Shown: piece after piece, positions 1-64,000 of the stretch | How the letters are laid out: each line of letters starts with the position of its first letter | How positions within the stretch are numbered: position 1 is the first letter of the stretch | Source of the DNA: a virus | Strand: one strand, 5' to 3' | Virus record (IMG/VR): IMGVR_UViG_3300017917_001562 | Location: 32,001 to 96,000 of that record | Length of the DNA: 64,000 nt | Program-made: the position numbers and the translations under genes | Notes under the pieces: generated by a model | Told to the model about the DNA's origin: nothing | The model's input: only the letters and a program-made list of their open reading frames with translations | Databases searched by the model: none

Positions 1-1
1 C

Positions 2-1228
2 CGAGAACCTGCACAGAACTTTGAGCAGTATATAGATACCAGTGCTGGCACCGGGAAATACATTCCACTAACCTTAGACCAGCATTGGAATTCAGAACAC
101 ATGAAAAGCGTTCGTCGTCGTATGATGGCTGGAGAGACATTACTCGAATGTGAAGTATGTAACGACAAACTTTTAAATACAGCCGTTTACCGTAGTTATT
201 TTGATCACCTCTTCGGTCATAAATATTTTGAAGCAATGCAGGCAACTGATGCTACAGGTTATACTACAATGAAGCCTGTTAGTTGGGATTACAGATTTAG
301 TAATCTTTGCAATTTCAAATGCCGCATGTGTGGAGACATGTTAAGCAGTGCTTGGGAAAGCGAGCAACGCCAACACAACATGATCAATTGGCATGATCCA
401 AAGAATAATTGGATGCAGCCTGAGATCAAACAACAAGTTGAACAATTTCAAGAAGGTCAAATAGAAGCCGAATTTTCGAAGGCAGTTGAAGAACACAGAG
501 TTGAAGAAGTGTACTGGGTTGGCGGCGAGCCTCTTATGTACGAGCAACACTGGCGTTACATGACTCGCATAATTGAATTAGGAGATGGACCAAATGTTTA
601 TGCTAGGTATAACACAAATCTCAGCAGAATTGATTACAAAGGTATTAATCTGTATAGGGATATTCTTACTAGGATTAGGGATTGGCAGGTATGTGCAAGC
701 CTCGATGGCACAGGCGCGATTGGTGAATACATTAGAACAGGCCTTAACTACAATCAGTGGCTTGAGAACTTCCGTACAGGAAATTCGTTCAGGCGTTACA
801 GTCGTCAGCAGAGAATTGACTTTACGCTCACTCTGCCGGGAATGTTTGAAGTTACAAAAATTGCAGAACTCGCTAGACAGGAAGAAGCTGAAGTCCTTGC
901 CAAAGTAATTTTTAGTTTTAGCCCGGACATAGTTATGTCACCTTTAGCCCTACCCAGGGAAATATTACATCCTTGGATAGACGAAATATTGAATGACTCT
1001 CTTGACGGTACCCATCGTCTAACCGGTCCTCTAAAGGATATCCTTGTCCAGCTAAAAACTAGACCTACTTTTGCGGAACAATGGCCAAATGAACATCGCG
1101 CAGCTATTGCAAAAGGCAAAGCTCGCGTGTTAAAATTAGAGCAAATCCGTACGCAATCGATTACCATGACTGATATTTTATCTAAGCGTCCGGAAGTACT
1201 AAAATGGTGGATGCAAATTGAAACTTGA
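2..1228 (+). CDS. Radical SAM protein (SPASM/twitch-type), 5' partial
   Basis: CNFKCRMC motif, GGEP, YNTN and SLDG motifs; frame is open to the window edge. Confidence 0.85.
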   Translation, partial: REPAQNFEQYIDTSAGTGKYIPLTLDQHWNSEHMKSVRRRMMAGETLLECEVCNDKLLNTAVYRSYFDHLFGHKYFEAMQATDATGYTTMKPVSWDYRFSNLCNFKCRMCGDMLSSAWESEQRQHNMINWHDPKNNWMQPEIKQQVEQFQEGQIEAEFSKAVEEHRVEEVYWVGGEPLMYEQHWRYMTRIIELGDGPNVYARYNTNLSRIDYKGINLYRDILTRIRDWQVCASLDGTGAIGEYIRTGLNYNQWLENFRTGNSFRRYSRQQRIDFTLTLPGMFEVTKIAELARQEEAEVLAKVIFSFSPDIVMSPLALPREILHPWIDEILNDSLDGTHRLTGPLKDILVQLKTRPTFAEQWPNEHRAAIAKGKARVLKLEQIRTQSITMTDILSKRPEVLKWWMQIET

Positions 1229-2303
1229 TGAAATAGAAATAGTGTTAACAGGTGAAAACCAAGACCCGTTAACAATTTACATAGATGTCTATGACAGCAG
1301 TCTGAGTCGAAAATGGCTTGCAGCTTTAAATGATCTAATAGCTAATAACTATCATTTAGAAAAAAATTACTGCTTTCACGGCTTTGTGGGAAACAAGCGC
1401 AATGGTTGGTACATACTAGATCAAGTTAACAAATCTATTGCCAAAATTAACGCAGCTAATTTAAATTATTATATTGATGATTATTTCACTATGGAAAATT
1501 GTATTACTGACGAAAATGTTAGTGACAAAATCGGTGTTCACACAAAAGGTAGGAATATTATTCAAAATAGATTAAATAGTCTGCACAGATATTTTGAAGA
1601 TCTGCAAGGAGTAAGCGGAAAAATGTCTCCTTACTATTTGCAATCAACTAAAGAAATTAAATGGCATATTAGACAACTTAACTTATTGTGTCACGAATTT
1701 GAAACATGGGCTATGAGCTATCGTAAAGAAATTGAAGCTCCAGAATGGATTAGACCTAGTCAATTAATGTGTTGGTTAAATGCTCCTAGATTTAAGTTAG
1801 ATGAAGCAGATTATGAACTTTTTGGAATTGATACTATTAGTAGACCCACAGGCGGTGTATTTGTTGGTGTAAACAAAGCCATCGGCAAACATCATTGGGA
1901 AGTTTTTCAAGATGAAGGTAGAGATAGTAGGATAAATGAACTAGTCACTTCTGCATTAAGATCACAAACAGAAGCTTCTGGCGATTTTGACATTGAGTGG
2001 GGGAAAGATCCTTCAAATTTTGAATGGCAAAAGAAAAAACTTGCCGCTTTCAAAGAATGGCTAGTAATTAATAATTTCAATCCTAACGATAAAAGTTTAA
2101 CAATTGGGCACCCTCAAGTAGGACAAGTTGATTTACAAAGAAGCTTTAGTACAGACAATGTGCCCAAACTTTGGTATGCTTTAACTCCCAGACTTAATGT
2201 CGCAAGTATAAAAACATCTAACTATTTCGCAGAATATCCTTATTCATGGGAAGATGCAGATTATGCACAAACTCAAATTAACTGTTTATGGCCACATAAA
2301 TAA
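1218..2303 (+). CDS. Hypothetical phage protein
   Basis: 361-aa ORF overlapping the upstream stop; no motif recognised. Confidence 0.75.
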   Translation: MKLDEIEIVLTGENQDPLTIYIDVYDSSLSRKWLAALNDLIANNYHLEKNYCFHGFVGNKRNGWYILDQVNKSIAKINAANLNYYIDDYFTMENCITDENVSDKIGVHTKGRNIIQNRLNSLHRYFEDLQGVSGKMSPYYLQSTKEIKWHIRQLNLLCHEFETWAMSYRKEIEAPEWIRPSQLMCWLNAPRFKLDEADYELFGIDTISRPTGGVFVGVNKAIGKHHWEVFQDEGRDSRINELVTSALRSQTEASGDFDIEWGKDPSNFEWQKKKLAAFKEWLVINNFNPNDKSLTIGHPQVGQVDLQRSFSTDNVPKLWYALTPRLNVASIKTSNYFAEYPYSWEDADYAQTQINCLWPHK

Positions 2304-2328
2304 TTAATATTTGTGAAAGAGCTAGTCA

Positions 2329-2430
2329 ATGAATTGGATTAGAAGTCTTATTTCCAGAATTCGTTTAGAAATAAAATATCGTAAAAAACTTAAAGAATTG
2401 AGAAAACGCGATCCTTTTATCTATAAGTAA
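2329..2430 (+). CDS. 33-aa basic peptide ending DPFIYK, carbamoyltransferase-associated (SxtK-like C-terminus)
   Basis: Read manually as MNWIRSLISRIRLEIKYRKKLKELRKRDPFIYK*; its stop abuts the next ATG; TAAATA upstream. Confidence 0.6.
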   Translation: MNWIRSLISRIRLEIKYRKKLKELRKRDPFIYK

Positions 2431-3906
2431 ATGAATATTCTAGGTATCAGCGCAGGATTTCACGATGCGGCCGCAGCTGTGATAAATGACAACGGCGATA
2501 TTTTATTTGCCGCACACAGCGAAAGATACAGCAAATATAAACACGACAGACACATCAATCAGGGATTAATTGATGATGTACTGCGCTTCAATCCTAAAGT
2601 TGTTGCATACTACGAAAATCCTTTGCAAAAACAATTAAGACAACTATACGCAGGACAAGGATTTGACCTACACAATTGGCGTCTAAGTCAGGTACTTACA
2701 AATGAAACTGGTGGCTGGTTTAAAGGTTTAAAAACCCGCAGTTACAATCATCATCTTAGTCATGCAGCTGCAGGATTTCAAACTAGTCCATTTGACCGCG
2801 CTACAGTAGTAGTAATAGACGCAATAGGTGAATGGGACACTATTAGTATTTGGGCCGCAGAATATAAAAATGGTCGTGCCAAATATCGTAAATTATGGAG
2901 TCAGCGTTATCCACACAGCATAGGTTTATTTTATACAGCAATGACTAAACGAGTTGGTCTTAAACCCTTAGATGAAGAATATATTTTAATGGGAATGGCC
3001 GCATTAGGTAAAGATATAGATAGAAATTTAATGCAAAGTGTTTTAGTAGAAGACGAATACAAAATTAAATTTAGAAACAATTTGCATTTGGGCGTAGACG
3101 AAACTTTTCTAAGAGCAGCCGATCCAATGGACATTGCAGCTAGCACACAAAGTCTTACTGAAGACTTAATACTTAATGTTATTAAAAGAGCGCAAGACTT
3201 TAAATACAGTTCAAATCTGGTGTACATGGGCGGTGTAGCTCTTAATTGTACAGCAAATAGATTGTTAGGAAATTATTTTGATGACATATGGATTATGCCT
3301 AATCCTGGTGATGCTGGAAGTAGTCTTGGCGCTGCAGCTTTGGCTTATGGGGGTAGAATTAACTTTAACACTGCTTTTCTTGGGCACTGTATTAGTGGTC
3401 CTTACCCTGTTGCTAATCTTCTTGATGAGTTACTGGATAATAAAATCGTTGGAGTCGCTTCGGGACGAGCAGAGTTCGGTCCCAGGGCCCTCGGAAACAG
3501 AAGTCTTTTGGCAGACCCTCGAGGATACGAAATCAAAGATAGAGTTAATGGGATTAAGCGTAGACAGATGTTTAGGCCGTTTGCGCCAATTATTCTCGAA
3601 GAACTAGTTAACGACTATTTCGAAATGCCACCAGGCTGGCACAACAGTCGCTACATGCAAGTTGTGGCAAAATGCCGAAGACCAGATTTATTTCCTGCTA
3701 TCGTTCACGCAGACGGAACCAGCAGAGTCCAAACAGTGCCTAATAACGGTTCAGGTATTCGAAAGCTATTAGAACAATGGCTAATAATGACAGACTGTCC
3801 TATGTTACTCAATACTAGTTTGAATATTCGTGGTGAACCAATGGTAAATGACAGGGCAGACGCTGATAGATTCGAAAAGCTATACAAAGTCAAAGTTTGC
3901 TCATGA
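2431..3906 (+). CDS. Carbamoyltransferase (NodU/CmcH/TobZ family)
   Basis: HDAAAA, HHLSHAA, GGVALN, EFGPRALGNRS, RPFAP and NTSLN motifs. Confidence 0.92.
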   Translation: MNILGISAGFHDAAAAVINDNGDILFAAHSERYSKYKHDRHINQGLIDDVLRFNPKVVAYYENPLQKQLRQLYAGQGFDLHNWRLSQVLTNETGGWFKGLKTRSYNHHLSHAAAGFQTSPFDRATVVVIDAIGEWDTISIWAAEYKNGRAKYRKLWSQRYPHSIGLFYTAMTKRVGLKPLDEEYILMGMAALGKDIDRNLMQSVLVEDEYKIKFRNNLHLGVDETFLRAADPMDIAASTQSLTEDLILNVIKRAQDFKYSSNLVYMGGVALNCTANRLLGNYFDDIWIMPNPGDAGSSLGAAALAYGGRINFNTAFLGHCISGPYPVANLLDELLDNKIVGVASGRAEFGPRALGNRSLLADPRGYEIKDRVNGIKRRQMFRPFAPIILEELVNDYFEMPPGWHNSRYMQVVAKCRRPDLFPAIVHADGTSRVQTVPNNGSGIRKLLEQWLIMTDCPMLLNTSLNIRGEPMVNDRADADRFEKLYKVKVCS

Positions 3907-4106
3907 CCGAATCAAATAAAAGAAGTTTAATTAAAACGATAAGTTGGCGCTTGACAGGATCCAGTGCAACCTTTATAATAACATATTTAATAGCTGGCGA
4001 TTTTGCAATCGCTGGCACTGTTGCTGTGATACAAATTATAGCTAATACTTTGCTTTATTATGTACACGAACGACTATGGAATAAAATCAATTGGGGCAGA
4101 AAGTGA
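3903..4106 (+). CDS. Small membrane protein (DUF2061-like)
   Basis: KTISWR...YYVHERLW pattern. Confidence 0.7.
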   Translation: MTESNKRSLIKTISWRLTGSSATFIITYLIAGDFAIAGTVAVIQIIANTLLYYVHERLWNKINWGRK

Positions 4107-4540
4107 TTAAAAAAATATTAATTATGGGACTACCAGGTAGTGGTAAAAGTACACTAGCAGAACCTTTTGCTAAAGCAATTAACGGCGTTTGGCTCAATGC
4201 CGACAAAGTTAGAACAGAATACGATGATTGGGATTTTAGTCCTGAGGGACGAATTCGTCAGGCACTGCGTATGAAATATTTGGCAGATGGTGTTGTTAAA
4301 GCGGGAAAGATTGCTGTAGCTGATTTTGTTTGCCCTACAGAAAAAGCTCGCCAAGAATTTGCCGCAGACTATGTAGTATGGATGGATACTATTAAAGAAG
4401 GAAGATTTGAAGATACAAACAAGATGTTTGAACCTCCTAGCCACTGTGATTATCATGTAAGCGAATGGTTTAATGATACTCATGATCAACTTTTAAACAT
4501 GCTGATTGCTTACCATAAACTGAAAATTAAAAATGTTTGA
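4103..4540 (+). CDS. cysC: Adenylylsulfate kinase-like P-loop kinase
   Basis: GLPGSGKST, NADKVR, DFSPEGR and FEPP motifs. Confidence 0.75.
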   Translation: MIKKILIMGLPGSGKSTLAEPFAKAINGVWLNADKVRTEYDDWDFSPEGRIRQALRMKYLADGVVKAGKIAVADFVCPTEKARQEFAADYVVWMDTIKEGRFEDTNKMFEPPSHCDYHVSEWFNDTHDQLLNMLIAYHKLKIKNV

Positions 4541-4943
4541 TACTAAAAAACCAACAACACAGCTATTAGGCCGTTGGCAACCATGGCACCCAGGCCATAC
4601 AGCACTATTCAAAAAAGCACTGTTAGAAACAGGACAAGTTTGTATTATGGTGCGTGATGTTGGCGGTATTGTTGGATCAGATGCTGGCGCAGGAAGAACT
4701 GTTGCTCAAGACGATAATCCTTTTGACAGTGACACTGTAAGAAATAACATCATTGAAGCACTAAGTAAAGAAGGTTTTATGTACAATCATGATTATATAA
4801 TTATGTTTGTACCTAACATTGTAGACATCAGTTATGGCCGCGGGGTTGGGTATACATTTACGCAACATGACTTAGGCGAAGAAATACACAGCATTAGTGC
4901 TACTCAAATTAGAGCAAAGCTGAGAGCCGAAGGTAAACTGTGA
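4533..4943 (+). CDS. HxGH nucleotidyltransferase (cytidyltransferase-like)
   Basis: GRWQPWHPGH and ISATQIR motifs. Confidence 0.75.
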   Translation: MFDTKKPTTQLLGRWQPWHPGHTALFKKALLETGQVCIMVRDVGGIVGSDAGAGRTVAQDDNPFDSDTVRNNIIEALSKEGFMYNHDYIIMFVPNIVDISYGRGVGYTFTQHDLGEEIHSISATQIRAKLRAEGKL

Positions 4944-5374
4944 AACAAAAATTTCTAAAAGCATTTATGCAGACAGCAAAAACTTTTGCTGAACTTAGTC
5001 ATGCTCGCAGACTGCATGTGGGTGCTATTGTTGTTAAGGATGATAGAATTATCAGTATCGGTTATAATGGCATGCCTGCAGGGTGGGATAACGATTGCGA
5101 GAATCTAGTAGGATACGATCGTGGTGAGCCAGTACTGAAAACTAAACAAGAAGTTCTTCACGCCGAAACAAACGCCATCAGCAAATTAGCCCGTAGTAGT
5201 GAAAGCGGAGAAGGTGCTACTATGTTCATCACGCATAGTCCCTGCATAGAATGTGCTAAACTAATTTACCAAAGTGGTATTAGCAAAGTATACTACGGAC
5301 AACAATACCGTGATGATCAAGGTGTAAAGTTTTTAGAAAAATGCAACATTGAAATTCAACAATTAGATGTTTGA
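4940..5374 (+). CDS. dCMP deaminase
   Basis: GYNG, HAE and PCIEC zinc motifs. Confidence 0.92.
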   Translation: MKQKFLKAFMQTAKTFAELSHARRLHVGAIVVKDDRIISIGYNGMPAGWDNDCENLVGYDRGEPVLKTKQEVLHAETNAISKLARSSESGEGATMFITHSPCIECAKLIYQSGISKVYYGQQYRDDQGVKFLEKCNIEIQQLDV

Positions 5375-7007
5375 TGTATTTTATACAGGCCCTAAGCCTA
5401 ATCTATTTGCCTTTGAAAAACCAGTAGCTGATATCGATGCTGCTAAAGCACAGGCACGAACAGAATATTTTTGGTTAATAGACGGCAACAACGACTACAC
5501 TGATTTTGATTGGTCATGGCGCCCTTTGCCCTACGAGCAAGATCATACTCATGTGTGGCCCAGTCAATGGCAGGAAAATGGGGGGACTTGTTTTGTACCT
5601 ACTAACTGTAGCGAATACAAATGGCACTGGCGAGACGATGTTGGTGTTGTTAATAAAAAACAAAGTGCGCCCATTTATTACATAGACTTTAATAATCAAG
5701 AAAGCCAACCTCAACTTAAGACTTTAAAGTCAAAGTGGACTGTGGCCAATTCAACAAGATATGTTGACAGTCACTTAAATGTCATAAAGCGTATTGTAAA
5801 CACTGCTGACAGTGAATATGTGTGGATTACTAGCAGCATCTGTGACTATTCAACCTTTGATTTTACTTGGCATCCTGCACAATGGCAAGAACAAATGATT
5901 CATTGCTTTGGCGGCAATATTCAACCAAGGGGTGATACATTTTATATACATGTTGAATCTTTCAAACAGCAGATGTATGACTTAGAAATATTAGATTGGT
6001 TTAATGTCATAAACTATGTAGAACTCATACATGTAACTAGATTTGACTGGCCTACTCACTACTACACGGGTGATAATCTAGTAGAAGAAATAAAAAACTA
6101 TAAATTTACTACACCTTATGCTGTCTTTACTAATCAGCAAGATTGTTATCCTTATACTAACACTTGTTTATGGTCAGAAAAAGACAGAGTAGTAGAATCT
6201 TTTGCGTCTAGCAATGCAATCTGTGTGATACCTCGTGATGCTAAATCATATATAAAGACACAAGTCTATGATTATCCTTACATTAATACTACTCAAAGAT
6301 TGTATTTTGGAGAACAACCATTGGATATAGTTTATATTAGTAACGGTGAACCTAATGAACAAGACTATTGGGATTACTTAAATTATAAGACTAGTGCTAA
6401 TTTTTACACAGGACAAATACATTGGGTTAAAGGTGTAAATGGCAGAGACGCTGCGTATAAGGCTGCAGCAGAAACAAGTACTACACCTTGGTTCTTTGCG
6501 GTGTTTGCAAAACTGCGTGTAACTCCTAACTTTGACTTTAAATGGCAACCTGATTATTTTCAAGAACCCAAACATTATATCTTTCATGCTCATAATCCCC
6601 TTAATGGATTAGAGTATGGACATCAAGCAATGATTGCTTATAATAAAAATCTTGTGCTGACTACAGAAGAAACAGGGTTAGATTTTACACTTAGTGCGCC
6701 TCATGAAGTGGTGCCTATATTAAGTGGTATAGCTGAATTTAATCAAGATGCTTGGATGACTTGGCGCACTGCGTTTAGAGAAGTTATCAAGCTAAAACAT
6801 TTTTCTAACACAGCACCAACTGTAGAAAACGAATACAGACTGAAAAAGTGGTTAACAGTTGCTCAAGGACAGTATGCTGGGTATTGTTTAGCCGGCGCCC
6901 GAGATGCCGTTGAATATTATGATTCAGTTAACGGAGATTTTGATAAGTTGAAATTAACTTACGAATGGGCTTGGTTGCGAGAATATTTTAATAGTAGAAA
7001 TCTTTAA
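5367..7007 (+). CDS. Glycosyltransferase-like protein with internally repeated domains
   Basis: Three FDWSW/FDFTW/FDFKW-P repeats; AWMTWRTAFRE C-terminus. Confidence 0.5.
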   Translation: MFDVFYTGPKPNLFAFEKPVADIDAAKAQARTEYFWLIDGNNDYTDFDWSWRPLPYEQDHTHVWPSQWQENGGTCFVPTNCSEYKWHWRDDVGVVNKKQSAPIYYIDFNNQESQPQLKTLKSKWTVANSTRYVDSHLNVIKRIVNTADSEYVWITSSICDYSTFDFTWHPAQWQEQMIHCFGGNIQPRGDTFYIHVESFKQQMYDLEILDWFNVINYVELIHVTRFDWPTHYYTGDNLVEEIKNYKFTTPYAVFTNQQDCYPYTNTCLWSEKDRVVESFASSNAICVIPRDAKSYIKTQVYDYPYINTTQRLYFGEQPLDIVYISNGEPNEQDYWDYLNYKTSANFYTGQIHWVKGVNGRDAAYKAAAETSTTPWFFAVFAKLRVTPNFDFKWQPDYFQEPKHYIFHAHNPLNGLEYGHQAMIAYNKNLVLTTEETGLDFTLSAPHEVVPILSGIAEFNQDAWMTWRTAFREVIKLKHFSNTAPTVENEYRLKKWLTVAQGQYAGYCLAGARDAVEYYDSVNGDFDKLKLTYEWAWLREYFNSRNL

Positions 7008-8097
7008 CAGCTTCTACTATAGTTTCAACTTCACTGTCAGTTAATTCAGGATATATTGGCAAACTTAAACATTCTGTGCAAAAAGCACTTGCTTGTCTGT
7101 ATAATTCACTGGCATAGTTGATATAAGGATAACCAACAGCATATTCATACAACGGCCTATCATAGTGTACTTTGCTTTCAATACCTGCTCGGCTTAAATG
7201 TAAACGCAGGGCTGACCTATCATTGCATTTGATCACATACTTACTCCACGCATGAACAGTGCCATTTGTAGTCAATGGCACATCTACATATAATTTTAAT
7301 GTTTCGTTATAATAGTCAGCAATTTGTTGTCTACGAGCTTGCCATTTGTTAAAGTATTTTAACTTAACTAACATTTGGGCACAGTCACTTTCGCTCATCT
7401 TGCTGTTAGTACCAGGATTTTCATGGTCTAAAGATTTGCCATTGTCTCTAAGATCTCGTAACAGTTTAGCATCTGCTAAGTTATCTACTAAGACCATACC
7501 ACCGGAACCGTAATTGTTTAAGTTCTTGGTAGGATCAAAACTTAATACACTGACTGTACCCAAGCTACCACTAGGTTGATCTCTATAGCTAGCCCCAAAG
7601 CTCTGTGCCGCATCTTCAATTATTTTAATGTTGTTATTAAAAAATTCAGTTAATAATTTAAATCTATCGTAGTCTACAGTGTTACCAAATAAGTTAGCGT
7701 ACATAATGCCACCTACCCCTGCACCTTTTAATGCATAGTCCATGCTTTCTAAATCTATTAATGCTTGGTCATCTACATCACATAACACAGGTTCGTTACC
7801 GTTTAGCAAAACGGAATTAATTGTAGCTACAAAACTGACAGTGGGTATTAATATCTTTGTGTTTTCAGCAAATAAGAGTTGTTGTGCAAAGATAAGGCCT
7901 TGGGTACAACTGTTAACAGCCACAGCATATCTACGACCGCATCTTAGTGCTATTTGTCTTTCGAATTCTTCAGTGAAATGGCCATCTAGCACTTGTCCAC
8001 TGGCATACACACGATCTGTTGCATCTAACAGTTCGTCTCGTAGATTTTGATATTGTCGCTTAATACCAAAAAAAGGAATTATAATTTTTTCTGCCAA
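6988..8097 (-). CDS. DegT/DnrJ/EryC1/StrS sugar aminotransferase
   Basis: EDAAQS, SFDPTKNL and LSLPIYP motifs. Confidence 0.9.
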   Translation of the reverse strand: MAEKIIIPFFGIKRQYQNLRDELLDATDRVYASGQVLDGHFTEEFERQIALRCGRRYAVAVNSCTQGLIFAQQLLFAENTKILIPTVSFVATINSVLLNGNEPVLCDVDDQALIDLESMDYALKGAGVGGIMYANLFGNTVDYDRFKLLTEFFNNNIKIIEDAAQSFGASYRDQPSGSLGTVSVLSFDPTKNLNNYGSGGMVLVDNLADAKLLRDLRDNGKSLDHENPGTNSKMSESDCAQMLVKLKYFNKWQARRQQIADYYNETLKLYVDVPLTTNGTVHAWSKYVIKCNDRSALRLHLSRAGIESKVHYDRPLYEYAVGYPYINYASELYRQASAFCTECLSLPIYPELTDSEVETIVEAVKDFYY

Positions 8098-9041
8098 TAT
8101 GTACTCGATTTAAACCAATTATAATATCTTTCAAATCCTTCGTCAACATCTACTTTAGGATCATATCCAAAGTCATGACGAGCAGCAGTGATGTTTAATG
8201 CACCGCGGCTTGGGAAATCTTGATCTTTATCGCGAACTTCAATGGTACCTTGTCCGGCAATTTTAACTGCTAGCTTGGCAGCATCTAACAATGTATAACT
8301 ATGGCTTTTGGTTATATTGTAAGTTTTGTTAACTGCTCGATCACTTAAAGTTGCTTGTGCTATACCGCGGGCCGCATCTTCTACATAAGTAAAATCTAAA
8401 GATTCGTTTGCACCATTTACTTTAAGCACACCACCACGCATAGCAGTTAGCATAAACTTGGATACTACGCGATCCTCAACATCATACTCACCATAAACAG
8501 CACTGGGACGAATGATTACATGATCAAAACATCCTCGTCTGGTATAATCTTTAGTTAGCCATTCTCCGGCTAACTTCATAATACCATATTGTCCCTGCGG
8601 GTTACAATTTGCTTGTTCAGATACATCGTCAGTAAAGTCACCGTAGACCATACTACTGCTGATATAAACAAACTTTTTTATTTTATGTATGCGTCCTGCT
8701 TCTAATAAGTTAATTAATCCAGTGGTCATTACTTCACTAGCTAAACTAGGATTGCTGTTAACTACTTTTTGTCTAGGAAAGCTAGCAAGATGAATTACTA
8801 CTTGCGGATGAAATGTCATAAACATATTTTCGACGCTGGTACGATTCGTAATGTCTACAGCATGTATGCTGGCGTTTATTCTACGCTTACGCTCTTGTTT
8901 TAGATAATCTAATTCGTCTTTGGGAATAAATCCGTAGTTAGTAAAAGTATCAATGACATAGCATTGATGCCCCTGTTGTTCTAAAAATCTAACAACATTG
9001 TGTCCAATAAAGCCACCGCCGCCTGTTATGAGTATTCTCAT
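8079..9041 (-). CDS. NAD-dependent sugar epimerase/dehydratase
   Basis: TGGGGFIG, SSSMVYG and YGIMK (YxxxK) motifs. Confidence 0.9.
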   Translation of the reverse strand: MRILITGGGGFIGHNVVRFLEQQGHQCYVIDTFTNYGFIPKDELDYLKQERKRRINASIHAVDITNRTSVENMFMTFHPQVVIHLASFPRQKVVNSNPSLASEVMTTGLINLLEAGRIHKIKKFVYISSSMVYGDFTDDVSEQANCNPQGQYGIMKLAGEWLTKDYTRRGCFDHVIIRPSAVYGEYDVEDRVVSKFMLTAMRGGVLKVNGANESLDFTYVEDAARGIAQATLSDRAVNKTYNITKSHSYTLLDAAKLAVKIAGQGTIEVRDKDQDFPSRGALNITAARHDFGYDPKVDVDEGFERYYNWFKSSTYWQKKL

Positions 9042-9042
9042 A

Positions 9043-9384
9043 TTATCCCCATTTTAATTTGAAATAAGTAATATCTTCTGCTCGAAGTTTAGCACTTATG
9101 GCAAATTGGTATCCAAATGTTACGAGATCAGCATGTTTGTGCCAGACTGGAGGTTCTATAGCATGTTCCATGATCCATTTACCTGCTTCACTTTGTTGCC
9201 ATTGCCATAACGGTTCTCCTGCGTACAATACAGGATCTTCGACATCGCTCATTTGAAATTTGTGAACTACAATTTCTTTAATTTCTTGTATTTTAACTTG
9301 ACCGTCGACCGTTACTTCGCGGAAACTGTGCTCCAACTTGTAAGGTTCACTAATTAAATCATATTGGTTTTTAGTGTAAGCCAT
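9043..9384 (-). CDS. Small protein, orphan member of the LxW C-terminal family
   Basis: Ends EDITYFKLKWG. Confidence 0.65.
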   Translation of the reverse strand: MAYTKNQYDLISEPYKLEHSFREVTVDGQVKIQEIKEIVVHKFQMSDVEDPVLYAGEPLWQWQQSEAGKWIMEHAIEPPVWHKHADLVTFGYQFAISAKLRAEDITYFKLKWG

Positions 9385-9385
9385 A

Positions 9386-9958
9386 TTATATTTCTTTAAT
9401 TTGAAACCCTTTAAAAACACCGCGAGACGGTATTTTCCCATTTCTCATTCTGTTAATAGTTGCATGGGTGTTAGGGATACTAACATTGAATTCTTTTGCA
9501 ATTTCTTTTAATCCCGCCACTATTTTAGTGGAGCCATTAGGATAATAAATTATATATTTTTTTGTATAGGAAAGTAACGATGGATCTATATTTTTAATCC
9601 AACTATTTTCTCCACTGTGCGCTTCTCTATTTTTTTGTATAGTTTCTTGTTTATGAGTTTTACCGAAGAATCCGTTTTTATCACCTGTCCTTGATTTAGC
9701 AGATTCTGACAATCTTCTTTTACCTTCGGGAGTCCAATTTTTTGGTCCTAATAATTTCATATAATTTGCTTCTTCGACGCCTATTTGTTTAGATAACGCC
9801 AAGTAAGCAATATGATCAAATTTATTGCCATATTGTTCATATAATTTTTTATGTGCTTCTGCGTGTTCTTCTATTGTTAGTTTAACTAAATTTTCGGGAT
9901 TATCTAAACCACCCATATGTTTAGGTACAATATGATGTATATGATAAATGGGCTTCAT
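9386..9958 (-). CDS. Free-standing HNH homing endonuclease with NUMOD3 motif
   Basis: HHIVPKHMGGLDNPENLVKLTIEEHAEAH and NGFFGKTHK motifs. Confidence 0.85.
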   Translation of the reverse strand: MKPIYHIHHIVPKHMGGLDNPENLVKLTIEEHAEAHKKLYEQYGNKFDHIAYLALSKQIGVEEANYMKLLGPKNWTPEGKRRLSESAKSRTGDKNGFFGKTHKQETIQKNREAHSGENSWIKNIDPSLLSYTKKYIIYYPNGSTKIVAGLKEIAKEFNVSIPNTHATINRMRNGKIPSRGVFKGFQIKEI

Positions 9959-9992
9959 ATTGTATTTAGTCTTTTAGGTGTACCTTTTAATA

Positions 9993-10895
9993 TTAAATAG
10001 CCATTGGTGCTTTAATTGCTTCATGGGATTTATAATCGATCAATTTGATATCTTCCATAGTAAACATAAAAATGTCTTTTATCTCATGATTTAACCATAG
10101 TTTCGGGAGATCAAGAGGTTCTCTGGACAGTTGTTCTTTTACTTGTTCTATATGATTAAGATATATATGTGCGTCTCCTAATACATGTACAAATTCGCCT
10201 ACATCTAATCCGCACACCTGTGCAATCATGTGTGTAAGCAGAGAGTATGATGCAATATTAAATGGAACACCAAGGAAAAGATCTGCACTACGCTGGTACA
10301 TTTGGCAACTCAGCTTATTATCTGCAACATAAAACTGACTGAATACATGACAGGGAGGCAGTGCCATATCGTTTAATTCGCCTGGATTCCAAGCTGTTAA
10401 AATATGCCTACGACCACTGGGATCAGCTTTAATACCCTTAATTAACTCAGTTAATTGATCGACTTCTTTGTTTACTAATTGACTGTGTCCTATTAGTTCT
10501 TTGTCTTTGGTCTGCCAGTGACGCCATTGTACGCCATATACACGACCTAAGTCGCCAGGGTATTGCGGACCTTTGGGAGGAAATTCTTTGTACTTATTAG
10601 TCCAATAAGGTGCTGTGGCATTGGCAGTCCAGATAGTGCTCTTTTCAGAGTTCCTGCTACCATGTAATATCTCTCGCAGGCGTAGTTCATCTCCCGAACC
10701 TTCAATGAACCACAGCAACTCTGACACCACTGATTTCCACGCTAGTTTTTTAGTTGTAACTGCGGGAAAGCCTTTACTTAGATCGTACCGTTGTTGCATA
10801 CCAAAACAACTAATAGTACCTACGCCCGTGCGATCTGTTTTAGTCGTGCCATTATCTAGCACAAATCTTAATGCATTTAAATATTGAGTTTCCAT
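9993..10895 (-). CDS. thyA: Thymidylate synthase
   Basis: DRTGVGT, MALPPCH, YQRSADLFLGVPFN and HIYLNH motifs. Confidence 0.97.
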   Translation of the reverse strand: METQYLNALRFVLDNGTTKTDRTGVGTISCFGMQQRYDLSKGFPAVTTKKLAWKSVVSELLWFIEGSGDELRLREILHGSRNSEKSTIWTANATAPYWTNKYKEFPPKGPQYPGDLGRVYGVQWRHWQTKDKELIGHSQLVNKEVDQLTELIKGIKADPSGRRHILTAWNPGELNDMALPPCHVFSQFYVADNKLSCQMYQRSADLFLGVPFNIASYSLLTHMIAQVCGLDVGEFVHVLGDAHIYLNHIEQVKEQLSREPLDLPKLWLNHEIKDIFMFTMEDIKLIDYKSHEAIKAPMAI

Positions 10896-10904
10896 GTGTT
10901 TATT

Positions 10905-11414
10905 TTAGACTAAAGGTCTAAAGATGTCAATGTTTTTATACACTGTCCAATTACATTTTTTATCTAAACTTGGGCAAGCACTGCGAGCTTGAAATAAACT
11001 AAGATATCGCCTCAAATCAATTTGAACATCTGTTCTATATTGGCCTTTGAAATGAGTAATATGCGCTTCGTCTACTAAGTCTTTAGTGTCTAATAGCAGT
11101 TGTGGACCACCTACGATCCATACTGTCTTATCAGGATTGTCTTGGCTTATTTTTTTAATAGCAGCCGAAACATCGCCTCTGATGGTTTTAACACCTGCAT
11201 ACCCAAACAAAGGTCTTGAAGTCACAACATAAGTTGTTCGTCCTGGTAATGGTTTAGGCATTTGAGGATCATCCCAAGTACGCCTACCCATTATAACAAT
11301 TTGGCCTTGTGTTTGTTCTTTAAAATATACTAGATCTTCTTTATGGTGCCATGGCAAGGATCCGTTAAGACCCATGCCGCCCCAATGGTCTACTGCAAAT
11401 ATACTTTTAATCAT
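10905..11414 (-). CDS. folA: Dihydrofolate reductase
   Basis: LPW, IMGRRTW, PLPGR and IVGG motifs; adjacent to thyA. Confidence 0.92.
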   Translation of the reverse strand: MIKSIFAVDHWGGMGLNGSLPWHHKEDLVYFKEQTQGQIVIMGRRTWDDPQMPKPLPGRTTYVVTSRPLFGYAGVKTIRGDVSAAIKKISQDNPDKTVWIVGGPQLLLDTKDLVDEAHITHFKGQYRTDVQIDLRRYLSLFQARSACPSLDKKCNWTVYKNIDIFRPLV

Positions 11415-11749
11415 AGTTTATTTAACAAGCGATCTGTTTCAGGTTGAACAGTTTTTTCTACCATGTCCAAGTCTACGAAAAAATCTACATTTTCAATATA
11501 CATGTCAAGTTCTTCTAGTCTTGTATTAACATGAGCTTCGAGTTCTTCGTGATCGACACCTTCGGCCAGTAACTTTTTTATATCTACTACTACGATGGTG
11601 CCGTCTTTGAGATTTACATTCAGTTTCTCTAATACTTGAATAGGAACTTCTTTTTTATCGACTTGTTTTAATATATCACGCCAGGCTGTTTTATTATTAA
11701 GATTCAGCTTTTTGGGTTTTGGCTTTTTTGGGTTTTGTTGTTGTGCCAT
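11411..11749 (-). CDS. Hypothetical protein
   Basis: ORF tiles with its neighbours. Confidence 0.65.
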   Translation of the reverse strand: MAQQQNPKKPKPKKLNLNNKTAWRDILKQVDKKEVPIQVLEKLNVNLKDGTIVVVDIKKLLAEGVDHEELEAHVNTRLEELDMYIENVDFFVDLDMVEKTVQPETDRLLNKL

Positions 11750-12383
11750 TGTTGTCAGTCGGTGTACTAGATAAGCCTTGTGCTTCTTTTTGTAATCTTT
11801 CTGCTTCAGCTAACAATTGTTTAGCTTCTGCAATCATCTTTGCCGCTTGTACTTGACGCTGAGTAGCAAGCTGCTCATCTGTCAATACATCATTAATACT
11901 TATCGTATTTACTGCCTCTGCGGGTTGACTACGACTGTTTTTAGGAGCTCTTAGTTCATTGACTGCAACATTATTACGCTTGCCTGTTAGACCACTGTTC
12001 TTGTCTAAGTCAGCAAGTTCTTTAATTGCTTCTTCACCCATGGCCATTTTATCTAAAATAGCATTTAATTCATCTAAACGAACTGTGCTTTTGACATCAG
12101 GCGTGACAATAACTTGATTGGTAGGTACTTTTTTAATCATACCTTCTTTATGTAGTGTTTGTAGTGCATTGTTACCGTCAGCAAAAGTATAACGGAACAA
12201 ATAATCACTAAACTCTTTTGCTTGTTGTCCAGACTCGCTTTCCAATGCATCCATTAATCCATCATGAATGTGACGGGGCATGGTATCGGGGTAGCAGATA
12301 AGACACATATGATCCTCGCCGGGGACCTTGCGATATAAAATAACTACCTTACGGCTGCTATGTTTTCCAACATGTTTAATCAT
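11697..12383 (-). CDS. Hypothetical protein with coiled-coil C-terminus
   Basis: AAGGA RBS before MIKHVG start. Confidence 0.7.
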   Translation of the reverse strand: MIKHVGKHSSRKVVILYRKVPGEDHMCLICYPDTMPRHIHDGLMDALESESGQQAKEFSDYLFRYTFADGNNALQTLHKEGMIKKVPTNQVIVTPDVKSTVRLDELNAILDKMAMGEEAIKELADLDKNSGLTGKRNNVAVNELRAPKNSRSQPAEAVNTISINDVLTDEQLATQRQVQAAKMIAEAKQLLAEAERLQKEAQGLSSTPTDNNGTTTKPKKAKTQKAES

Positions 12384-12606
12384 TTTGATTTCCTTGGGTT
12401 TGAGCCTCTGTAGGTTGAGGCTGTTGAATGGCACCGCTTGCTTGTAAAAAAGCAAACATGCGTTCATATATTCCACCAATAAGGGTGAATTCTTCTGGTC
12501 TAAAAGCACCGCGAGTGGATGCTAGATTTAAAATCTCTAAAGTTCTTACAAGGTCTTCTAATTGCAGTGTTACTTGAGATTGTGCTGGGCTTGTGTCGTC
12601 AGACAT
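12376..12606 (-). CDS. Hypothetical protein
   Basis: GGAG RBS and TAAATA motif upstream. Confidence 0.7.
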   Translation of the reverse strand: MSDDTSPAQSQVTLQLEDLVRTLEILNLASTRGAFRPEEFTLIGGIYERMFAFLQASGAIQQPQPTEAQTQGNQND

Positions 12607-12666
12607 TTATTCTCCGAATAATGTACAGTTATTTAATACTGTAATTGTTCGAAGAAATATTTTTTC

Positions 12667-12963
12667 TTAGCTTAAATTGTTTTCCCAAGTATTCAATTTG
12701 TCCAAAATCAGCGCAAAATGACTGGCTTCGCCGGGAATTTCAAAAGCCACACACTGTTGCATAGCGATGTGTTTATTTTCTGGATTTTCAACATAAGCAT
12801 CTCCAGCAAAAAATCTTCCGTCGCAGTTTTCATTGACCCAGTCTGTAATTTTTTTAACATTGCATCTGAGATCAAATTGAACTTTAGTAAAATGTGGCGG
12901 GCAATGATCTAGCTGTCTAAGCCCAAACACATTTAAAGGATTAACTTCACCGTACTTTAACAT
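12667..12963 (-). CDS. Hypothetical protein, distantly resembling the array family core
   Basis: DWVNENC-G...AFE-PGEASHFAL pattern. Confidence 0.65.
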   Translation of the reverse strand: MLKYGEVNPLNVFGLRQLDHCPPHFTKVQFDLRCNVKKITDWVNENCDGRFFAGDAYVENPENKHIAMQQCVAFEIPGEASHFALILDKLNTWENNLS

Positions 12964-13046
12964 ATTTGATTTTATTCTTAAGTTGTTGCATATACCATTT
13001 TACATAGGCCCAACGCTCGGGACCAAGTTTCAAAAATTTTTTAATA

Positions 13047-13517
13047 TCAAATTTCATCTTGTTTCTTGCAAAGTTCGCAAACAGTTAAAAATTGTTCGTA
13101 GGCATTACGAACTGCGGGATGAGTCATCAGCTTATCTGCTTCTTGTTCTAACGCCTTAATACCAGCTTCGGCAATATCACGGATGCTGTTGTAATGTACA
13201 TAACGACCTCGTTCGCCCATTACTTTCTTAAAGTGTTCCCATGCGTCATATTGTTCGTTAGTTAGTACTCTATTATTTTCTTCATCACGCTTCATGTCTG
13301 AAGCATCACCTATTGCCTTACACATTTTATCAGCTGCAACACGACCTGCGGCAATCATGGCTGCATAGTTTGGATTAATGTTGTAGAAGGTGCTTTGCCC
13401 ACCCGGATAACTCACGATCAAATGTGTACCTTTTGGAAGGGCATCCATTAGTGTTTGATCATATTCTGAAACAGGCTTATACCGTCGACCTACTTTTTCA
13501 TAGAATATCTTCTTCAT
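13047..13517 (-). CDS. Hypothetical protein
   Basis: 156-aa ORF. Confidence 0.7.
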   Translation of the reverse strand: MKKIFYEKVGRRYKPVSEYDQTLMDALPKGTHLIVSYPGGQSTFYNINPNYAAMIAAGRVAADKMCKAIGDASDMKRDEENNRVLTNEQYDAWEHFKKVMGERGRYVHYNSIRDIAEAGIKALEQEADKLMTHPAVRNAYEQFLTVCELCKKQDEI

Positions 13518-13794
13518 TGTCTTTACCGTTGCTGTGAGTGTTACGATGGTTGTCTATGTCTTGAAACAGTTTCTTTTCTTGGGCTGTTGGTTCTTTAAAT
13601 GTTTTTCTGGGATTACTACACATTACACATTTAGGATCTCCACAGTTCATAGCGTGGTGTTTGGCAAATCTGTGTCCTTGATGTTGATGTTCAGGTGCAC
13701 CATGCGACTTGGCAATTTTTTGTTGTTTATGAATAGCAGTTTCTTCTTGATGTAGTCGCTTGCTGTGTTTGAACTTGTCGTTGGGATCACTCAT
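13498..13794 (-). CDS. His/Cys-rich hypothetical protein
   Basis: CGDPKCVMCSNPR; RBS and sigma70 promoter upstream. Confidence 0.7.
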   Translation of the reverse strand: MSDPNDKFKHSKRLHQEETAIHKQQKIAKSHGAPEHQHQGHRFAKHHAMNCGDPKCVMCSNPRKTFKEPTAQEKKLFQDIDNHRNTHSNGKDNEEDIL

Positions 13795-13811
13795 ATTTTG
13801 TCCTTGTATTA

Positions 13812-13840
13812 ATTATATAGCCAAAACGGTTTTATGTCAA
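13812..13840 (-). promoter_or_regulatory. Sigma70-type promoter
   Basis: TTGACA-17 bp-TATAAT on the minus strand. Confidence 0.75.
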
Positions 13841-13842
13841 TG

Positions 13843-14130
13843 TTACATCCATTTTAATCTAAACCAATTGGCATCTTCTGGAGATTCAAAAGCTATTTTT
13901 ACGCCTTGAATTTTATATTCACTTTGGCAATTTTCTTTTAACCAATCTCTTTTTTGTTGACATAAATTATCTGTGACCATATGATTGGTAACATGAACAA
14001 CATATCCGGACCCAAGAGCATTGTTTACCAATGTCCACCCCGATACTTCTACCCAAACACTAAAGTCTATTTCGTATTGAACCTGCTCAGCTAGTTGATT
14101 TAGAATGTGTTCTTGTATATTATTGTTCAT
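13843..14130 (-). CDS. Array member (ends ANWFRLKWM)
   Basis: Family C-terminal motif. Confidence 0.75.
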   Translation of the reverse strand: MNNNIQEHILNQLAEQVQYEIDFSVWVEVSGWTLVNNALGSGYVVHVTNHMVTDNLCQQKRDWLKENCQSEYKIQGVKIAFESPEDANWFRLKWM

Positions 14131-14132
14131 TG

Positions 14133-14354
14133 TTAACTCCATCTAAGACAAAAAGCTGTCAGTGTCGGTTTATCGGGCAACACCACAGTCATACCTTGGA
14201 CCTTACTTTTATTTTGTTTACACCACACTTGTAGATCATCGTAGTGTATATTCCAGTATGCTATGTCTGACAGCACAATCAACAATTCGCCGCCTGTTAC
14301 TAGCGTATCAGGAATAATGAATCTTCGTCGGTGACCGTTGTCAAGTAAACTCAT
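14133..14354 (-). CDS. Array member (ends TAFCLRWS)
   Basis: Family C-terminal motif. Confidence 0.75.
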   Translation of the reverse strand: MSLLDNGHRRRFIIPDTLVTGGELLIVLSDIAYWNIHYDDLQVWCKQNKSKVQGMTVVLPDKPTLTAFCLRWS

Positions 14355-14710
14355 CTTACTAAGTTTAACATGGTTTGATATTGTTGCCAAAGATCTTGAA
14401 GTCCGGGATGTTGATGTCTAAGCCTAGTTTCTTCTTCTTGCTTATATACAATTTCTTGAATATCTCGCTTTAGGTCTACTGCATGTTGCTTTTCTTCCAA
14501 CCATTGATCGTGTTCCATTAAAGCACGAAAACGATCTTCAGGCATGTGAATTTCTACACAAGTAAGATCCTCATATGGATTATTGTTATAAATGTTTGGA
14601 TCACTGGCCCATATTTTATAATCAACTCGTCTTACTCGTCTATGCATTTTTGTACTAGGCACTACATAAGCATCATATTTGTAACAAAACTCTGTAAAAT
14701 CTTTTGTCAT
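14351..14710 (-). CDS. Hypothetical protein, not a family member, within the array
   Basis: ORF coupled to its neighbours. Confidence 0.7.
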   Translation of the reverse strand: MTKDFTEFCYKYDAYVVPSTKMHRRVRRVDYKIWASDPNIYNNNPYEDLTCVEIHMPEDRFRALMEHDQWLEEKQHAVDLKRDIQEIVYKQEEETRLRHQHPGLQDLWQQYQTMLNLVR

Positions 14711-14711
14711 T

Positions 14712-14996
14712 TTAACTCCATTTTAATAACCATAAAGCTATATCGTCTTTATGTGTAAATCCCCACCATTCTTGTTGATTATGAAAGTCGGAACTGTAAG
14801 ACAGAATTTGGCCGCGGCAATGCAAATTACACCAAGTCCAGTATTCGTTGGAAAATTTAACAGGTTTAACACAAACAAACCATTTACTGGGCTTGTGCGG
14901 TTTAACTTGTTCTGGCACCCAAAGTCCACTATCATCGTCACCAAGTCCTGGGCGAATATCGTTCCAAAATTCTTTGAACTGCTTTCGATTTATCAT
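14712..14996 (-). CDS. Array member (ends ALWLLKWS)
   Basis: ATGA-coupled start; family motif. Confidence 0.75.
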   Translation of the reverse strand: MINRKQFKEFWNDIRPGLGDDDSGLWVPEQVKPHKPSKWFVCVKPVKFSNEYWTWCNLHCRGQILSYSSDFHNQQEWWGFTHKDDIALWLLKWS

Positions 14997-15205
14997 GACC
15001 ACTTCAACAATGTTAACAAGGCTTTTTTCTCGTCTGCGAAATGCCAAGTAGTACCATAAGTGGGGCTCCTTAGATTCATATCATATGTACGCCACCAGTC
15101 TTGTTTAAACTCACCTACATAAGTTTCTAACCACTCATTAAATGATACATCTGGTACTAATGAACGATGAAGACCCTTGAGTTGACTTTGATGTATTTTA
15201 TTCAT
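14993..15205 (-). CDS. Array member (ends LLTLLKWS)
   Basis: Family motif and junction repeat. Confidence 0.75.
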   Translation of the reverse strand: MNKIHQSQLKGLHRSLVPDVSFNEWLETYVGEFKQDWWRTYDMNLRSPTYGTTWHFADEKKALLTLLKWS

Positions 15206-15207
15206 AC

Positions 15208-15438
15208 TTACGCCCATCGCAGTTTCCATATTACATATAGTTCTGGAGTCAAGTATAAAGCAGTATTACTGTCGGGATCATCTCGCATTGGTCGCCATAA
15301 ATCAGGATCTTGCACTCGGATCCACTCAAACATACCCTCGGGGGTCCTAAATCCTTCAAAGCTTGGATCATCAAAACAATATGTTTTGTATCCGTGTGTA
15401 AAAAGTTCGTAACGACCGTTGCGTGGCAAATGACTCAT
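15208..15438 (-). CDS. Array member (ends VIWKLRWA)
   Basis: Family motif. Confidence 0.75.
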   Translation of the reverse strand: MSHLPRNGRYELFTHGYKTYCFDDPSFEGFRTPEGMFEWIRVQDPDLWRPMRDDPDSNTALYLTPELYVIWKLRWA

Positions 15439-15647
15439 CGGTTTCCTTTTAAAATAAACCACACAGCATCCTGCTCACGCTCAAACCACACTGTTCGACT
15501 ACCGTAGTAGAGATAGAACTTACCAGGCGAATCCATTAACTGCAATTCACGCTTGAGTTGGGCATAGTTCCAATTTAGGTTGATTGTGCGTAGAACAGGA
15601 TGCCAGTGCTGTTGCCGAACCTTTTTATCTTTGTTCCAATATTTCAT
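15435..15647 (-). CDS. Array member (ends AVWFILKGNR)
   Basis: WFEREQDAVWFILK. Confidence 0.75.
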   Translation of the reverse strand: MKYWNKDKKVRQQHWHPVLRTINLNWNYAQLKRELQLMDSPGKFYLYYGSRTVWFEREQDAVWFILKGNR

Positions 15648-15871
15648 GACCACCTTAATATAAACCAACTCATATCTTTACGAGCATCCGGATAATCTAA
15701 AAAATAAAAATTAATTAAATCGTGTGTAATAGTATTACCATCACTGTGATATTGATTAGTAATGTAATGTGGACAGTTTTTCTTTGCCCATTGAATAGCA
15801 CTATACAAATCAAGTTTACTACGGTCTACTGTTATGTAGTTATCAGTAATCTTCATATGCCAGTTGTCCAT
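15644..15871 (-). CDS. Array member (ends SWFILRWS)
   Basis: Family motif and junction repeat. Confidence 0.75.
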   Translation of the reverse strand: MDNWHMKITDNYITVDRSKLDLYSAIQWAKKNCPHYITNQYHSDGNTITHDLINFYFLDYPDARKDMSWFILRWS

Positions 15872-16083
15872 CAACTCCACCTTAACAAAAATGCTGTATA
15901 ATCTTCTTCATGCTCAAATACCGCAGTAACAAACTTGTTGTCTTTGTCCTCGACCATTTTGCAGCCAAACTCCTGTAACCATTTTTTTCGGCTTTCTTCT
16001 AGTCCCAACGACTGAACACCAAGTGTTTCACGCCACGCACGACGAAACATTGAATGATGCTTTTTTAAATCTACTTCAATCAT
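15871..16083 (-). CDS. Array member (ends TAFLLRWS)
   Basis: Family motif. Confidence 0.75.
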   Translation of the reverse strand: MIEVDLKKHHSMFRRAWRETLGVQSLGLEESRKKWLQEFGCKMVEDKDNKFVTAVFEHEEDYTAFLLRWS

Positions 16084-16138
16084 GACCACCTCAATGCTAG
16101 CATTGTAGCATGATTTGCATATTTTCGTCTAACAAATT

Positions 16139-16221
16139 GATAAATAAAAATGCGAGTCGCGATGCGTCAACATCCACCCGCCCTAACAGTTGAAAAGGAA
16201 CTATCAGCATGAATATTTATT
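16139..16221 (+). promoter_or_regulatory. TAAATA late-type promoter plus structured leader of endonuclease gene
   Basis: Same architecture as 49839-49918, with compensatory stem changes. Confidence 0.65.
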
Positions 16222-16583
16222 CCCCGGCACGACCCCCATCTGGGTATTATGTTTACGCATATATAAGATCAAAAGATTCGAAAACAGGTAAAGCAGGGAC
16301 TCCGTATTACATTGGTAAAGGCAAGGGCAATCGAGCCACTCGACGTCACGGAAAAAACCCTATTCCAGATTTTGATTTCATAGCAATATGTGAAGAAAAT
16401 TTAACTGAAATTGGTGCATTAGCGATTGAACGATTCCTTATACGTGTTTGGGGGAGAAAAGATATCGGTACCGGAATTTTGTTAAACAGAACAGACGGCG
16501 GGGATGGGACATCGGGTAGATCAGCAGAGTCAATCTGCACCCAAACTGCGCCACCAAGGTCTACCCATCTTGGATCATTATGA
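16209..16583 (+). CDS. GIY-YIG-like homing endonuclease, probably C-terminally truncated
   Basis: YYVYAY...YYIGKG, E-rich helix, [10 protein letters not shown]; after ~16520 it reads into the antisense of the host gene. Confidence 0.7.
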
Positions 16584-16731
16584 TCTACAATTAAAGGGCC
16601 CACAGGCCACCTTACTTTGATAACAACACCAGGAACAAACCTCCACCAAAGTTTTTGCCAAATGTTTAATCCGCAAGGCAAATATCTGCCAGACGGCAAT
16701 TGAAATAAACTTTTAATTTCCCACTTAGCCA

Positions 16732-17133
16732 TTATGAATATTTCAATGCTATCATTACGGCATCTTGCTCATTGTTAGTTGCTACAAACACTTTATCCTC
16801 ACCGCCTAGTTCGTTTACTGTCCATTCCCAATCAGTAGAAGGCTCACACATAACACGATGAAACTCCCAAACAGCATTTTCACCTAAAGCACGAGCAGGC
16901 CAAAAATAATGTTTTGTATCTTCTCGCACGGTCCACCCAAACGGTTGTTCTAAGTTAAAAAACTTGTTAGGATCAACGATAACAATATGTTTAAAATTTC
17001 TAAAAATATCTTTGATACGAGTAGCACGGACATTAACGGTTTGTTCATACCATGCCTTATACTCACGCTCTGCTTTTGTATAACCAGTTGTGCGAGTAAG
17101 ATACCAATCTTTGATATTGTCGAATAAAATCAT
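16732..17133 (-). CDS. Array member (ends VMIALKYS)
   Basis: EQDAVMIALKYS. Confidence 0.75.
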   Translation of the reverse strand: MILFDNIKDWYLTRTTGYTKAEREYKAWYEQTVNVRATRIKDIFRNFKHIVIVDPNKFFNLEQPFGWTVREDTKHYFWPARALGENAVWEFHRVMCEPSTDWEWTVNELGGEDKVFVATNNEQDAVMIALKYS

Positions 17134-17136
17134 GGT

Positions 17137-17376
17137 TTATTCTGCTAATACTTCAAACAGTTCAGCATACTGTGTTTCGGGTTCATCAACGAATCCAGTA
17201 TAGACCCATACTCTGCGACAATAAACTTTTTTAAGCCACACCCAACGGTTGTTAATAGTTTTATGCGGCAACAACACAAATGTTTCAACCCAGTCGTGTT
17301 CTACCGCGGTTATGTCGCCTATGTTTGGGATAAACATTGCTCCTCTAACTATTTCTTTAAATAGGGAAAAACTCAT
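17137..17376 (-). CDS. Hypothetical protein, not a family member, within the array
   Basis: Starts at a junction ATGA; W-x-LP-K...W pattern resembles 28864-29121. Confidence 0.7.
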   Translation of the reverse strand: MSFSLFKEIVRGAMFIPNIGDITAVEHDWVETFVLLPHKTINNRWVWLKKVYCRRVWVYTGFVDEPETQYAELFEVLAE

Positions 17377-17594
17377 GCCCACCTTAACGCTAATAAAATG
17401 TAAATTTTTTCATGAACATCAAATACATTATAGTTGATATGCCATTTTTCGTCAATGTTTTGAAACCATTGTTTATCTTCCTGCTCACAGAAAGATGTTC
17501 TTAACCAAATACTAACTTCTTTTTTACAAGATATAGTATACCAAGATTCATTATTAACTATAGCCTTAGTCCTTACTTTGAAGTTAGATTTCAT
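17373..17594 (-). CDS. Array member (ends ILLALRWA)
   Basis: Family motif and junction repeat. Confidence 0.78.
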   Translation of the reverse strand: MKSNFKVRTKAIVNNESWYTISCKKEVSIWLRTSFCEQEDKQWFQNIDEKWHINYNVFDVHEKIYILLALRWA

Positions 17595-17839
17595 ACCCAC
17601 CTCAACGCAAACATAGTATATTTTTTCTCATCTACCACTGCAACCTGCACAACTTCGTATCCGTGCCTACCATATATATCTTGTTTAGGACATAGATCTA
17701 ATCTGAGCCCGGCTGTTTGTTCAATATGATACTTAAACCCAAGCATACGGTCCTCTCCAGAACTGGGCCAATCTGGGTCATATTCCATATAACATTTGTT
17801 TAGCAAACGATTTACGGATTTTGTATCTATAAATCTCAT
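17591..17839 (-). CDS. Array member (ends TMFALRWV)
   Basis: Family motif and junction repeat. Confidence 0.78.
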   Translation of the reverse strand: MRFIDTKSVNRLLNKCYMEYDPDWPSSGEDRMLGFKYHIEQTAGLRLDLCPKQDIYGRHGYEVVQVAVVDEKKYTMFALRWV

Positions 17840-18048
17840 GAGCTCCACCTCAATGCAAACATAGTTGCATCCTTGCTATTGCGGAAGTAATAATCCACAC
17901 CCTTCATTGAGGGCACTCGATTCCAGCGACCTTTAAACGGGCCCATGTTTTCGCCTAGCCATTCCTCAATCTTGTAATGCCCGGCGTGATCCATGGGCAT
18001 AGAGATAGGAATCTTTGCTGGCCAAATTTCTTTCTTTAGTTGTCTCAT
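17836..18048 (-). CDS. Array member (ends TMFALRWSS)
   Basis: Family motif and junction repeat. Confidence 0.78.
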   Translation of the reverse strand: MRQLKKEIWPAKIPISMPMDHAGHYKIEEWLGENMGPFKGRWNRVPSMKGVDYYFRNSKDATMFALRWSS

Positions 18049-18335
18049 GACCACCTCAACTCTAAGAATGTTACCATTTCCGGAGGAACTAAGAATACAC
18101 TTTCAAACCATAGGTACCATGTGAACTTTTCTCGTGAGAAATGTTCGTTCATCCACACAACCTCTGGACCTAATACATCTACGCAAACATAATCTTCATA
18201 TCCCATGGGAGGGGCACGGCCAGTATCAACACGCGGCGGAATCAGGAATGTTGATTCATATTCGGCCAACCATTTAGCGTGAGCGGCTAGTTCGTTATCC
18301 GGTATCAGAGCAACACTTTGGAAATTTACTTTCAC
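18045..18335 (-). CDS. Array member (ends TFLELRWS), GTG start
   Basis: Family motif and junction repeat. Confidence 0.75.
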   Translation of the reverse strand: MKVNFQSVALIPDNELAAHAKWLAEYESTFLIPPRVDTGRAPPMGYEDYVCVDVLGPEVVWMNEHFSREKFTWYLWFESVFLVPPEMVTFLELRWS

Positions 18336-18565
18336 GACCACCTCAACATAAACCAAGTATACGCTTGTTCATCATAAAAGTCAATATACCTATCACCGTA
18401 ACCGCTTAACGGATTTATGGGTTTGGCTATCCAAAAGTTTGCCGACCAGTCCATGAGAGCATGATTGATTTCTTCCTCGCCAAAACTATCTGGTAAAAAG
18501 TTATACCACCATCTTGGGATTTCAGATGGATGGCGATCTTCTTCAAATATCTTTATTCTAATCAT
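18332..18565 (-). CDS. Array member (ends TWFMLRWS)
   Basis: Family motif and junction repeat. Confidence 0.78.
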   Translation of the reverse strand: MIRIKIFEEDRHPSEIPRWWYNFLPDSFGEEEINHALMDWSANFWIAKPINPLSGYGDRYIDFYDEQAYTWFMLRWS

Positions 18566-18771
18566 GACCACCTCAACACAAACATCATATAATCATCTAC
18601 ACGGCGAAATTCAAATACACCTTCACTAACATAACGCCAGTTCTGTTCCTTGAATCGTCCTCTACACCATTCCATCGCAGGCAACCAGCCCCAGTGCTCA
18701 TACTCCTTGTGTGCAGGTTGAGGCACACTTGCAATAATCCAACTGTTGATAGGATTTCTTGGCAATTTCAT
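18562..18771 (-). CDS. Array member (ends MMFVLRWS)
   Basis: Family motif and junction repeat. Confidence 0.78.
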   Translation of the reverse strand: MKLPRNPINSWIIASVPQPAHKEYEHWGWLPAMEWCRGRFKEQNWRYVSEGVFEFRRVDDYMMFVLRWS

Positions 18772-19022
18772 GACCACCTCAGAATAAACATACTAGCGTC
18801 TTTTTCTTTTTCAAACATCCAGATGCTACCTCGACCTTGATGGTTACCTTGTAAGTTTTCTCTGCACCATTTTTTGATTTCGTATATCTGCGTCTCGTGC
18901 ATCCTTGCGGGCCACTTTATCTCAACCTTTGTATAGCCTAGTTTAATCATCATGTCGCACATGATTTCCCAGTCTGTTTCTTCCTGGAGGGTTTTTGCAA
19001 GGTCTTGTTTTATTATTGTCAT
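18768..19022 (-). CDS. Array member (ends SMFILRWS)
   Basis: Family motif and junction repeat; resembles 13843-14130. Confidence 0.78.
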   Translation of the reverse strand: MTIIKQDLAKTLQEETDWEIMCDMMIKLGYTKVEIKWPARMHETQIYEIKKWCRENLQGNHQGRGSIWMFEKEKDASMFILRWS

Positions 19023-19240
19023 GACCACCTCAACATAAACAAAGTAGCATGTGCGGGATCAGAAAACCACATTACATATCCAGAGCCGGGTTCTAGTCGC
19101 CAGTAGTGTTCGCTAGCTGGTTTTCCATATTGACAGTTATTAGGACTACCAAAAGTTTTTAAACACCATGCCCACCAAACAGGCAGGCCTTGTTGATTAT
19201 ATACATGTCTATGTTTCATGGGTACAATTACAATATTCAT
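19019..19240 (-). CDS. Array member (ends TLFMLRWS)
   Basis: Family motif and junction repeat. Confidence 0.78.
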   Translation of the reverse strand: MNIVIVPMKHRHVYNQQGLPVWWAWCLKTFGSPNNCQYGKPASEHYWRLEPGSGYVMWFSDPAHATLFMLRWS

Positions 19241-19482
19241 GACCACCTCAACGCAAATAACATAGCCTTTTTTTCGTCTACGATAGAGATCATAGTATCA
19301 CCTAACCTTGCGCTATACACTCCCCACTCATCGCCCGCTTCAGGCTCAATATCAATGCCGTCAGGCCAACTATTTTTTAACCAACGGCCACCGGGTCCTA
19401 CATTGTTGTATAACCAATGTTCTAACTCTACAAACTGTATCCGGTGTTTGCTCATAATGGTAGTAGCATCAAAGTTAATCAT
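19237..19482 (-). CDS. Array member (ends MLFALRWS)
   Basis: Family motif and junction repeat. Confidence 0.78.
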   Translation of the reverse strand: MINFDATTIMSKHRIQFVELEHWLYNNVGPGGRWLKNSWPDGIDIEPEAGDEWGVYSARLGDTMISIVDEKKAMLFALRWS

Positions 19483-19727
19483 GACCACCTCAGCGTTGTA
19501 AGCATCATGTCTTGCTCAAATTCAAAATAAAATCGGCCGGTTGATTCACAAAAACTATATCGGCCATGGCTGGGATAATTGTTACACCAGTTTACAATAG
19601 CTGCTTCTTTAACGAGCCATTCTAAAGTACCAGTATCGTAACTATCGAACTCTTCCTTATTCCAAAAGTTAGTAGAGTCTACAACATATTTGAAATTTTC
19701 TATGTCTAAGTTGGCTATTTTCTTCAC
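19479..19727 (-). CDS. Array member (ends MLTTLRWS), GTG start
   Basis: Family motif and junction repeat. Confidence 0.75.
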   Translation of the reverse strand: MKKIANLDIENFKYVVDSTNFWNKEEFDSYDTGTLEWLVKEAAIVNWCNNYPSHGRYSFCESTGRFYFEFEQDMMLTTLRWS

Positions 19728-19936
19728 ACCCACCTCAACAGTGCAAACATTCTATCTTTTTCATTTGTAATATACCACAAGTCAACACCATTAAGTGTGC
19801 CCTGGTATTCTGTTTCTATAGAATTTTTTTCACACCACTTATGAAAGTTTATTCTTTGCTGTGAGCTAACAGTAAAGCCCCGCGGATCACCTACTAATTT
19901 TACTCTGCCCTTTTCTGCAAAAACTTTAGTGGTCAT
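19724..19936 (-). CDS. Array member (ends MFALLRWV)
   Basis: Family motif and junction repeat. Confidence 0.78.
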   Translation of the reverse strand: MTTKVFAEKGRVKLVGDPRGFTVSSQQRINFHKWCEKNSIETEYQGTLNGVDLWYITNEKDRMFALLRWV

Positions 19937-20151
19937 GCCCACCTCAGTGCAAACCACTCTTTGTTTTCTCTAACTTGAAATATGTATCCGTTAGAGCCTG
20001 AACTTAGAAGAAAGTATTCTACTTTGTTTTCGCGCATCCAACCGTAGATGTCAAGCCACTCCTGAAATGTGCGAACAAGGTAAGTAGGGTAACCTGCCCA
20101 ACCTGGGTAGCTAGTAGATTCGACTTTCATATTCATTGTGTTATCAATCAT
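19933..20151 (-). CDS. Array member (ends EWFALRWA)
   Basis: Family motif and junction repeat. Confidence 0.78.
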   Translation of the reverse strand: MIDNTMNMKVESTSYPGWAGYPTYLVRTFQEWLDIYGWMRENKVEYFLLSSGSNGYIFQVRENKEWFALRWA

Positions 20152-20482
20152 GAAAATCGTAATCGTAGCAGTGTCTAATTTCGTGTCCTAAATTTGAAGT
20201 GCTGGTGTTGGTACCTGTAATTACAGTACACTGATCACCTCGCCAAACAGCACAACCAACAATTCTATTTTTACCAAATCTACCATTGGTGCTTTTATCA
20301 CAGATTTGTTGCAGCTCTTGGTCAGACACTTGACGCCAAGTAATAGTTCTTACTCTTGTTTGTGATTTAGCAGTACTGATGTGTTCGGCGTTGTATTCCC
20401 ATGCCTTAACGGGGTTGACAGGTTGAGCACTACAACCAGATACTGCTGCAACAATCGCAAAAACTAAAGACATTTTTTTCAT
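20144..20482 (-). CDS. Putative lipoprotein with HExxH motif
   Basis: Signal peptide with VSGC lipobox; LGHEIRHC. Confidence 0.6.
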   Translation of the reverse strand: MKKMSLVFAIVAAVSGCSAQPVNPVKAWEYNAEHISTAKSQTRVRTITWRQVSDQELQQICDKSTNGRFGKNRIVGCAVWRGDQCTVITGTNTSTSNLGHEIRHCYDYDFHD

Positions 20483-20483
20483 G

Positions 20484-20708
20484 TTAATTCCACCTTAACA
20501 AAAACATTGTCAAATCTTTTTGATTTTTAAATTCAAACATATCGTAGGCAATCCTGTAACCACAATGATTTTCCCTGCACCATTCTACCATTTCAGCTAT
20601 AGGATAGCCTAAATAATGACCTTCTTGATCAAGTATAAATTCATCCACCGAAATTTTTACAGCAAGCCTAAGCCTTGGATCTGGTTCAATGGCGTAGGCT
20701 TTGCTCAT
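20484..20708 (-). CDS. Array member (ends TMFLLRWN)
   Basis: Family motif; start overlaps the vWA gene stop. Confidence 0.78.
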   Translation of the reverse strand: MSKAYAIEPDPRLRLAVKISVDEFILDQEGHYLGYPIAEMVEWCRENHCGYRIAYDMFEFKNQKDLTMFLLRWN

Positions 20709-21985
20709 TATGCTTTGGCCAATTCCTTGGCTCGTTCATAAATTGCCCAAACACCAAAGGGAGGTTCTGCTTGCTCGTTGCCTTTGATAATGAATACAGT
20801 ATCGCAGTATTCGCTGTCACCCCACTCACCAAAAGGCATACCGTCAGTGAACATGATAAACTTCTTAGGTTGAATATCATTTTCCTTCATGTATTCCCAA
20901 TTAGCCATAAAGTCAGTACCACCACCACCTTGGGGCTCATAGGTAAGAATGTCCTCTAGTGATTCTGAACTGTAAACTTGGTGATTATACACTGCGGTGT
21001 CAAAACTCCACACTTGAATCTTGTACTCGTCATAGGCTTCCATAATGCCTTTGATCTCAGCCATAAAAGCCTTGATGTCTTCCTCGCCAATAGAACCCGA
21101 AGTGTCAATGGCAATACAAACATCAATCTGTTGACCCGGGATCATACCAGGCATAACAGCATCCAAGTGCCAGCTACGGCGTGAAGGGCGCAACCAAGTA
21201 AAGTCGTTTTTAACGGTGCTTTGGATTTGTTGTTCCAACAGCTCACGCCAGTTAACTACAGGCCTAGTCAAGTCTTTGATCAGACGCTTAACACCTGACG
21301 GCAAATTGCTGGCGCCTGTGGCCTGTGCGGCCTGTAGCAGTGCTTCGCGGATTTCGTCTTTGATGGCCTGTCGTTCTTCTTTGCTGAGACGGGGACGACC
21401 TTTGCCTTCTTTCTCGTCACCATCTTCGTCGCTACTGCCGTTGTCACCATCACCGTCCAAGTGCTCGTCTAACAGTTGATCCATCAAATCGCTGATGTCA
21501 ATTTTTTCTGCATTTTCATAAAGGTCGTCGTAGACTTCTTCAGCACTCCAACCTTTGTATTTGACATCATACAGGCAAGGGGTAATTTTGTCACCAATCC
21601 GTTGCTCAATCAAATCACTGTTAACACAATAGTCAGCGGCACAATTAAACAAACGGCGATCGCGGTCGCCATTACGACCCATATGGTCATAGACATTGTG
21701 CAGAACTTCGTGGCCAAACAAGAACTCAAGTTCTTTGGGTTTCAGTTTATTAACGAACTCAGTGTTGTAATAAAATTTACGACCATCGGTTGCAGCAGTA
21801 CCAAGCCAACTGTCTGCATTAACCAATTGCAGTCTGGTAGCAAGGTTACCAAAGAATGGTGCCTTAAGCAAGAGACCGATACGAGCAGTAGTCAATTTTT
21901 CACGCACTGCACGATCCAAAGCAGGATCGGTATTGTCAGTGAGACGACCTGCGATGTCTTTTTGTTTACTGTCTGATGTAGCCAT
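20708..21985 (-). CDS. Metallopeptidase-vWA domain protein (DUF2201-type), MoxR partner
   Basis: TAATDG and HEVLH; IDTSGS MIDAS, GGGGTDF, FTDG. Confidence 0.88.
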   Translation of the reverse strand: MATSDSKQKDIAGRLTDNTDPALDRAVREKLTTARIGLLLKAPFFGNLATRLQLVNADSWLGTAATDGRKFYYNTEFVNKLKPKELEFLFGHEVLHNVYDHMGRNGDRDRRLFNCAADYCVNSDLIEQRIGDKITPCLYDVKYKGWSAEEVYDDLYENAEKIDISDLMDQLLDEHLDGDGDNGSSDEDGDEKEGKGRPRLSKEERQAIKDEIREALLQAAQATGASNLPSGVKRLIKDLTRPVVNWRELLEQQIQSTVKNDFTWLRPSRRSWHLDAVMPGMIPGQQIDVCIAIDTSGSIGEEDIKAFMAEIKGIMEAYDEYKIQVWSFDTAVYNHQVYSSESLEDILTYEPQGGGGTDFMANWEYMKENDIQPKKFIMFTDGMPFGEWGDSEYCDTVFIIKGNEQAEPPFGVWAIYERAKELAKA

Positions 21986-22010
21986 TTATCTGCTCCTTGT
22001 TAATGTATAT

Positions 22011-22039
22011 ATTATAACACACTTGCGAATTTTTGTCAT
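22011..22039 (-). promoter_or_regulatory. Early sigma70-like promoter with AATTC spacer motif
   Basis: ATGACA-aaaattcgcaagtgtgt-TATAAT. Confidence 0.6.
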
Positions 22040-22052
22040 TAATACCAAAGTA

Positions 22053-22346
22053 TTACAACCATTTAAGTGTAAACAGTTCTAGTTCTTGATTTGTTTTAAG
22101 ATAAATTAATGGAGTATCGTATTTAATATCCTCTAATCTATAAGACCAAGATTGGTTCCTAGTAAATTTTGCATGACTTAAATGAAGGTTGAGTTGGACA
22201 CCCATACCCCATATTTCATTGCACCAATGACACCATTCTACAAATTTAGGAATTCTAGAGTCAAAGGGTTCGTGCAGTTCAATCCTGTATGCAAAATGCC
22301 CATATCCTCCATGACGGCGATCTAATTTTACAACCTTGGCGGGCAT
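22053..22346 (-). CDS. Array-family member between the ATPase and vWA genes (ends ELFTLKWL)
   Basis: Family motif; WCNEIWG. Confidence 0.7.
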   Translation of the reverse strand: MPAKVVKLDRRHGGYGHFAYRIELHEPFDSRIPKFVEWCHWCNEIWGMGVQLNLHLSHAKFTRNQSWSYRLEDIKYDTPLIYLKTNQELELFTLKWL

Positions 22347-22409
22347 GATTGTTACTAGTAATTGGGGACTTACGGGAGAAAGGAGTTGGAAAGCCCTGCC
22401 CCGTAGTCC

Positions 22410-23519
22410 TTACTTGCTGTTGGCGGCTACAATGTATTTGCCAAATCGCTTATGGAACTCGTCGAAATGTTTCAACTTGCCAGGAATGAAAGGCAGATTG
22501 TAGGTAGTCAGTGCAACACGAGCACCCATAACAGTCAATTCGGTAGTGAAATTGTCCATCATGTAACGGAAGAAGAAATCTGCCATACTGTTAAATTTCT
22601 CGTCAGGCTTGCCGTTATTTTTTAGCACATGATCCTGAAGTTCATAGCAGAGGTTCACAGTTAGTGAGTACATGGCTGAAATTTCTTTGACCTTAAGATC
22701 AGTGACTTTGCCGTCAAGAATGTCAATAGGCTTAGGCAACTGACCTGCAACCTTGCGGTGCGCCATAAACTTAACTGCAACACCTTCGCCCACAGCACCT
22801 GAAATCAAGTCAGTAAGTTCGCTGTCAGTGCAGTCATTGTCCTCCAACAGTTCACTGACAAAAGTCCACGAACGAGGAGTAGCGAACGCACGGCTTGAAC
22901 TACGGGGGTCAAAGTCGTAAAGGTCTTGTTTAGCAAAACCAATATAACCAATCACATCTGAACTGATGCGGTTAATGGTAGCCCATTGCTCCCACGATTC
23001 GTGATCAACTCGCATCTCCAAGTGAACGAAGCGGTTAGCCAACGGAGCAGGCATACGATAAGTAACGCCTTTATCAGTTTCACGGTTACCTGCGGCAATC
23101 ACAACCACATTGTCAGGCAGTGTATACTTGCCAATACGGCGGTTCAAAACCAGCTGATAAGCTGCGGCCTGGATGCTGGGTGCAGCACTGTTCATTTCAT
23201 CAAGGAACAAAACAACCACAGGATACTGTTTGGCCAGTTCTTCACTGGGCAAGTCGATTGGGGGAGCCCAATCCATCAAACCATTGTCTTTGTTGTAATA
23301 AGGAATACCACGCAGGTCAGTGGGTTCCATCTGTGCCAAACGAAGGTCAATCATAAGACCGCCCATTTCTTCAGCAATACTAGCAACCAGTTCGGACTTG
23401 CCGATGCCTGGAGGACCCCACAGGAACAGGGGTCGTTTTTTCTTAAAACACTTGGTAATGGCACGACGAGCGGTCAGTGCGGTTACAGTGCGATTTTCAG
23501 TAATTGAGTCTTTCGACAT
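22410..23519 (-). CDS. MoxR-like AAA+ ATPase
   Basis: GPPGIGKS, LFLDEMN, AAGN, LANRF and TPRSW motifs. Confidence 0.9.
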   Translation of the reverse strand: MSKDSITENRTVTALTARRAITKCFKKKRPLFLWGPPGIGKSELVASIAEEMGGLMIDLRLAQMEPTDLRGIPYYNKDNGLMDWAPPIDLPSEELAKQYPVVVLFLDEMNSAAPSIQAAAYQLVLNRRIGKYTLPDNVVVIAAGNRETDKGVTYRMPAPLANRFVHLEMRVDHESWEQWATINRISSDVIGYIGFAKQDLYDFDPRSSSRAFATPRSWTFVSELLEDNDCTDSELTDLISGAVGEGVAVKFMAHRKVAGQLPKPIDILDGKVTDLKVKEISAMYSLTVNLCYELQDHVLKNNGKPDEKFNSMADFFFRYMMDNFTTELTVMGARVALTTYNLPFIPGKLKHFDEFHKRFGKYIVAANSK

Positions 23520-23546
23520 CGTCTTCTCCTTTGCTTTAAAAAGTAT

Positions 23547-23575
23547 ATTATACCTAATCTGCGAATTATTGTCTG
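23547..23575 (-). promoter_or_regulatory. Early promoter with AATTC spacer motif
   Basis: CAGACA-ataattcgcagattagg-TATAAT. Confidence 0.55.
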
Positions 23576-23581
23576 TAGTTA

Positions 23582-23854
23582 TTATACCACAGTCAACATA
23601 TTAGCAGGAACTCGCCACAGACCTGCCACAGTGCGAACAGTGACATATTTCTGTGCAATTTTGACCACTGTACCAGTGTAATCACGGCCTTGTTTGGAAT
23701 TGTGAAAGTTAACATTGTCGCCCAACATCAAACTGGCTTTGGTTCGCTTGGTCAGCTGAGCCCTAGCATATTTTAAAGCTTCTGTAATTTTACTAAGGTC
23801 TTCGTTGGTAAAATTACCGGCCACCAATTCACGGACGATATCGTTTGTGTTCAT
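23582..23854 (-). CDS. Hypothetical early protein with SH3-like C-terminus
   Basis: GTVVKIAQKYVTV...WRVP; strong RBS. Confidence 0.7.
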   Translation of the reverse strand: MNTNDIVRELVAGNFTNEDLSKITEALKYARAQLTKRTKASLMLGDNVNFHNSKQGRDYTGTVVKIAQKYVTVRTVAGLWRVPANMLTVV

Positions 23855-23862
23855 GTTAGTTC

Positions 23863-23919
23863 AACTCCTGTTTTGTTACTGTATGCCATTATTATAGCAA
23901 AATTGGGAATTTCGGACAA
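23863..23919 (-). promoter_or_regulatory. Early promoter plus RBS cassette, copy 1
   Basis: TTGTCC-17 bp-TATAAT...AACAAAACAGGAGTT; near-duplicate of 24557-24613. Confidence 0.75.
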
Positions 23920-23933
23920 GTACTACTTGAGTA

Positions 23934-24359
23934 TTACTTTTCTAGGGCGTAGGGTTTGTCCCAACGGCCAATGTTGACATCAATATACCAACCCACATCA
24001 AAATAGTCAGTCATTGCATCGCTATTGTCGTGATTGCCGTTATTCATTGCAGGAATAACTTCCTTCAAAAAGTTAAGGGCCCGGCCACTGAAATGCTCTT
24101 TGTACCAATAAGGATTAACATCCAGGCTACGGTTCTTGCGGATGTAGTCAATTTGATCTTGACCCATCTTTTTACCAGACAGACCATTGGTGTCAGTTTC
24201 AATGAAATTTTCAATGAAGTCAATGCGACCCTGCTTGATGTTCAGAACCAAGGTGCTGTGATTGCGAACTGCAATACTGGCCTTGACACCATACTTCTTG
24301 CAGATTGCTTTGATGGCAGGTGCCAGCATAGCCTTCTTTTCTTGCGACATATAAGCCAT
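23934..24359 (-). CDS. Hypothetical early protein
   Basis: DNSDAMTDYFDVGWY C-terminal motif; GGAG RBS. Confidence 0.7.
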   Translation of the reverse strand: MAYMSQEKKAMLAPAIKAICKKYGVKASIAVRNHSTLVLNIKQGRIDFIENFIETDTNGLSGKKMGQDQIDYIRKNRSLDVNPYWYKEHFSGRALNFLKEVIPAMNNGNHDNSDAMTDYFDVGWYIDVNIGRWDKPYALEK

Positions 24360-24372
24360 TTTTATCTCCTAA

Positions 24373-24552
24373 TTAAACAGCAAGCGCGAACAGTTTCGCC
24401 ATATTAGAAAACACCACACGATAAGCACGGACTTCACGATCCGTCAAGTCTTCTATGCTGTCTTGCATTTCTTCAAGAGTTTCCAGCAGGCCCGGAAGAG
24501 CCCAGTTTTGCTGATAATCTTGGACAATTTCCATGGCTTGTTCAAAGTTCAT
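24373..24552 (-). CDS. 59-aa hypothetical early protein
   Basis: Read manually as MNFEQAMEIVQ...KLFALAV*, directly after the duplicated promoter/RBS. Confidence 0.65.
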   Translation of the reverse strand: MNFEQAMEIVQDYQQNWALPGLLETLEEMQDSIEDLTDREVRAYRVVFSNMAKLFALAV

Positions 24553-24556
24553 TTCA

Positions 24557-24613
24557 AACTCCTGTTTTGTTAACCTATGCCATAATTATAGCAAATTCAG
24601 GAATTTCGAGCAA
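24557..24613 (-). promoter_or_regulatory. Early promoter plus RBS cassette, copy 2
   Basis: TTGCTC-17 bp-TATAAT...AACAAAACAGGAGTT. Confidence 0.75.
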
Positions 24614-24629
24614 CCAAAAAAATGTATAC

Positions 24630-25001
24630 TTAGGTATTACTTTCTAAGTTGTCTAAGTAAGTGGCAAGGTCTCCGCCCATTAATTGCAACCAACTAGCAT
24701 CCTGCTCATCTAAGACAATAAATTTTGCAGTACGGCTCCAATAGTAATATGGACCAGGAAACAATCTTTCAAGTTGCAGTAAGTTCTTGTTGGTCAAGGG
24801 CTTGGGCAATTCAAAAGAGAAAATTTCTAATTTTAATTCTTTGACTACAAACTGATAACCAGTCATGCTTAATCTAATGCTGGCATCGTCAGTATGGTTG
24901 TGCCACATAAATTTCAAATCAGCTGTGGGCCTGCCAACTTGATGTGCAAATATTTTTGTAAGTTGGCTTTGTGTAAATCGCTTAAGGGAAGATTTGATCA
25001 C
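24630..25001 (-). CDS. Hypothetical protein
   Basis: ORF coupled to the upstream gene. Confidence 0.65.
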   Translation of the reverse strand: MIKSSLKRFTQSQLTKIFAHQVGRPTADLKFMWHNHTDDASIRLSMTGYQFVVKELKLEIFSFELPKPLTNKNLLQLERLFPGPYYYWSRTAKFIVLDEQDASWLQLMGGDLATYLDNLESNT

Positions 25002-25269
25002 CGCTTTTCAACAGTACTACAGTGAACTTGTCGGTCTTGAACAGTGTGTTTAACTTTTTGCAAAGATTAATAGCATGTCCTGGATTGCTGAAACTGGTCT
25101 TTTTATATTTAGGTCCAGGATAGTTGACCAACATATTGTGGCTTTTTAAATTGATTGGTTGATTATCGTAGAACACTGCCCAGATGCCTTCACTGCTGAG
25201 AATCTGTTCTGTTTTGTAAGTCTGTTTGTCGACATAATCGATTAAGACTGTGGGCTTGGGTCTACTCAT
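24982..25269 (-). CDS. Hypothetical protein
   Basis: MSRPKP...KYKKTSFSNPGHA; TAAATA upstream. Confidence 0.7.
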   Translation of the reverse strand: MSRPKPTVLIDYVDKQTYKTEQILSSEGIWAVFYDNQPINLKSHNMLVNYPGPKYKKTSFSNPGHAINLCKKLNTLFKTDKFTVVLLKSGDQIFP

Positions 25270-25311
25270 AATATTTGATCTTACTGTATATTTATGCCTT
25301 AATATACGCAG

Positions 25312-25533
25312 TTAAAAAGTACCACCATCCATGTTTACAGTAACATCACTACTTTGACCAGTGGTGGATAATTTCCTAGTCAAAACTGCACAAAAATTAA
25401 GTATTTCAAACAATTCTGCTTGAATATCTCGTGCTTCTTGAGCCGAAAGGATCAGTTGTTTACTGTTGCTTTGATTCATGACTTTTACTTTGTCATTGAA
25501 CATTTTTAAGTGCAGACTAAGATTATTCTCCAT
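25312..25533 (-). CDS. Hypothetical protein
   Basis: ORF ending MDGGTF. Confidence 0.65.
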   Translation of the reverse strand: MENNLSLHLKMFNDKVKVMNQSNSKQLILSAQEARDIQAELFEILNFCAVLTRKLSTTGQSSDVTVNMDGGTF

Positions 25534-25999
25534 TTGCTGCCTTAAGTGCTTCACTCATTTCTTCTTTGGTCATAAAAGGACCTTGAAATGGATATCTGTT
25601 TAATGTGATTAATTTTGGGCAAAAACTTTTGACCCAACCATTGTTGAATTTAATTATGTAATGGCCAGCACAATAATAGCTTTTGCTTTTACTGGTCTTA
25701 GTATAAACACCAAACTGATGTTTAACATCCCATAGAATATTCCAAGGCTTATTGGTTACTGGATATCCATATACTAAATGTTCAGGCGCCGGCTTAGTTT
25801 TGGCTTTTGAATCTTTGTCAAAAGTAATATTGTATTCTTTAGACAATAACTTAATTGTTGGAAATTTAGTTCTGCTGTTAGTGTCTGCGTAGACAAACCC
25901 CCCATTGTCTACAGCTTGGATCGTAGCAACTTGATTGCCATGATCTTCTACTACCCAGAATTTATTCTTTAGAATCGGTTTGGCTATCAGTTCCGTCAT
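25523..25999 (-). CDS. Hypothetical protein
   Basis: ORF starting MTELIAKP. Confidence 0.7.
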   Translation of the reverse strand: MTELIAKPILKNKFWVVEDHGNQVATIQAVDNGGFVYADTNSRTKFPTIKLLSKEYNITFDKDSKAKTKPAPEHLVYGYPVTNKPWNILWDVKHQFGVYTKTSKSKSYYCAGHYIIKFNNGWVKSFCPKLITLNRYPFQGPFMTKEEMSEALKAANGE

Positions 26000-26156
26000 T
26001 GTTTTTTTGACCTTTCGTATATTGCTCATTGAGCCACTCGTGATACCGTTCGTAGTATTCTGCAGCATCATACATTGGCATTTGTTTATACCACTCAAAA
26101 TATTCATCGCAGTGGCTTTGCCACATTTCATATAACCAGTGTTGAAATTTTAACAT
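25962..26156 (-). CDS. Small aromatic-rich hypothetical protein
   Basis: 64-aa ORF. Confidence 0.5.
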   Translation of the reverse strand: MLKFQHWLYEMWQSHCDEYFEWYKQMPMYDAAEYYERYHEWLNEQYTKGQKNNDGTDSQTDSKE

Positions 26157-26166
26157 AATAATTCTG

Positions 26167-26409
26167 TTATTCGTTTTGTAAACTTAATTTTTCCCACATA
26201 AGTTCTTTATCATAGACATACGCCACAGGTTTTAGCCAACCTTGGTTAATGCATTCAGCAATAATTTCTTTGTAGTTACTAGGACACCCAGATGAAATTT
26301 CAAACCCTGCTCGGGGAGTTATGGTATATCCATTGGTAATCATAAAGTCGTCGTCGCGATGACGAACTGTACGAATACAAGCAGTGAATTTTTCGTTATT
26401 AATAAACAT
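26167..26409 (-). CDS. Hypothetical protein
   Basis: 80-aa ORF. Confidence 0.6.
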   Translation of the reverse strand: MFINNEKFTACIRTVRHRDDDFMITNGYTITPRAGFEISSGCPSNYKEIIAECINQGWLKPVAYVYDKELMWEKLSLQNE

Positions 26410-26632
26410 CGAATTTTTGTTTAATTTGTTTTACAATTCGCTCTTTGACACCGCGAGCAAAGTCAGCTTGATAAGTAGTCATGACCATGTCTTGCAACTG
26501 TGCATTTTCAACAAGGCCTATACAGTATTTAACAATCTCTCGTGCAAAATGTTCTTGCTGTTCGGGATTGATGCCAGGATAATGGCTTCCGCCTGCTTGT
26601 AATTGAAATTCTTTAAGTAGTTCTTTGTTCAT
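26399..26632 (-). CDS. Hypothetical protein
   Basis: 77-aa ORF. Confidence 0.6.
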   Translation of the reverse strand: MNKELLKEFQLQAGGSHYPGINPEQQEHFAREIVKYCIGLVENAQLQDMVMTTYQADFARGVKERIVKQIKQKFDVY

Positions 26633-26635
26633 AGT

Positions 26636-27607
26636 TTAATCCGGATAACTTGCAGATAAAAATTCTGCAAAACTGGTATTGCTTTCGCTTAGTTTAATAA
26701 GGTCGTACTTGCCGCAAAATTTAAGAAACTGTGCGCCAATCATTGGTTTGTTTTTCTGAACAGCATTTTCCTGAATAGTCTCAATGATTTTAAGTTTGAT
26801 ATCGTCAGGCTGTGCAGACAAATCAACTAGTACACGATTACGATTATAATCGTCTAGGACTTTGTGCTCAATATCATTGTGATCGGTCCAACGCTGTAGC
26901 ATTAAATTATTCCAAGCAAAGCCTTTGTTGTCTCTGTCATTGTATGCTTCTAGGAGTTTTGTTTTACGAACGCCAGGATAAGCACTAAACACATTGTCAG
27001 TGGGATCACCACGGATGCATTTTTCAAACAAGATCCATTCTGGGTCGGGGATAGTCTTAGGCTCTTTGGTTTTCTTATCAATTACAGGCCGACCTTTTTT
27101 ATCAAAGATACCTTCAATGGTATGAAGCTCGTCTGCAATGCCATTGTACTGATTAACATTTTCAGCCAACAGTTGATGAAAGTCAGTGTCTGAGCTTACG
27201 ATTGTGTGGTGATCTTCAGGGTGACTTTGAATCCATCCTGCCACCAAGTCATCTGCTTCCAAGCAGTCGTGCCGGAGAACAGTACAATTTGTCTTGTCGA
27301 TGAGATATGTTTTGAGTGCGTCAAAAGTCTCCCAAAATAGTCGATCTTCTTCTTGTTCGGCTTCTGTCTGCGCTGATCTTGCGACTGCACGGTTTTTCTT
27401 GTAGGGTTCATAGTAATCTTTGCGCCACGAACGGCCCTCTAAACAAAATACTACATGGTCTGCTTTTTGATCTCGCCATGCTTTATTAACGCTGCCTAGC
27501 GTAACATGCATGGCAAAACCTAGTCGATCCCAAGTATCGGCTTGACGATGTGCTGCGTGGCGAGCACGGAAGAATGTATTGGCTGTGTCAACAATAAGAT
27601 ATCGCAT
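26636..27607 (-). CDS. rnh: T4 RNase H-like 5'-3' exonuclease
   Basis: IVD, SWRK-YY--YKKNR, EADD, SSDTDF and GDPTDNV motifs. Confidence 0.88.
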   Translation of the reverse strand: MRYLIVDTANTFFRARHAAHRQADTWDRLGFAMHVTLGSVNKAWRDQKADHVVFCLEGRSWRKDYYEPYKKNRAVARSAQTEAEQEEDRLFWETFDALKTYLIDKTNCTVLRHDCLEADDLVAGWIQSHPEDHHTIVSSDTDFHQLLAENVNQYNGIADELHTIEGIFDKKGRPVIDKKTKEPKTIPDPEWILFEKCIRGDPTDNVFSAYPGVRKTKLLEAYNDRDNKGFAWNNLMLQRWTDHNDIEHKVLDDYNRNRVLVDLSAQPDDIKLKIIETIQENAVQKNKPMIGAQFLKFCGKYDLIKLSESNTSFAEFLSASYPD

Positions 27608-27624
27608 AGGATTATAATAGCATA

Positions 27625-28275
27625 TTATTCATTTGTAGTCAATATGCTTTTAACTTTTGGTAAAATGAAATCTGCCCAAGCTAGATGTGCCTCTGCACCA
27701 TAATGATAATATTTTGGATTAGCAGGTTTAAATCCTGCATTTTCCAACCAAAAATAATAGGTAAAATTTTTGTCGTAAGGGTCGATGTAACTTTTACCCC
27801 AATCATATTTAGATTTATTTTGTCTTATTGTATAAAAGAAATGACTATAGCAGTTAAAAAACAAGTGAGGAATATGTTTTATTTTTTGATGAAATTCCCA
27901 AATTTTATCGTGTGCTGTAAATTCATTGAGCCATTGTTGTTCAGGAACACTTTGGTCAATTACCCATTGTTTATACTTGTATTGTAATTCTAAAGGAACA
28001 GTATCATACCCACTAGCAGTAATATTGTAAGCCTCATCGTTCCAATACCAAGTTTCTCGCTCCCAAGTGCTCCACCCAATGATTAGAAAATCTGGTGTGT
28101 TGGATTCTAAATAACTTAAAGTTCTTTGTATAATGCTGTCATTGCTACAGCCTTGAACAGCTGCACACACATATTCATAACCTAATGCATCTGCTATGTG
28201 TTTACCATAGGCAAAATTTGGACCACCGGCATCATGCCCTGCACTGTGGCTGTCACCGTCTACATATAGTTTCAT
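27625..28275 (-). CDS. SGNH/GDSL-hydrolase-like protein
   Basis: GDSHSAG, G-SN, and HYG near the C-terminus. Confidence 0.55.
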   Translation of the reverse strand: MKLYVDGDSHSAGHDAGGPNFAYGKHIADALGYEYVCAAVQGCSNDSIIQRTLSYLESNTPDFLIIGWSTWERETWYWNDEAYNITASGYDTVPLELQYKYKQWVIDQSVPEQQWLNEFTAHDKIWEFHQKIKHIPHLFFNCYSHFFYTIRQNKSKYDWGKSYIDPYDKNFTYYFWLENAGFKPANPKYYHYGAEAHLAWADFILPKVKSILTTNE

Positions 28276-28502
28276 ACATATTTCAGTGTTATAAATGAAG
28301 CAAGACTTTCGTCGTCTAGACTTATATTAATATTGCCGCTATAAAAGCCACGATCAATGGCCCAATGCTTGCCACCTACCCTAGAGTGTAAATAGTAAGT
28401 TCTTACACCAACATTTTGTTCTAAATAACATTGAACTTCGCGTTCGTGCTTTGACGGAATAGTAAATGTTACTTTGAATTTTTGTTCAAGTACACTAGGC
28501 AT
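28272..28502 (-). CDS. Orphan array-family member (ends ASFITLKYV)
   Basis: YLEQNVG...W; C-terminal motif; ATGA coupling. Confidence 0.65.
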   Translation of the reverse strand: MPSVLEQKFKVTFTIPSKHEREVQCYLEQNVGVRTYYLHSRVGGKHWAIDRGFYSGNINISLDDESLASFITLKYV

Positions 28503-28864
28503 TAACTTACCTCTGTGCGGCCGCCACCCAAATCAGTTTTCTTCACACCACTGGTCGGCCTAGGATTGTTTGCTTCATATTGTTCAAATGTTTCAAGCAC
28601 AACATTACGACAAACATCTTGGAACCAACGGTCCACAATGTCTGCATCTGTTTTGCCTTGGTATCCTGCACGAAGTAGTTTGGTAATGAATTGATCATTC
28701 CAATCAAGCTCAAACGCACCTTGCCCTACATTTTCGGGATCTAAATCAATGCTGAGAATATTAACATAAGGCTCATTACGCTTGGTTGCTTCTGCCTTGG
28801 GATCTTTTACTTTTACTGTTAATTTACCTGCTGTCTTTTTAGCAGGAGTCTTTGCTGTTGCCAT
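28502..28864 (-). CDS. Hypothetical protein
   Basis: FELDWND...IVDRWF. Confidence 0.7.
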   Translation of the reverse strand: MATAKTPAKKTAGKLTVKVKDPKAEATKRNEPYVNILSIDLDPENVGQGAFELDWNDQFITKLLRAGYQGKTDADIVDRWFQDVCRNVVLETFEQYEANNPRPTSGVKKTDLGGGRTEVS

Positions 28865-29121
28865 TAATGATTCCTTTTTAACTGCCATATTATGTATTCG
28901 GTCTTTTCAATCCAGTAGTGTTTTACTATTGGTTCACCTGGACCGGTAATCCATCTTTCGCCATGGTACGCATACTTACCCCACAATGGTTTTCCTGTTA
29001 AATAACACCGCTGTGGACGCCAACATAGTTTTAAATCCCAGTATCCTGCTTGTTTCAATCCCCAGTCTTCACTAGGTGGTGATGCTTGTGGACTCATATC
29101 TAACATACGCATAATCTCCAT
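28864..29121 (-). CDS. Hypothetical protein
   Basis: 85-aa Trp-rich ORF. Confidence 0.6.
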   Translation of the reverse strand: MEIMRMLDMSPQASPPSEDWGLKQAGYWDLKLCWRPQRCYLTGKPLWGKYAYHGERWITGPGEPIVKHYWIEKTEYIIWQLKRNH

Positions 29122-29996
29122 TAAGCTAAACTGGCATATAAATGTTGTTGCAAGTTCAATCGCAACCCATGTTGAATACAGTATTGTCCTGTGTACTCAT
29201 GATTGGCTTGATTGTCTCGCAAGTTCAACAAACCTGGTTCCCAAAAACTAATAACTTCATCTACTGTACTGCGTTCAGCCATTGTGATTTGACCTTTTTC
29301 TGCGCGAAGTAATTTAATCTTTTGTGGGAAACTATTATAGACATTCATTGGACTGCAATAAATTTCTTTGTCTGGATTATTCCGTTTCCATTCTAGTGCC
29401 CAGTCTGGAATACTGTTATATGGACTGTCTGGGTCTGCACTCATAACAAACTTTAAACAGTCTGCACGGTCTAGAATAGTTTTACTTGGTGCTAGATATT
29501 TAACAGCTCTGCCGTTCTTTTCCATACACTTAGGACTGCATACAAGAGTAACGCCATCCGGTACATGAGTATCAGGAATGCCATTGCTTTCAACTTGTAC
29601 TGCCTTAAAATGGTTCAACTGCCTAGCCATCCATGGTGTAATGTTATCCTGTAGCAGTGGTTCTCCACCGGTCATTACCAACACAACGCCCGGATAATCA
29701 TTGCGGCCACGAACTGCCCACGCAGGAACTTCTTGTCCTTGGCTGACCCAAAAGTCACGAATAGTATCATACATCTTTGCTTCAATGTCAGCAAAGGTCA
29801 ACCAATCACCGTCATCAAAGAAAGTGTCACAGAAACTACAATCTAAATTACACTTGGCTAATCTAATAAAGAACGCAGGCATACCAGCATAAGGACCTTC
29901 ACCCTGTAGCGTAAAAAACATACTGGTTACAAATAATTGATTTTCTGGTGCGTCTTTAAAGTATTTCTTACCAATGATAGCGTTAGTTCCAAACAT
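29121..29996 (-). CDS. queE: 7-carboxy-7-deazaguanine synthase (radical SAM)
   Basis: FFTLQGEG, CNLDCSFCDT, TGGEP, ESNG, SPK and QQH motifs. Confidence 0.92.
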   Translation of the reverse strand: MFGTNAIIGKKYFKDAPENQLFVTSMFFTLQGEGPYAGMPAFFIRLAKCNLDCSFCDTFFDDGDWLTFADIEAKMYDTIRDFWVSQGQEVPAWAVRGRNDYPGVVLVMTGGEPLLQDNITPWMARQLNHFKAVQVESNGIPDTHVPDGVTLVCSPKCMEKNGRAVKYLAPSKTILDRADCLKFVMSADPDSPYNSIPDWALEWKRNNPDKEIYCSPMNVYNSFPQKIKLLRAEKGQITMAERSTVDEVISFWEPGLLNLRDNQANHEYTGQYCIQHGLRLNLQQHLYASLA

Positions 29997-30022
29997 TTTA
30001 TTCCTTGCTGATAATTTTTATT

Positions 30023-30871
30023 TTATGATCCGCAGTTATTAACACATACAGGATGTGTTAAATCTAACTCATTATAAAGTAATTCTGCGACATTGTCAAC
30101 ATCATCTATTGTTGATTTGTAACAGCATGTGCTAAATTTGCCGTTAGCAGCCAAATAGATGCCGGGCTGAGTCAAATGCATACAATTTTCTGTCAAAACC
30201 TTTTTGTTATTTAGATTAAATTTTATAAGAGGTAAAATAGTTTTTGGTGGAAATAACTTATAATCATTTCCTGTGCGATAATGTTTTACATTTTCTATAT
30301 TTCTTGACGATTTTACAAGTTTAAATTTTTTAAAACCTAATTTTTGACTTAGCTTTAAGCAATCTTTAATTTGATGTTCGTTGTGTTCAAAAGGAATAAA
30401 TTGCCATGTAGCTGTACCACCCGATTGTATAAATGCTGTTGCGTTATTAATGATTTTTTCATATGAAGTGCCTTGACGATATATTTCATGAATTTTTTCT
30501 AATCCATCAATGCCAAACCATACATCGTGTTCGATATCAGATAATTGTTTAGCGAAATCAGACCACCACTTAACAGACCTTAAACTACCATTGGTATGGA
30601 TTTGTATTTTTTTAACATACTTTTTTGCAATATCTATAAATTGGTTTATTTTACTTGCAGCAATAGGATCTCCAAAATTTCCACACAGTTGAATTGCATA
30701 AAGATTTTTAAGTTGTTGTAAAGTGTCTTCAAAGATCTTTGTATCTAAATCTTGTTCAGTAATAAAATCAGAAAGACCAAAACCGTTATTGTTTCTGGGG
30801 CATTGTGGACACCATGCATTACATTTACTTGTTGGTTCTACATGCAACCATTTTACATCATTGAGAGTCAT
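30023..30871 (-). CDS. Radical SAM protein
   Basis: CNAWCPQC, GDP, HTNG and IDG motifs. Confidence 0.85.
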   Translation of the reverse strand: MTLNDVKWLHVEPTSKCNAWCPQCPRNNNGFGLSDFITEQDLDTKIFEDTLQQLKNLYAIQLCGNFGDPIAASKINQFIDIAKKYVKKIQIHTNGSLRSVKWWSDFAKQLSDIEHDVWFGIDGLEKIHEIYRQGTSYEKIINNATAFIQSGGTATWQFIPFEHNEHQIKDCLKLSQKLGFKKFKLVKSSRNIENVKHYRTGNDYKLFPPKTILPLIKFNLNNKKVLTENCMHLTQPGIYLAANGKFSTCCYKSTIDDVDNVAELLYNELDLTHPVCVNNCGS

Positions 30872-31139
30872 TATACAAATTTGACCAAACTTTTAGTTTT
30901 TCAATCTTATTATACTTTGCTTTATTTAGGTTGTCAAGGTCAAGTATGCCTTTTTCTATTAAGATATCAACTAAGGCCAACATGTCACCAATTTCCAATT
31001 CTAGCATTTCTTTGTGCAGCTGACCTGTTTTATAGTGTTTGGTATCTAAACCAAATCGTCGTATCTTACTGACTTCCACAATAACTTCAGCACATTCTTC
31101 TTGCAGAATGCCCAATGCTTCTTCGACTTGTTTGTTCAT
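30858..31139 (-). CDS. MazG-like NTP pyrophosphohydrolase
   Basis: EECAE...EIGD motif. Confidence 0.75.
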   Translation of the reverse strand: MNKQVEEALGILQEECAEVIVEVSKIRRFGLDTKHYKTGQLHKEMLELEIGDMLALVDILIEKGILDLDNLNKAKYNKIEKLKVWSNLYNDSQ

Positions 31140-31756
31140 TTTTTAACTTTACAATTATCTAAATGCCATCTAACCATAGCGCCTTTCGGACCTTGTTTGC
31201 CACAATGTGGACAAATGACAGGAGGCATACTATTCATATGAGTTGTGCGAGCATAAGGATTTGATTTTCCTTTATTCCACGGCTCTCTGCCTTTACAAGA
31301 TTCGCTTATTTTTTTGCCCCATGTGATTTCTCTCCCTTTTAATCTATTAGAAATTTTCTGACGAATTTCGGGAAGTTTGGCATAGTTACTATCCCCAACA
31401 TATCTATTAGGTTCTTGTTCGTAACCAAATCTATTGCCGTGTGTTTTGCGGTGACTAGCCGGGCCCGCACCGCCCTGGCCGTCTTCTGGAACTAAATTAG
31501 CAAAATCTTTGCTCTCTACTATATTCCATTTTTCACTGTAATGCAATCCGAGTGTTCTTGCTTCTTCTATCGTTGCACATTTTGCAATTATTTCTGTAGT
31601 TATGTCATCACCATATTTTTCTAAATGGCTTGTCCAATATACCCCGCTACCTTTATATCTATAGCAAGAATCTTCGTATTCAGTAATATGACGACATAGA
31701 TACTTTAGACCTGTTTTATTGTGAGTTTTTAATAATAAATATATTTTTTTGTCCAT
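31136..31756 (-). CDS. Seg/GIY-YIG-like homing endonuclease
   Basis: KTHNKTGLKY, YKGSG-YW, PWNKG, CPHC...RWH. Confidence 0.75.
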   Translation of the reverse strand: MDKKIYLLLKTHNKTGLKYLCRHITEYEDSCYRYKGSGVYWTSHLEKYGDDITTEIIAKCATIEEARTLGLHYSEKWNIVESKDFANLVPEDGQGGAGPASHRKTHGNRFGYEQEPNRYVGDSNYAKLPEIRQKISNRLKGREITWGKKISESCKGREPWNKGKSNPYARTTHMNSMPPVICPHCGKQGPKGAMVRWHLDNCKVKK

Positions 31757-31802
31757 CAAGTATACCCCCAATGTATTTAGCTTTTGGCGGTATATTTGCT
31801 GG

Positions 31803-32837
31803 TTATTTACTGATAGTATCTCGCTCATGAATGGTATTATATTGAGTGTTAACGCGAACAAATGTGGTGCATTTTGGCAATTGTTTAAGGGTTTCGGCGC
31901 CTACATACGAGCAGGTACTCCGAATGCCACCTAAAATATTTTGAACTACAGTACCTACGTCTCCTTTATGGGGGATACTAACTGTTCGGCCTTCGCTCGA
32001 TCTATAATCTTTTAATCCGCCGAAATGTTTTTCATTTGCAGTATCACTGCTCATCCCATAAAATATAACCTTACCATCTAAAATTTCGCCCCCGCCTTGG
32101 TTTGTTCCTGCTAACATTGAACCAAGCATGACAAAGTCCGCGCCTGCGCCAAATGCTTTAGCCACATCGCCTGGGCAAGTGCAACCGCCATCAGCAATAA
32201 TATGGGCATTGAGGCCATGAGCCGCATCAGCGCACTCAATAATCGCACTAAGTTGCGGGTAGCCAACCCCAGTTTGTATCCTAGTTGTACATACCGATCC
32301 CGGCCCGATTCCGACTTTAACAATGTCTGCTCCTCGTAAAATAAGTTCTTGTGTCATGTCTGCGGTAACAACATTACCAGCAATGATAGTTTTATCTGGA
32401 AAGGCTTCACGCACTGTTGCTACATAGTCGGCAAATCTTTCCTGATAACCGTTGGCAACATCAATACAAATAAATTTAACTTCGGGGTAGGTATTAACAA
32501 TCAACTTTAACCGAGTAAAATCACTATCACTGGTACCAGTACTGACAGCAAAGTATTTTCCACCAAACTGACCTACTAGATCATATAAATCAGTTTCGTT
32601 ATAATTTTTAACAAGGCATGTAAACATTTGATGCTTATACAATGCCTTGGCCATATCAAGGGTTCCTACCCCGTCCATGTTACTGGCCATGATAGGAACT
32701 CCCTGCCACTCATATCGACTGTGTTTAAATCGATAAATTTTGGTTAGATCAACTTGTTTCCTGCTGTGTAGAGTACTGCGCTTGGGCCGTATCAGCACAT
32801 CGCGAAAATCAAGTTTAACTTCGTCTTCAATTCTCAT
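31803..32837 (-). CDS. guaC: GMP reductase
   Basis: [26 protein letters not shown] and FYGMSS motifs; no CBS domains. Confidence 0.93.
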
Positions 32838-34009
32838 AATTTTTCTTTTATTAATTCCACTATCTGTTTGGCAGTAACAGCACCTAAAGTCCATCCTAGG
32901 TGACCGTGTCCTGTATTATAAAATATTTTTTGATTTTTGTCACTCTGTTTAACAACAGGCATCATATTCGGAGTCATTGGCCTCAAACAAGTCCATTGAC
33001 TGTAGTCATGCGTGTTCATTTCTGGAAAGTTTGTATGTACCCAGTTTAACAAAGGTTCTATTCTTTCTCTTTTAATGTCGTAGTTTTCGCCAGCCAGTTC
33101 GGCTGTGCCTGCAACTCTAAATCTATTACCTAAACTACTAGTAACGATTTTAGCTTCGTCATCTAGTAAACTTACTTGTGGACAGTTTACATTGTTGATA
33201 GTAATGCTGTAACCTTTTACTGGATAAACATCTAACCTATCACCTATACTTCTTGCTAGTCGTTCGCTACCAACACCTGCTGAAACAATTACAGCGTCAA
33301 AACTTTTGGCGTATGCAGGTAAAGAATTAGCTTCCACATTATTAGAAAATGTAACTTGATACTTATTTTTAAGGATATCCATAAGTTCGTAACAAAATTT
33401 ATGAATGTCCCCAGTCCAGTCACTGGCTGTAAAAGTCGCACCTACGCAACCTTGTATATTTTTTAAAGTTGGATCGTATATTGTAATAGATTCAACAGGT
33501 ATAATTTCCCGATCTAATCCGTGTTTGTTATATAATTGTGTAGTTTCTTTTGCATTTTGATAATAACTAAGTGATTTATAAAAATGTAAAATACCACAAT
33601 TGCTTCTATCAAAATTTATTTGTTCTTCATTGCAGATTTCATCATAAAGTTTTCTAGACTCTAACCCTAACTCTACAGTTTTAACTGTGTTAGCTTTGTA
33701 TGCACCTGTGTAAGTATAATAAAGAAATTTAACAATCCATCGCCACATTGACCAATCTAGTCTCCAGGGTTTAAATAACAAAGGAGCGTCTTTTTTGAAC
33801 ATCCATTTAATGCCTTTAAGGACATTGCTGTGTGTTGTCCATACTTCACTGTTACTTACACTAATCTGACCGCCATTTGCAAAACTGGTACGCATACCAG
33901 CATATCGTTCTTGATCGATTACTGTTACTGCGTACCCTTGTTTTGCGGCGTAGTAAGCAGACAAAACTCCCGTAATGCCTGCCCCTATAACTAACACCCG
34001 TTTTGACAT
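32834..34009 (-). CDS. dadA: D-amino-acid dehydrogenase-like FAD oxidoreductase
   Basis: [27 protein letters not shown] and [10 protein letters not shown] motifs. Confidence 0.85.
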
Positions 34010-34635
34010 CAAATTGCCTGTTCTTGATTGCCTAGTCGTTTTTGCAAATAGTTTAACAACATGCCATAAGCAGGAAGAATAACCAACAGGCTTACGATAA
34101 TTTTACTGATTGAATTATTGGTTGCAACAATGTGCCAGTTAGCAGCCATGAACTCATTGGCACCGTAAGCAAATGCTGTAAAGAAGAACACATAAGTGTC
34201 AAAGAATGTACTGACAATAGCACTTAGCGTTGGAGCAATGTACCATGTGTTAACATACTTTTCACGGAAGTATTGGAATACATAAACATCCAACAAGTTA
34301 CTCAGGAAGTAAGCAACACCCGAACCTAAACCGATTCGCAATGCTACGCTTTCTGGTGCACCACCTGCTAGCACTACAAGAATACTAACAATGATAGCAG
34401 GAATAAACGCCAAGCTGATTACAGCACGACCTGTTTCCTTACCAATCAAACGAACAGTCAAGTCCGTAAGTACAACTACCAATGGGAATGTAAAGGCCGC
34501 CGCGGCCAATGGGTACCCAAATACGCTCAATTTAAATTGAACAAGATAGTTTGAAATTGCGATAATAATGATGTGAGCCAACATCAACTTTGTCGCTAGT
34601 GCGCGGTCTACACCGGCTAATAGTTTGTCTAACAT
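34009..34635 (-). CDS. yhhQ: preQ0/preQ1 transporter (YhhQ/VUT family)
   Basis: SNYLVQ, FTFP...TDLTVR and DVYVF motifs; multi-TM; que context. Confidence 0.85.
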   Translation of the reverse strand: MLDKLLAGVDRALATKLMLAHIIIIAISNYLVQFKLSVFGYPLAAAAFTFPLVVVLTDLTVRLIGKETGRAVISLAFIPAIIVSILVVLAGGAPESVALRIGLGSGVAYFLSNLLDVYVFQYFREKYVNTWYIAPTLSAIVSTFFDTYVFFFTAFAYGANEFMAANWHIVATNNSISKIIVSLLVILPAYGMLLNYLQKRLGNQEQAI

Positions 34636-34644
34636 AGTTTCTCC

Positions 34645-34977
34645 TTAATGGTTTCGTTTGCCATCAAACACACATACAAAGTATAATGTTGAGGCTTGGC
34701 TTAAGTTATGAACACGATGAAATACACCGTCTTCTATTAGAACGACATCGCCACCTTGTACAGTGAATCGCTTGTCATCTAATTCCATTTCACCCATGCC
34801 ACTTACAAAGTAATAGACTTCTTCCTGGCCTGGGTGTTTGTGACCTCTTGTGCTTTGGTTTGGTTTCAACTCAGTTGAACTCAGCACAAGATTTTTTAGT
34901 GTTTTGTTGTCTTTAAGAACATAGGTTTCGTTGTCTTTTACAACTTCACCACCGATATCGTATAAACTGTGTTTCAT
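34645..34977 (-). CDS. Cupin domain protein
   Basis: H-H---EEVYYF-SG-G...FHRV. Confidence 0.8.
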   Translation of the reverse strand: MKHSLYDIGGEVVKDNETYVLKDNKTLKNLVLSSTELKPNQSTRGHKHPGQEEVYYFVSGMGEMELDDKRFTVQGGDVVLIEDGVFHRVHNLSQASTLYFVCVFDGKRNH

Positions 34978-35144
34978 TTGTTTTTTAGGTCTCCGCCTGT
35001 ACAGCTACCGTCTTCAAACCATTGCTCCATGGCCTGTCGACGATATTCTTCCAGCGCCTTTTGCCTTTGTCGTTCTGCTTCCAAAAAAGCAGGATCAGTT
35101 AAAGGCACTGTTTCGAATTCGTCTTTTGGTTTTGTTGTATTCAT
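34974..35144 (-). CDS. 56-aa hypothetical protein
   Basis: Read manually as MNTTKPKDEF...GGDLKNK*; ATGA-coupled on both sides. Confidence 0.55.
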   Translation of the reverse strand: MNTTKPKDEFETVPLTDPAFLEAERQRQKALEEYRRQAMEQWFEDGSCTGGDLKNK

Positions 35145-35647
35145 TCGAATAAATTTTCATTCCATTCGCGATAACCTTCGCGGAATGCCATATTGCTTTG
35201 TGTTTCGCGAACTTCAACACGATAGCACCAAAGTCTATTAGCTTCACCTTCACCTAGCAAGTCTGGAATATAAACGCCATTGACATACTTGTATAGCATG
35301 TCAGCAAGACCTTCACAGCCCAGTCTGGGCAGGATAGTTAACTTGGCCATTTTCTTTTCTTGCAGTACTTTGTATGTTTCCATCTCTGGATCATCTGCCG
35401 CAACTAACAGTGTATGATCAAATTGATCTTCAAGAATCTTTTTTAATTCTTTAAGGCCACCATAGTCCATGGCCCAATTACGAACATCTAGTTCGTTAGT
35501 GCCAAAGTAAAATTTCATACTGAAACTGTAACCGTGAATAGTGTTACAGTGACTGTCAGCACGCCATTGTCTATACGCACAGGGGAAAGCATCGTGATAT
35601 TCTTTTGTACTTACATATTTGTAATGTACAGGTTGTAGATTTGCCAT
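35141..35647 (-). CDS. queD: 6-carboxy-5,6,7,8-tetrahydropterin synthase
   Basis: CNTIHGY, DYG-LK, FDH and VRET motifs. Confidence 0.85.
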   Translation of the reverse strand: MANLQPVHYKYVSTKEYHDAFPCAYRQWRADSHCNTIHGYSFSMKFYFGTNELDVRNWAMDYGGLKELKKILEDQFDHTLLVAADDPEMETYKVLQEKKMAKLTILPRLGCEGLADMLYKYVNGVYIPDLLGEGEANRLWCYRVEVRETQSNMAFREGYREWNENLFE

Positions 35648-35680
35648 CTCTAGTCTCCTTTTATAAAGTAGCAAGGTTGA

Positions 35681-35724
35681 TGACACGCAGAGTATTTAAA
35701 GAGGGATGAGCGTCAAGACCTCTT
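35681..35724 (-). ncRNA. Putative preQ1-I-like pseudoknot riboswitch variant in the queD leader
   Basis: AAGAGG-UCUUGACGCUCAUC-CCUCUU-UAAAUACUCU-GCGUGUCA; loop ACGC pairs with downstream GCGU. Confidence 0.5.
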
Positions 35725-35734
35725 AAGCAAGTAT

Positions 35735-36277
35735 TTATCTTACTAGTTCCTCATAGTTTTCAAAGATGTTACTTAGAGTTTCTTTTTTGATATGGGCTTT
35801 TTCCATATACCATGCTTCATCGTTGATATTACCGATTGGTTTTTGACCTACAACAGATTCATAGTTGTTGATTAGTTCTGCTTCCATGGCCAATATTTCG
35901 TCTCTACTGTTTATAGATTCAAATGGATAGTTTGTAACGTCCCATACTGTTATTTTACAGTCTGTAACAGAAATGTCAATGCCGTATGTTAGTTTAAAAT
36001 CTTCTTCAATTACACGCCAGTCTGCACCGCTATGACCTCTTAGTCTTAGACTATTTGACCAACTGGCACTATGCCCTATTTGTCTATATAACCTATCACC
36101 ATAATTACGAGAATTATCAGCACTCATTCCAAATTTAATAACTATGCCTTTGTAAACTATCCTATATAGATATTTGTCTATGTTGTAGTGTGCAAGAATA
36201 TTACAAATTAAACTAGGATTGGATAATTTGGCGCCGTCAATATGATACTTAGGAATAATACTCCAATTAACCTTCAT
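35735..36277 (-). CDS. Hypothetical protein, possible GIY-YIG-like fold
   Basis: YLYRI...IKFGMS...E-ELI...GN; family call is weak. Confidence 0.55.
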   Translation of the reverse strand: MKVNWSIIPKYHIDGAKLSNPSLICNILAHYNIDKYLYRIVYKGIVIKFGMSADNSRNYGDRLYRQIGHSASWSNSLRLRGHSGADWRVIEEDFKLTYGIDISVTDCKITVWDVTNYPFESINSRDEILAMEAELINNYESVVGQKPIGNINDEAWYMEKAHIKKETLSNIFENYEELVR

Positions 36278-36819
36278 ACTGCCCACCATTCTTCCCAGGG
36301 AAAAACAATCCATTCAGGCGTTTCTTGTTTGTTAATTTCTTTACCAGCAAAGTCCATTTTTACACTGCATTTACTGGCCAGATTATCAATGGTAACAGCA
36401 AATTTAACATTGTTGTTCCAAACATCAGACCAAGCAGGGTCATTGGGCCTGCAACTATCCTGCCAATCCTTCATAATCCAATTGAAAGTTTCGCCGCTGT
36501 CATTGATATCATCTACTAGCAGAATATTTTTCCTTAGTGCAGGATTAGAATGACCAACCATGTCATCTACTCTGTGGTAACCGAACGCATCTTCAGCCAT
36601 CCATAAATTACTTTCAGGACCCATTGTGCTGTCACGCAACTGCACACTCAGCGTCTGCATAGGTGCATTTAGATAATGACTTAGTAACAGTGCAGGATAA
36701 AGTCCGCCTCTGGTGATGCCTACAATATAGTCGGGACGCCAATTGCTAGTAGCAATCTTGCGACCAATTTGGCTAACAAGACTTACATAATCTTTGTGTT
36801 TGTAATATGTTTTTTGCAT
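36274..36819 (-). CDS. Purine phosphoribosyltransferase (Gpt-like)
   Basis: VGITRGG, LLVDDINDSGET PRPP-binding loop, WIVFPWE. Confidence 0.88.
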   Translation of the reverse strand: MQKTYYKHKDYVSLVSQIGRKIATSNWRPDYIVGITRGGLYPALLLSHYLNAPMQTLSVQLRDSTMGPESNLWMAEDAFGYHRVDDMVGHSNPALRKNILLVDDINDSGETFNWIMKDWQDSCRPNDPAWSDVWNNNVKFAVTIDNLASKCSVKMDFAGKEINKQETPEWIVFPWEEWWAV

Positions 36820-36821
36820 GG

Positions 36822-37283
36822 TTATTTGTTATTTTCTAAGACTCTTTGAGTAAGGTATTGTTCGTGTTGCACCCAACCTTTGCGTGTAGCAAAACCCCAA
36901 TCTCGTTGTTGAGGACCAGGCATGAACAAGGTCCAACATTCGATACCGGGGTCTAATTCAATTCTATGAAAACTTTTGGAATTAGAGATTCTAAAGTGAC
37001 CGGGACCACGCCACTTTTGCATCTCGCCGATCTTTTTACCTCTAAAGTCAAACATAGGCACCCATTCCCAATAACCACCTTTGAGAATTACAGTAGCATA
37101 AGGCCAAGGATGATCGTGTAAGTCGTCTGGATCACTTTTTAAAAACTTGTGTAGAAACACATTAAAGGGAAAGTGTTTGCGATCTTTGAGAAAAAGATAA
37201 TATCGTTCCAAATAAGGTTCATTGTTGACCCTATCCATAACAATGCGTTTACGGCCCAGGCGTTCCAAAAGTTTTAAAAACAT
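36822..37283 (-). CDS. Cupin-fold protein
   Basis: LHDHPW...ILKGGYWE...FHRIEL...WTLF. Confidence 0.7.
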   Translation of the reverse strand: MFLKLLERLGRKRIVMDRVNNEPYLERYYLFLKDRKHFPFNVFLHKFLKSDPDDLHDHPWPYATVILKGGYWEWVPMFDFRGKKIGEMQKWRGPGHFRISNSKSFHRIELDPGIECWTLFMPGPQQRDWGFATRKGWVQHEQYLTQRVLENNK

Positions 37284-37302
37284 ATTTTTCTCCTTATAGC
37301 CA

Positions 37303-37331
37303 ATTATACTATAATGTAGAATTATAGTCAA
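37303..37331 (-). promoter_or_regulatory. Sigma70-type promoter with AATTC spacer motif
   Basis: TTGACT-ataattctacattatag-TATAAT. Confidence 0.65.
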
Positions 37332-37618
37332 TGACGCAGTAGTTCCATAGCCACAATTTGGCCTACTCGTTCAGCAACATCGTCACCATCGGGAATAAGG
37401 TAAGTGTTATAAAGATGGTGATCAGTTTTGTTATTGTATGTTCTAGTTTGGAGAATTGCGCCACCATGTGCCGCCATCATGGTAAACCTAATACCTTCGA
37501 TATCAACAGAATCTGATTCACGAACGGTGCCGCCAATTGCGCTAGCCTTTGTAATGTTATTTGCATTTGCCCAATCTTCTCTAACCCATTTTACTACCAA
37601 TTTTTTAAACCAATTCAT
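37328..37618 (-). CDS. Hypothetical protein
   Basis: 96-aa ORF. Confidence 0.65.
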   Translation of the reverse strand: MNWFKKLVVKWVREDWANANNITKASAIGGTVRESDSVDIEGIRFTMMAAHGGAILQTRTYNNKTDHHLYNTYLIPDGDDVAERVGQIVAMELLRH

Positions 37619-37821
37619 GATTGTTCTCCCAAATATTTCATAGCTTTGTCTGTGGCTTCTTCCAAAGTTACTGCGTGAATTTTTAATGTAATTTTATCGC
37701 CATTGATAACGGTATCATAGGGTACTGCTCCACGAAACTCAAATGTTTCGGGTAAGTCTGTAGTCACAGAAAACTCCTGCAAGTTTTTGATTCTATCTAT
37801 AATGTCTTTTACTTGTGTCAT
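37615..37821 (-). CDS. Hypothetical protein
   Basis: 68-aa coupled ORF. Confidence 0.6.
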   Translation of the reverse strand: MTQVKDIIDRIKNLQEFSVTTDLPETFEFRGAVPYDTVINGDKITLKIHAVTLEEATDKAMKYLGEQS

Positions 37822-38537
37822 CTTGGGGCAAACTCCTGTTGTAGTTTAATATTGTCCATAAACTCTTTTTTAGTGCCTTGATCTTCTTTAAAAGCACCTT
37901 TAAGCACTGTGGTTTGAGTCAACGAACTATGCGCCATAATGCCTCTGTTTTCGCAGCAGCCATGCGTGGCCTGTATGTAAACACCAACATCCTTACTGCC
38001 TGTTGCTGACATAATTTCCCTAGCAATGTCCATAGCCAATTCTTCTTGCAGTGTTCCTCTACGAGCACACCACTGTGCAATTCTAGTATACTTGCTGAGT
38101 CCAATTAATTTGTTAGCAGCCAAAATACCAATATAAGCAACACCTGTTACTGGTTGGTGATGATGACTGCACATGCTTTTGAGTTCACTGCGTACTACCA
38201 ACATACCATCATAGGGTTCATCGGTTTCATTGGGAAATGAAGTAGCATCCGGCTTTGCTTCATATCTACCTGCCATGATCTCATTGTAATACATTTTAGC
38301 CAATCGTCTAGCAGTGCCATGACTGTTGGGATCAGTTTCGCGATCAATAAGTAGTGCATCTAGTACTTGTTCAAATGCTGATGTTGCTTCGTTGATTAGA
38401 TTGTCTTTTTCAACATCGCTAATGTATTCGCTAATGTTATCACCTGCCCAAAAGCGTTTATTGCCTTGTCTAAGTCTTTCCCTGATAACTTGATTCAAGG
38501 GTCGACCATCTTCTTCCCTGTAATGTAGTTGTGTCAT
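37818..38537 (-). CDS. folE: GTP cyclohydrolase I
   Basis: SMCSHH, GLSK--R, LQE and HGC---RG motifs. Confidence 0.93.
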   Translation of the reverse strand: MTQLHYREEDGRPLNQVIRERLRQGNKRFWAGDNISEYISDVEKDNLINEATSAFEQVLDALLIDRETDPNSHGTARRLAKMYYNEIMAGRYEAKPDATSFPNETDEPYDGMLVVRSELKSMCSHHHQPVTGVAYIGILAANKLIGLSKYTRIAQWCARRGTLQEELAMDIAREIMSATGSKDVGVYIQATHGCCENRGIMAHSSLTQTTVLKGAFKEDQGTKKEFMDNIKLQQEFAPR

Positions 38538-38553
38538 ATATTCTCCTGCCTAA

Positions 38554-38582
38554 ATTATAAGATTATTTAGGTCTTGTGTCAA
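38554..38582 (-). promoter_or_regulatory. Sigma70 promoter with embedded CTAAATA late motif
   Basis: TTGACA-caagacctaaataatct-TATAAT. Confidence 0.65.
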
Positions 38583-39190
38583 TGGATAATTGTAATTTTT
38601 CTTAAGTCTGGATATTCTACATATACAGGCTCAGTGCTTTGATATTTGGCCAACAATTCGATTCCTCGTTCAGCTTCTTCTATGGTAGGTCTATAATGAT
38701 AACCAATTCGGAATGTTTGCTGTTGTGGCCAGGGTGTAATGTTTAAATCTCTTCCATCGTAACGCATTTGTCTTAAATGATCGTATTCTTCTACATCATC
38801 TAATAAAATAGCACCACCACGACCAATGTTTAGAGGCTTACCGTGTCCGAAACTCAAACACATTAACGAACCTGGCCTATACATATCTTGCTCCAGTCGT
38901 CTAGCAGTATCTAAAATTCTAGTGCCATAAAAGTAGTATTCGCCCTTCCAAGTTTGTTGCCTTTCTTCCACAAACTGATATTCAATACCAAGTTTGTGCA
39001 TGGTCATAGGAATACTTAGATAAGTGTAGGGAGTAAATCTACATTCTTTAACTTGATCATAGCGTAAGCAAAGCTCAATGGCATGGGTACAACAGTCAGT
39101 CATTACCGCATATGGTGCGCCTGTAAATTTAGCTAACTGTTGTTCGAACTCAGCAATTTTATCGAATGTTGTCAAGCAATCGTCCTGCAC
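38579..39190 (-). CDS. Short DegT-type PLP-dependent aminotransferase
   Basis: FEQQLA, DCCTHAI, SFGHGKPL-IGRGG; exact start uncertain. Confidence 0.75.
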   Translation of the reverse strand: MQDDCLTTFDKIAEFEQQLAKFTGAPYAVMTDCCTHAIELCLRYDQVKECRFTPYTYLSIPMTMHKLGIEYQFVEERQQTWKGEYYFYGTRILDTARRLEQDMYRPGSLMCLSFGHGKPLNIGRGGAILLDDVEEYDHLRQMRYDGRDLNITPWPQQQTFRIGYHYRPTIEEAERGIELLAKYQSTEPVYVEYPDLRKITIIH

Positions 39191-40223
39191 TAAAAAAGTT
39201 GTCAGTTAAGTCCTGAGTAAGTTTGGCTACCTTGGGCAACAACTGTTTATAGTTGGTCATAGTGTGCCTAATCAAATCCATTAGTTTAGATTTGTTTGCT
39301 ATGTATGTAGGATAGTCTTTGGTCCAATCGCTGGGATATTTGAATTCGCTGTCATACATTTCTGTATAACTTAGTCTGTCGGGTACCAAAGGAACTGCAT
39401 CAACAATAGCACCTTCATAACAACCAATGCCCAGTGTTTCCTGCAAACTACAACTAAACACAATTTTTGCTTGTCCAAGAATATTATGATATTCTGTTTT
39501 GGTCAGTGTTTGATCCTGACAAACAATAAACTCATATTGTGGCATACTAGCTGCCAAGTCTCTAAAAATTTCAACTTGTTTTTCAGGAGCAATACGATGC
39601 GGAAATACAATTAAATCACGCTTGGCCATACCAACAAACGGAGCTAATGTATTTTGCATATACTCCATTGGCCAACCACTGCGTATAACTTTTTCTTTGT
39701 TATAAGAACGGTCTCCGAATGGAAGCAATAAGTTTTCACAAAACATGTCTATATGAAACTCTGTAGCAAAGTAGTTATAATCAATAGCTTCGTAGAAACT
39801 CTTTTCGGCATGTCTAACCCAAGGAGCATCTCCGATTAAACGACCTAAAAAGTCTTGTGGATCATAACTGCCGGCGTGCCATAATGCGTGAATCTTAACT
39901 TTAATATCAAGAAGCTCGCTCATGTATTTTAAGTTTATGATGCCAGGATGCCAAGCATCAGTAAAAAGAAAATGATCGCCAGGCCTAACTGCTCCGGAGC
40001 AAAATAAACGGCCCATTCCTTCAACTTGACTAGACTTATAGATATTAGTCCCACCAAAATTAAGAAAAGCGCCAGGAGTGGTTGAATCAGGAATGTCCTT
40101 AGGACCAGATAAAATTTGAACATGGTGCCCTGCCTTTCTTAGTAATTCAGGTACATGGGTTTTCCACTGCGCCGTATAGCGAGTTTCAACCGGTTCGAGA
40201 TCAACTAAAAATACATTAGCCAT
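39159..40223 (-). CDS. GT-B glycosyltransferase
   Basis: FPHRIAPEK and SLQETLGI--YEG motifs. Confidence 0.75.
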   Translation of the reverse strand: MANVFLVDLEPVETRYTAQWKTHVPELLRKAGHHVQILSGPKDIPDSTTPGAFLNFGGTNIYKSSQVEGMGRLFCSGAVRPGDHFLFTDAWHPGIINLKYMSELLDIKVKIHALWHAGSYDPQDFLGRLIGDAPWVRHAEKSFYEAIDYNYFATEFHIDMFCENLLLPFGDRSYNKEKVIRSGWPMEYMQNTLAPFVGMAKRDLIVFPHRIAPEKQVEIFRDLAASMPQYEFIVCQDQTLTKTEYHNILGQAKIVFSCSLQETLGIGCYEGAIVDAVPLVPDRLSYTEMYDSEFKYPSDWTKDYPTYIANKSKLMDLIRHTMTNYKQLLPKVAKLTQDLTDNFFSAGRLLDNIR

Positions 40224-40411
40224 TATTGTTTTTCTGCACGACGGCGATCGCGCTCAAATCTACGATATTGATCACTGCGATACAGATCCCGTTCATTATA
40301 TTTCAAACCATTGAATCTGCAATAATCCTTATATCCTTCTAGATCTTCAAAGATCTGTGTAACTTCAGGAGTCATGCGTAGATATTTTTCAATGTATTTA
40401 GGCTGTGCCAT
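40223..40411 (-). CDS. Hypothetical protein
   Basis: 62-aa ORF with AAGGA RBS. Confidence 0.6.
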   Translation of the reverse strand: MAQPKYIEKYLRMTPEVTQIFEDLEGYKDYCRFNGLKYNERDLYRSDQYRRFERDRRRAEKQ

Positions 40412-40449
40412 TGTTTTTCCTTTAAAGTAAAGTAATTATAAAAAGAATT

Positions 40450-41361
40450 TTAAAAAGAGTCAAGGTTAAAGTCTGCCAAATGTTTGACTACATTTTCATA
40501 TGCTAACTCTGAATTAAATTTAATAGATGAGTTTTCAAAAAAAAGTTTTGATTCAAAGTAATTTGGTATAATTTTAACTTTATCATATTGTAGTTTTTGT
40601 TGATTAGAACTAAATTGTTTCGTGATATATTCTGTAGTAGTGTGAAAAGTTGGAATCTTTAATATATATTTAGAAAACATAGCAGAATCTAAAGTTATTT
40701 TAATTTGATTTGCCCAACTATTAATTATCCAACTTTTGTCTATAGGTTCTACAATTTTTTCAAACACAACAGGTTTTTGGTCTGCATATTGATGGGAATA
40801 TTTATAGTTAGTGCATACAGCAATCCAATTGCTGGTTAAACACTCCCATTGATTTTCTCGCCACAATAAAATATTTTTTGTTGATGTCAAAAAGTCACTA
40901 TCTAATGTTTTAGATGATTCTTTCGCATCAATATTTTTTTGTCTAAGAACTTGTTGAAGATGTGTGTTGGCAGTTCTTCCTGTAGTTATAATAATAGTCT
41001 GATGTTGTTTTGTATCAAATTCTGTTAGGTCTGAAATTATTTCGTCAGACCAACTTAAGTTATGCAATACTGTTTGATTCAACCATTGTTCTTTTGATGT
41101 TTTAACAACTTCAGGCATTAAATTGTTTAAGTCATCTTCGTAAGTAGATATATGGCGGATAATTTTAATATTATGGTTTCTTGCTTTTAGTAACAACTCG
41201 TCGGATGCATCTGCATGACAAATTTCCCACAAGCAACCTGTGTTAGGAGGAGTATTGCCCGCCAATATCCAATTTTCAGAAAATTTCAAATTCGGAAACT
41301 TTTCAATATAGTTTGCAACTATTTGTTTGTTTCCGTTATGAAATAAACAAATGCTTTGCAT
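40450..41361 (-). CDS. AT-rich hypothetical protein, possibly sulfotransferase-like
   Basis: IIITTGRTANTHL resembles a PAPS-binding loop; L-RE motif. Confidence 0.5.
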   Translation of the reverse strand: MQSICLFHNGNKQIVANYIEKFPNLKFSENWILAGNTPPNTGCLWEICHADASDELLLKARNHNIKIIRHISTYEDDLNNLMPEVVKTSKEQWLNQTVLHNLSWSDEIISDLTEFDTKQHQTIIITTGRTANTHLQQVLRQKNIDAKESSKTLDSDFLTSTKNILLWRENQWECLTSNWIAVCTNYKYSHQYADQKPVVFEKIVEPIDKSWIINSWANQIKITLDSAMFSKYILKIPTFHTTTEYITKQFSSNQQKLQYDKVKIIPNYFESKLFFENSSIKFNSELAYENVVKHLADFNLDSF

Positions 41362-41813
41362 TAAACTTTGACAGTTAAATTAGCTCGGTGAGTTTCATAT
41401 TTTATCAGTGCGCCGTTCTCACCATCTTCGGCTACTTCAATCCATACAGCTCTGTCAGGATATCTTTGTGCAATTTGATCATACAGATCATCAGCAATCA
41501 TTTCACAGCTCTTATAGTCCAAACTCAGAGTGGAATCGCGATACAGATTCTCCAGCCATCTTTTGAATTGGATGAATTCGATGTCCCTGTCGTTATGCCA
41601 CACATCGATCCACACCCTGAAATGGAAAATGTGACGATGAGGAACACCAAGAAACGAAACATCATATTCATCACCAGTAGCTAGTGCAGGGTCTGTGGCC
41701 GCTGCCGGGTATTTATGAATACCTTCCTTGCGAAAAGTTACCCAGATTTTTCGTTCAGCCTGATCTTTAATTCGTTGCCTTTGTTCTTGTAGTGCTTGTT
41801 GTCTTTGTTCCAT
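41361..41813 (-). CDS. QueD-paralogous T-fold protein, DpdL-like (putative CDG decarboxylase)
   Basis: LGVPHRHIF (LxxxHRHxF), SCEMIA and EDGENG motifs. Confidence 0.65.
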   Translation of the reverse strand: MEQRQQALQEQRQRIKDQAERKIWVTFRKEGIHKYPAAATDPALATGDEYDVSFLGVPHRHIFHFRVWIDVWHNDRDIEFIQFKRWLENLYRDSTLSLDYKSCEMIADDLYDQIAQRYPDRAVWIEVAEDGENGALIKYETHRANLTVKV

Positions 41814-41824
41814 GTTAATTCCTA

Positions 41825-42364
41825 TTATAAAGGTTGATCATTTTTGTACTGTGACCAGTCTGTAAATTTACTACGATCCATTAGTGTATGCAAACTGTGC
41901 GACCATACACCTGGGTTAGTTGCTTTAAAATCTTTGTCATCTATTTTAAGCATTGTATTATAATTCCAAAGTTTTACATAAGGAATTGGCACTCTAATTT
42001 GCGGAATAAAATTATTATATTCGCAAAGACCACTTTCGTGAAATTCTTCAACTTGATTAATAGGAATATCAAGACTACACAGATAATCTTTATCAAGGAA
42101 AAATCGAATCATAGTCTCCCAATCATTGTGCTCTTTAGGAATACTAGGGTTATAACTATGATTAGCACCAAAGAAAATATGCTTAAAATGTTTTTTGATG
42201 TCGTTGTAAGCATTTTGATCGACAAGGATACTGTTAATTATATTAGTCGACTGAACTCCTACTACAAAGAGTGTGTTCATCCCATAAGCAGGAGTATGCT
42301 CTACTTCTCGACCAGTGAAGAAAACTGCACGGTCTGATGTACCAGATATATAATCTCTTTTCAT
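41825..42364 (-). CDS. Hypothetical protein within the deazaguanine locus
   Basis: 179-aa ORF. Confidence 0.7.
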   Translation of the reverse strand: MKRDYISGTSDRAVFFTGREVEHTPAYGMNTLFVVGVQSTNIINSILVDQNAYNDIKKHFKHIFFGANHSYNPSIPKEHNDWETMIRFFLDKDYLCSLDIPINQVEEFHESGLCEYNNFIPQIRVPIPYVKLWNYNTMLKIDDKDFKATNPGVWSHSLHTLMDRSKFTDWSQYKNDQPL

Positions 42365-42687
42365 TCAGATTCTTTCGTTTTAAGAAAGCTAATTATTAGC
42401 CATGCAACTAATCCAATATAGGGAAAAAGTGTTGTCGCCGTCCATGCAGTATTAATGCCAGCATCTCTGCATCGTTTTATAACTGACATTAAGTTACCCC
42501 AAAACATTAGCACAAACCCTACACCCATAATAAACAATGTTTTAGGACTGCCTTCTCCAGCAGTGCCTGCAAAAAATAGTGACACTGCAAATATAGCAAA
42601 AAATCCAATCAACAACATTAACTGCGTATGCCAAAACTCTTTGATTGACAGTTTGCCCTTGGGTAAAAAAATATTTAGATAATTCAT
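42361..42687 (-). CDS. DUF805-like membrane protein
   Basis: G-LS-KEFW...VIKRCRDAG. Confidence 0.7.
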   Translation of the reverse strand: MNYLNIFLPKGKLSIKEFWHTQLMLLIGFFAIFAVSLFFAGTAGEGSPKTLFIMGVGFVLMFWGNLMSVIKRCRDAGINTAWTATTLFPYIGLVAWLIISFLKTKESE

Positions 42688-42968
42688 TTGTCCAGCTTGG
42701 GTTCGATTTTAGGTGGAGGATCTTCGCGATCTCTAATCGCCATCATTTTTTGATATTCAGCAAATTCTTCTTCAGTCATAAAACGCCTAGGTTTTTTATC
42801 GTCATAGGCTTCTTTGATAACATTAGGAGCCCAATATCCGATATTAACGGGTCGCCAATACTTGTAAAAAATGTAGTTCAAGAATACTAATAGTACACCA
42901 ATTACAGCCAAAGCCAAACTGATTAAAATTGAACCAATAAAAAAGGTTGCATAGCCTTCTAAGGTCAT
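42684..42968 (-). CDS. Small membrane protein
   Basis: N-terminal TM helix; TTGACT-17-TATAAT upstream at 42993-43021. Confidence 0.65.
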   Translation of the reverse strand: MTLEGYATFFIGSILISLALAVIGVLLVFLNYIFYKYWRPVNIGYWAPNVIKEAYDDKKPRRFMTEEEFAEYQKMMAIRDREDPPPKIEPKLDK

Positions 42969-43001
42969 AGTGTCTTTCGTTTGTTATGTGTTATTATATT
43001 A

Positions 43002-43211
43002 TCAGTGATCGTCAAAGTCAACTACTTCGTGATCATGTTGCCACTGCAATCGTTCCAAACGACGAATTTCGTCTTTAAATTGGAGCTTTTGCTTTTTCCA
43101 TTCTACCACTTGCGTATGTTCTGCGCCGGGGTGTTGCTTTTCGTGATTGGCAATTTTCTCATCCAAAACGCGATGCATTTCTTTCAAATGTTTGATTCTA
43201 TTTTCATACAT
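43002..43211 (-). CDS. DUF465/YdcH-like coiled-coil protein
   Basis: H--LD-KI...KK-KL--KDEI pattern. Confidence 0.65.
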   Translation of the reverse strand: MYENRIKHLKEMHRVLDEKIANHEKQHPGAEHTQVVEWKKQKLQFKDEIRRLERLQWQHDHEVVDFDDH

Positions 43212-44784
43212 TTTGTGCCTCCAGTTCATCTAGTTTTGCTTCATTTAGACCTGAATCGTCTATATGATGCTCTTCAGTTTCTTCAACTTCAAACAATGTG
43301 TTAAACATGGTGTTGGCGTTAACAGTTTTCTTACCTGTATAACCGCGAGTACCAACAATACTTAGCCAATATCTGTTGTAATGTTCTACTAGCTGTTCTG
43401 CCTTGCCCCTATCCGAAGTAGCAAAAATGTCGTTAACAATATCTCTAAAGTATGTGCGGTCATACAGTCTAGTATTACGGCGATCTGTACTGGTAGCTAC
43501 TAACATATCTGGATATAGACCAGCATCACACTGTCTATTAGCTTCTTGAACTGCATGAATGTGTGTCCATACATTATGACCCATTTGTAGCGTATAGCTA
43601 AAACTGTCCCACGAAGTTTTGCCTTCTTTACCTATTTTATTTAGGTCGCCGGGCTTGTAGTAACAAACATCGTTGATTTTTAAACGCTCACTGACGGGAC
43701 TTTCTAAGAAACTGTCAAAGATTTTATCCTGCAGAACAGCGTCCCTAAATGGCCTGGTATCTGTAGAATACTTCTTGTTATCAACACTGGGTTGCATTTG
43801 ATAACTCCACTTGGCACGATCTGGAGTAACTACATCATAGTAGATTTGTCCGTTGGCAGTTGCTAGGAAAGGACTGGCACAATCAAAACTGATAGTAAAG
43901 TTTTCGTTATGATATCTACGAACTGCTCGTTGGATGTCTGTTAATAACAATGCCCATTCTAGTTTACTGGTACCAAGAAAATGCATCCAATCATGTAGCC
44001 CTGGTTCTAATAATCCGTCGAACCTTAAGGCCACAATTCTTTTTAAGGTTAAATGTACATCACACATGTTCTGGCCGCCCATAGCCCAACCATTAAAGTG
44101 ATCGTTGGGATATTGTTTTGGGTCACAGTATTTTTTCATTTGATCATACCAAATGTCTGCTTCAGTATGATTTTCACCTTGTAAAACATTTAAGAATTTA
44201 CACTTACCTGTACGATTACGCATAAAGTAATCGTTGTTAATATAAGTGCCTTCTACTGCTTCTGCAAAAGTGGTAATACCAGTGGCTTTTTGTCCTGCGG
44301 CACTACGAGCAACCCACGCAGGAATATCAAGAATCATGCCCCGATCCATGTAAGCATCCATCCACTTAAGAACTTGCTCACGCTTCTTTTGTGCTTTGGG
44401 ACAATTGGGATCTTTCCAATTACCTTCCCATACACCCTTACCAATTTGGAATCCGCCACTATCTCCTAATACAAAACTATTTGGATCACGATTACGAACC
44501 ATGTCCTCTTTGGCGTCAAACTTGTTTGTATCTAAGTTAGCATGGCCAGCACTGTACAGTGCCCACTTATATGGAAAGTACGCTTCGTTAGGATTAAGCC
44601 AGTTAAGGCCTTCCATGCCACGATCAAACAGTTTAGGCATACGATTTGCATCAATATAGCTTGGATCGTGTCGTTGCTTGCCTACATAGGTAGCATAGAA
44701 ACCACTGAGTGCCGGCAAAAAGACTGCCCATTGACTTTGCCCGTCTTTACCGAGTTGTTTCTCTGTCAGATTATCTCTTTTCAT
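43204..44784 (-). CDS. TGT-fold DNA-guanine transglycosylase (DpdA/DpdA2-like)
   Basis: DSGGFQ, ILDIP, VLQG, GWAMGG, HFLG, SFD and HN motifs; que gene context. Confidence 0.8.
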   Translation of the reverse strand: MKRDNLTEKQLGKDGQSQWAVFLPALSGFYATYVGKQRHDPSYIDANRMPKLFDRGMEGLNWLNPNEAYFPYKWALYSAGHANLDTNKFDAKEDMVRNRDPNSFVLGDSGGFQIGKGVWEGNWKDPNCPKAQKKREQVLKWMDAYMDRGMILDIPAWVARSAAGQKATGITTFAEAVEGTYINNDYFMRNRTGKCKFLNVLQGENHTEADIWYDQMKKYCDPKQYPNDHFNGWAMGGQNMCDVHLTLKRIVALRFDGLLEPGLHDWMHFLGTSKLEWALLLTDIQRAVRRYHNENFTISFDCASPFLATANGQIYYDVVTPDRAKWSYQMQPSVDNKKYSTDTRPFRDAVLQDKIFDSFLESPVSERLKINDVCYYKPGDLNKIGKEGKTSWDSFSYTLQMGHNVWTHIHAVQEANRQCDAGLYPDMLVATSTDRRNTRLYDRTYFRDIVNDIFATSDRGKAEQLVEHYNRYWLSIVGTRGYTGKKTVNANTMFNTLFEVEETEEHHIDDSGLNEAKLDELEAQNV

Positions 44785-44799
44785 TGCGTTATCTACATA

Positions 44800-45531
44800 T
44801 TACTTAGTCTGTGCTGGAAGAATATAGTTGTATTCGGCAATGCCACTGTCTACGGTAATCATTGCTGCACCTTCATCACTGATTTTAAATGTCTTGTCTC
44901 CAGGCAAGCTCAAAATGCTGATAACTACACCAACAGGCCAAGCCCAAGATTTAGTTAGTTTACCACTTACACCTTGTGCAAACACAAAATTACCTGCGTG
45001 ACTGCTATGGTCACCAAAGTAAAACTTCAAATCGCCATTTTCAGTTTTGGCAATAAAGTTATTTTCTTCACTGTTGGCACTGGCCTGAAACTTCAAACGC
45101 TGAATGTTTGCGGCCGCTGGAACAATGTCCACATTCCAGTTAACTGCTTTCATTTTAACAGTCTTAAGTTTGTCATTGACAATTTCAGCGGCCATAAAAC
45201 GATAGTCGTTTTTAAAGTCGCCGGCTTTGTTTTCAAAGTGTACTCCTACTGGTACAGACTCGCCTTCTTTGTCTTGACGATTAACGGTAATAGCTGCTTC
45301 TTCTTTGTATTCGGGAATATTAAGAATGGTATTGAGTTTGCCCAAGTTAGGCATACCAAAAGTGCCTACAAATTCTCCTACAGTGCCTTTGAATTTAGCC
45401 TGTAGAATAACACTGCGGTCTTCAGCAATTGCTTCAAGTTTAGTTTCTGTGTCACTGCCTACAATTTTTACTAGGTCAATAACGCCTAAGCCATGAGTAT
45501 GTTGTACGATGTCTAATAGATGGTCTTTCAT
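44800..45531 (-). CDS. DNA polymerase sliding clamp (gp45-like)
   Basis: 243 aa; FGMPNL-KL, YRFM, ISDEGA--I, YNYILPA; near the polymerase gene. Confidence 0.7.
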   Translation of the reverse strand: MKDHLLDIVQHTHGLGVIDLVKIVGSDTETKLEAIAEDRSVILQAKFKGTVGEFVGTFGMPNLGKLNTILNIPEYKEEAAITVNRQDKEGESVPVGVHFENKAGDFKNDYRFMAAEIVNDKLKTVKMKAVNWNVDIVPAAANIQRLKFQASANSEENNFIAKTENGDLKFYFGDHSSHAGNFVFAQGVSGKLTKSWAWPVGVVISILSLPGDKTFKISDEGAAMITVDSGIAEYNYILPAQTK

Positions 45532-45551
45532 ATTTTCTCCAATGATTGTTA

Positions 45552-45580
45552 ATTTTATATGGTTTATTTAGGTTTGTCAA
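45552..45580 (-). promoter_or_regulatory. Sigma70 promoter with embedded CTAAATA late motif
   Basis: TTGACA-aacctaaataaaccata-TAAAAT. Confidence 0.6.
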
Positions 45581-46533
45581 GCATTAACTGCACAAATTTT
45601 ACCCAATGCTTGATGTCGCTTAGTAGTTGTTAGTATACCGGGTTTTTTGATTTCTACCCAGTGTACATTAGTGCTTGTAGAACGGTATTGAATAATCTCA
45701 AAACCTAGTTTGTCGAAGATACTGTTTAATAATTTTTGAGTAAGATAGCTTTTGTAGCCAGACTCTGCAGCTTCTGCACACTGTACTACATCGCAGTTAT
45801 TGTAACTAAACATCATTACACCCCCAGGTCTTAGTAAATCATAACACTGTTTGAGAGTATGTTTAGTTTCTTTAAAAGGCCAAAAGTTTACAACATTCCA
45901 AGCAAATATAAAACCAAATTGGCCTTGTGGTAGCGCACTATAATCAAATTCTTTAACCCCGTGGGTACCGACAAAGTAAGGTCTAACTCGTCTTCTATAA
46001 ATTTCATTAAATTTACTCAAAGTTGAATCTATAAATTCTTGATGTCTATCCACAATATATAATGGATCACCTGCAACTAAACTTTCGGTCCATTCACCAT
46101 CCCCTGGCCCTATTTCTAAAGTAGGATATTGCCAACTAGTGTAAGATCTTACAACTGTGCCAATCTCTCCCCGCTCGTCACGTGATAAATCTAAAACACG
46201 ATCAGATCTTTCTACAATGTAATTACTCAAACACGGAACCATTGGATTTTTATATGTGTAATCCAATTCCATCATTGTAGCTGTAACTTCAGAAATTTCG
46301 TTATCTATTTCTTTGATTAACTGTAAAATTTGCTCTTGTTGATTTTCAATTTGGTTTTCTATTAGACTTAGAAATTTTATAATTTCATTTAATGATGATT
46401 TATAATTTTCGTGCAATTGTAAATTAAGATTTTTACTAACAGCTGCATCTACACTATTAAGTTCGTGATTTAATGCACCAAATGAAATATTTTGCAAATT
46501 ATTTCTTAAATTAATTAATTCACTTAATTTCAT
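45577..46533 (-). CDS. Class I SAM-dependent methyltransferase with N-terminal coiled coil
   Basis: LEIGPGDG and LLRPGG motifs. Confidence 0.8.
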   Translation of the reverse strand: MKLSELINLRNNLQNISFGALNHELNSVDAAVSKNLNLQLHENYKSSLNEIIKFLSLIENQIENQQEQILQLIKEIDNEISEVTATMMELDYTYKNPMVPCLSNYIVERSDRVLDLSRDERGEIGTVVRSYTSWQYPTLEIGPGDGEWTESLVAGDPLYIVDRHQEFIDSTLSKFNEIYRRRVRPYFVGTHGVKEFDYSALPQGQFGFIFAWNVVNFWPFKETKHTLKQCYDLLRPGGVMMFSYNNCDVVQCAEAAESGYKSYLTQKLLNSIFDKLGFEIIQYRSTSTNVHWVEIKKPGILTTTKRHQALGKICAVNA

Positions 46534-46541
46534 TTGTTATT

Positions 46542-49205
46542 TCACTCAAAGCTAAACAGTGTTGTAAAAGTAGATCTAATGTCAGTGGCTTCGCCTAAGT
46601 TCCATTCCAACACACCCAACAAGTTATCTATCTTTTGGTCAACAATGGTATCTTCCATGTTGTTGTCATCAAATGGCAAGTCTTTAAACCACTGCGGAAT
46701 GTGTGTTTCATCTGTAGGATATGCTACGCTGGTATAACCTAAAGGATTATCTTTGACTTTACAAACAATAACTTTCATACCATCAGTGATAGACAAACTG
46801 TAGTTGTCACTGTGCATACGACGCAGGTTGTTCCAGTTCATGGCTGCACGAACATGTCCTGGCATGTTAGCTTTGCCTAGTCTTACTTCTTCTGCGGTAT
46901 ACTTGGTTAAGTTATTAACACGCTTGGGTGTACCTTTCTCCCACGGCGGCCGCTCTTGGAACTGATATTTAAATTCTTTAATTTTTTCTACAACGGTGTC
47001 ACGATCAATGCCAGTTAGTACATCCAATAAAATTTCACTTAAAAAGTCTTGTACAATCTTTGGTGTATCACTGCGCTTAAGATCTAGGCCCATAGCCTTA
47101 ACTTTACCTGGCTTGCCGTTAACATCCTGTCGCTTGCCTTCTTTATCATAGATAAGAACAGCATAACGCTTTTTCTTAATAAACAGGCCTTTAGTAGCAA
47201 TAAGTTCACGGCCACCTTTAATGATAGCACCGTTTTCTCGGGGACAATGACAGGCTCGTTCCATAAATGCAGGAAAGCTTTCATTGACTTGATCTGCTAT
47301 GTTGTCATAGACCTGTATGGCAATGTCTTTGTTCCATTCCATACGACCTGCTTCTACATCTGCTCTAACAGCAGGCCACGCACTGAAATAAACACTGTCA
47401 GTGTCACCGTATATGATTGCATCCCCTACATGGTCATACTTGCCTGTAATTGCTTCATTGACAAAACTGTCCATGTGTTTAGCAATAGTTCTACCAGTTA
47501 GAGTTGTACTTTGACCAATACGCTGATCAAAGAATCTACAGCCTGGATTTAAAATAGCACCATACAAACTGTTCAAGTTAATTTTCTTAACTAACTGTCG
47601 TTTGTCCCAATATTCTTGATCTTCGGGAGTTGTGGCTTCTTTTAGTTTAGCCTGCATTTGTTTTCGTTCAGCATACCAACGCTCCAACAAACCTGGCACA
47701 ATACCTTTCCGTTCGTAAGTAAAGATAGTACCATTGGCACTTAATGTCCATGGTTTATTGCTGTCAAAGATAATGCGCCAAACATCTGCTGCACTGACAA
47801 TGTCACTGGTACCATCCTGTTCCCAGTCTATGGTAATTTCTACACTGGGATCACCACGCATCACTGCTTCATATTCAAGACTACCAAACAAACCTTCCCA
47901 CGCAGCCGCAAAGCTGTCTCCGGAGGCAATTTTATCTTGAATATACTTTTCAGTCATTATAGGTCTTAATTGACCTACGATTGTTTCCGGTCCCATGTTA
48001 AGGGCTCGAATAGCCGAGGGATAGAGCGAGTTGATGTCAATGGCGCCGATGTACTCGTGCATACCTCTTTTGGGGTAAGCAACATAGGCACCTGCTGCCT
48101 GCGTTTCTCCATCTTCTTCTCTACCTTTCCTGTTAGGTACGACCAATCCTTGCCTGTGTGCTTCATTGATAATTGCCTGTTCTGTAGTTGCTACGGCACC
48201 CAATGTTGTCTGCAATAACACCGTGTTATCGTGAGCAATGGTATTTGCCAAATCTAAGAAACGAAGTTTCTTATCCAGTTTCGCTATCAAGCGAGTATCT
48301 TGTCTGTTATACACTAAAAACTTTTCAAAGTCTTTGTTGTATAATTGATCTAGTGTACCTTCATAAGGTGTCTTTCTTTCGTCAAGTTCGTATTCGCCAA
48401 TGGCATCCAAACTATAACTATGCCGTTCTTCGTATGTATATTTGCGATACAACTGCATATAGTCCATATGCACACGACCAATTAAGTCAAAGGTTGTATT
48501 AACAGCACCAAATCGTTCAAACTCTCGTTGCTTGGGAAACTGACCCCACAAACACATACGGCGTGTATCGTCTTTACTCAGCACACGAGTAATACGGCCA
48601 ATGGTATATGGAATGTCATAGCCTTCACTGTTCCAACCCGTTAAAATGTCTGCGTCATCGATCAAGTTTAAGAATGTGTCCAGCATATCCTCTTCACGGT
48701 CGAAGATATAACAGTTATCAAACTTAGCACAGATTTCTTCAGCAGTGGCCCAGCTCATTGATTTGGGAGGAATGGCCAGCGTGACTAATTTGTCTAACCA
48801 ATCTAAATAAACAGATATAGCGGTAATGTTATTGAATGGATCAGTTGTTGGTGCAAAGCCTCGTTCAGGGTCAAAGTTTGCTTCAATGTCAAAAAACGCT
48901 ACATTTAGTTTAGGAGGCTCAGCACCTAAATAGTTTTCTTCAAGACACCTGAATACAGGCTTAAAGTCACTTTCCCAAAGCCTTTTACCGCTTTGTACTC
49001 TAAGTTCTTTTTGGAATTCTTTGCCGTTGCGTGTGGCAAATCTAGTTACCGGAGTACCGTAGATGGTACGATGTTTACCTCGGGGGTCATCATAATAAAA
49101 CACATAGTTAGCGGGATATTCTTGGTACTGTCTTTGACCGTTTATCCGTTCAACTACATGGATTCTATCACGCTGTTTGTCAAATAATGCGTCAATGTAG
49201 GACAT
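46542..49205 (-). CDS. Family B DNA polymerase (gp43-like)
   Basis: DIE exonuclease, DINSLYPS, KINLNSLYG, YGDTDS and KKRYA motifs. Confidence 0.96.
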   Translation of the reverse strand: MSYIDALFDKQRDRIHVVERINGQRQYQEYPANYVFYYDDPRGKHRTIYGTPVTRFATRNGKEFQKELRVQSGKRLWESDFKPVFRCLEENYLGAEPPKLNVAFFDIEANFDPERGFAPTTDPFNNITAISVYLDWLDKLVTLAIPPKSMSWATAEEICAKFDNCYIFDREEDMLDTFLNLIDDADILTGWNSEGYDIPYTIGRITRVLSKDDTRRMCLWGQFPKQREFERFGAVNTTFDLIGRVHMDYMQLYRKYTYEERHSYSLDAIGEYELDERKTPYEGTLDQLYNKDFEKFLVYNRQDTRLIAKLDKKLRFLDLANTIAHDNTVLLQTTLGAVATTEQAIINEAHRQGLVVPNRKGREEDGETQAAGAYVAYPKRGMHEYIGAIDINSLYPSAIRALNMGPETIVGQLRPIMTEKYIQDKIASGDSFAAAWEGLFGSLEYEAVMRGDPSVEITIDWEQDGTSDIVSAADVWRIIFDSNKPWTLSANGTIFTYERKGIVPGLLERWYAERKQMQAKLKEATTPEDQEYWDKRQLVKKINLNSLYGAILNPGCRFFDQRIGQSTTLTGRTIAKHMDSFVNEAITGKYDHVGDAIIYGDTDSVYFSAWPAVRADVEAGRMEWNKDIAIQVYDNIADQVNESFPAFMERACHCPRENGAIIKGGRELIATKGLFIKKKRYAVLIYDKEGKRQDVNGKPGKVKAMGLDLKRSDTPKIVQDFLSEILLDVLTGIDRDTVVEKIKEFKYQFQERPPWEKGTPKRVNNLTKYTAEEVRLGKANMPGHVRAAMNWNNLRRMHSDNYSLSITDGMKVIVCKVKDNPLGYTSVAYPTDETHIPQWFKDLPFDDNNMEDTIVDQKIDNLLGVLEWNLGEATDIRSTFTTLFSFE

Positions 49206-49509
49206 AAGTTTGTAATATTAACTTAATTAGGCCAGTACTGTCAATGGTTGCTAACAATACATAATTGCCAAATATACCAAAACTACCGCGGCTGTAAGCA
49301 CAGCCTGCACTGATTGTACAACCAATAATAAAGGCCGCATAAAGTGGGATAAATGGTAAGTTGGGAACTGTGATAGCATAGGTAAGACTGCAACCAATGC
49401 TGATTGCCCATGCTATCATTTCAAACACAAATCTTACTTTATGACTGCGCCAATCATTAACAATAAATTCTTTGGCACCAGCCCACCAGCTTTTAACGCT
49501 TTCGGTCAA
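49192..49509 (-). CDS. Small membrane protein
   Basis: Three hydrophobic segments. Confidence 0.65.
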   Translation of the reverse strand: MTESVKSWWAGAKEFIVNDWRSHKVRFVFEMIAWAISIGCSLTYAITVPNLPFIPLYAAFIIGCTISAGCAYSRGSFGIFGNYVLLATIDSTGLIKLILQTYVLH

Positions 49510-49778
49510 AGAGTTTTTCCTACAGTTTCAAGAATAGTATTCAATTCATCGTGGTCGCGATTGGTTTCGCCTAGCTTGGCTTTATGTGCAATCTTAATTG
49601 CTTTTTTCAGTGTGGCCGGTTTAATTTCTAGTTCTTCGGCAATGGCCTTAATGGTTTCATTAAGACCCTCGTTAAGGGTATCAACTTCTTGAAGCACGGT
49701 CATGCCTTCTGTAATTAATTGCGTCAATTTGATTTTGGCTTCGCCGTTGAAGCTGCGTGAGTATCCAGAGTCTGACAT
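49506..49778 (-). CDS. T4 DsbA/GapR-like dsDNA-binding protein
   Basis: Short helical protein, IKAIAEELEIKP--LKKAIK. Confidence 0.55.
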   Translation of the reverse strand: MSDSGYSRSFNGEAKIKLTQLITEGMTVLQEVDTLNEGLNETIKAIAEELEIKPATLKKAIKIAHKAKLGETNRDHDELNTILETVGKTL

Positions 49779-49838
49779 ATTAGATCCTTTATAAAAATGT
49801 TATTGTAAATTATTGAAAAGTAAAAATCAATTTAATTG

Positions 49839-49918
49839 GATAAATATTAGTGTAGTTCGCGGAGCGGGAACTCCCAACTACTCTATGATTGAAAGGAATC
49901 ACAGCATGAATATTTATT
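49839..49918 (+). promoter_or_regulatory. TAAATA promoter plus structured leader of endonuclease gene
   Basis: Stems GTAGTT/AACTAC, GGAG/CTCC and TGATT/AATCA. Confidence 0.65.
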
Positions 49919-50496
49919 TTAAACCCACCTACCTGTATATTAAACAACACAACATAACAGGATTGAAATACTTTGGGAAAACAGTTAAACTTGATGTGTT
50001 TAAGTATAAAGGATCGGGTAAACATTGGTCGAGACATTTAAAGAAATACGGTAATGATGTTACTACTGTTTGGCACCAACTTTTTCACAATAAAGAAGAA
50101 TTAGTTGAATTTGCTACTAAGTTTTCTATAGATAACGACATTGTGAATTCCCCGCAGTGGGCCAACTTAAAAATAGAAGATGGGTTATGGGGTGGTGGGG
50201 TAAAAGGTATAAAACTAAAGCCCATGTCTCTGGAACATAAAGCAAAGTTATCAGAGTCGGTTAAAAATGCATACGAGAAAAAAGGTTGCAAAATAAAAGA
50301 CAGAACTCCCCTTGTTATCAAAACTAAAGTTAAAAAAGTAGGATGGACTTGGGAAAAGGAAAGTAAAGAAAGGCACTCATTGCGTCAATTGGGAATTCCA
50401 AAAAGACGAATGTGTTGTGTACATTGCAAAAAAGAAGGTAGCATAGCTAATATTCTTCAATGGCACGGTGATAAATGTAAAATGAACCCTGTTTAG
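49906..50496 (+). CDS. Seg/GIY-YIG-like homing endonuclease
   Basis: YLYIKQHNITGLKYFGKT, YKGSG-W, ANL--EDG, CVHC...WH. Confidence 0.8.
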   Translation: MNIYFKPTYLYIKQHNITGLKYFGKTVKLDVFKYKGSGKHWSRHLKKYGNDVTTVWHQLFHNKEELVEFATKFSIDNDIVNSPQWANLKIEDGLWGGGVKGIKLKPMSLEHKAKLSESVKNAYEKKGCKIKDRTPLVIKTKVKKVGWTWEKESKERHSLRQLGIPKRRMCCVHCKKEGSIANILQWHGDKCKMNPV

Positions 50497-50560
50497 TATA
50501 ACAAGTAGCGAATTTGTTATACTAGGCGCGGGTTCCCGCCTACCCGGTCCTAAGGCCAAG
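50494..50560. terminator. Structured intergenic region between convergent genes (terminator or ncRNA)
   Basis: TAGTATAACAA/TTGTTATACTA and TAGGCG/CGCCTA inverted repeats. Confidence 0.5.
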
Positions 50561-50562
50561 GT

Positions 50563-51678
50563 CTATTTGCTCAATAATATATTTAATTCAGGCCAAAGTT
50601 CTTGAAAACTATATTTTGGTATAATGACCTGTTCCATTTGTTGTATCCAATCTAAAAATCGTTTTGATTTAGTGGAGTCTTCAATATCATCTAATAAACT
50701 TTGTTTTACACCAGTTAAAAAAATATCATCAAATCCCAAACTATCTATTTCTTGTACAGCTAAATCTCTTATTGGTTTACTGTGTCCAAATGATAAAAAA
50801 CTATCTGTAGATAAATTATATGGATCATTGCTAGCAAGTCCTAATTGCCAATTAACTCTTAAATTGCCTTTGCTGTCAGCAAATTCATATAATTCTTTTA
50901 ATCTTGTTGCATTGAAAATAGTATATACTGGGTGTAAAGTAACATTGTTGGTTGTAAAATCTATTTTAAGTTGCTGGATATTTTTACATAGTAAATCCCA
51001 ATCACCGCCTGCCCTTACATATTCAAATCGATCTTCTATATTATCAAAACTTAAATTCCAATAAGTTTTTGGAAAGTTTAAAAGTTTTTCATAGATTTTG
51101 TTTTTTGTCAAATCAACACTACCGTTTGTAAGTACATCAATTTTAACATGTTTAGGCAACATATCTAACAATCGTATATTGTTTTTTTGCAGTAAGGGCT
51201 CGCCACCTAACAAATAAACACATTCAATTGTATCTAAGTTTTCTTCTATTAGGTCAAATAATGATTCTGTGTAATCTCTATTAACAGATTCTATAGGTAA
51301 GTTTCTTATTTTTCGCCATTCGCTGCTGTCATGTGTGTTACAATACCTGCAAGTTAAATTGCAGACATTGCTCCAGCGGATATCAATTAGTTTTAATTTT
51401 CTATATTCTTGTCGAGGAAATTGATCATTGAATGCTGACCATTGGCTACTGCCTGGTGCTGTTGATTCTATGCTATAACAACCTGAACAATAGTTATTTG
51501 CTTTACCATTCTTTAGATCATGTTGTAGTTGAATAAATTTGCTTTTTTGAAAAATTTGCTGTACAGGTTCTTGCCTTACACTACCCAAAGGCACCGACCC
51601 ACTACAGCATAAACCAACATAGCCGTTCACAGACACGAACAGCCCTGTGTCTACAGCACTACAGTAATAATCTTTCAT
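50563..51678 (-). CDS. Radical SAM protein with twitch/SPASM domain
   Basis: N-terminal CC...C--C; CNLTCRYC; GGEP; TNG. Confidence 0.85.
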   Translation of the reverse strand: MKDYYCSAVDTGLFVSVNGYVGLCCSGSVPLGSVRQEPVQQIFQKSKFIQLQHDLKNGKANNYCSGCYSIESTAPGSSQWSAFNDQFPRQEYRKLKLIDIRWSNVCNLTCRYCNTHDSSEWRKIRNLPIESVNRDYTESLFDLIEENLDTIECVYLLGGEPLLQKNNIRLLDMLPKHVKIDVLTNGSVDLTKNKIYEKLLNFPKTYWNLSFDNIEDRFEYVRAGGDWDLLCKNIQQLKIDFTTNNVTLHPVYTIFNATRLKELYEFADSKGNLRVNWQLGLASNDPYNLSTDSFLSFGHSKPIRDLAVQEIDSLGFDDIFLTGVKQSLLDDIEDSTKSKRFLDWIQQMEQVIIPKYSFQELWPELNILLSK

Positions 51679-51681
51679 TAA

Positions 51682-52116
51682 TTATTTAAGACTGGCTCTC
51701 AGCATCCAACCATGTTTTTGGTGTGCGTCTAGTCTTTCAGCTAAAAAGTTGCTGAGACCGTGTTGACCTTCGCGTTCTGCTAGGTCGTAGACCAATTTGA
51801 TTACCTTAAGAATCTTATCGTTGTCAGCAAGTAATTCTGCAACCATTTGATCCTTGGGCAACACATCAGTTTCATCTTCAATTTGGGTAAGCATACTTAA
51901 GCGTGTATAACTACCGGGAGTATAGCTGCCTAGTTTACGAATGTTTTCAGCAAAAGAATCAATACTGCCATACACTTCTTCGTAAATTTTACCAAACAAG
52001 TCATGATACTCTAAAAAGTCTGAACCTTCTACATTCCAATGAAAGTAGTGTGCTTTTAGATAAAAACTAAATTCTGTGCTGAATGCAATTTTCATTGCTT
52101 TTACTAATTCGTCCAT
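51682..52116 (-). CDS. dps: Dps DNA-protecting ferritin-like protein
   Basis: HWNVEG-F-EYH, D--AE and K--WML motifs. Confidence 0.92.
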   Translation of the reverse strand: MDELVKAMKIAFSTEFSFYLKAHYFHWNVEGSDFLEYHDLFGKIYEEVYGSIDSFAENIRKLGSYTPGSYTRLSMLTQIEDETDVLPKDQMVAELLADNDKILKVIKLVYDLAEREGQHGLSNFLAERLDAHQKHGWMLRASLK

Positions 52117-52117
52117 T

Positions 52118-52546
52118 TTATTCTGCCTTTTTATTCTTGTCTTTTTCAGTTATGGGTCCGCCTGTGATCCAAGCTCTACAACTTCTTGCACCTGCACATT
52201 TGAAGTGCAAAAAGTTACAATAACCAATGTCAGCAATATTTATGCTGGCATTAGCATCTATGTTTGGTTCATCACCTTTGATACCATTGGCTATGCATTC
52301 GCGCATACTGTCGCTGACATCAAAGGCCGCACAGTTTGCACACTGCATGGTTTTTGCAATAGCTTCTGTAACTTTAAATCCTTTTGCAGCTTTTTTCCAA
52401 TAGTCGCCGGGATTATCAGGGTTAGCAGGACCATAATTATATTCATCTATGGCCTTTTGTCTATTTTTAAGATTAATATCTATGTTATGAGTAGCTACAG
52501 GACAATTCTTTGTAGCTGCTTCCATGATCTGTATATAATTACGCAT
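52118..52546 (-). CDS. Cys-rich hypothetical protein
   Basis: CANC...GYC---FKC---RSC--W; [10 protein letters not shown]-terminus. Confidence 0.7.
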
Positions 52547-55500
52547 ATTTACGACCTTTGCGAGGTAAACTACCAATTGGACTGGTAGCGTTTTCGTCAC
52601 CAATGGTACTAGCACGACCAGTAAAGTCACTTATCCTAACTTCTTTTAATTTAACTTCCTTAATCTTAGGAATGCCAAATGCTCGTTGTGCTTCTAATAC
52701 AGCAGCAGGACCTTGCGATTCTGTTATGTACCAGCCTTGGCTATCTTGTGTCATTTTAAAATCATTGCGTAAACTTGCAGTGTCTGTGGCTTTGGGTGTA
52801 AAATAAAATCTTGTTTCTACTACACCTTGTGGTGCTTGTTGTGCTTGAACAGCCTGTTGAGGATTTTGACGGAGCATTTGTGGGGCCATTGTAGCTATGT
52901 TTTGAGCATTAGGATTAGGTGCAGTTACTGCATTTACAACTTGGTTAATTAAACTATCATGTTGTTCTAGCTCTTGATAAACATGTTCGTTTTCTTGATC
53001 AAGTTGATCTAATTTTGGTTTTACACTATTAGCTAAAGCTGAATTTAAATTATCAATCTCTGCATTTAATTTTTCAATTTGTGCTGTATAATCTTTAACT
53101 TGACCAACTCGAGCCTGTGCTGTTTTTGCAGCCGCTTCTGCATCTTTAAACTGTTGTTCTAATTTTTCAATTGCTTTAGCATCAACAGTTTCACCTTGCT
53201 GAACAGCCGCAATGGCCTTTTCTAGTTCTGCAATTTTATCAGCTGATACACCGGTGCCCTGTTTGTTTTGCATACGCTGTTCTAAGTCAGCGATCTGACG
53301 CTCTAGTGTAGCAGTAGCTTCGGGATCAATGTCAGGTGTGGCCTTAAGTTGATCCAGTTGTTGAGCTAGTGTTTGTAACTGAGCTTTACTGGCCTGTTGC
53401 TTTACTTTTTCTTTTTCTAATTCGCCGCGATGCTTGGTAAGTTCCTTGCTAGTAATTTCACCTTGTTCAGCACCAATGTCTGCTCGTTCACCTGCAGCCT
53501 GCAACTCTGATTTTAATTCTTTATTATAAGCCTTGGTCTTTTCTAATTCTTTGAACAATGCCACAGCCACTTGTTGTTCGGGAGGTACACCACTCAGTCT
53601 TTGTCCTTGTACAAAATTCATCATCTTTTGATAATCTTGTGAAGGGGAAGCTTTGGCTTCGTTGGTTTTCTTTTTATTGCCCCAGTTTGCTGCACCTTTT
53701 TTACGGCACTGTACTAAGGCACCTGATGCATAAGCACTTGGCCATACTTTGTAACGGCTTTTAACTTTGTGATAGCAAGCGTCTTGTTTTTCAGCTAAGA
53801 TTAAATTACTAAATGCTGGACCACCACACTCTGGACAAGTTTGTTGAGCTTCTGCCACATCTTGTTGTCTACGATGAAGTGTAACTTTATGTTCACCAGG
53901 CGTTTCTTTCCTCCATTTTTGTGCGGCACCTAAACTATCAAACTTCGGACCTGGTTGAAACTCTCCGTTTTTGTCTTTGGTATGACCACGATAGTAATGT
54001 TCTTCATCGTATGCATCTGCGTTAAATCCTTCCGCTACACCTTGCTGACCTGTTACAGCCTGCAATAGTGCTCTTGCAACTACACGATCTTTTTCCTGTT
54101 CGTCGTTGTCTAGTTCAGAATAACTAATTTTCATTAGTTTAGCTCTTTGCTGTAGTTTAGCTTCAAGTTTTCCCGCTTGACGAAGTTTTTCGGTATCGTC
54201 AAATTGATCAGGGTCTTGAACAAATCTCAGTGCTGTGGTATTCCAACCTTTGTGAATTGCGTCTGCAATAGCTTCAATGTCTGTTACACCAGCATCAATC
54301 ATTTTTTTAGCATAAGCAGCAGATTGAAGATTGGCTTGCCATCCAAAATTGTTGCCAGGTGTGCTACGACCATAACCATATGCTTGGTCCAAGGCTGCAT
54401 CGCTGACAGCAGCTAACTGCTGTATAGATAAACTATTAGCGTTTTCTGTCATTGGGCTTTCTACTGGTTCTGCTGAAGTAACTGATATAATTATTCCACG
54501 CCTCTTAAACTTCTTTATTGTTTTGGCTATTGCTTCTTCTTTTGAATCTGCTTTAGTTTTGGTAGAACTATGAATTGGTTGTCCAACCTGTGTATTCCAT
54601 TGAAAGTTAACTTTCCAAATTGGGGCAGTGTCTACAGCCACAGTGGGTTTAGCTTGAAGCAATGCATCTTGTTGTTTTGGTGGCAACGATAAAAACTCAG
54701 TTAGTTTCATCTTCTTGCCATTAATTGTTACAAGGTTCTGTCCACCACCCGCAGTGCCACCTTCGTATTTGATCCACTCCAGTGCAGGGCTTTTTACAAT
54801 AAAACTGGTTAAGAAGAATGGTTTTGGATCGTTTCGGTTAGGCGCAAGATAAGATCTTCTGGCAGGATATGTCATTGCGTCAATATGTGTAAACTTCATG
54901 CCGTTTCGTGCAAGAATGCTTGATAGTGTATCGTAGTGGTTTTGTTGGACTTTACTAAAAGTATATGTGTCAGGTTTGCCAGAATACTGTGTTGCACCAG
55001 GACTGTATATGCTGCCTTCCGCCACACCTTGCTCGAACGATTTGAACACAGAACGAGCAACTGCTTTAACCTGTTCTGGAGAAAGTTTTTTACCTAGTTG
55101 CTCCTGGGCTTGTTGATAGATGTCTTTGATATCTGGATTGTTGAAATCGTCTTCGTAGTCCCAATATGTAAAGGACACTTTGTTACCATCTACATCAAGC
55201 ACATACACCATTTGATCTAAATCGTAATCTTGCTTGACAATGGCAACGCCTTCCGCCACACCTTGCGTCAGGAATGATTGCAAAGCGTCGGATCTGCTAG
55301 GATGTTTTAGTTTTCGAAGTGCCTTTGCTTCAATCTGTCTAATTCTTTCGTTAGATACTCCTAATTTTCTGGCAACATCGGCTAATGACATATCATCATA
55401 GAATCTCATGTCGATGACTGTTTTTTCAGTATCAGTTAAAGTGGACATCTGTTTGGCCATCACACGCTGCAATTCTGCTTGGTCATACTTGTCGTTGGGA

Positions 55501-56186
55501 TCATAAGGTTCGTCGTATTTTGTATCATATCGATCGGCATTGTGCACCGGATCTTGCGGGTCCAGTGTAGGCATCTTATTTTTTGCACCCTTATATGTTG
55601 CGCCGTTTGGATTGTATCGTGATATCTGTTGATTAGGATTTGCTTCCGCCACACCTTCATTGGATTTTTTCTTTGTAGCAACATTGATCGCCGCACCACT
55701 ACGCTCAGGATTTGGGTCTTCTCTGCGCTTTTTAGCAGCCGCATACTTACGGCCTTTTTTGCCTAGTGCATGTGCCTTGGCCTGTGGTAAACATTTTGGT
55801 TTACCTTCACTGCTATCGCCTCTAGCACAACTACCACGAATTTCGCCATCAGGTCCAAAACGAACCCACTTTTCTTTAAACCACTTGCGTAGATTTTCTG
55901 TAACAGGTGCTGACGAGTCTGGTTCTAAATCATTTGTACGGTCACCGCGGTAGTTTTCTAAATTGTTGACAATTTCATCAACAGCCATATCAACATCACT
56001 CATGCTGTGAATGTCATCTGCTTCCTCAGCATAATCAATAATAGCATCACCCACTACTTCATGCCCATAACGAGTAATTGCTTCGGGATATTTTTGTTGT
56101 AAGCCGTTAAACAATATCTCAGCCAAATCAATGGGACTGATATTTTCAAATAGTTTATTGTTATTATATAAATCGTTTAAAAACAT
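52539..56186 (-). CDS. Large modular protein, probable capsid-internal polyprotein with sigma70 region 4 module and coiled coil
   Basis: Five (Q/E)(G/D)VAE linkers; [14 protein letters not shown] motif. Confidence 0.75.
53848..55658 (-). repeat. Five copies of 17-bp linker CAAGGTGTGGCGGAAGG (QGVAEG)
   Basis: + strand positions 53848, 54028, 55015, 55249, 55642; 19 bp identical between 55014 and 55248. Confidence 0.9.
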
Positions 56187-56190
56187 CTCG

Positions 56191-59100
56191 TTACTTTCCT
56201 TGTTTAGCTAAAATGCCTGCTTGTTGTAGTGCTGTCTTAAGTGGGCCCGCCGCGGTTGGAGTTTCTGCAGCTTTTAGAACCAATGGAGTTATTGTACCCA
56301 TTGCTCGTTGTTGATCTCTTGTTAAAGGCTTACCGTCATTGGCATTAACAATTGCCTGCGCCAATGCATCAGTGTTTGTTCCCGGAGGAGCAACACTGCC
56401 AATTGTATCTGCTACACCTCTTGCTGTGCTGGCATCAATGGCTTGATCTCTTTTTTGCTGTTGTTGCTGTGGTGTACCTGCTTGACTTGTTGCTTGTGTG
56501 CCCGCTGTTGTATCTTGTGCATAAGGATTGGTAGCTTGTCTTGCTGGGCTAGTTGCTTGCATTGTTGGGTTAGTTGCCAAACTAGGAGGTTCTTCTTCCT
56601 TGATGGGCTTGTCATCTTTATCTTCAATGTCGCGCAATCTTTGCATTAATTTTCCAAGATCAACAGGACCTTGTTTCTTTTCCTGTGCTTTGGCTTTGGC
56701 TCGCAATCTATCAACTAAATCGTCAAACTCATCATAGCTGTAGCGTCCTGCAACTTTTTTATCATCGCGATTTTCTCTCATAGCTATTTGTGTTTGTTGT
56801 GATTGTGCTTGTAATTTATCGTTATATTTTTTATCCATAGAAGCTATCCAATTACCTGCAGTAGTTGATGCTAATGCAGGATTATTTTTGCTAAGGTATG
56901 CCATGCGTTCTTCGTGTGCAGGGGTGCCTGGAGCTCCTGCTTTTCTTGCTAATATATCTGCAACAGTTGCATTTGGCTCAGTTTTGGCAGCATTTAGTAC
57001 CTGATTAGTTCCGGCAGGACCTATAAAGTGTGCGCTGTATACAGTGGCAGGGCTTACTGGAATTTTGTTTCTTTGCAATTCTGCTAAATTATTATTTAAT
57101 AATTGATTTTGCATTGCTTCCTGAGTTTTAGCATCAAACACTGCATTGTCTGGTATGTCTAGTTGTTTTTTAAGGGCATCAAGAGTCGTACCTGTAAAAC
57201 CGTACATACCGACAGCATTGGCTTGCCCGCCTCTGGCCTTTTGAAATTGTTGAACTTCAGACATGGTCATTTGATCTAAAGGTTTTGATTGACCTAGATT
57301 CTGTTGTGACCATTCTTCAGGAGTAATATAAGGTCTTCCTGCATTATCTTTAGCTCGCATCTTGCCACCAAAGAATCCATAGTGTCCGCTATAACTTTGA
57401 CCTTCAAGCCCGCCTACTACTTTATTAAGGTTTGATCGATCTTGATATGAAAGATCGTATTCTGCAGGATTAGCAGCTTTGGCTCTAGAAACAATAATAG
57501 AATCAGTTGGATCTGCCATTCCTACATAAGCCTGTTGGCGAGGTGTAAGCTTAGACCAAGCTTCAGCTTTGGCAGGATCTTTACCAGTCCAAGGATTAAC
57601 ACCCGGGGCTGGTTTTGTTGGTGCAGGTGTTTGTCCTGATGTCCATGGTTCACCGGAACCACTAAGCCATGGCTGACCAGTTGTAGGTGATGTAACGGCA
57701 TTGGGCGGGAGTTCAACTTTACCTGAGGATCCTGCAGGCACAGTAGGCTGTTGCGGTTTTTGTACTGGCGGTTTGGTCGTCGGAGGTTTAGCACCAGCAG
57801 TAAATCCCATTTGTTGGTTCCAATTTGCCGCAATCTTACTTAAAGTGTCACCTTTTTGTACAGTATAAATGTCACCATTGGGTGCTGTAATTTGTTGGCC
57901 TACATAAATCAAATTAGGATTTTTAATCTGCGGATTTAATTTAGCTAACTCTTGCCAAGAAGTAGATTTTAATTTACTGCTATCTCCGTAGGTTGTAGAT
58001 CTTGGATCAGTGTCACTGGTTTTTCTGCCAGATGGATCTAATCCTGTTGAACTTGGCTCCATTTGTTGTGGAAGTTCGTCAGCATCAATTTCTGGTTCCG
58101 GTGTTGTGTCGGGTTGAGTTTTTGCTGAACTGCCTGTGGGGGTAGAAATTCCTGATAGTTGTTGCAGTCTTGCAGTATTATCATCTGTACTAGCTATTGG
58201 TTTAGCCGCTGGTTGTTTAACCAATGGACCTGCAGCTGTTGCTGGTCGTGTAGTATCAGGTTTAACAGGTGTGCTTTGAATTTGTTTTTCTATTTCAGCT
58301 TTTTGTTTTTCTGCCTGTTGTGCTATTTGTTGATCAATTTGACGAATTACAGCTTTATGGTCCGCTGCAGTTGGCGGTTTGTATTCAATACCCGCTTCTG
58401 CACGTTGTTTAGCAAGCCATTCTGCTTCACTTTTGTTTAATTCACCTGAGTATGTACCTAATGCACCTGTCACTCCTATAACACCAGGAATCAATCCTAA
58501 AATGTTTGCAGGTTCTGAATCTGTCCCTTTATAAATTGGTGATGGGTCTCTTTTAGGAAATGCTTTCGGATAAATGCCAAAAGGTGTGCCACCCGGTCCT
58601 TCGATAGGTTTAGTTTCTACGCCTTTATTCCAACCTGGCTTTCCAGGAACCATCTGATCAGATGTTGCACTGGGCGGTGTTGTTGTTGCTGTAGTTGTTG
58701 GTTTTGCGGCGCTAGTATCAGTTGTCTGATTAGGCTCTGCTGCCCAATTGTCTTCTTTAAACTCTTTATATTTTTCTTGTAGCTTACGCTGTATAGCAGT
58801 GTCTTTAGCTGTTTTATCTAATTCACCTAGGACACTTTCTTGTTGTTCTTCACTGCCGCCAACCATTTTATGTTTTGCATCACTGGCCGGATCTGTGCCC
58901 ATCCAGTAACCGGGAAATTTAGGACCAGTAGGATTTTTTGTAGCAGATGACATTGATTCAACAATGTACAAACTTTTTTGTATATCAGTCATTTGTTCAA
59001 ATTCTTTTAAATCTTTTAACGGTTTAAAGTCTGGTATGCCTTTAGGAGGAGTAGGTCCGCCAAAGCGCCAAAAGTCTAATCCACTGCCAATGTTATTGCC

Positions 59101-59550
59101 ACCGGGAATAGGTATAGGCAACGGAACAGTTGGCGAAGGTTTAGTTTCACCTGGCTTAGTTGACTCCGGTTTAGATGGTGTTGGCTCTTGCCTGGGCCCC
59201 GGCGTTGGTTCTTGTTCTGGTCCGGGTATTGGTATAGGAGTTGGTGTAGGTATTGGCTTAACCTCTGGCCCTGGTGTTGGAGCAGGTTGTGGTTTAGGCG
59301 CAGGTGTTGGTTTTACATCGGGCCCAGGAGCAGGCTCTGGTGTGCTTGGGCGTGAAGGTGCTTCACCTGGTTTGGGTTGATCTATCTTTGGTTGGGGTTC
59401 GGGTCTTGGTGTAGGTCTTGGCTCTGGTCTAGGAACCGGTTTTGGCGCTGGCCTAGGCTTTGGTATAGGGAGTTTAGGCAGTGCTAGCTCTGCTAATTTT
59501 TTAGCCTCAACTTCATTTAAAAAGTCCTGAAAACTTTTTTTATCGCTCAT
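56191..59550 (-). CDS. Pro-rich virion protein with LysM and lysozyme/transglycosylase-like domains
   Basis: [31 protein letters not shown]...FD--TQE, YSAHFIG. Confidence 0.75.
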
Positions 59551-60128
59551 TACTTTTTAGCCTTAGGTTGCTTGTAAGTGCCGCCAAATAGTGTGCCTGT
59601 TTTGGCTTTGTTTTTAGGTGTAGGATTAACTACTGTAGCAACACTACCTGAAGACATTTCTTTTACTTGCTGATGGCCTTTGTTTGTGCCCAACAACTGT
59701 TGTTGTTTTTGTTTCAATTCCTTAAACAATTCTCCAGCTCTGGTGCTGTAACCTTCAACTTCAAGCGCATACTGGCCGATTTGTGCATCTGTGGCAGTCT
59801 TTAACCATTCATCGCTTTCTCTTTCCATTGGAGCGTTTTCTGCTATGGCCATTACATCAACTTGTTCCGGTTGCGCGGCCGCAGTCATTAACTCATATTC
59901 CATGTATTCTAACACGGTTTTTAAATAGTCATTTGCCAGTGTAATCTTACTGCTGACCCAGCCTTCTAAACCTTGGCGCTCGTCAACATTGCGTAATAAT
60001 TTGTGTAGTTTCAGTGCGTACTCGGCAGCGTGGTATAGTTCTTCACGAGCCATTTGTACTTCGTGGTCTTGATGCACTGAACTTGCATCTTCAACAAAGT
60101 TTTCGCCTAAAAAATGTGAACTTTTCAT
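59550..60128 (-). CDS. Hypothetical protein, probable head-internal protein
   Basis: DHEVQMAR...LEGWVSSKIT; TAAATA upstream. Confidence 0.7.
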   Translation of the reverse strand: MKSSHFLGENFVEDASSVHQDHEVQMAREELYHAAEYALKLHKLLRNVDERQGLEGWVSSKITLANDYLKTVLEYMEYELMTAAAQPEQVDVMAIAENAPMERESDEWLKTATDAQIGQYALEVEGYSTRAGELFKELKQKQQQLLGTNKGHQQVKEMSSGSVATVVNPTPKNKAKTGTLFGGTYKQPKAKK

Positions 60129-60157
60129 AGTTTTATCCTGGATATTGTATATTTAGT

Positions 60158-60469
60158 TTAGATAATAAACTTACCGCAGTCTCTGTGTTTTATTGTATCA
60201 TTGAAAGAAAGTGGATAAAATTTATTGTTTATGGCAAAATTTGCCATTCTGAATATACTAGTGTTTATACTTTTGTTAACGGATTCTATTTTTATTGTGT
60301 GTTCGCCTGGTTCTAGTTCTGCTACCAGTATTTCTCTAACCCAATTATGTGGATTGCGCCATATGTATGTTCGTTCAGTATATAAATCGTTGTCTATATA
60401 AAGTCTATATGCTTCGGGTTCAGTTTGCCATTCGCAATAAACATCAACTTCAATTCTTAGATCCTGCAT
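60158..60469 (-). CDS. Hypothetical beta-rich protein
   Basis: YRLYIDNDLYTER...LEPGEH. Confidence 0.65.
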   Translation of the reverse strand: MQDLRIEVDVYCEWQTEPEAYRLYIDNDLYTERTYIWRNPHNWVREILVAELEPGEHTIKIESVNKSINTSIFRMANFAINNKFYPLSFNDTIKHRDCGKFII

Positions 60470-60986
60470 TTTCCTTACCTCGACGCATGTTAAGCTGCCA
60501 GCGAGCCATGCGACCTTTTTCGCCTTCGGCATGTTTGAATTTTTCAAGTTGTGCTATTGTAGCATTTTTAGGAATGCCCATTCTTTGGCTGAGACCTTTA
60601 CGACCTGGGTTTTTACCATCAGCAAAGTTTTCTCCTACATTATAAGTAGGATCTAACTTTTGTCTAGGCCCTTTTACAGTACTAGGGGGATCTATGTCAG
60701 TAGTTTTAAGGCCTGTTTTTTCTAGGTCTTTAATATATTTGTGTTCTTCTTCTTCACTGCCAAATGCCATAATGGTACTTGGTGGCCCTTGTCCAAAATC
60801 ATGATGGCCTAGTCCTTTTAAGTTACTGATATGTTGTCCTAATTTATACCAGTCGTAGACATCGCTGACATCTACTCGCACTGTACCTTGGGGCATAGTT
60901 GGTTTAAATTCGGGACCTGGGGGAGTATCATTTGGGTGATAATCTTCATCAAAATCCCTATGTTTAATAAACTCTTTTGCTCGCAT
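60450..60986 (-). CDS. Hypothetical protein, probable head-internal protein
   Basis: MRAKEFI N-terminus; VGE followed by an NFADGK module. Confidence 0.7.
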   Translation of the reverse strand: MRAKEFIKHRDFDEDYHPNDTPPGPEFKPTMPQGTVRVDVSDVYDWYKLGQHISNLKGLGHHDFGQGPPSTIMAFGSEEEEHKYIKDLEKTGLKTTDIDPPSTVKGPRQKLDPTYNVGENFADGKNPGRKGLSQRMGIPKNATIAQLEKFKHAEGEKGRMARWQLNMRRGKENAGSKN

Positions 60987-62461
60987 TATAGATCCAATGG
61001 CTTACTTTGAATAGCTTCCGGGTGTTCTTTGTTAAAGTGTCGCATAATAATGCCTGCTTCGGCATTAGCTTCATTTTCAATTGGAGTGCCGGTCTCGCCG
61101 GCGCCTGCGTACATTTCACCATCTAAGTATTGTTTAAAATGTACTAGTTCATGCGCTAATGTACGCAGTATATCTACAGGGTGTCTATTTGCAATACCTA
61201 AATAAATTTTTAATTCATCATTAACAAAACGACCAAATGTTGCTTGACCGTCGTGTGCTTTTAAATGTTTTTGAATTTTAATGTGAGGTAATTTATCGAG
61301 TTCTAAGTGTTTAGCTGCCAACGGCAAAAAATCAGCCAGCATCTTAGATATTTCTTCATAGCTTGCCCCGGTACCCTGATCTTCAGTCACTGATTTACTT
61401 TTTGTACTGTGTCCTGCTTGTCTTGCACGACGGCCAGCACAGTGAGCTCGTTGACTAAAACCTTTTGGATTGCTACAGTTGATGCTTTTCTTATATTTCT
61501 TAGTCCACTTTTCCTCAAGCTCTTCTTCACCGTAACCTAACTGTGCCGCAGCTTGTTGTTGTGGACTAGCAATACCCGGTGGAGTAACTAAAGGCATACG
61601 AGGCTGTTCAGCTAATTTAAAGGCTTTAAGATTTTTTTGTATTGCGCCAGGTCTTATGTCCTGTGTCAAGCTCATGCTGTATCTAGGATCTTTAGCTTGT
61701 TTCTTGCTGGCGATAACACCAACCCCGCCCATTTCCTCAAGGTGTCCGGGAATAGGACTGGCAGTGCCTGCACCGTCAGGCATGATGTCTTCATTGGAAG
61801 TTGCGGGAATTTTATCAAAGATTGCAGCTAATTCTTGACTGGGTTTTGAATACATTTGTGTAAGGAATTCAGCACGGGCTTTAGCGTCTTTACGAATCTG
61901 ATTCCATAAATTACGGCATTCTGTTCCGTGACTTACATCGTAATCCTTGCCTTTAATTTTAATTGTTTTGTGTATTTCAGGAATTACAATAACATAACCG
62001 TGTTGGTCAGCAGTAGCAGGATTTTTGTTTGTAGGATCCCATACTTTATAATAACTGGGACTGCCGGCGGGTTTTGTTATGTTACCATCTTTATCTTTTT
62101 GATCCCGTTTAGTGAATGTATCTGGATTTAATCTGTCTGCATCTGGCGCACCAACTGCTGTAATTAAAATTGTTGTAGTGGGATCAAAAGCTTCTGGTAA
62201 TACATACATCTTGTTGGTTTCAACAATATGATTTCCGGGAACACCTGCAGCTGTGATTAATTGGTACTTGTCGTTAAAGTTAAATGGGCTTTTAGCACTA
62301 CTGGTATCATTGCTAGTTAAAATGAAAACATTTTCATTGCCAAACTTCTTTTGTAGTTGTGCAAAAACCCCTGCATGTCCTTGATGGAAAGGCTGAAAAC
62401 GGCCGGGGTAAGTGACAACGACACGGGGTTTATTTTGTTCGTATAATTCGTGGGCAAACAT
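60986..62461 (-). CDS. Modular protein: HxGH nucleotidyltransferase plus C-terminal HExxH metallopeptidase
   Basis: YPGRFQPFHQGH; TLAHELVH--Q...E-EANA. Confidence 0.75.
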   Translation of the reverse strand: MFAHELYEQNKPRVVVTYPGRFQPFHQGHAGVFAQLQKKFGNENVFILTSNDTSSAKSPFNFNDKYQLITAAGVPGNHIVETNKMYVLPEAFDPTTTILITAVGAPDADRLNPDTFTKRDQKDKDGNITKPAGSPSYYKVWDPTNKNPATADQHGYVIVIPEIHKTIKIKGKDYDVSHGTECRNLWNQIRKDAKARAEFLTQMYSKPSQELAAIFDKIPATSNEDIMPDGAGTASPIPGHLEEMGGVGVIASKKQAKDPRYSMSLTQDIRPGAIQKNLKAFKLAEQPRMPLVTPPGIASPQQQAAAQLGYGEEELEEKWTKKYKKSINCSNPKGFSQRAHCAGRRARQAGHSTKSKSVTEDQGTGASYEEISKMLADFLPLAAKHLELDKLPHIKIQKHLKAHDGQATFGRFVNDELKIYLGIANRHPVDILRTLAHELVHFKQYLDGEMYAGAGETGTPIENEANAEAGIIMRHFNKEHPEAIQSKPLDL

Positions 62462-62491
62462 ACTGTACTATTTCTATTACAGTATTTAGCT

Positions 62492-62935
62492 TCATGTATT
62501 TTTTAAGAACCAAAGATAAAACGGACTAGTAAACTTTAATCTATAACTGCCGTTCCAACCTAAGTTGAGGCATCCCTCAATAGTAGAGTTTTCTGGATTA
62601 TCTGCTACAAATTCACTGTGCGACCATTTCAAATATTTTAATTCAATGTCATCAATTTCGATACTTTCGATGTTTAATAACATATCTTGAACGATCTCTG
62701 AGGTAACCTCATTTGTGATAGTATCCCCTGCTTCTTTATTTTCTAGTCTTATTTCTAATAAATGCTCTTGATCTTCGTCGAGTTCACATGTAAATCTATA
62801 AAGTTCAGTATCTTGCTTGGCATAGCCTGAAACCATTTCTTGTCCATCGAGTCTAATAGAAAATTTAGGTAATTTCTCCCAAAAAGTTCCATTTAATCCT
62901 ATACAAAAAGAAATTTTTTCTTTATATTGAGTCAT
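62492..62935 (-). CDS. Hypothetical protein, paralog of the next ORF
   Basis: EHLLEIRLENK...DMLL...NGS--LKF--PFYLW. Confidence 0.7.
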   Translation of the reverse strand: MTQYKEKISFCIGLNGTFWEKLPKFSIRLDGQEMVSGYAKQDTELYRFTCELDEDQEHLLEIRLENKEAGDTITNEVTSEIVQDMLLNIESIEIDDIELKYLKWSHSEFVADNPENSTIEGCLNLGWNGSYRLKFTSPFYLWFLKNT

Positions 62936-62938
62936 TTA

Positions 62939-63382
62939 TTAACCATTTTCCATCATCCATAGATAAAATGGAACAGAAAATTTAAGCTGAAAACTACCAT
63001 TATAACCCAAATCTGTACAATTTAATTGTGGTTCTATATTAGGATTATCGGGCAAATATTTTCCCTTATCAGCAATTAAATAGTCTAGATCTATTTCATC
63101 TATTTTAATGCTGTGTATATGTAACAGCATGTCTTTTATAATATTCTTTTTTTCACTGTCTAATAAAGTATCTTTTTTGTTTTTATTCTCTAACCTTATT
63201 TCTAATAGATGTTCTTGGTCTTTTTCTAAATCCGCTGTAAATTCATATATACATGGCGTAGTGTCTGCAAACCCGGACAAATATTTTTTACCATCTATTA
63301 GAATTCTGAACTGTGGCGGCTTAAACCAATAGTCGCCACTTAGTTCTATATCAAATCTAATAGATTCTTTAAGCTGACTCAT
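62939..63382 (-). CDS. Hypothetical protein, paralog of the previous ORF
   Basis: Same motifs as 62492-62935. Confidence 0.7.
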   Translation of the reverse strand: MSQLKESIRFDIELSGDYWFKPPQFRILIDGKKYLSGFADTTPCIYEFTADLEKDQEHLLEIRLENKNKKDTLLDSEKKNIIKDMLLHIHSIKIDEIDLDYLIADKGKYLPDNPNIEPQLNCTDLGYNGSFQLKFSVPFYLWMMENG

Positions 63383-63998
63383 TGGCTGTTTCTTGAGCCC
63401 TAGCCAATGCTTCTGCAGCTGCAGCTTTTTGTGCTTCGATAGCTGCTTGGCCTTCAGGACTGTCAGCGGAAACACGCTTCAAGCCTTTACGCTCCAATGC
63501 CGCCAAGTCGCCCTTGAATTCATAATGTCCAATGTGGTTCAACAGTACACGGCTGTCTGCCCAAATGTCACCACCCATTGCTTGCCAGCGACGGCAGAAT
63601 GTCCAGTCTTCGCTCAAGTAGTGTCCACGCTCGTCAATAACAGTATCAAAAATACTGTACATGAAAGGCTCGTATTGCTTGCCTAGACCGATGTCATCGA
63701 CATATTTGCACTCTGGATGAGCTTTAATTAATTGCTCATACACAGATTTTCTAAACAACAAGAAACCTGTACCTTGCGTGTCAACTTGGAAGATAGGACC
63801 TTCAATGCGGCCACCGTTTTTCAAGTTAATAACATAGTCAATGGGCAATGACTTCTTAGGATACAATCCACCGATAACATCTTTGTCTGCAGCAATCATA
63901 CCAAAGATAGCTTCTGGTTCAAAACGAATGTCTGCGTCAATGAACATAAAGTGAGTAGCCGCTGCATTGGTCATCATTTTAGCGCACAGGTTATTTCG
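63369..63998 (-). CDS. GT-A glycosyltransferase, 5' partial
   Basis: FIDADI DxD motif, GTGFLL, LSEDWTFC, HIG. Confidence 0.8.
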   Translation of the reverse strand, partial: RNNLCAKMMTNAAATHFMFIDADIRFEPEAIFGMIAADKDVIGGLYPKKSLPIDYVINLKNGGRIEGPIFQVDTQGTGFLLFRKSVYEQLIKAHPECKYVDDIGLGKQYEPFMYSIFDTVIDERGHYLSEDWTFCRRWQAMGGDIWADSRVLLNHIGHYEFKGDLAALERKGLKRVSADSPEGQAAIEAQKAAAAEALARAQETANESA

Positions 63999-64000
63999 TG

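Follow-up and report, generated by a model that had tools for sequence, protein, structure and literature searches.

A hypervariable island of tandem mini-domain genes, chained by a recurrent coding junction, in an uncultured jumbo phage

Organisation of the array

The window analysed here, a stretch of 64,000 nucleotides from the 108-kb genome of an uncultured giant phage, carries at positions 13843-20708 a 6.9-kb insert made of 26 head-to-tail minus-strand open reading frames (ORFs), recovered by ORF listing and a tail search (Table 1). A preliminary description of this DNA had assigned about 23 of some 26 genes to one paralog family, coupled or nearly so, and both statements hold: tails, profile matches and homologues in relatives place 23 of the 26 ORFs in the family (the other three being unrelated), and neighbouring genes are joined by ATGA, TAATG or TGATG overlaps, or separated by gaps of at most 3 nt, throughout the array save at an endonuclease insertion. 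The tail [hydrophobic]-x-[LIVMT]-[RK]-[WY]-x(0-2)-stop ends 21 array ORFs, and an external profile matches 18 array genes, with no other significant match across the 108-kb genome. Pairwise similarity between members is weak (13-24 bits), N-terminal extensions and overall charge differ from copy to copy, and isoelectric points span 4.6 to 10.0. Three further family members lie outside the array.

Table 1. Genes and sequence elements of the array and its surroundings, in descending coordinates.
Feature	Position	Strand	Evidence and remarks
Family member outside the array	28272..28532		
Single family member, tail ELFTLKWL, between MoxR and vWA genes	22053..22346	-	hhalign 96.5%, E 1e-9 (from orthologue alignment); uncoupled to downstream gene (~65-nt gap)
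Candidate sigma-70-like promoter, ATGACA-17-TATAAT with TG	22011..22039	-	11/12 consensus; upstream of vWA gene
DUF2201 metallopeptidase-like/vWA backbone protein	20708..21985	-	stop overlaps start of first array gene (TAATG)
Member 1, tail MFLLRWN	20484..20708	-	external profile E 2e-13
Non-family predicted lipoprotein, 112 aa, ending GHEIRHCYDYDFHD	20144..20482	-	no family match; homologues 54% identical inside arrays of L142 and L143
Member 2, tail WFALRWA	19933..20151	-	tail and profile
Member 3, tail FALLRWV	19724..19936	-	tail and profile
Member 4, tail LTTLRWS	19479..19727	-	tail and profile
Member 5, tail LFALRWS	19237..19482	-	tail and profile
Member 6, tail LFMLRWS	19019..19240	-	tail and profile
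Member 7, tail MFILRWS	18768..19022	-	first structure-modelled member
Member 8, tail MFVLRWS	18562..18771	-	tail and profile
Member 9, tail WFMLRWS	18332..18565	-	tail and profile
Member 10, tail FLELRWS, divergent body, GTGA start overlap	18045..18335	-	detected solely by the window's own profile
Member 11, tail MFALRWSS	17836..18048	-	external profile E 7e-20
Member 12, tail MFALRWV	17591..17839	-	tail and profile
Member 13, tail LLALRWA, divergent subfamily	17373..17594	-	hhalign to family 93.6%, E 2e-7
Non-family small gene, ends FEVLAE	17137..17376	-	70-73% conserved in relatives' arrays
Member 14, 133 aa, tail IALKYS	16732..17133	-	tail and profile; Lys-Tyr variant, ribosome-binding site not formed
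Member 15, 5' part, interrupted by endonuclease insertion	16522..16732	-	
Truncated GIY-YIG-like homing-endonuclease ORF	16209..16583	+	phrog_15526, E 8e-16; GIY...YIG motifs visible
Member 15, 3' remnant RRKYANHATMLALRWS, ...HATMLALRWS*	16083..16130	-	TGA stop at 16080-16082
Member 16, tail AFLLRWS	15871..16083	-	tail and profile
Member 17, tail WFILRWS	15644..15871	-	tail and profile
Member 18, altered tail WFILKGNR	15435..15647	-	by profile; next gene has AAGGA in place of the usual ribosome-binding site
Member 19, tail IWKLRWA, Arg codon CGA	15208..15438	-	tail
Member 20, tail LTLLKWS	14993..15205	-	tail and profile
Member 21, tail LWLLKWS	14712..14996	-	tail and profile
Non-family gene, 119 aa, ends MLNLVR	14351..14710	-	conserved in relatives' arrays
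Member 22, tail AFCLRWS, Arg codon AGA	14133..14354	-	tail and profile
Member 23, final array gene, tail WFRLKWM	13843..14130	-	tail and profile
Perfect sigma-70 consensus match, TTGACA-17-TATAAT	13812..13840	-	directly after array, before backbone gene 13498-13794
Distant single family member, tail YFKLKWG	9043..9384	-	hhalign 93.1%, E 3e-7

The array is bounded exactly by the vWA gene and by the promoter of the backbone gene that follows, and transcription through it may start at the candidate promoter upstream of the vWA gene; the sigma-70 calls are consensus matches only, such sites being as numerous in the region as expected by chance. The element that follows the array is shared with the array-bearing relatives L143 and L144, and a terminator hairpin occupies its site in the array-less L145, L147 and L166.

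Member 15 is split. Its 5' part aligns to the first ~70 aa of intact homologues of ~125 aa in L142, L143 and L144, its 3' remnant likewise matches intact homologues in relatives, and the plus-strand GIY-YIG-like ORF, which is missing from L142-L144, takes the place of its middle; DNA homology within this member ends at about 16539. The remnant still provides GAGGTGGTCATGA to the downstream gene.

A divergent family with a common small fold

According to structure prediction, the shared tail forms the closing helix of a compact mini-domain, about 50-55 residues long and with the order beta-alpha-beta-beta-alpha, in which helix 1 bears W-C-x-E-N and the last helix E-x-D-A-x-x-F-x-L-R-W. This order is common to two AF2 models obtained from independent alignments and compared by element order: member 7 (pLDDT 88.6; H2-27, E31-34, H43-56, E61-64, E67-70, H73-83) and member 13, modelled from a subfamily-only alignment (pLDDT 90.8; E5-13, E16-23, H25-35, E43-47, E53-61, H62-72). 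In an alignment of 140 sequences W52 is invariant, and F70, F79, L81 and W83 nearly so; these are mostly aromatic or aliphatic residues, as would be expected of core positions. PDB fold searches return generic ferredoxin-like, ACT or RRM matches only (Z<=6.2), with none above Z 5 for the member 13 model, and the structural matches in BFVD are uncharacterised phage proteins, some of them from Atu_ph07. The N-terminal helix of member 7, like that of member 23, resembles a segment of the Gp23 capsid protein, and the close relatives P0004 and P0009 match positions 136-217 of PF07068 above the curated cut-off.

The fold persists where the tail varies. Members with Lys/Tyr variants (AAA TAT, AAA TGG) and uncoupled members retain the tail pattern, those of phage Phosso keep the fold with the tail Arg often substituted (by Thr or Ser), and those of PA5oct keep the W-C-x-E-N...F-x-F core with the tail replaced and Arg-Trp absent. 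When tails are removed, about 12 of 25 bodies outscore at least 199 of 200 shuffles in leave-one-out profile tests.

These results bear unequally on the preliminary description. Its central W-C-x-E-N-x-G...W pattern is real, given the invariance of W52, and an outcome that it had named as fatal, unrelated folds with nothing in common but codons imposed by ribosome binding, did not materialise, since the two models share a topology and bodies stripped of their tails are still recognisable. Its divergent family and expandable repertoire are supported. Its picture of a variable body whose unvarying C-terminal tag docks to a common partner is not: the tail is the final helix of a small conserved fold, the ribosome-binding site that overlaps its Arg-Trp part has a strong hold on these codons, as the AGG bias described below attests, and in PA5oct and Phosso the tail is replaced or its Arg often substituted, yet the fold is kept.

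A junction with several roles

At the junction between genes, TTG AGG TGG TCA TGA encodes the Leu-Arg-Trp end of the tail together with a Shine-Dalgarno sequence and an ATGA start overlap, and within the array core this DNA is nearly invariant (TTGAGGTGGTCATGA). Allowing up to one mismatch, GAGGTGGTCATGA occurs 11 times in the window against 0.06 expected, always on the minus strand and inside the array; this excess and the confinement of the external profile to the array indicate that the tail motif is not due to chance. Of 17 tails, 15 (88%) encode their Arg by AGG, against a genome-wide share of 8%. Among family genes in IMG/VR, whose loci were partly ascertained by the AGGTGGTCATGA pattern, AGG accounts for 79% of the Arg codons when tails are coupled and for 53% when they are not (p=0.02), uncoupled genes more often have Lys in their tails (p=0.003), and [RK][WYF] is retained in 71% of uncoupled genes (548 family genes).

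Three jobs may thus be assigned to the same 13-15 nt. Within the predicted fold they close the core helix of one protein, a role that we regard as established. From the sequence and the codon bias, they also appear to act as ribosome-binding site and overlapped start, in that the next gene would be served by its ATGA start and by GAGGTG, a complement of the 16S 3' end. Finally, they form a recombination joint for the gain, loss and replacement of whole cassettes, as shown between close relatives. Since any join made here damages neither the upstream protein nor translation of the downstream gene, the array is free to grow and to be reshuffled.

Turnover of the array among relatives

The phage is a T4-related jumbo phage from the MoxR-vWA group, and the array forms a hypervariable accessory island in its genome. 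Of 70 relatives that share both anchors of the MoxR-vWA...DHFR-TS backbone, about 65 lack any family gene at the array site, and arrays are carried there only by L140-L144 and L164. The flanks of the array are ~81% DNA-identical to the nearest relatives; DNA homology to them ends at 20706 and resumes at 13841, and inside the array only patchy blocks at 66-76% identity are found, one block of 57 nt reaching 89%. Even the closest relatives differ in array content, and between L142 and L143, which are 95% identical, seven of eight breakpoints fall in the junction motif. The repertoire is thus as expandable as had been proposed, its content changing fast between relatives rather than being invariant. 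As the array is missing from most relatives, it must be dispensable at this site, which would also fit selfish cassettes.

Single members are conserved at fixed backbone sites. Orthologues of the gene at 22053 are found between MoxR and vWA in about 25 relatives, and those of the gene at 9043 downstream of thymidylate synthase in more than 25, the latter being retained down to roughly 60-65% vWA identity.

Distribution of the family

The profile search suggested earlier was run and recovered 1583 clusters at 50% identity (E<=1e-3); in the best 150 of them (56-180 aa), the match reaches the C-terminus or nearly so. Searches of Pfam, PHROGs, NCBIfam and PDB sequences return nothing that matches the family, in agreement with the initial view that none of its members is characterised, and no description of an LRW-tail family was found in the literature searched; this mini-domain family is undescribed there and unnamed. 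It appears to be restricted to phages, the nearest ESM Atlas clusters being 100% viral, and also occurs in jumbo phages that have been cultured, namely Phosso, Atu_ph07 and PA5oct. The PA5oct members sit among DNA-metabolism genes, outside the defined early region of that phage (PMC7318152), which argues against a general "early" label for the family.

Selection and possible function

The array has a pooled dN/dS of about 0.30 and the flanks one of 0.11, both crude values from stop-to-stop frames, some of them spurious, with few substitutions. The lower-than-neutral ratio of the array suggests purifying selection, so that its products probably work as proteins. Known anti-defence families do not match them, and a search for a conserved partner gene accompanying the arrays found none. 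What, then, could such a set be for? We tentatively infer, at somewhat less than an even chance, that the proteins are small soluble binders which have diversified for host takeover or counter-defence: each binder would meet a different host or rival-phage target via its variable surface or N-terminal extension, and translational coupling would tie the expression of the whole set into a single chain.

Could the tail instead be a mere by-product of coupling, unrelated genes having converged on Leu-Arg-Trp because each next gene requires GAGGTGG upstream of its ATGA, with no protein family at all? The near-invariance of the junction DNA, the AGG bias of the tail Arg codon and the weak pairwise similarity would suit such a convergence, but W52, F70, E-x-D-A and F79 are conserved where no ribosome-binding site can impose them, leave-one-out profiles recognise about half of the tail-less bodies, the Lys/Tyr variants and uncoupled genes retain the pattern, PA5oct members hold the core without Arg-Trp, profile-profile matches reach 93-96%, and the two AF2 models have the same topology. 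This explanation is scarcely credible, and we consider it already refuted.

The cassettes may also be selfish or near-neutral passengers that are duplicated and passed between co-infecting phages via their self-contained junction, with little or no benefit to the phage. The absence of the array from most relatives, its variable content even among close ones with breakpoints at the junction, the endonuclease remnant that splits one member yet leaves the junction feeding the next gene intact, the excess of array over flank dN/dS and the fruitless search for a partner gene all lean this way. However, a dN/dS of about 0.3 still points to purifying selection on the proteins, the fold is maintained over more than 1500 diverged clusters, single members are held at fixed backbone positions over deep divergence, and no active-mobility enzyme lies in or beside the arrays except one degenerate endonuclease, making this reading rather unlikely. 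Still less probable is a mini-domain whose conserved polar residues (E-N in helix 1, E-x-D in helix 2 and the tail Arg) recognise a single ligand shared by all members (RNA, DNA, a nucleotide or one host protein), the copies tuning dosage or specificity in the manner of small RRM/ACT-like regulators. RRM, ACT, HPr and YajQ domains share its fold class (split beta-alpha-beta, ferredoxin-like), and the family consensus does conserve a few polar positions, but structural matches are all generic, the range of isoelectric points leaves no charge property common to members, hydrophobic positions are the most conserved, and where ribosome-binding-site pressure is lifted the tail Arg often gives way (to Lys, to Thr or Ser in Phosso) or is lost (PA5oct). 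Taken together, the whole explanation, a hypervariable island in which one mini-domain is repeated 23 times, joined by a three-job junction and, as its more tentative part, forming a repertoire of small binders, seems to us reasonably probable.

Comparison with known systems

Translational coupling through ATGA, TAATG or TGATG stop-start overlaps, where the upstream gene itself contains the Shine-Dalgarno sequence, is a textbook feature of operons. The array has the same stop/start overlap and a ribosome-binding site within the last codons of the upstream cistron; unlike in the textbook case, the codons that bear this site make up a structural motif conserved across a protein family; they recur more than 20 times and double as a recombination joint.

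T4-type phages have hyperplastic regions with PeSL (promoter-early stem-loop) cassettes (PMC2839356, PMC4122927), which are similar in that small accessory genes of unassigned function are acquired, lost or exchanged whole, by recombination at short conserved boundary repeats inside otherwise conserved T4-like genomes. PeSLs, however, lie between genes and combine a promoter with a terminator, so that each cassette is transcribed on its own (PMC2839356, PMC4122927), whereas the repeat of the array consists of coding sequence, ribosome-binding site and start overlap, its junctions have neither promoter nor stem-loop, and its genes belong to one family and are chained translationally.

In jumbo phages, small domains have undergone lineage-specific expansion, one example being the zinc ribbon of Bacillus phage G with about 35 copies (Iyer et al. 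2021, PMC7824862), and the passages of that paper searched here also describe for group 2.2 jumbo phages the MoxR-vWA pair that flanks this array; an LRW-tail family, or tandem chaining with a dual-use junction, was not met in them. Both cases involve many diverged copies of a small domain in a giant phage, with a different fold and no metal-binding motif in the array.

Integron gene-cassette arrays likewise hold promoterless cassettes behind an upstream promoter, swapped as units at a repeated boundary element. Unlike integrons, the array has no integrase and no attC hairpin, its boundary is coding and all its cassettes are homologous; exchange presumably takes place when phages co-infect a cell, through ordinary homologous or microhomology recombination.

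Composition of the array

Twenty-six head-to-tail minus-strand ORFs are listed in the array, and 23 of them belong to a single family of mini-proteins, which is exactly the count given in a preliminary description of this DNA (23 of about 26): 21 end in the tail hydrophobic-x-L-[RK]-[WY]-x-stop, one has an altered tail yet is matched by the family profile, and one has been split by the insertion of an endonuclease. The sequence GAGGTGGTCATGA, with one mismatch at most, occurs 11 times against 0.06 expected, always on the minus strand and always inside the array. The members are Trp-rich, and their isoelectric points span 4.6 to 10.0, because of which the idea of DNA mimics, a uniformly acidic family, is ruled out.

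In the split gene, a truncated GIY-YIG-like ORF took the place of the middle part (coordinates of this and other features are collected in the table). Both of the remaining pieces, on either side of the endonuclease ORF, match intact homologues of about 125 aa, devoid of endonuclease, in the related loci L142, L143 and L144, and the 3' remnant still supplies GAGGTGGTCATGA to the following gene.

Three array ORFs are unrelated to the family. One encodes a predicted lipoprotein that has homologues in L142 and L143 (54%) and no family match, and may belong to the envelope or serve in superinfection exclusion; its C-terminal end, GHEIRHCYDYDFHD, includes an HExxH-like motif. The other two small genes rank among the best-conserved of the array.

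Features of the window discussed in the text
Feature	Coordinates	Strand	Remarks
g9043, single family member	9043-9384	-	downstream of thymidylate synthase
HNH/NUMOD3 homing endonuclease	9386-9958	-	between thymidylate synthase and g9043
TTGACA-17-TATAAT	13812-13840	-	before backbone gene d13498
Array	13843-20708	-	26 ORFs
Array ORF with capsid-type motif	13843-14130	-	
Non-family gene	14351-14710	-	39-54% identical in relatives
Family gene with altered tail	15435-15647	-	
Region of split family gene	16080-16732	both	
3' remnant of split gene	16083-16130	-	
Truncated GIY-YIG-like homing-endonuclease ORF	16209-16583	+	phrog_15526
5' part of split gene	16522-16732	-	
Gene with tail AAA TAT (Lys-Tyr)	16732-17133	-	
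Non-family gene	17137-17376	-	70-73% identical in relatives
Divergent member, model 2	17373-17594	-	
Member with capsid-type motif, model 1	18768-19022	-	
Predicted lipoprotein, 112 aa, lipobox VSGC	20144-20482	-	inside array; non-family
DUF2201/vWA protein	20708-21985	-	adjoins array
Sigma-70-like site	22039-22011		
g22053, single family member	22053-22346	-	between MoxR and vWA
MoxR AAA+ ATPase	22410-23519		MoxR-vWA pair near array

One family and one predicted fold

Pairwise similarity between members is weak (13-24 bits). When F-x-L-R-W-x is removed, the left-out body nevertheless beats at least 199 of 200 shuffles in about 12 of 25 members, using leave-one-out profiles. A profile built from the 22 clearest members, and searched against a database of 1.84 billion representatives, retrieved 1583 clusters (50% identity, E<=1e-3); in the best 150 of these, of 56-180 aa, the match extends to, or nearly to, the C-terminus, and the family consensus reads W-C-x-E-N-x-G...W...F-x-F-x-x-E-x-D-A-x-x-F-x-L-R-W-S. 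Reciprocally, a profile made almost wholly of external proteins recovers 18 array genes, with no other significant match in the 108-kb genome.

Two AlphaFold2 models were compared by the order of their secondary-structure elements. Model 1, based on an external alignment, reaches a pLDDT of 88.6 and runs helix, strand, helix, strand, strand, helix. Model 2, for a divergent member and with the 18-sequence alignment of its own subfamily as sole input, reaches 90.8 and has a strand-helix-strand-strand-helix core with an extra N-terminal strand; this subfamily matches the main family at 93.6% (hhalign). Separate alignments thus lead to the same strand-helix-strand-strand-helix order, and the models show one predicted fold with variable surfaces. 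The preliminary description had proposed that divergent bodies carrying a common tail are paralogs, possibly sharing a fold, and both points hold: the wide search finds one real family, and a single fold is predicted.

A tail that is both protein and probable signal

In the array core, genes are joined by TTG AGG TGG TCA TGA, in which the stop and the next ATG overlap as ATGA. The complement of GAGGTG lies at the 3' end of 16S rRNA, and the spacing of GAGGTG to the ATG is suitable for a ribosome-binding site. In the tabulated junctions the stop and the next start overlap or stand a few nucleotides apart, and the coding sequence of the preceding gene contains a Shine-Dalgarno sequence, as in a translationally coupled operon. 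The tail would therefore act in ribosome binding and chain the translation of the array genes, and the array may be transcribed from the sigma-70-like site, no more than a consensus match, of a kind found at chance density in the region.

Of 17 Arg codons in tails, 15 are AGG, a codon that makes up 8% of those for Arg in the long ORFs of the genome, and the tail Leu is xTG in 15 of 24, against 27% genome-wide; on these figures, tail codon choice shows selection at the nucleotide level, and the bias fits selection for a Shine-Dalgarno sequence. Besides being a putative ribosome-binding site, the motif is a protein feature too. Some conservative tail variants (AAA TAT, AAA TGG) no longer form a ribosome-binding site, and g22053, a single member outside the array, retains L-K-W despite a distance of about 65 nt to the start of the next gene. 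In the IMG/VR loci, a biased sample since part of it was gathered using the DNA junction pattern, and whose figures are thus indicative rather than exact, the downstream start overlaps in 84% of 548 distinct family genes, and among 41 family genes with no start within 15 nt, [RK][WYF] is retained in 71%, AGG makes up 53% of Arg codons instead of 79% (p=0.02), and tail Lys is found in 34% instead of 12% (p=0.003).

A hypervariable island in a conserved backbone

The window covers bases 32001-96000 of an IMG/VR virus record (108.6 kb) judged 31% complete, a figure that corresponds to a jumbo phage genome of some 350 kb; no cultured phage with DNA near-identical to the window was found. Iyer et al. 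(PMC7824862) describe the MoxR-vWA gene pair in group 2.2 jumbo phages, to which the window phage is related, judging from its DUF2201/vWA protein and MoxR AAA+ ATPase; group 2.2 examples with the pair are Phosso (45% identity), PA5oct and Atu_ph07. Downstream of the array are found dihydrofolate reductase (DHFR), thymidylate synthase (TS) and an HNH endonuclease, the latter missing from this place in most relatives. The backbone conserved among fetched relatives reads MoxR-(g22053)-vWA-d13498-d13047-d11697-DHFR-TS-g9043.

Two family homologues are part of this backbone, g22053 (hhalign 96.5%, E 1e-9) and g9043 (93.1%, E 3e-7). Both are single, uncoupled and at fixed positions in dozens of relatives across deep divergence, and their stability contrasts with the volatility of the array.

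Through the vWA protein, 80 relatives were fetched. In about 65 of the 70 loci having both anchors, no family gene lies between vWA and the next backbone gene, and arrays occur at this site only in the closest relatives, L140-L144 (9-21 members; vWA 89-91% identical to that of the window), and in L164 (7 members). The array is dispensable at the vWA site. DNA homology of about 81% between the window and array-bearing relatives stops at 20706 and restarts at 13841, that is, at the array borders, and inside are only gene-sized patches at 66-76% and one short block of 57 nt at 89%. A match of at least 60% exists in L143 for only about 3 of 22 intact family genes, with a collinear skeleton of about 10 genes still recognisable. 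Array content, which the preliminary description saw as an expandable repertoire, indeed differs between relatives, down to complete absence. In the array-less L145, L147 and L166, the vWA stop is directly followed by a terminator hairpin, ATGCCACCTTCGGGTGGCAT, and a T run, while array-bearing relatives have a perfect TTGACA-17-TATAAT before d13498.

The way in which such differences arise can be followed between L142 and L143, about 95% identical over collinear blocks and differing by one cassette insertion, two replacements and one duplication. All but one of the eight resolved breakpoints lie inside TTGAG(G/A)TGG..ATGA or no more than about 12 nt beyond it, and the inserted cassette is bordered by a 26-nt repeat of the junction. 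Whole cassettes are exchanged at the junction.

Cultured carriers and capsid-protein pieces

Cultured carriers surfaced only by profile searches of whole records, tblastn with single members giving almost no matches. Sinorhizobium phage Phosso has 37 profile matches, Atu_ph07 has 7 and PA5oct 3, all annotated as hypothetical, and the same searches gave no family match in Escherichia phage CMSTMSU or Vibrio phage 2.275.O. The core persists in the members from PA5oct, whose tails are FKLQFGL, FGLIHK and the like, and L-T-W or L-S-W tails are frequent in Phosso, so the fold does not need the Arg-Trp spelling. The PA5oct members (EST35_0247, 0274, 0275) lack the 'ESI-MS/MS' note borne by virion proteins of that record, and sit among DNA-metabolism genes, outside the early region defined in PMC7318152. 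With 23 genes in the array and the Phosso matches, giant phages spend tens of genes on one tiny fold, and with three cultured carriers the question of its function is testable now.

A minority of members carry pieces of PF07068 (T4 Gp23) as N-terminal extensions, corresponding to positions 8-49, 136-217 and 305-354 of 376. The second piece is found in two external proteins above the curated cut-off, and the third in the Phosso ORF L139:1321-1701. Within the loci, some 2% of the family ORFs have capsid-type motifs, including two in the window, and external members with capsid-protein pieces are P0004, P0009, P0023, P0035 and P0040. Only short PF07068 pieces, and no full-length HK97-type capsid domain, were found in family members, and the 108-kb contig itself has no PF07068 match. 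The 8-49 piece holds G-V-Q-P-M, a block which may correspond to the Gol region. Gol lies within the first quarter of gp23, of which it is the most conserved part; it binds EF-Tu and activates the Lit protease (reviewed in PMC3014915).

Possible functions

What might such an array be for? Tentatively, its products are regarded here as a putative repertoire of small binding proteins, diversified to serve host takeover or counter-defence. The main rival, unlikely in our estimate, is that the genes are selfish or near-neutral cassettes, exchanged at their junctions and dispensable at the vWA site. In a crude pooled Nei-Gojobori comparison of L142 and L143, dN/dS is about 0.30 in the array against 0.11 in the flanks, with 118.5 synonymous and 152.5 non-synonymous differences in array ORFs; the array figure is probably no underestimate, given that frames were taken stop-to-stop with overlaps included, and the comparison shows a signature of purifying selection on the array proteins. 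Ranked after the cassette explanation, and rather improbable, is a regulator responding to a common ligand. Across 119 loci, no constant neighbour or partner gene of arrays was found, and the genes most often next to them belong to ordinary T4-like DNA metabolism or to unknown PHROGs.

Under a further reading, to which we give only a slim chance, the mini-domain would be a phage scaffold carrying a library of small inhibitors or decoys, shuffled by recombination and directed against bacterial immunity or rival phages. In the members with capsid-type extensions, the scaffold would display conserved stretches of the major capsid protein of T4-type phages, which could decoy capsid-sensing defence early on or block head assembly in competitors in a dominant-negative way, and the G-V-Q-P-M block may correspond to Gol as the trigger of the Lit abortive-infection protease. 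The junction, by uniting coding, ribosome binding and recombination, would then diversify this arsenal as a dedicated cassette system that needs no enzyme.

If the products are indeed takeover or counter-defence binders, the family would represent a large new source of small, stable and structurally uniform inhibitors, and also a marker of hypervariable islands in T4-related phage genomes.

Comparison with known families and systems

The statement in the preliminary description that no characterised family is known for these proteins is borne out. For 10 window and 140 family members, Pfam-A, PHROGs v4 and NCBIfam give no domain-level match, their only hits being PF07068 on the N-terminal extensions of 8 external members and stray singletons; profile searches of PDB sequences give none below E 0.5, Foldseek against PDB none at E<=0.001, and a literature search on the motif nothing relevant. 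In BFVD the matching entries bear the name 'uncharacterized protein' and come from uncultured Caudovirales, Atu_ph07 and BcepSauron, and in the ESM Atlas every one of the nearest clusters is viral and has no name. An exhaustive structural scan (VIA-align wide) returns only generic ferredoxin-like, ACT, RRM, HPr and YajQ sandwiches (Z<=6.2), the best matches (ACT, YajQ, RRM, HPr) scoring Z 5.5-6.2 for model 1 and below 5 for model 2, values that lie in the range of common arrangements. The secondary-structure order of both models fits a ferredoxin-like/RRM/ACT-type alpha-beta sandwich, which is a fold class and not a family. Bro-N/antirepressor rows for model 2 were weak and of low probability, and were set aside. 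The mini-domain fold is one without a name, a solved structure or a known function.

The closest known process is the PeSL-mediated shuffling that T4-type hyperplastic regions undergo (PMC2839356, PMC4122927). As there, a motif repeated at gene boundaries marks the indel and replacement breakpoints that separate close relatives, in this case seven of eight between L142 and L143. The junction is a 13-15 nt coding, ribosome-binding and start sequence and carries no PeSL-type promoter and stem-loop terminator; promoter-like and terminator-like sites occur within the array at chance density. Such arrays would offer a simple route to a gene library that can expand with no dedicated enzyme, since a single short sequence closes the protein fold, starts translation of the next gene and acts as recombination joint. 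Where the PeSL repeat is a promoter-terminator motif, that of the array is coding sequence combined with a ribosome-binding site.

Follow-up and report, generated by a model that had tools for sequence, protein, structure and literature searches.

Gene-overlap junctions as probable microhomology sites for whole-gene shuffling in a phage array of small paralogues

Mosaicism in phage genomes has two classic explanations: illegitimate joins made at random and then sorted by selection, or exchange at boundaries whose sequence is conserved. To our knowledge such boundary sequences are well documented in only a few cases, of which the promoter-early stem-loops (PeSLs) of T4-type phages are the best known. 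PeSL-mediated modular shuffling appears, by analogy, to be the closest known counterpart of the locus described here, which lies in a 64,000-nt stretch of viral DNA (the window; IMGVR_UViG_3300017917_001562:32001-96000). At both loci a hypervariable region of small, non-essential genes, most of them ORFans, is punctuated by a short conserved regulatory repeat whose primary role would be in gene expression; it is at these repeats that closely related phages differ by insertion, deletion or replacement, and no site-specific recombinase is evident. A PeSL, however, occupies intergenic space and combines a strong early sigma-70 promoter with a terminator stem-loop, so that each gene has its own transcription signals, whereas the genes of the present array overlap by 4 nt with no intergenic DNA. 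Across positions 13000-23800 both promoter-like sites (29, with 28.3 expected) and terminator-like sites (10, with 7.4 expected) occur at chance level. The repeat is instead 14-15 nt of coding sequence, Shine-Dalgarno (SD) and stop/start signal within one operon, and the genes that it flanks are paralogous. PeSL cassettes occupy the hyperplastic regions of T4-type phages and have been shown to form mini-circles (Arbiol et al. 2010, PMC2839356; Comeau et al. 2014, PMC4122927), whereas the array reported here is known from assembled sequence.

The earlier note had likened the locus to an integron. This holds as a functional analogy, in that small genes, most of them without a promoter, stand in an ordered array that would be read from upstream, cassette number, order and content vary among relatives, and a recurring site marks the boundaries. 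It does not extend to the machinery: the array is without an IntI-type tyrosine recombinase (see below), an attI site or any attC-like imperfect palindrome of 55-140 nt, for which the overlapping genes leave no room, junction conservation being limited to 14-15 nt. Its cassettes, moreover, belong to one protein family and their exchange is presumably driven by homology or microhomology. Unequal crossing-over and deletion between short direct repeats, the latter classically described in T4 rII and T7, also duplicate or delete whole units through misaligned exchange between repeats, yielding products flanked by, or collapsed onto, one repeat copy. Unlike the members of tandem families that recombine in this way, the paralogue bodies here are too diverged, so that exchange is confined to a constrained junction of 12-17 bp, which also admits non-family genes and the transfer of single units between phages. 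Translationally coupled genes in bacterial and phage operons likewise have an overlap of upstream stop and next start as ATGA, with the SD embedded in the upstream coding sequence. Ordinary junctions of this type vary from gene to gene, whereas here one 14-mer recurs seven times, and up to 37 times in a 94-kb relative.

The array consists of about 25 tightly packed small genes (Table 1). Around 21 of these form a single hyper-divergent paralogue family of 70-133 aa with the C-terminal tail F-x-L-[RK]-W-x, the remaining few being non-family anchor genes. The members are homologous, adjacent and on one strand; an HMM built from their alignment (A1) gives 21 matches in 13846-20603 and identifies one further member nearby. 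Trp52, Leu81 and Trp83 are nearly invariant in A1, and a shared fold is predicted (AF2 model, pLDDT 86.7). The alignment is without any conserved stretch of 7-10 columns. Neither Pfam nor PHROG profiles matched the window members or their distant relatives, a Foldseek search of the PDB with the family fold returned nothing at E<=0.001, and the fold neighbours in BFVD and the ESM Atlas were exclusively uncharacterised or hypothetical viral proteins. The carrier of the array is a large freshwater phage. Against cultured phages the sole megablast match of the array region was 109 bp in Salicola phage SCTP-2, tblastn with one family member found nothing, and Atu_ph07 yielded only four HMM matches, weak and dispersed.

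Table 1. Features of the array and its surroundings, in window coordinates.
Feature	Position	Strand	Details or basis
Perfect sigma-70 consensus (12/12), directly after last array gene	13812..13840	-	consensus match only
Tandem array, ~25 tightly packed small genes	13843..20708 (6.9 kb)	-	ORFs, C-terminal tails, alignment A1, HMM
Near copy of 14-mer	14993..15006	-	1 mismatch, LKWS
Near copy of 14-mer	15644..15657	-	1 mismatch, TTA Leu codon
Exact 14-mer	16080..16093	-	preceded only by stranded C-terminal remnant of split family-like gene
Disrupted family-like gene	16094..16732	-	N-terminal part 16346-16732, C-terminal remnant ~16080-16130
Antisense GIY-YIG-like ORF inside disrupted gene	16209..16583	+	phrog_15526, E 7.7e-16
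Near copy of 14-mer	17373..17386	-	2 mismatches, LRWA
Near copy of 14-mer	17591..17604	-	2 mismatches, LRWV
Exact 14-mer junction	18045..18058	-	LRWS-stop / SD / ATG
Near copy of 14-mer	18332..18345	-	1 mismatch, GTGA = GTG start
Single cassette matching otherwise dissimilar L196 array	18332..18565	-	88.6% nucleotide identity over 255 bp
Exact 14-mer junction	18562..18575	-	
Exact 14-mer junction	18768..18781	-	
Exact 14-mer junction	19019..19032	-	
Exact 14-mer junction	19237..19250	-	
Exact 14-mer junction	19479..19492	-	
Near copy of 14-mer	19724..19737	-	3 mismatches, LRWV, GTG start
Near copy of 14-mer	19933..19946	-	1 mismatch, LRWA
Metallopeptidase-vWA (DUF2201) gene	20708..21985	-	stop abuts first array gene
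Promoter-like site (11/12 with TG), upstream of vWA gene	22011..22039	-	consensus match only
Solitary family member between AAA+ and vWA genes	22053..22409	-	ends ...FTLKWL; without 14-mer; position conserved

The seven exact copies of TGAGGTGGTCATGA listed in the earlier note were all recovered. All seven lie on the minus strand. None is expected by chance (maximum 0 in 100 shuffles), and no other exact copy occurs in the whole 108.6-kb record. Near copies exist as had been reported, although those inside the array number seven (up to three mismatches) rather than about eight; at this threshold exact and near copies total 17, compared with 4.3 +/- 2.2 expected, the three outside the array being at chance level. 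All array copies, exact and near (7+7), share the minus-strand orientation and occupy the 3' ends of array genes, and consecutive copies are 206-300 bp apart, close to the 200-300 bp previously proposed. The 14-mer reads (T)TG AGG TGG TCA TGA, specifying L-R-W-S-stop of the upstream gene, and its ATG, or a GTG in some copies, starts the next gene within the overlapping stop (ATGA or GTGA). Every exact copy has the ATGA overlap and a GAGG 5 nt before the ATG, an arrangement consistent with coupled genes. Each copy had also been described as encoding (L)RWS and the stop, to which one correction applies: that at 16080 does not follow an intact gene. Members lacking the 14-mer nevertheless have C-termini in K-W, R-W or K-Y.

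The SD-like stretch within the junction, GAGGTGGTC, is an extended SD match that can pair over 9 nt, one G.U included, if the host's anti-SD is that of the common bacterial 16S 3' tail, from which it may differ. GAGGTG precedes 9 of 23 array genes and 0 of 112 non-array genes. Outside the array AGG provides 8% of Arg, TCA 13% of Ser and TTG 21% of Leu codons, and the codon bias of the junction would fit a role in ribosome binding. With the stop as reference, nucleotide conservation spans only positions -14..0, and immediately past the ATGA it is close to zero. The same 14-mer recurs because the upstream proteins have identical last four residues. Its conservation is over-determined by the L-R-W-S codons, the extended SD and the ATGA, and selection for recombination is therefore not needed to explain it; as these constraints already account for every position, conservation and crossover use are causally inseparable, and a synonymous-site comparison would have no free position by which to reveal selection beyond SD and ATGA.

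Relatives, all of them metagenome assemblies, were retrieved with the vWA gene as a conserved upstream anchor. The locus is hypervariable, with flanks ~80% identical to those of relatives and arrays of 0, 2, 3, 4, 6.9 and 7.4 kb that differ in gene order. Three independent pairs of close relatives, 93-98% identical, differ by the insertion, deletion, replacement or duplication of whole genes, and these events have junction copies of 12-17 bp at their flanks. The breakpoints of gene gain, loss and replacement fall in the junction. This contradicts the first half of the joint condition by which the earlier note would have been refuted, namely that breakpoints miss the junction while SD plus ATGA account for conservation in full. 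L008 contains two genes additional to those of L012, flanked by AGGTGGTCATGA, and L009, which comes from a different sample and shows 16 differences over 12,639 bp, carries the same two-extra-gene form. L011 has one additional gene flanked by the 17-mer TTGAGATGGGCATGAAA, while L010 has two flanked by a 16-mer and one duplication bounded by junctions. Between L010 and L011 one non-family gene is replaced by two family genes, both ends lying in TTGAGGTGGTCAT. A non-family gene in L010 (9954-10292) takes its start from the ATG of one junction and is closed, in another frame, by the first TGA of the following 14-mer. In an independent lineage L219 possesses 11 interleaved cassettes additional to those of L204, with homology-block ends at family stops, and L194 displays a tandem duplicate with junction bounds. 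Of 49 homology-block ends, each breakpoint being counted in both genomes, 32 fall in the interval -25..+8 nt around a family stop, compared with a null fraction of 0.09 (p ~4e-22). Off-junction breakpoints also occur, the right end of event E3 lying 20-55 nt inside the next gene and the left end of event E5 ~13 nt past the ATGA, as do truncated gene remnants (~13143-13221 in L010, and that in the window). A profile of mismatch density around the L010/L011 junctions carried no information. Two candidate events were rejected: the copies of cassette 'Ae' in L010 and L011 are only 60% identical, and thus old paralogues rather than the product of recent translocation, and the L200/L202 difference is a 27-nt tandem slippage within a gene and has nothing to do with the junction.

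Single cassettes that are 88-94% identical and exactly bounded by junctions are common to otherwise dissimilar arrays. In the window cassette that matches L196, homology runs from the ATGA of one junction to a point within the following one. The cassette shared by L175 and L206 is 91.9% identical, compared with 71.7% for the polB genes of the same two genomes. Together with the breakpoints in close relatives, these cassettes support the proposal that crossover at junctions inserts, deletes or reorders whole genes.

The array is also integrase-free as claimed: neither PF00589 nor PF00239 had a match in five records with such arrays, namely G000 and four others, of which one is 97% complete, and the PF00589 search was positive in all control genomes. 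No recombinase was found in the window's own record, which is 31% complete; the 97%-complete relative encodes a RecA/UvsX-like protein. We consider it likely that the junction is a gene overlap maintained by translational and protein constraints that incidentally serves as microhomology for whole-gene shuffling. The 14-mer marks the point where consecutive tiny paralogues overlap in a long, probably co-transcribed array, and carries three signals: the C-terminal L-R-W-S-stop codons, the putative SD, and the ATGA through which translation of the next gene may be coupled. These constraints suffice to keep it near-identical while the gene bodies diverge beyond DNA alignability, and since it is the only DNA that neighbouring genes have in common, it would act as a 12-17 bp microhomology. 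General, rather than site-specific, recombination or replication slippage may then join any two copies. Unequal exchange within one genome would delete or duplicate whole genes, and exchange between co-infecting relatives would insert, replace or transfer single genes, every product retaining an intact C-terminus, ribosome site and start. Its role as a hotspot would thus be a by-product and not a selected function.

That random illegitimate breaks occur throughout, with only gene-boundary products surviving, so that the junction reflects a filter and not a hotspot, is unlikely but has some basis. Where genes are packed and overlap as they do here, an indel of whole genes can only end close to a gene boundary, and hence near a junction, so survivorship adds to the pattern; each base of the 14-mer is accounted for without it being a hotspot, and remnants and off-junction breakpoints exist. 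The events are, however, flanked by exact direct repeats of 12-17 bp within which the switch falls, a hallmark of joining mediated by repeats, and in L010/L011 none occurs at a non-repeat gene boundary, though ~40% of boundaries are without the repeat. Small accessory genes should, in addition, tolerate partial deletions, yet remnants are the minority, and cassettes moved between phages whose polB genes are 72% identical begin and end precisely at ATGA. Chimeric contigs that jumped strains at repeats during assembly would also place breaks there, repeats being classic misassembly points in metagenome contigs such as all those compared. This is scarcely credible here: the repeats are only 12-17 bp, below the usual assembler k-mer length, the two-extra-gene form was assembled independently from two samples, and reading frames are intact throughout the arrays.

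It is improbable, rather more so than survivorship, that the uniform junction is actively homogenised or selected for evolvability, with concerted evolution or second-order selection keeping an exact 15-mer as the basis of an exchangeable cassette library. The plus-strand arrays of G001, a 94-kb record, hold 80 family ORFs and 34 identical 15-mers, whereas its minus-strand array of the same family has no exact copy, variable tails after LRW and heterogeneous junctions; a uniform junction is thus not required by family or host. The identical 14-mer is present in about 50 IMG/VR contigs (GC 33-54%), a sample chosen for two exact copies, and the junctions are identical where the cassette bodies are mostly unalignable. 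Descent, combined with purifying selection for a strong SD where arrayed genes are coupled, would, however, also generate array-specific uniformity, and second-order selection is hard to show. A broader form is tentative at best, although less doubtful: gene conversion or second-order selection might keep the junction identical within particular arrays. These would then form a self-contained, recombinase-free library of up to ~100 genes per phage, swapped among jumbo phages as divergent as 72% in polB, possibly via circles. In such a library a translational overlap would give phages their own counterpart of the integron. Very improbable is a dedicated enzyme for which the junction is the target, either an integron-type site-specific recombinase or a homing endonuclease triggering repair-mediated cassette copying. 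The repeat has sharp limits, as a recognition site would, and a GIY-YIG-like ORF lies within the window's array. This ORF interrupts a gene body and not a junction, however, and is absent from the arrays of the examined relatives, where L010/L011 and L204/L219 already suggest equal shuffling in its absence; no extended or structured element reaches past 14-15 nt, and the recombinase families were found in 0/5 array-bearing records.

In the disrupted family-like gene extra DNA separates the N-terminal part from the C-terminal remnant, which ends in RRKYANHATMLALRWS and the stop. The GIY-YIG-like ORF in the gene has no Pfam match and, from its PHROG match, is a probable homing endonuclease. The array is neighboured by the vWA-metallopeptidase and AAA+ genes; the promoter-like site upstream of the former is the likely start of a vWA-plus-array transcript, and the sigma-70 consensus after the last array gene may mark the end of the unit.

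With microhomology at the gene overlap as the preferred reading, the array would be a second, mechanistically different case of a boundary sequence, a 14-nt coding and translational overlap for which public data display junction-precise indels, replacements, duplications and inter-phage single-gene transfers. The array also brings to light a very large and as yet uncharacterised family of small phage proteins, for which rapid turnover points to a function where phage and host interact. The family HMM retrieved 4,673 representative clusters (50% identity), all of them small proteins ending ...F.LRW[SA], with a copy number of up to 98 on a 94-kb fragment.

All seven exact copies of the 14-mer TGAGGTGGTCATGA described in the earlier note were recovered, each on the minus strand, where chance would yield none. 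Allowing up to three mismatches revealed seven further copies in 14993-19946, together with three scattered matches at chance level, while no exact copy beyond the seven was found across the whole 108.6-kb virus record. The estimated completeness of this record is 31%, so that the source virus is probably a jumbo phage with a genome of some 350 kb. All copies form the 3' ends of small minus-strand genes, which are packed in a dense array running from 20708 down to 13843. Around 21 of the roughly 25 array genes encode members of one hyper-divergent family, displaying 13-37% identity to the reference member, whose alignment retains a Trp within a 'W-C-x-x-N' helix and the tail F-x-L-[RK]-W-x. 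Read on the coding strand, the motif is (T)TG AGG TGG TCA TGA, encoding Leu-Arg-Trp-Ser-stop; the next gene starts at the ATG of the ATGA, or at a GTG, with GAGG 5 nt upstream of the start. Information content is high at -14 to 0 relative to the stop only, and drops abruptly past the ATGA. The view that each junction combines the C-terminal codons, ribosome-binding site, stop and start holds, except that at 16080 only the stranded C-terminal remnant (...HATMLALRWS-stop) of a split family-like gene precedes the copy. In relatives the counterpart of this split gene is whole, as at L010:10557-10994 (145 aa, with the end ...IMALQWS). The two parts are separated by ∼260 nt of extra DNA, which carries an antisense GIY-YIG-like ORF that had no match in a Pfam search, and probably represents a homing-endonuclease insertion.

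Conservation of the 14-mer can be explained by its coding and translational roles. TGG is the sole Trp codon, the ATGA overlap fixes the TGA stop and the base in third position of the codon before it, forcing TCA where the residue is Ser, and GAGGTGGTC is formed jointly by the G of TTG/CTG, AGG and GTC. If the host shares the 16S 3' tail usual among bacteria, GAUCACCUC, GAGGTGGTC would pair with it along 9 nt, one of the pairs being G.U. Codon usage supports selection for this Shine-Dalgarno (SD) sequence: outside the array AGG, TCA and TTG make up 8%, 13% and 21% of the Arg, Ser and Leu codons, respectively, and GAGGTG precedes 9 of 23 array genes compared with 0 of 112 non-array genes. In members where Ser is encoded by AGT, GGAG is supplied by TGG-AGT instead. 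As every position of the 14-mer is constrained its conservation is over-determined, and therefore provides no argument by itself for a recombination function.

The uniformity of the junctions differs between arrays of the same family. In the 94-kb record IMGVR_UViG_3300044613_002694 (G001) a profile HMM identified 98 family matches. The plus-strand arrays contain 34 identical 15-mers among their 80 family ORFs, with cassette bodies that are mostly unalignable, but a minus-strand array of this family in the same genome contains no exact copies, the residues after LRW vary and the junctions are heterogeneous. Uniformity is therefore array-specific, demanded by neither the family nor the host, and could reflect either descent together with strong selection in coupled arrays or concerted evolution. 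In this record (loci L228-L232; GC 34%) one small-protein family occupies a large part of the fragment, in several arrays on both strands, junction uniformity differing greatly by strand.

Relatives were fetched with the metallopeptidase-vWA protein, encoded beside the array, as anchor. The flanking genes are ∼80% identical at the DNA level, while the array between them is hypervariable, its length ranging from ∼2 kb (L088) through 3 kb (L012), 4 kb (L032) and 6.9 kb (the window) to 7.4 kb (L010/L011). In L090/L106, where vWA is 85% identical in amino acids, the array is absent and the downstream conserved gene is located ∼100 nt after the vWA gene, with ∼2.4 kb of unrelated DNA beyond it. This absence indicates that the locus is a hot spot of insertion and expansion rather than an ancestral feature. 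Cassettes, the single genes of the array, are shared by the window and the vWA-anchored relatives only in scattered form, at ∼70% identity and in differing order.

Two pairs of vWA-anchored relatives, L012/L008 (98.5% identical) and L010/L011 (about 95%), resolved individual breakpoints. The ends of gains, losses and replacements were mostly at junctions, consistent with the earlier proposal that these are crossover sites. Compared with L012, L008 contains two additional genes (514 bp) with AGGTGGTCATGA on both sides. In L010/L011 a single additional gene lies between copies of the 17-mer TTGAGATGGGCATGAAA, a two-gene insertion has a 16-mer at its flanks, and a duplication, adjoined by gene remnants, has junctions as its limits. 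A replacement with both ends within TTGAGGTGGTCAT exchanges one non-family gene in L010 for two family genes in L011; the start of the non-family gene is a junction ATG, and its stop, in another frame, is the first TGA within the following 14-mer. Other ends in this pair are less exact: a four-gene insertion meets a junction on its left, but on its right it ends 20-55 nt into the next gene, and a divergent allele starts ∼13 nt past a junction.

A search of IMG/VR for pairs of exact 14-mers at a spacing of 180-210 nt retrieved 55 stretches on ∼50 contigs, with GC contents from 33 to 54%. L219 contains 11 cassettes additional to those of L204 (93% identical), interleaved among the shared ones, and every block end in this pair is at a family stop. 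L194 harbours a recent tandem duplicate whose unit extends from junction to junction. Of 49 homology-block ends in the four close pairs analysed, 32 fell within -25 to +8 nt of a family stop, compared with a null fraction of 0.09 (p about 4e-22, each breakpoint being entered in both genomes of a pair). Otherwise dissimilar arrays share blocks of 200-300 bp that are 88-94% identical and have both ends at junctions. The window gene 18332-18565 matches L196 (88.6%) from the ATGA of one junction into the next, while the neighbouring cassettes are unrelated. A cassette common to L175 and L206 is 91.9% identical, ATGA to ATGA, whereas polB of the two records is only 71.7% identical, suggesting that a single gene passed recently between phages that are otherwise divergent.

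All of these comparisons are of metagenome assemblies, in which apparent indels could be the product of misassembly. This is unlikely, as the two-gene form of L008 was assembled independently in L009, from a different sample, and the repeats, at 12-17 bp, are shorter than the usual assembler k-mer length. No tyrosine or serine recombinase was found in five array-bearing records (one 97% complete), in agreement with the suggestion that the array is integrase-free, and the 97%-complete record encodes a RecA/UvsX-like protein. These data suggest that exchange most likely occurs through general recombination, annealing or slippage at junction microhomology. With neither integrase nor attC, the array is not an integron. 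By analogy, the closest described system is the PeSL-mediated modular shuffling of T4-type phages (PMC2839356, PMC4122927), in which, as here, crossovers fall at a regulatory repeat that separates small accessory genes. The array junction, however, has no promoter, terminator or intergenic space, the features that define PeSL anatomy. On these sequence comparisons the array is assigned to boundary-sequence-mediated shuffling, as a variant form.

A profile built from 58 family members identified 21 matches in the array and a solitary conserved member at 22053-22409; against 1.84 billion proteins it retrieved 4,673 representative clusters, all small and with a tail identical in type. Some of the proteins retrieved, among them P0002, P0012, P0014 and P0138, contain two LRW-tailed domains in tandem, an arrangement that would be the expected product of junction-stop loss or fusion of neighbouring cassettes. 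Searches of Pfam and PHROG assigned the family proteins to no family. An AlphaFold model displays a confident small α/β fold (pLDDT 86.7), for which a fold search found no neighbour in the PDB; the sole other neighbours are uncharacterised viral proteins, including those of Agrobacterium phage Atu_ph07 and Burkholderia phage BcepSauron. In the distant members P0008, P0009 and P0020 the LRW-tailed domain is fused to an N-terminal segment that aligns with residues 1 to ∼40 of the profile for the T4 major capsid protein Gp23 (PF07068, E down to 7.6e-11), and 13% of the members of an ESM Atlas cluster likewise have a Gp23-like N-terminus. This segment might serve as a signal, either for capsid targeting or of a propeptide-like kind, in which case some family members would be packaged.

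Features of the array locus in the window
Feature	Position	Strand	Detail
Sigma-70 consensus, perfect	13812-13840	-	TTGACA-17-TATAAT; directly after last array gene
Disrupted family-like gene	16094-16732	-	N-terminal part 16346-16732; C-terminal remnant ends at 16080 junction
GIY-YIG-like ORF, antisense	16209-16583	+	phrog_15526, E 7.7e-16
Non-family anchor gene in array	20144-20482	-	112 aa; lipoprotein-like signal (…VSGC) and C-terminal HEIRHCYDYDFHD motif
Promoter-like site	22011-22039	-	11/12, extended -10; upstream of vWA gene

Upstream of the array lie a MoxR-type AAA+ gene and the vWA gene, and the vWA-plus-array unit is bracketed by the two promoter-like sites in the table. Within the array, promoter-like and terminator-like sites showed no excess over chance, and the array would most simply be one translationally coupled operon. 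The product of the non-family anchor gene is kept in L010/L011 (56% amino-acid identity) and is likely to be a small metalloprotein, either secreted or located in the membrane. Elsewhere in the window, 1-12500 and 26000-62500 are rich in auxiliary metabolism for a phage, encoding several radical-SAM/SPASM proteins, a carbamoyltransferase, DegT aminotransferase, NAD epimerase/dehydratase, thymidylate synthase, an IMPDH/GMP-reductase-like protein, FAD oxidoreductase and cytidylyltransferase. These regions also encode a 1215-aa protein with a sigma-70 region 4 domain.

Follow-up and report, generated by a model that had tools for sequence, protein, structure and literature searches.

The two structured elements found upstream of two divergent endonuclease genes in this viral DNA are members of a large undescribed family of cassettes, about 90 bases long, which stand before many unrelated homing-endonuclease genes of uncultured giant phages of the T4 type. 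Their stems covary, and the pattern of base changes indicates a conserved RNA fold on the strand opposite to the nuclease gene. The reading that we favour, tentatively and by analogy with RNA-OUT of IS10, is that this is a portable cassette with face-to-face late promoters, in which an outward antisense RNA would control the nuclease mRNA.

The window analysed is a stretch of 64,000 nucleotides (positions 32,001 to 96,000) of IMG/VR record IMGVR_UViG_3300017917_001562. The full record is 108.6 kb long and has a CheckV completeness of 31%. The family-B DNA polymerase that it encodes shares about 50% identity with its counterparts in the jumbo phages Phosso and Atu_ph07, and the record is therefore taken to be a fragment of a T4-superfamily jumbo phage of about 350 kb.

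An initial annotation of the window, made from its letters, described two copies of the element. Both are present where it placed them, copy A at 16139-16221 and copy B at 49839-49918, both on the plus strand and with the sequences as it wrote them, and a single covariance model (R1, built from 150 other copies) matches both, with 93 bits for copy A (E = 6e-17) and 86.5 bits for copy B (E = 1.6e-15). No third match to R1 was found in the window or in the whole 108.6-kb record. The two copies close with the same exact 17-mer, CAGCATGAATATTTATT, which occurs in the window only at 16205-16221 and 49902-49918. Both nuclease genes are plus-strand reading frames amid minus-strand genes, and so are indeed antisense to their neighbours, as the annotation had it. 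The features of the two copies are collected in Table 1.

Table 1. Features of the two cassette copies and their surroundings, in window coordinates
Feature	Coordinates	Strand	Evidence and remarks
Copy A, forward late-promoter motif ATAAATA	16140..16146	+	G at 16139; motif depleted in record, virion structural genes behind motif
Copy A, hairpin P2	16152..16181	n.a.	Sense GCGAGT-CGC-GATG-CGTCAA-CATC-C-ACCCGC; covariation
Copy A, hairpin P3'	16183..16207	-	RNAfold, RNAalifold; 9 bp, two of these G·U
Copy A, reverse-complement ATAAATA	16214..16220	-	Codons 2-4 of nuclease gene; candidate outward (antisense) late promoter
Copy A, predicted antisense RNA	16139..16208	-	GCUG, P3', P2' and U-rich tail AUUUUUAUUUAUC; predicted from sequence and folding
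Nuclease gene A	16209..16583	+	124 aa; GIY-YIG-like catalytic domain only
Copy A, outward sigma-70-like promoter	16102..16131	-	TAGACG-18-TACAAT, TG ahead of -10
Copy B, forward late-promoter motif ATAAATA	49840..49846	+	
Copy B, hairpin P2	49852..49881	n.a.	GTAGTT-CGC-GGAG-CGGGAA-CTCC-C-AACTAC
Copy B, hairpin P3'	49883..49904	-	Loop is Shine-Dalgarno complement; RNAfold
Copy B, reverse-complement ATAAATA	49911..49917	-	Codons 2-4; candidate outward late promoter
Nuclease gene B	49906..50496	+	196 aa; Seg-like homing endonuclease; PHROG, tblastn, hhalign
Copy B, outward sigma-70-like promoter	49802..49830	-	TTGATT-17-TACAAT, then Shine-Dalgarno site
Insertion with gene B and cassette	~49800..50497	n.a.	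Empty-site comparison

A covariance-model search for relatives had been proposed in the initial annotation, and relatives are numerous: the cassette is present in at least 230 IMG/VR contigs. A 5' search pattern, consisting of the promoter and the first hairpin, matched at least 118 contigs, and a 3' 16-mer matched at least 117; the upstream hairpins are also present in nearly all of the 3' 16-mer matches listed. Three jumbo-phage genomes (329-361 kb, 90-100% complete, two of them with terminal repeats) contain 9, 13 and 16 copies detected by R1. Bacterial and archaeal genomes (596 Gb) contain the pattern at chance level only: of 23 matches one is real, and the contig that carries it, a small one, was binned with a MAG of the Flavobacteriaceae.

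Rfam 15, the other comparison that had been proposed, has no family that matches anywhere in the window at gathering thresholds, and gave nothing that overlaps either copy even at E ≤ 10. Among cultured phages (50,697 records) there was no match by megablast of both loci or by blastn of a consensus-like copy, and R1 detected none in S-SRM01, B23 and PVA23, three cultured phages with homologous nuclease genes. No published description of the cassette was found outside the candidate tables of a catalogue of 10,006 viral structured-RNA candidates (PMC10690425), among which the motif may occur unnamed. It is the RNA family itself that is new; control by a late promoter and hairpin, and one antisense RNA, are already known at homing-endonuclease genes. 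A ribozyme or riboswitch was considered and rejected, there being no family match and no conserved core.

Some copies depart from the common arrangement. One IMG/VR contig (L114, approximately 3163-3345, minus strand) carries a tandem truncated duplicate of the 5' half of the cassette, from the promoter to the P2 loop, 91 nt before a complete copy, which suggests a recombination breakpoint inside P2. A few copies (contigs L156, L159, L165, L216 and L280) have GTCAACAAAAATG in place of the forward ATAAATA, and these retain both hairpins and the A-run that corresponds to the antisense U-tail. Upstream of the homologous GIY-YIG gene in Synechococcus phage S-SRM01 (L237, 2380-2500) there is a cassette-like GATAAATAATAGTG-CTCTAATG without P2, followed by a terminator-like hairpin and a second TATAAATA; this region may be related to the cassette, distantly or in a reduced form.

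The genes that follow the cassette are of several kinds. When 150 downstream reading frames were compared with Pfam, the domains found were NUMOD3 (51), HNH (13), GIY-YIG (12), HNH_3 (7), SegE_GIY-YIG (6), HNH_5 (6), the I-TevI DNA-binding domain (4) and TnsA-like (2). The same cassette is thus common to unrelated nuclease folds, namely GIY-YIG, HNH, HNH_3, SegE-like and TnsA-like. One of the suggestions of the initial annotation was a mobile family that carries different nuclease cargo, and it is borne out by this tally and by the empty-site alleles described below. With a nuclease domain, and with presence or absence at a conserved site, the genes appear from their sequences to be free-standing homing endonuclease genes. 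A conserved motif after the nuclease stop codons was looked for, and none was found.

Both genes in the window had been called nucleases. For gene B this is supported by matches to PHROG homing-endonuclease families and, in tblastn, to genes annotated as Seg-like in Vibrio phages; a phmmer search of family B against the PDB gave one weak S-layer match only (E = 0.67). Gene A had no match in Pfam, and phmmer found no match in the PDB for a full-length relative of it. A relative of 210 amino acids with a NUMOD3 tail is 63% identical to gene A over the catalytic part. An AlphaFold model of gene A has a pLDDT of about 90 over residues 1-80, and the top PDB matches of the model are GIY-YIG domains, although the matches are weak: the best, to the N-terminal domain of UvrC, has a probability of 0.96 and an E value of 0.035. 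Families A and B are themselves homologous, distantly (hhalign 97%). Gene A is without the NUMOD3 DNA-binding tail of its relatives of about 210 amino acids, and its 3' half is shared with a 128-aa minus-strand reading frame (16346-16732); the gene may be in decay.

The secondary structure was examined in two alignments. The first, A2, consists of 150 copies with mutual identity below 88%, aligned by sequence only, and is the source of R1. The second, A3, consists of 96 distinct copies chosen by the 3' 16-mer alone, so that the stems are unselected. In A2, 95% of the cells in the outer stem of P2 are paired, and 99% of those in the inner stem, with double compensatory changes at every pair. 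In A3 paired cells amount to 89%, against 61% in shuffles and 27-38% in slid-partner controls, and double changes occur at 16/16 pairs. The proposal of a conserved, covarying structured element is therefore confirmed on copies whose stems played no part in their selection. Within the window, the stems of the two copies differ in sequence and yet pair, as had been noted, and the one mismatch reported for copy A is A16155·C16178.

The finer features listed in the initial annotation fared less evenly. The Shine-Dalgarno site does lie in the P3 loop in nearly all copies, but the family as a whole does not keep the CGNNAA loop. The CGC bulge is not entirely a bulge, since its middle base pairs with a 3' C; read on the antisense strand this pair is G-C in 33, A-U in two and G·U in two of 37 copies.

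Read on the antisense strand, the layout is ATAAATA, 5 nt, GCUG, hairpin P3', one unpaired base, hairpin P2' and a U-rich tail. P3' has 9 bp and a loop complementary to the Shine-Dalgarno site, while P2' has 12-14 bp, with two single bulged G that flank a G-C pair which itself covaries. The U-rich tail is complementary to the forward promoter. Of the 8 positions after P2', at least 5 are U in 141/150 copies (94%), and a weaker tail is present, CCUAUUUAU, in about 12% of copies (18/174 when counted by spacer class, 23/150 by tail). A terminator scan of the window copies did not call the bulged P2', and when each window copy was folded as a single strand together with its promoter flanks, the fold was not better than that of shuffles (z = 0.27 and -1.49).

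The strand to which the fold belongs can be read from its imperfect pairs. At the nine solid pairs of P2, cells that are not Watson-Crick on the sense strand are divided between A·C or C·A and G·U in the ratio 45:0 in A2 and 20:1 in A3, and at the five real pairs of P3 the ratio is 61:1. An A·C on the sense strand is a G·U on the antisense strand, which indicates that the fold belongs to the strand opposite to the nuclease gene. RNAfold agrees: the core is more stable on the antisense strand in 149/150 copies, with means of -19.1 kcal/mol against -12.3 kcal/mol for the sense strand (about 6.7 better). For copy A the values are -20.9 (antisense) and -9.2 kcal/mol (sense), and for copy B -19.8 and -14.5 kcal/mol. 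On its antisense strand the mismatch at 16155/16178 in copy A becomes a G·U within a 12-bp P2 stem that has two bulged G, and P3' has the loop CCUUUUC, complementary to the Shine-Dalgarno site; P3 of copy A has 4-5 bp only when read on the sense strand, with the Shine-Dalgarno site within the loop. For a set of 37 copies RNAalifold predicts 17 pairs on the antisense strand, comprising both hairpins, against 11 on the sense strand, in P2 only. One of the antisense G·U pairs is invariant (37/37 copies). The asymmetry between strands is equal at loci with co-oriented and with opposed neighbours.

The sequence GATAAATA is to judge from its letters a T4-type late promoter, which the initial annotation did not recognise, the T4 late promoter being TATAAATA (PMC3014915). 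The record contains 17 copies of ATAAATA, against a mean of 64.5 for permuted 7-mers, and the reading frames that start 5-20 nt after an ATAAATA encode virion structural proteins. A strict test of ATAAATA upstream of reading-frame starts, with a criterion that proved too narrow, gave 2/17; a looser test gave 4/17 against 8.4%, which is marginal (p = 0.05). The late-promoter reading therefore rests on the depletion of the motif, on the structural genes behind it and on what is known of T4. TATTTAT is absent from the interior of nuclease reading frames (0/1157 windows). The avoidance of ATAAATA and its complement outside promoter positions suggests that the bare 7-mer is enough to act as a signal.

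The TATTTAT found in codons 2-4 of the nuclease genes is the reverse complement of ATAAATA. Among 69 copies selected by their 5' end only, 52 have TATTTA in the 30 nt that follow CAGY, compared with 0.4% of windows taken from the bodies of reading frames, and in 46 of these 52 it is 4-6 nt after CAGY. It is also present in 38/38 copies of the three jumbo-phage genomes, which are an unselected sample. Its offset from the start codon is +3, +4, +5, +13 or +14 nt, so that it falls in all three reading frames and yields M-x-I-Y, M-I-F-I or M-Y-L-Q. The initial annotation had stated that the first codons, MNIY, are kept. This holds for the DNA but not for the protein, as the place of TATTTAT is fixed across three frames. 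The GIY motif of GIY-YIG enzymes was considered as the cause of MNIY, and was rejected as the sole one because HNH genes keep MNIY and the motif shifts frame. Both ATAAATA motifs are nearly invariant, and their variation is too small for a test of covariation or of promoter function.

The two late-promoter motifs face each other, about 70 bp apart. In the antisense reading, the forward motif would drive the nuclease mRNA, the 5'UTR of which would start at the base of P2. The reverse motif, in codons 2-4, would fire outward and give an antisense RNA starting with GCUG; the position of this motif within the gene would explain the shared MNIY. Transcription is expected to start about 6 bases after each motif, as in T4. 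In copy A this would place the start of the mRNA near G16152 and that of the antisense RNA at the complement of C16208, and the sense and antisense RNAs would then overlap across the whole nuclease 5'UTR. The antisense RNA would fold into the adjacent hairpins P3' and P2', followed by the U-rich tail, and would limit the translation or the stability of the nuclease mRNA. Pairing between the two RNAs may begin as a loop-loop contact at the Shine-Dalgarno site.

Complementarity of the predicted antisense RNA extends over all of the 5'UTR with its Shine-Dalgarno site, and ends immediately before the AUG. A bulged upper stem is typical of antisense regulators. The reading is favoured by this complementarity, by the Shine-Dalgarno complement placed in a loop and by the bulged stem. 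It is favoured also by the strand bias, by the fixed place of the reverse motif, by the U-rich tail, by the equal asymmetry with either orientation of the neighbours and by the precedent of the antisense RNA CfrI, described below. The family, its structure, the strand bias, the fixed placement of the motifs and the insertion are computed or observed; the firing of both motifs, the starts and ends of the transcripts and the repression are inferred. Several points count against the antisense reading: the two promoters would work at one and the same stage of infection, which suggests no obvious regulatory logic; both motifs vary little; P2' is bulged and was not called as a terminator; some copies have a weaker tail; at some loci an outward gene follows closely; and the window copies, folded with their promoter flanks, are no better than shuffles.

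Empty-site alleles, which the initial annotation had suggested be tabulated, were found for copy B in seven related contigs, which have neither gene B nor the cassette. Compared with the window, the DNA polymerase of these contigs is 88-91% identical and the radical-SAM protein 75-77%. At the empty sites no more than 97 bp separate the radical-SAM gene from dsbA, and this spacer contains a perfect promoter, TTGACT-17-TATAAT, directly before dsbA. In the window about 690 bp has been inserted directly after the -10 box of that promoter, and a new sigma-70-like promoter and Shine-Dalgarno site stand after the cassette (Table 1), leading to the dsbA-like gene at 49506-49778. The original dsbA promoter is still recognisable beside the 3' end of gene B (window 50497-50560 compared with 4617-4712 of contig L243), in a degraded form that reads TATACT in place of TATAAT and no longer has the -35 box. 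In one of the related contigs (L240) the radical-SAM and dsbA genes occur twice, inverted (2913-4389 forward and 6026-4550 reverse), representing either a large inverted repeat or an assembly fold-back. Elsewhere in the window, at 52539-56186 on the minus strand, a reading frame of 1215 amino acids has a Sigma70 region 4 domain at residues 247-295, which is unusual for so long a phage protein.

The main rival, in our view less probable than not, is a second reading in which the hairpins of the antisense strand serve the neighbouring host gene. The cassette would then be a leader, or a PeSL-like terminator and promoter unit, that restores or insulates expression of a gene separated by the insertion from its own promoter. 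Such a unit would begin with the outward late promoter, continue with the two hairpins, which would stabilise or terminate the transcript, and with the U-tract, and in many cases add an early promoter of the sigma-70 type and a Shine-Dalgarno site. There are precedents, in that PeSLs are described as composite terminator/promoter motifs of T4-like phages (PMC4122927). Most cassettes lie antisense inside host transcription units, with both neighbours on the opposite strand at 53 loci and on the same strand at 20, and the displaced and degraded dsbA promoter, with its replacement after the cassette, also speaks for this reading. Outward sigma-70-like promoters matching at least 10/12 positions are found at 33/174 loci, compared with 2/174 in the control orientation. 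At 31/164 loci fewer than 45 nt lie between the cassette and the start of the next outward gene, and so close a gene needs transcription through the element. However, the fold and TATTTA are kept equally well at the 20 co-oriented loci, where there is no outward host gene. The sigma-70 part is variable and is missing from most copies of the family; those of the two window copies match at 9/12 positions, the one beside copy A preceding the minus-strand gene at 15871-16089. A terminator would moreover damage closely abutting genes, and service to the host gene leaves unexplained why the hairpins overlap exactly with the Shine-Dalgarno site and 5'UTR of the nuclease. The host-gene and antisense readings are compatible with each other, and the close outward genes at 31/164 loci imply that the antisense RNA may often read on rather than end short.

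The initial annotation had offered, as one of two possibilities, a cis-regulatory RNA for translational autoregulation. In a leader of this kind on the sense strand, a 5'-terminal P2 would stabilise the late mRNA, the P3 loop would present the Shine-Dalgarno site, and a repressor might bind. It is true that P2 starts where the late transcript should start, that the Shine-Dalgarno site occupies the P3 loop so regularly, that the bulges and junction bases are conserved, and that P2 pairs well on the sense strand too, in 95-99% of cells. Nevertheless, we consider a sense leader improbable, because on the sense strand A·C is common and G·U almost absent, the core folds less stably in nearly every copy, and P3 has only 3-5 bp and is not predicted by RNAalifold. 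The cassette also precedes unrelated nuclease folds, which makes autoregulation by one encoded protein unlikely.

We give no better a chance to occlusion of the T4 type, in which the AUAAAUA of read-through transcripts would pair with the UAUUUAU of codons 2-4 (a pairing designated P1), close a three-way junction and block initiation, while late transcripts, starting inside P1, would escape. This mechanism is established for T4 gene e, I-TevI and Aeh1 mobE (PMC3014915), and P1 is part of the minimum-free-energy fold of both window copies and can pair in 85% of cells. But P1 consists of 7 A-U pairs and leaves both the Shine-Dalgarno site (in the loop) and the AUG (in the junction) uncovered, and it has no covariation, its arms both being nearly invariant. 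Mostly there is no co-oriented upstream gene from which read-through could come (53 opposed against 20 same-strand loci), and there is none for either copy in the window; the antisense bias of P2 and P3 also remains unexplained by occlusion.

Most improbable of all is a hairpin of bottom-strand single-stranded DNA, tolerant of G·T and acting as a recombination, priming or nicking signal in homing: the strand bias fits bottom-strand DNA as well as antisense RNA, and the element marks a conserved end of the mobile unit, but no nuclease family is common to all copies that could recognise such a signal, the promoter motifs at fixed distances on either side point to transcription, and we know of no precedent among T4-type homing endonuclease genes. 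The sense leader, occlusion and the DNA hairpin all agree less closely with the strand bias and with the orientation of the genes than the antisense and host-gene readings do.

In IS10/Tn10 a promoter faces a second promoter inside the 5' end of the gene, and the outward RNA-OUT is a short stable stem-loop complementary to the initiation region of RNA-IN; the outward promoter can also read into neighbouring genes. The cassette resembles IS10 in having a mobile-element gene with facing promoters, the outward one inside the 5' end, although here this arrangement is a prediction from the DNA. It differs in that the promoters are phage late-promoter motifs and not sigma-70 promoters, the predicted RNA folds into two hairpins, the overlap takes in all of the 5'UTR without the AUG, and the genes are homing endonucleases in a lytic phage.

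Control by a T4-type late promoter and hairpin has been described for gene e, I-TevI, I-TevII/III, Aeh1 mobE and T4 segB (PMC3014915). The cassette has in common with these a nuclease gene with a TATAAATA-type late promoter just upstream, complementary to the start of the gene. In the T4-type cases it is read-through transcripts from co-oriented genes whose Shine-Dalgarno site or AUG is hidden in the hairpin, whereas in the cassette the complement lies in codons 2-4, most of the genes run antisense to the genes beside them, and the opposite strand is the one for which the covarying stems are optimised.

Two further systems of T4-like phages should be compared. CfrI of the T4-like cyanophage S-PM2 is an antisense RNA to a homing-endonuclease gene, the expression of which was confirmed experimentally; it is about 225 nt long, links the nuclease gene to psbA, and is known from one locus type (PMC2984593, PMC5931967). 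The likeness to the cassette lies in an antisense RNA, here predicted, opposite a free-standing homing-endonuclease gene in a T4-like phage; we detected no similarity in sequence or structure. PeSLs are short conserved units of a stem-loop and an early promoter that border inserted genes in variable regions of T4-like phages, and are thought to move with, or to mediate, gene shuffling (PMC2839356, PMC4122927). Unlike the cassette, PeSLs are not linked to nucleases, have neither paired late-promoter motifs nor the two-hairpin fold, and have stems that are simple G/C clamps.

The antisense reading can be extended further, to a form that we regard as unlikely. The cassette would then be a universal plug-in governor, a new RNA family in which the outward late promoter in the first codons supplies many unrelated nuclease families with a structured antisense RNA like a type I antitoxin; its invariant G·U and conserved bulged G would be read by a dedicated factor of the phage or the host, and its 90 bp would serve as a homology block for the swapping of cargo.

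As selfish cutters of DNA, homing endonucleases shape the genomes of phages, and to our knowledge the means by which their expression is kept harmless is known for a few T4 genes only. Here one 90-bp module is common to hundreds of nuclease genes, from at least five families, in a large group of uncultured giant phages, and it provides a simple marker by which nuclease genes that stand alone, and the sites of their insertion, can be found in metagenomes. Should the antisense RNA prove real, it would represent a new family of structured RNAs and the first widespread antisense control system for homing endonucleases, with a regulatory signal placed in the first codons that would explain why unrelated enzymes start with MNIY.

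Follow-up and report, generated by a model that had tools for sequence, protein, structure and literature searches.

A conserved in-frame GVAE linker at module boundaries of a putative cargo polyprotein in uncultured T4-related jumbo phages

A 64,000-nucleotide window of viral DNA (the whole stretch analysed here) encodes a protein of 1215 aa, P0001, that consists of about ten segments, mutually unrelated small proteins. Modules of this protein family are exchanged among related phages at a short linker. We propose, with a probability of roughly 0.6, that the gene encodes a cargo polyprotein, a concatenated counterpart of the T4 internal proteins, which is cut by a gp21 homolog and whose modules are swapped at the linkers. 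The precursor would be brought into the prohead core by a short N-terminal leader and then cut by the T4-type prohead protease (gp21 homolog), after Glu of each G-V-A-E linker and likewise at weaker V-x-E boundaries. About ten small proteins would be released, which would remain inside the head and be delivered to the host along with the DNA. Among them would be a free sigma-70 region 4, two small basic domains that contain Cys, and several uncharacterised modules. Recombination between linkers would swap, add and delete whole modules with reading frame and cut sites intact.

The source phage is an uncultured giant relative of T4, and its record is a 108-kb fragment (31% complete). The polyprotein gene (positions 52539 to 56186) lies on the minus strand, which the initial annotation had overlooked, and has genes for DNA polymerase and metabolism as neighbours instead of head genes. 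It starts 4 nt past the stop of an upstream gene of the same operon (56191 to 59550, minus strand), which encodes a Pro-rich LysM protein of 1119 aa and is syntenic in L004 and L005. The T4 late promoter motifs TATAAATA and ATAAATA were neither enriched nor present upstream of the operon. The polyprotein stop is overlapped by the ATG of a downstream gene (52118 to 52546, minus strand), whose 142-aa product has a leader and shares 50% identity with the N-terminal module of the polyprotein P0017. The module is therefore standalone here and fused elsewhere.

The 17-mer CAAGGTGTGGCGGAAGG, searched with up to three mismatches, had exactly five matches in the window, all on the minus strand and all in frame in P0001. 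They were found where the initial annotation had placed them, at 53848, 54028, 55015, 55249 and 55642, with 3, 1, 0, 0 and 2 mismatches, respectively. Shuffled sequence gave 0.02 expected matches, and five were reached in none of 100 shuffles. The copies at 55015 and 55249 were identical over 19 bases. The modules bounded by the five linkers measured 131, 78, 329 and 60 aa and had no detectable mutual similarity; they had been described as unrelated, which stood, and as about 125, 70, 320 and 55 aa long, which was slightly too short.

The segments of P0001 are given below from the N-terminus, all on the minus strand; a slash marks the putative cut after Glu. Residues 1-23 (MFLNDLY...SPIDLAE; 56118 to 56186) form a candidate capsid-targeting leader that ends in L-A-E and is conserved in orthologs P0002-P0004, L004, L005 and L010. 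The acidic segment that follows (residues 24-94, pI 4.1; 55905 to 56117) is common to the orthologs and terminates near APVTE, a possible degenerate boundary. Residues 95-181 (55644 to 55904) are a basic 'KWFKEKWV' domain (phrog_23735) of pI 10.1 with two invariant Cys, which was 70-91% identical across 44 phage loci and has cyanophage homologs; its AF2 model (pLDDT 62.6) was too poor for structure search. Linker 1 (NEGVAE/A, GAAGGTGTGGCGGAAGC; 55642 to 55658) precedes a module with a free-standing sigma-70 region 4 (residues 182-312; 55251 to 55643), which matched Pfam PF04545 with an E value of 8e-19 and the C-terminus of RpoD. Linker 2 (TQGVAE/G; 55249 to 55265) and linker 3 (EQGVAE/G; 55015 to 55031), both exact copies of the 17-mer, enclose an acidic module of 78 aa (residues 313-390; 55017 to 55250), which was also present in P0027 and P0069 with other neighbours. 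Residues 391-578 (54453 to 55016) are a basic module of pI 9.8 with no family match, terminating near EPVES at a probable degenerate boundary.

The helical module at residues 579-719 (QQLA..SD.ALD.AYGYGRS...; 54030 to 54452) is the most widespread one and is carried by more than 6000 shorter proteins. Its AF2 model was confident (pLDDT 89.8), with a disordered linker end (pLDDT about 41). At E ≤ 0.001 the fold had no Foldseek match; a VIA Z of 5.9, the highest, was rejected as noise level for helical proteins. Foldseek, VIA and Atlas hinted weakly at an RyR domain, without HMM support. Linker 4 (QQGVAE/G, a GTA variant; 54028 to 54044) is followed by the 60-aa module (residues 720-779; 53850 to 54029), of which P0002 carries a 97% identical copy, likewise ending in a QQDVAE linker. 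In linker 5 (QQDVAE/A; 53848 to 53864) the P4 residue is D. Residues 781-845 (53652 to 53846) are a basic Cys-rich 'CPECGG...' domain (phrog_727), which has a homolog in the S-SM1 virion protein T4-GC119 and whose end resembles a decayed linker. Then come a long coiled-coil segment (residues about 846-1119; 52830 to 53651) with weak coiled-coil-type matches only, a degenerate sixth linker (PQGVVE/T; 52815 to 52829), at which many homology segments start, and the basic C-terminal domain (residues 1125-1215; 52542 to 52814), an end at which the family varies comparatively little. The sixth linker and the putative degenerate boundaries near residues 94 and 578 were not among the features of the initial annotation.

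The linkers of P0001 keep GC-rich codons, as had been claimed: GTG was used for Val in four of five and GCG for Ala in four of five. Both are rare genome-wide, making up 11% of Val codons and 6.4% of Ala codons in 52 long ORFs. The linker is a family-wide feature. Among 240 homologous mosaic proteins of uncultured jumbo phages, most contained one to eight copies of the form [Q/E/K]-G-V-A-E-[G/A/D/E]; GVAE was found in 1-8 copies in most of 120 long homologs and was present in 107 of 120 shorter ones. All linker carriers are uncultured. In the literature, GVAEG was found in no phage paper and no description of the linker was found.

The linker DNA has the consensus CAA GGT GTG GCG GAA GGC. The exact sequence GGTGTGGCGGAA was present at 41 of 70 unbiased sites (59%), compared with about 0.5% expected from codon usage, and the proposed conservation of synonymous positions thus persisted in larger samples. 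At these 70 sites GTG encoded 76% of Val (19% in those ORFs overall), GCG 73% of Ala (8% overall) and GGT 94% of Gly (43% in the background); a larger set of 251 linker sites gave the same codon picture. Conserved G, V and A residues retained their codons in 36-51% of cases inside homologous modules of 60-90% amino acid identity and in 92-100% in the linker, a comparison of 12 pairs only. The 17-mer was widespread in other phage contigs, where a search for it had been suggested: at least 120 IMG/VR stretches contained it, compared with 33 single-copy matches for a synonymous control with preferred codons.

These silent sites may be kept for a function of the nucleic acid itself, such as forming a G-quadruplex, slowing translation where domains meet (by rare codons or a Shine-Dalgarno-like signal) or being recognised by a site-specific nuclease that initiates exchange, a reading that we consider very unlikely. 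The rare GTG and GCG codons create the second and third GG tracts of GG-TGT-GG-C-GG-AA-GG, a potential two-tetrad structure, and the bias was somewhat stronger (0.88/0.87 against about 0.78) when a P1' Gly supplied the fourth. The four GG tracts are real, but sites without the fourth still used GTG and GCG at about 78%, which weakens the G-quadruplex. Rare codons placed between domains are known to help proteins fold, and a pause at the linker would agree with this; pausing at rare codons, however, cannot explain the common GGT (94%) or GGC at P1' (70%). A Shine-Dalgarno-like pause was rejected, as the consensus 18-mer came 696th when the 1024 synonymous variants were ranked by anti-SD pairing. 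Of the GVAE 12-mer, all 284 distinct copies lay inside ORFs, in frame as GVAE, never out of frame and never intergenic. This argues against a nucleic-acid function, and a frame-independent DNA signal of the Chi-like or packaging type was rejected on the same count. Silent-site conservation is most simply explained by module traffic between linkers: the silent sites would be frozen because freshly recombined junctions are consensus by construction and drifted linkers stop spreading modules.

Module exchange at the linker was shown by sequence comparison. When 425 segments were grouped they fell into 268 clusters, and recurrent modules had almost as many distinct neighbours as occurrences. Syntenic orthologs of 651, 885, 1031, 1215 and 1695 aa shared their ends and differed in their interiors; the module order is thus not fixed, in agreement with the shuffling first proposed. 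The nucleotide homology of P0001 to L004 and L005 ended at linker 1 and resumed just past linker 5. Internal HSP ends fell within 10 nt of a linker in 26% of 472 cases, compared with 1% at random, and nucleotide-similarity breakpoints were present at 113 of the 132 linkers that had a close relative. Recombination breakpoints thus coincide with a short DNA motif that is conserved where modules meet. The claim that the linker is a frame-preserving crossover point is well supported by these breakpoint statistics; the linker is also the only sequence common to otherwise unrelated modules. Consensus and variant linkers served as breakpoints at frequencies of 0.80 and 0.68, with no significant difference (p = 0.37), so these data do not demonstrate that crossover depends on exact DNA identity. 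Eighteen bases are short for T4-type homologous recombination. We suggest, more tentatively than the cargo reading and with some doubt, that in a large clade of uncultured jumbo T4-related phages the 18-base coding motif may serve both as head-protease site and as dedicated recombination site, an in-frame 'integron' of injected proteins whose silent sites would be maintained by exchange itself, by a dedicated enzyme or by DNA structure.

The T4 prohead protease gp21 follows the cleavage rule (L/I)-x-E. The linker V-A-E fits this rule with Val at P3 and Glu at P1, although P3 in T4 is L or I, not V. The fit alone is weak because [LIV]-x-E is a common tripeptide. The N-termini of the family add to it. 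Among 154 distinct N-termini, 100 were of three short conserved leader types, preceding unrelated modules. In single-module relatives the leader ended in GVAE and the sequence began MKITEILTEQGVAE/A or MLVKIVDESGLAE/G, the leader of P0142 being MKITEILTEQGVAE. The family member P0210 begins with MKTLQDYIAE, compared with MKTYQEFIAE in T4. The T4 internal proteins are cut once, next to the capsid targeting sequence (CTS) MKTYQEFIAE (PMC8442874, PMC9026906), and T4 leaders are reported as 10-19 aa long (PMC9026906). The N-terminus of P0001, 23 aa through LAE, exceeds this range and is conserved in orthologs.

The linker could instead be a recombination junction and flexible hinge only, within an uncleaved polyvalent protein that is delivered whole, a route suggested for certain polyvalent proteins, or acts in the infected cell. 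We regard this as unlikely, although module exchange is the only property of the linker that was actually shown and uncleaved polyvalent proteins have been described, e.g. the N4 virion RNA polymerase (Iyer et al. 2017, PMC5512222). A hinge would work without four invariant residues next to a variable P1', and in single-module proteins GVAE stands at the end of a leader of 13-23 aa, where it joins nothing. Moreover, some leaders resemble the T4 CTS, itself removed by cleavage. Genes for gp21/Peptidase_S77 and gp23 were not found in the 108-kb record (31% complete), and a fragment with no protease gene would agree with the hinge. Of five related records, four encoded Peptidase_S77 (gp21) and Gp23, among them each of the three that were at least 92% complete. 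In their capsid proteins, LLAE/S or L-x-E/N stands where the maturation cut is expected, and VAE/G and VAE/S occur in the scaffold protein of one relative. The head-maturation protease probably cuts P0001 at the linkers, and the disordered linker end in the AF2 model of the helical module agrees with this.

Cleavage by a different protease, a host or other phage enzyme acting in the cytoplasm or post-entry and independently of head assembly, is a further reading. The strict conservation of P4-P1 would indicate specific recognition with no direct tie to gp21, and the gene does not lie in a head-gene cluster. It is nevertheless highly improbable. T4-type prohead proteases characteristically require Glu at P1 and a hydrophobic residue at P3, gp21 homologs occur in the related near-complete genomes and the CTS-like leaders point to the prohead. 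No peptidase domain was detected in 42 family members (E ≤ 1e-4) or in the segments of P0001 (E ≤ 1).

From the motif fit, the CTS-like leaders, the gp21 homolog and a virion-detected cyanophage homolog we infer, in line with the initial annotation, the cleavage by this protease, the packaging and the ejection of the pieces into the host; the reason given above for the frozen DNA is likewise deduced. The cyanophage homolog is protein T4-GC119 of S-SM1, which contains KWF and WPSAYASG domains and was detected in purified virions with 13 counts. A tblastn search of 50,697 phage records with the whole protein and the C-terminal domain returned only sigma region 4 and small basic cyanophage domains. 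Modules of relatives included SLT, a chitinase-like lysozyme (Glyco_hydro_19), LysM, ParB_N, Zeta_toxin, GNAT, Methyltransf_23 and NTP_transf_2. Modules of these types are typical of injected polyvalent proteins (PMC5512222). The label 'effectors' given initially is unproven for P0001, in which Sigma70_r4 is the sole recognisable domain family.

If the cargo reading is true, one motif would solve both the loading of many small proteins from one gene and their exchange without breaking frame or processing. The phages would have a natural system of in-frame cassettes for proteins that are injected for host takeover or against host defences, and hundreds of uncharacterised cargo modules could be catalogued by searching for the linker as their tag. 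Silent-site conservation would here stem from recombination and not from protein or RNA function, a clean natural case of this kind. The free sigma-70 region-4 module suggests that transcription of the host could be disturbed already upon entry. Foreign proteins might be packaged in phage heads by means of the linker and leader, as has been achieved with the T4 CTS.

Several known systems can be compared with the P0001 family. The polyvalent proteins (Iyer et al. 2017, PMC5512222) are large mosaics of unrelated conflict-type domains, such as ParB, Zeta toxin, lysozyme/SLT, methyltransferase and GNAT, that undergo extensive domain shuffling and are predicted to travel with the DNA. The P0001 family fits their feature of one polypeptide with many unrelated domains, the enzymatic domains being in relatives and not in P0001 itself. 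It differs in two respects. Embedded MPTase-type peptidases, frequent but not universal, are invoked by Iyer et al. 2017, whereas none was found in the P0001 family; and its junctions are one fixed peptide and DNA motif, while the word 'linker' is absent from PMC5512222. Head and ejection proteins of phiKZ, 201phi2-1 and SPN3US are similarly cut after Glu, at S/A-X-E, by a T4-related prohead protease and at multiple sites per precursor (PMC10052503, PMC9026906). In contrast to the cuts proposed here, theirs mostly remove propeptides from single proteins, and no shuffled polyprotein or DNA-level site conservation has been reported for them. In T4-GC119 (Sullivan et al. 2010, PMC3037559, Table S8), basic domains of the KWF and WPSAYASG types stand in series. 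Its gene ranges from 276 to 2985 nt among phages, and the protein was detected in S-SM1 virions (PMC3037559). Unlike P0001, it lacks GVAE linkers and has other short acidic stretches between its domains.

The T4 internal proteins IPI, IPII, IPIII and Alt carry a capsid targeting sequence and are processed by gp21 (PMC9026906, PMC3012670, PMC8442874). The P0001 family would share with them diverse non-essential cargo and a short leader ending in hydrophobic-x-Glu, a putative one in P0001, and related records encode a T4-type prohead protease; among T-even internal proteins the leader is the only conserved part of a hypervariable set. In T4, however, these are separate genes with one cut beside the leader, whereas here up to about ten putative cargos are joined in one ORF and the putative cut-site motif is repeated internally and frozen in the DNA.

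PeSL cassettes, reportedly described by Arbiol et al. in 2010 in hyperplastic regions of T4-type phages, resemble the linker in that a short conserved nucleotide motif at module boundaries is the crossover point between related phages. They are intergenic and carry expression signals (promoter, stem-loop), whereas the GVAE linker lies within the reading frame and must preserve the frame and, presumably, a protease site. The window also contains a gene array at 14993 to 19946, in which a 14-base junction repeat occurs 13 times. That repeat, which would likewise be a crossover point, is a junction between genes and bears expression signals, whereas the GVAE linker joins modules in frame, and it is reasonable to regard the linker, as first proposed, as the in-frame counterpart of this 14-20 kb array.

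The motif CAAGGTGTGGCGGAAGG was matched five times, at 53848, 54028, 55015, 55249 and 55642, when up to three mismatches were allowed. All matches were on the minus strand, and shuffling predicted 0.02. The five copies were located in frame within a single 1215-aa ORF at 52539-56186 (-), the polyprotein, where they read NEGVAE/A, TQGVAE/G, EQGVAE/G, QQGVAE/G and QQDVAE/A (the slash marks the putative cut after Glu); two were identical across 19 bases. The five repeat copies between modules described in the initial annotation were thus confirmed. The rare codons GTG and GCG, also said to be retained, each occurred in four of the five linkers, compared with 11% of Val codons and 6.4% of Ala codons, respectively, over 52 long ORFs from this genome. 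GVAE was found in no other ORF of the whole 108-kb record.

Comparison of the polyprotein with 120 relatives showed that homology segments begin and stop at the linkers. Since three further homology boundaries were located near residues 94, 578 and 1124 (QGVVE/T), the polyprotein comprises about ten segments. These are a leader ending in IDLAE (residues 1-23), an acidic segment (24-94), a very conserved basic two-Cys 'KWFKEKWV' (KWF) domain (95-181; 55644-55904 (-)), a module with a free-standing sigma-70 region 4 (182-312; 55251-55643 (-); PF04545, E 8e-19, with a match to the RpoD C-terminus), a 78-aa module (313-390), a basic module without a family match (391-578), a helical module (579-719; 54030-54452 (-)), a 60-aa module (720-779), a second small basic Cys domain CPECGG...WPSAYASG (phrog_727; Cys domain at 53652-53846 (-)) followed by a long coiled coil (together 780-1124), and a basic C-terminal domain (1125-1215). 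Only the sigma region 4 segment could be assigned to a Pfam or NCBIfam family. Regions 2 and 3 are missing from the sigma module, which in addition matches the C-terminal end of MzaA, a sigma factor belonging to an anti-phage system; the module could be a decoy aimed at the beta-flap of the host RNA polymerase or at −35 sites. The helical module was found in at least 6000 database proteins. No significant PDB match to it was found despite a confident AF2 model, and three weak, non-independent leads pointed to RyR-repeat domains (Foldseek 6uhi, VIA 3nrt and an Atlas cluster). Dozens of phage contigs that otherwise diverge share the KWF and WPSAYASG domains at 70-90% identity.

A search of 5.8 billion proteins gathered at least 1297 long and at least 6189 shorter relatives. 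They are mosaics that have only single modules in common with the polyprotein, and most contain 1-8 copies of [Q/E/K]-G-V-A-E-[G/A/D/E/S]. When 120 proteins were split at the linker, 425 segments in 268 clusters were obtained. The distinct neighbours of recurrent modules were nearly as numerous as their occurrences; one 76-aa module, for example, occurred 10 times, next to 8 distinct partners upstream and 7 downstream. Interior modules were shuffled, with the KWF-type N-terminal module and the C-terminal domain comparatively fixed. Recognisable modules included Sigma70_r4, LysM, SLT, chitinase-like lysozyme, a VgrG3-like C-terminal domain, PG_binding, ParB_N, Zeta toxin, GNAT, methyltransferase and nucleotidyltransferase; most modules of the relatives had no family assignment.

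Three loci (L004, L005 and L010) were syntenic with the polyprotein locus. L004 and L005 have a giant LysM gene upstream and a radical-SAM gene and DNA polymerase downstream; L010 has a radical-SAM-sized gene downstream, as in the window, and a shorter upstream ORF. Their polyproteins are 885, 1031 and 651 aa long, respectively, compared with 1215 aa in the window and 1695 aa in P0002, the closest homologous database protein. The first 181 residues and the C-terminal part are common to all of these orthologs, and the interiors differ, as expected from the module gain and loss at the repeat proposed earlier. Nucleotide homology between the window gene and L004/L005 extended over bases 1-544, base 544 being the final base of linker 1, and restarted at base 2350, just past linker 5. 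Breakpoints were then counted across 186 ORFs that carry the linker, each set drawn from different contigs. Of 472 internal megablast segment ends, 26% were no more than 10 nt from the centre of a linker, compared with 1% for random positions, and 113 of the 132 linkers with a close relative were breakpoints, the other 19 being spanned. Breakpoints are concentrated at the linkers, and therefore modules are exchanged there. The DNA repeat is an in-frame crossover point, as the initial annotation had suggested. Consensus and variant linkers had similar breakpoint rates (p = 0.37), giving no sign that exact DNA identity is required.

Codon use was determined at 70 distinct GVAE sites, whose loci were retrieved via module peptides so that the choice of sites was unbiased as to linker codons. 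GGT accounted for 94% (background 43%), GTG for 76% (19%), GCG for 73% (8%) and GAA for 90% (81%), and the exact sequence GGTGTGGCGGAA was present at 59% of sites, where about 0.5% would be expected. A larger set, of 251 sites, agreed and also showed CAA at P5 and GGC (70%) at the P1' Gly; conservation of synonymous sites thus held in both larger samples. Between homologous modules of 60-90% amino acid identity, the codon at conserved G, V or A was kept in 36-51% of cases, compared with 92-100% in the linker, in a comparison of only 12 pairs. Beyond this genome, the 17-mer was present in at least 120 IMG/VR stretches, often in several copies within a few hundred bases, whereas its preferred-codon control gave 33 single matches. 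Each complete relative had 3-6 copies of the 12-mer, spread over two or three genes and confined to the coding strand. All 284 distinct copies were in frame.

Shine-Dalgarno-like pairing was rejected as the cause, the anti-Shine-Dalgarno rank of the consensus being unremarkable (696 of 1024 synonymous variants). A minority explanation is that a nucleic-acid function keeps the silent sites, as the consensus contains a motif for a two-tetrad G-quadruplex, GG-TGT-GG-C-GG-AA-GG, which depends on precisely the two rare codons; however, the codon bias is still about 78% at linkers without the fourth GG. Because of this persistence and the unremarkable pairing, we favour concerted evolution through module exchange itself as the source of the frozen DNA.

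The window represents bases 32001-96000 of a 108,581-base record with a completeness of 31% (CheckV) and a GC content of about 39%; the full genome should therefore span about 350 kb. The family-B DNA polymerase is nearest to those of jumbo T4-related phages, with best matches in Sinorhizobium phage Phosso (52%), Agrobacterium phage Atu_ph07 (47%) and the 350-kb phages of Vibrio, Salicola and E. coli. Upstream of the polyprotein, a 1119-aa protein (56191-59550 (-)) with long Pro-rich repeats (PxPxP) and a LysM domain is syntenic in L004/L005, and its gene is probably translationally coupled to the polyprotein. It is without the KWF domain carried by relatives of its type. Downstream, the ATG of a 142-aa ORF (52118-52546 (-)) overlaps the polyprotein stop (ATGCGTAA). 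This ORF starts with a leader resembling the T4 capsid targeting sequence (CTS) and matches the N-terminal module of P0017, a 678-aa polyprotein, at 50% identity (E 7e-42). A separate leader-bearing gene here is thus a fused module elsewhere, which links the polyprotein form to the T4-like form of one gene for one cargo. The cargo genes are immediately followed by Dps/ferritin-like (144 aa) and radical-SAM/SPASM (371 aa) genes (50563-52116 (-)), with the DNA polymerase further downstream.

The T4 prohead protease (gp21, Peptidase_S77) cuts with Glu at P1 and an aliphatic residue at P3. The four invariant residues of the linker, followed by a P1' that varies among small and acidic residues, resemble a recognition site more than they do a hinge. 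In single-module proteins the linker closes the leader, for example MKITEILTEQGVAE/A and MLVKIVDESGLAE/G, and the helical module follows; since nothing is joined there, a propeptide cut site is the best reading. T4 internal proteins are cut once, beside the 10-residue CTS MKTYQEFIAE (PMC8442874; PMC9026906), and the homologous protein P0210 begins with the CTS-like MKTLQDYIAE. Three leader types were found, each ahead of unrelated modules: M-[KR]-x-x-E-[FI]-x-x-E (21 N-termini), MS-x-ILKGL-x-E (17) and M-[NF]-L-x-D-[LF]-[FY] (62). The AF2 model of module 579-720 has a pLDDT of 89.8, which falls to about 41 at the disordered QQGVAE end.

Of five related records, four encode Peptidase_S77 and Gp23, among them every one of the three with a completeness of 92% or more; the protease gene was absent from the 108-kb record, which is 31% complete. 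The relatives' capsid proteins have LLAE/S, LKE/N or LLE/N immediately ahead of the conserved mature N-terminus. In a complete 352-kb relative (G001), the capsid protein has LLAE/S at the expected maturation site, and the 366-aa gp22-like scaffold contains about 25 [LIV]-x-E sites, including VAE/G and VAE/S. The putative cut-site tripeptide is common, the polyprotein leader is atypically long and the gene is not in a head-gene position, all of which, like the absence of the protease gene from the 108-kb record, count against a protease site. A tblastn search of 50,697 phage records with the whole protein found no cultured carrier phage. Cyanophage protein T4-GC119 contains the KWF and WPSAYASG domains one after the other; it was detected in purified S-SM1 virions (13 counts), and its gene ranges from 276 to 2985 nt among cyanophages (PMC3037559 Table S8). 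Several independent lines thus make it plausible, with a probability of roughly 0.6, that the linker is a cut site and that the modules are packaged.

The closest known system is the T-even internal-protein set, in which diverse cargo is united solely by a conserved capsid targeting sequence (PMC3012670). In the window family, by contrast, the cargos are fused, and the putative cut motif is repeated and frozen at the DNA level. The family also fits the 'polyvalent protein' concept of Iyer et al. 2017, who described no linker motif ('linker' has 0 occurrences) and invoked embedded peptidases; none was found in the 42 linker family members examined. As a crossover point, the linker resembles PeSL-type cassettes and also the 14-base junction TGAGGTGGTCATGA at 14993-19946 (-), with 13 copies at up to two mismatches against 0.4 expected. 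That junction sits between small genes, as a second, inter-gene junction-repeat system of the same genome, whereas the GVAE junction is in frame. 'GVAEG' had no occurrence in the phage papers searched. The linker system, undescribed in that literature, is a new variation on T4 internal proteins and polyvalent proteins.
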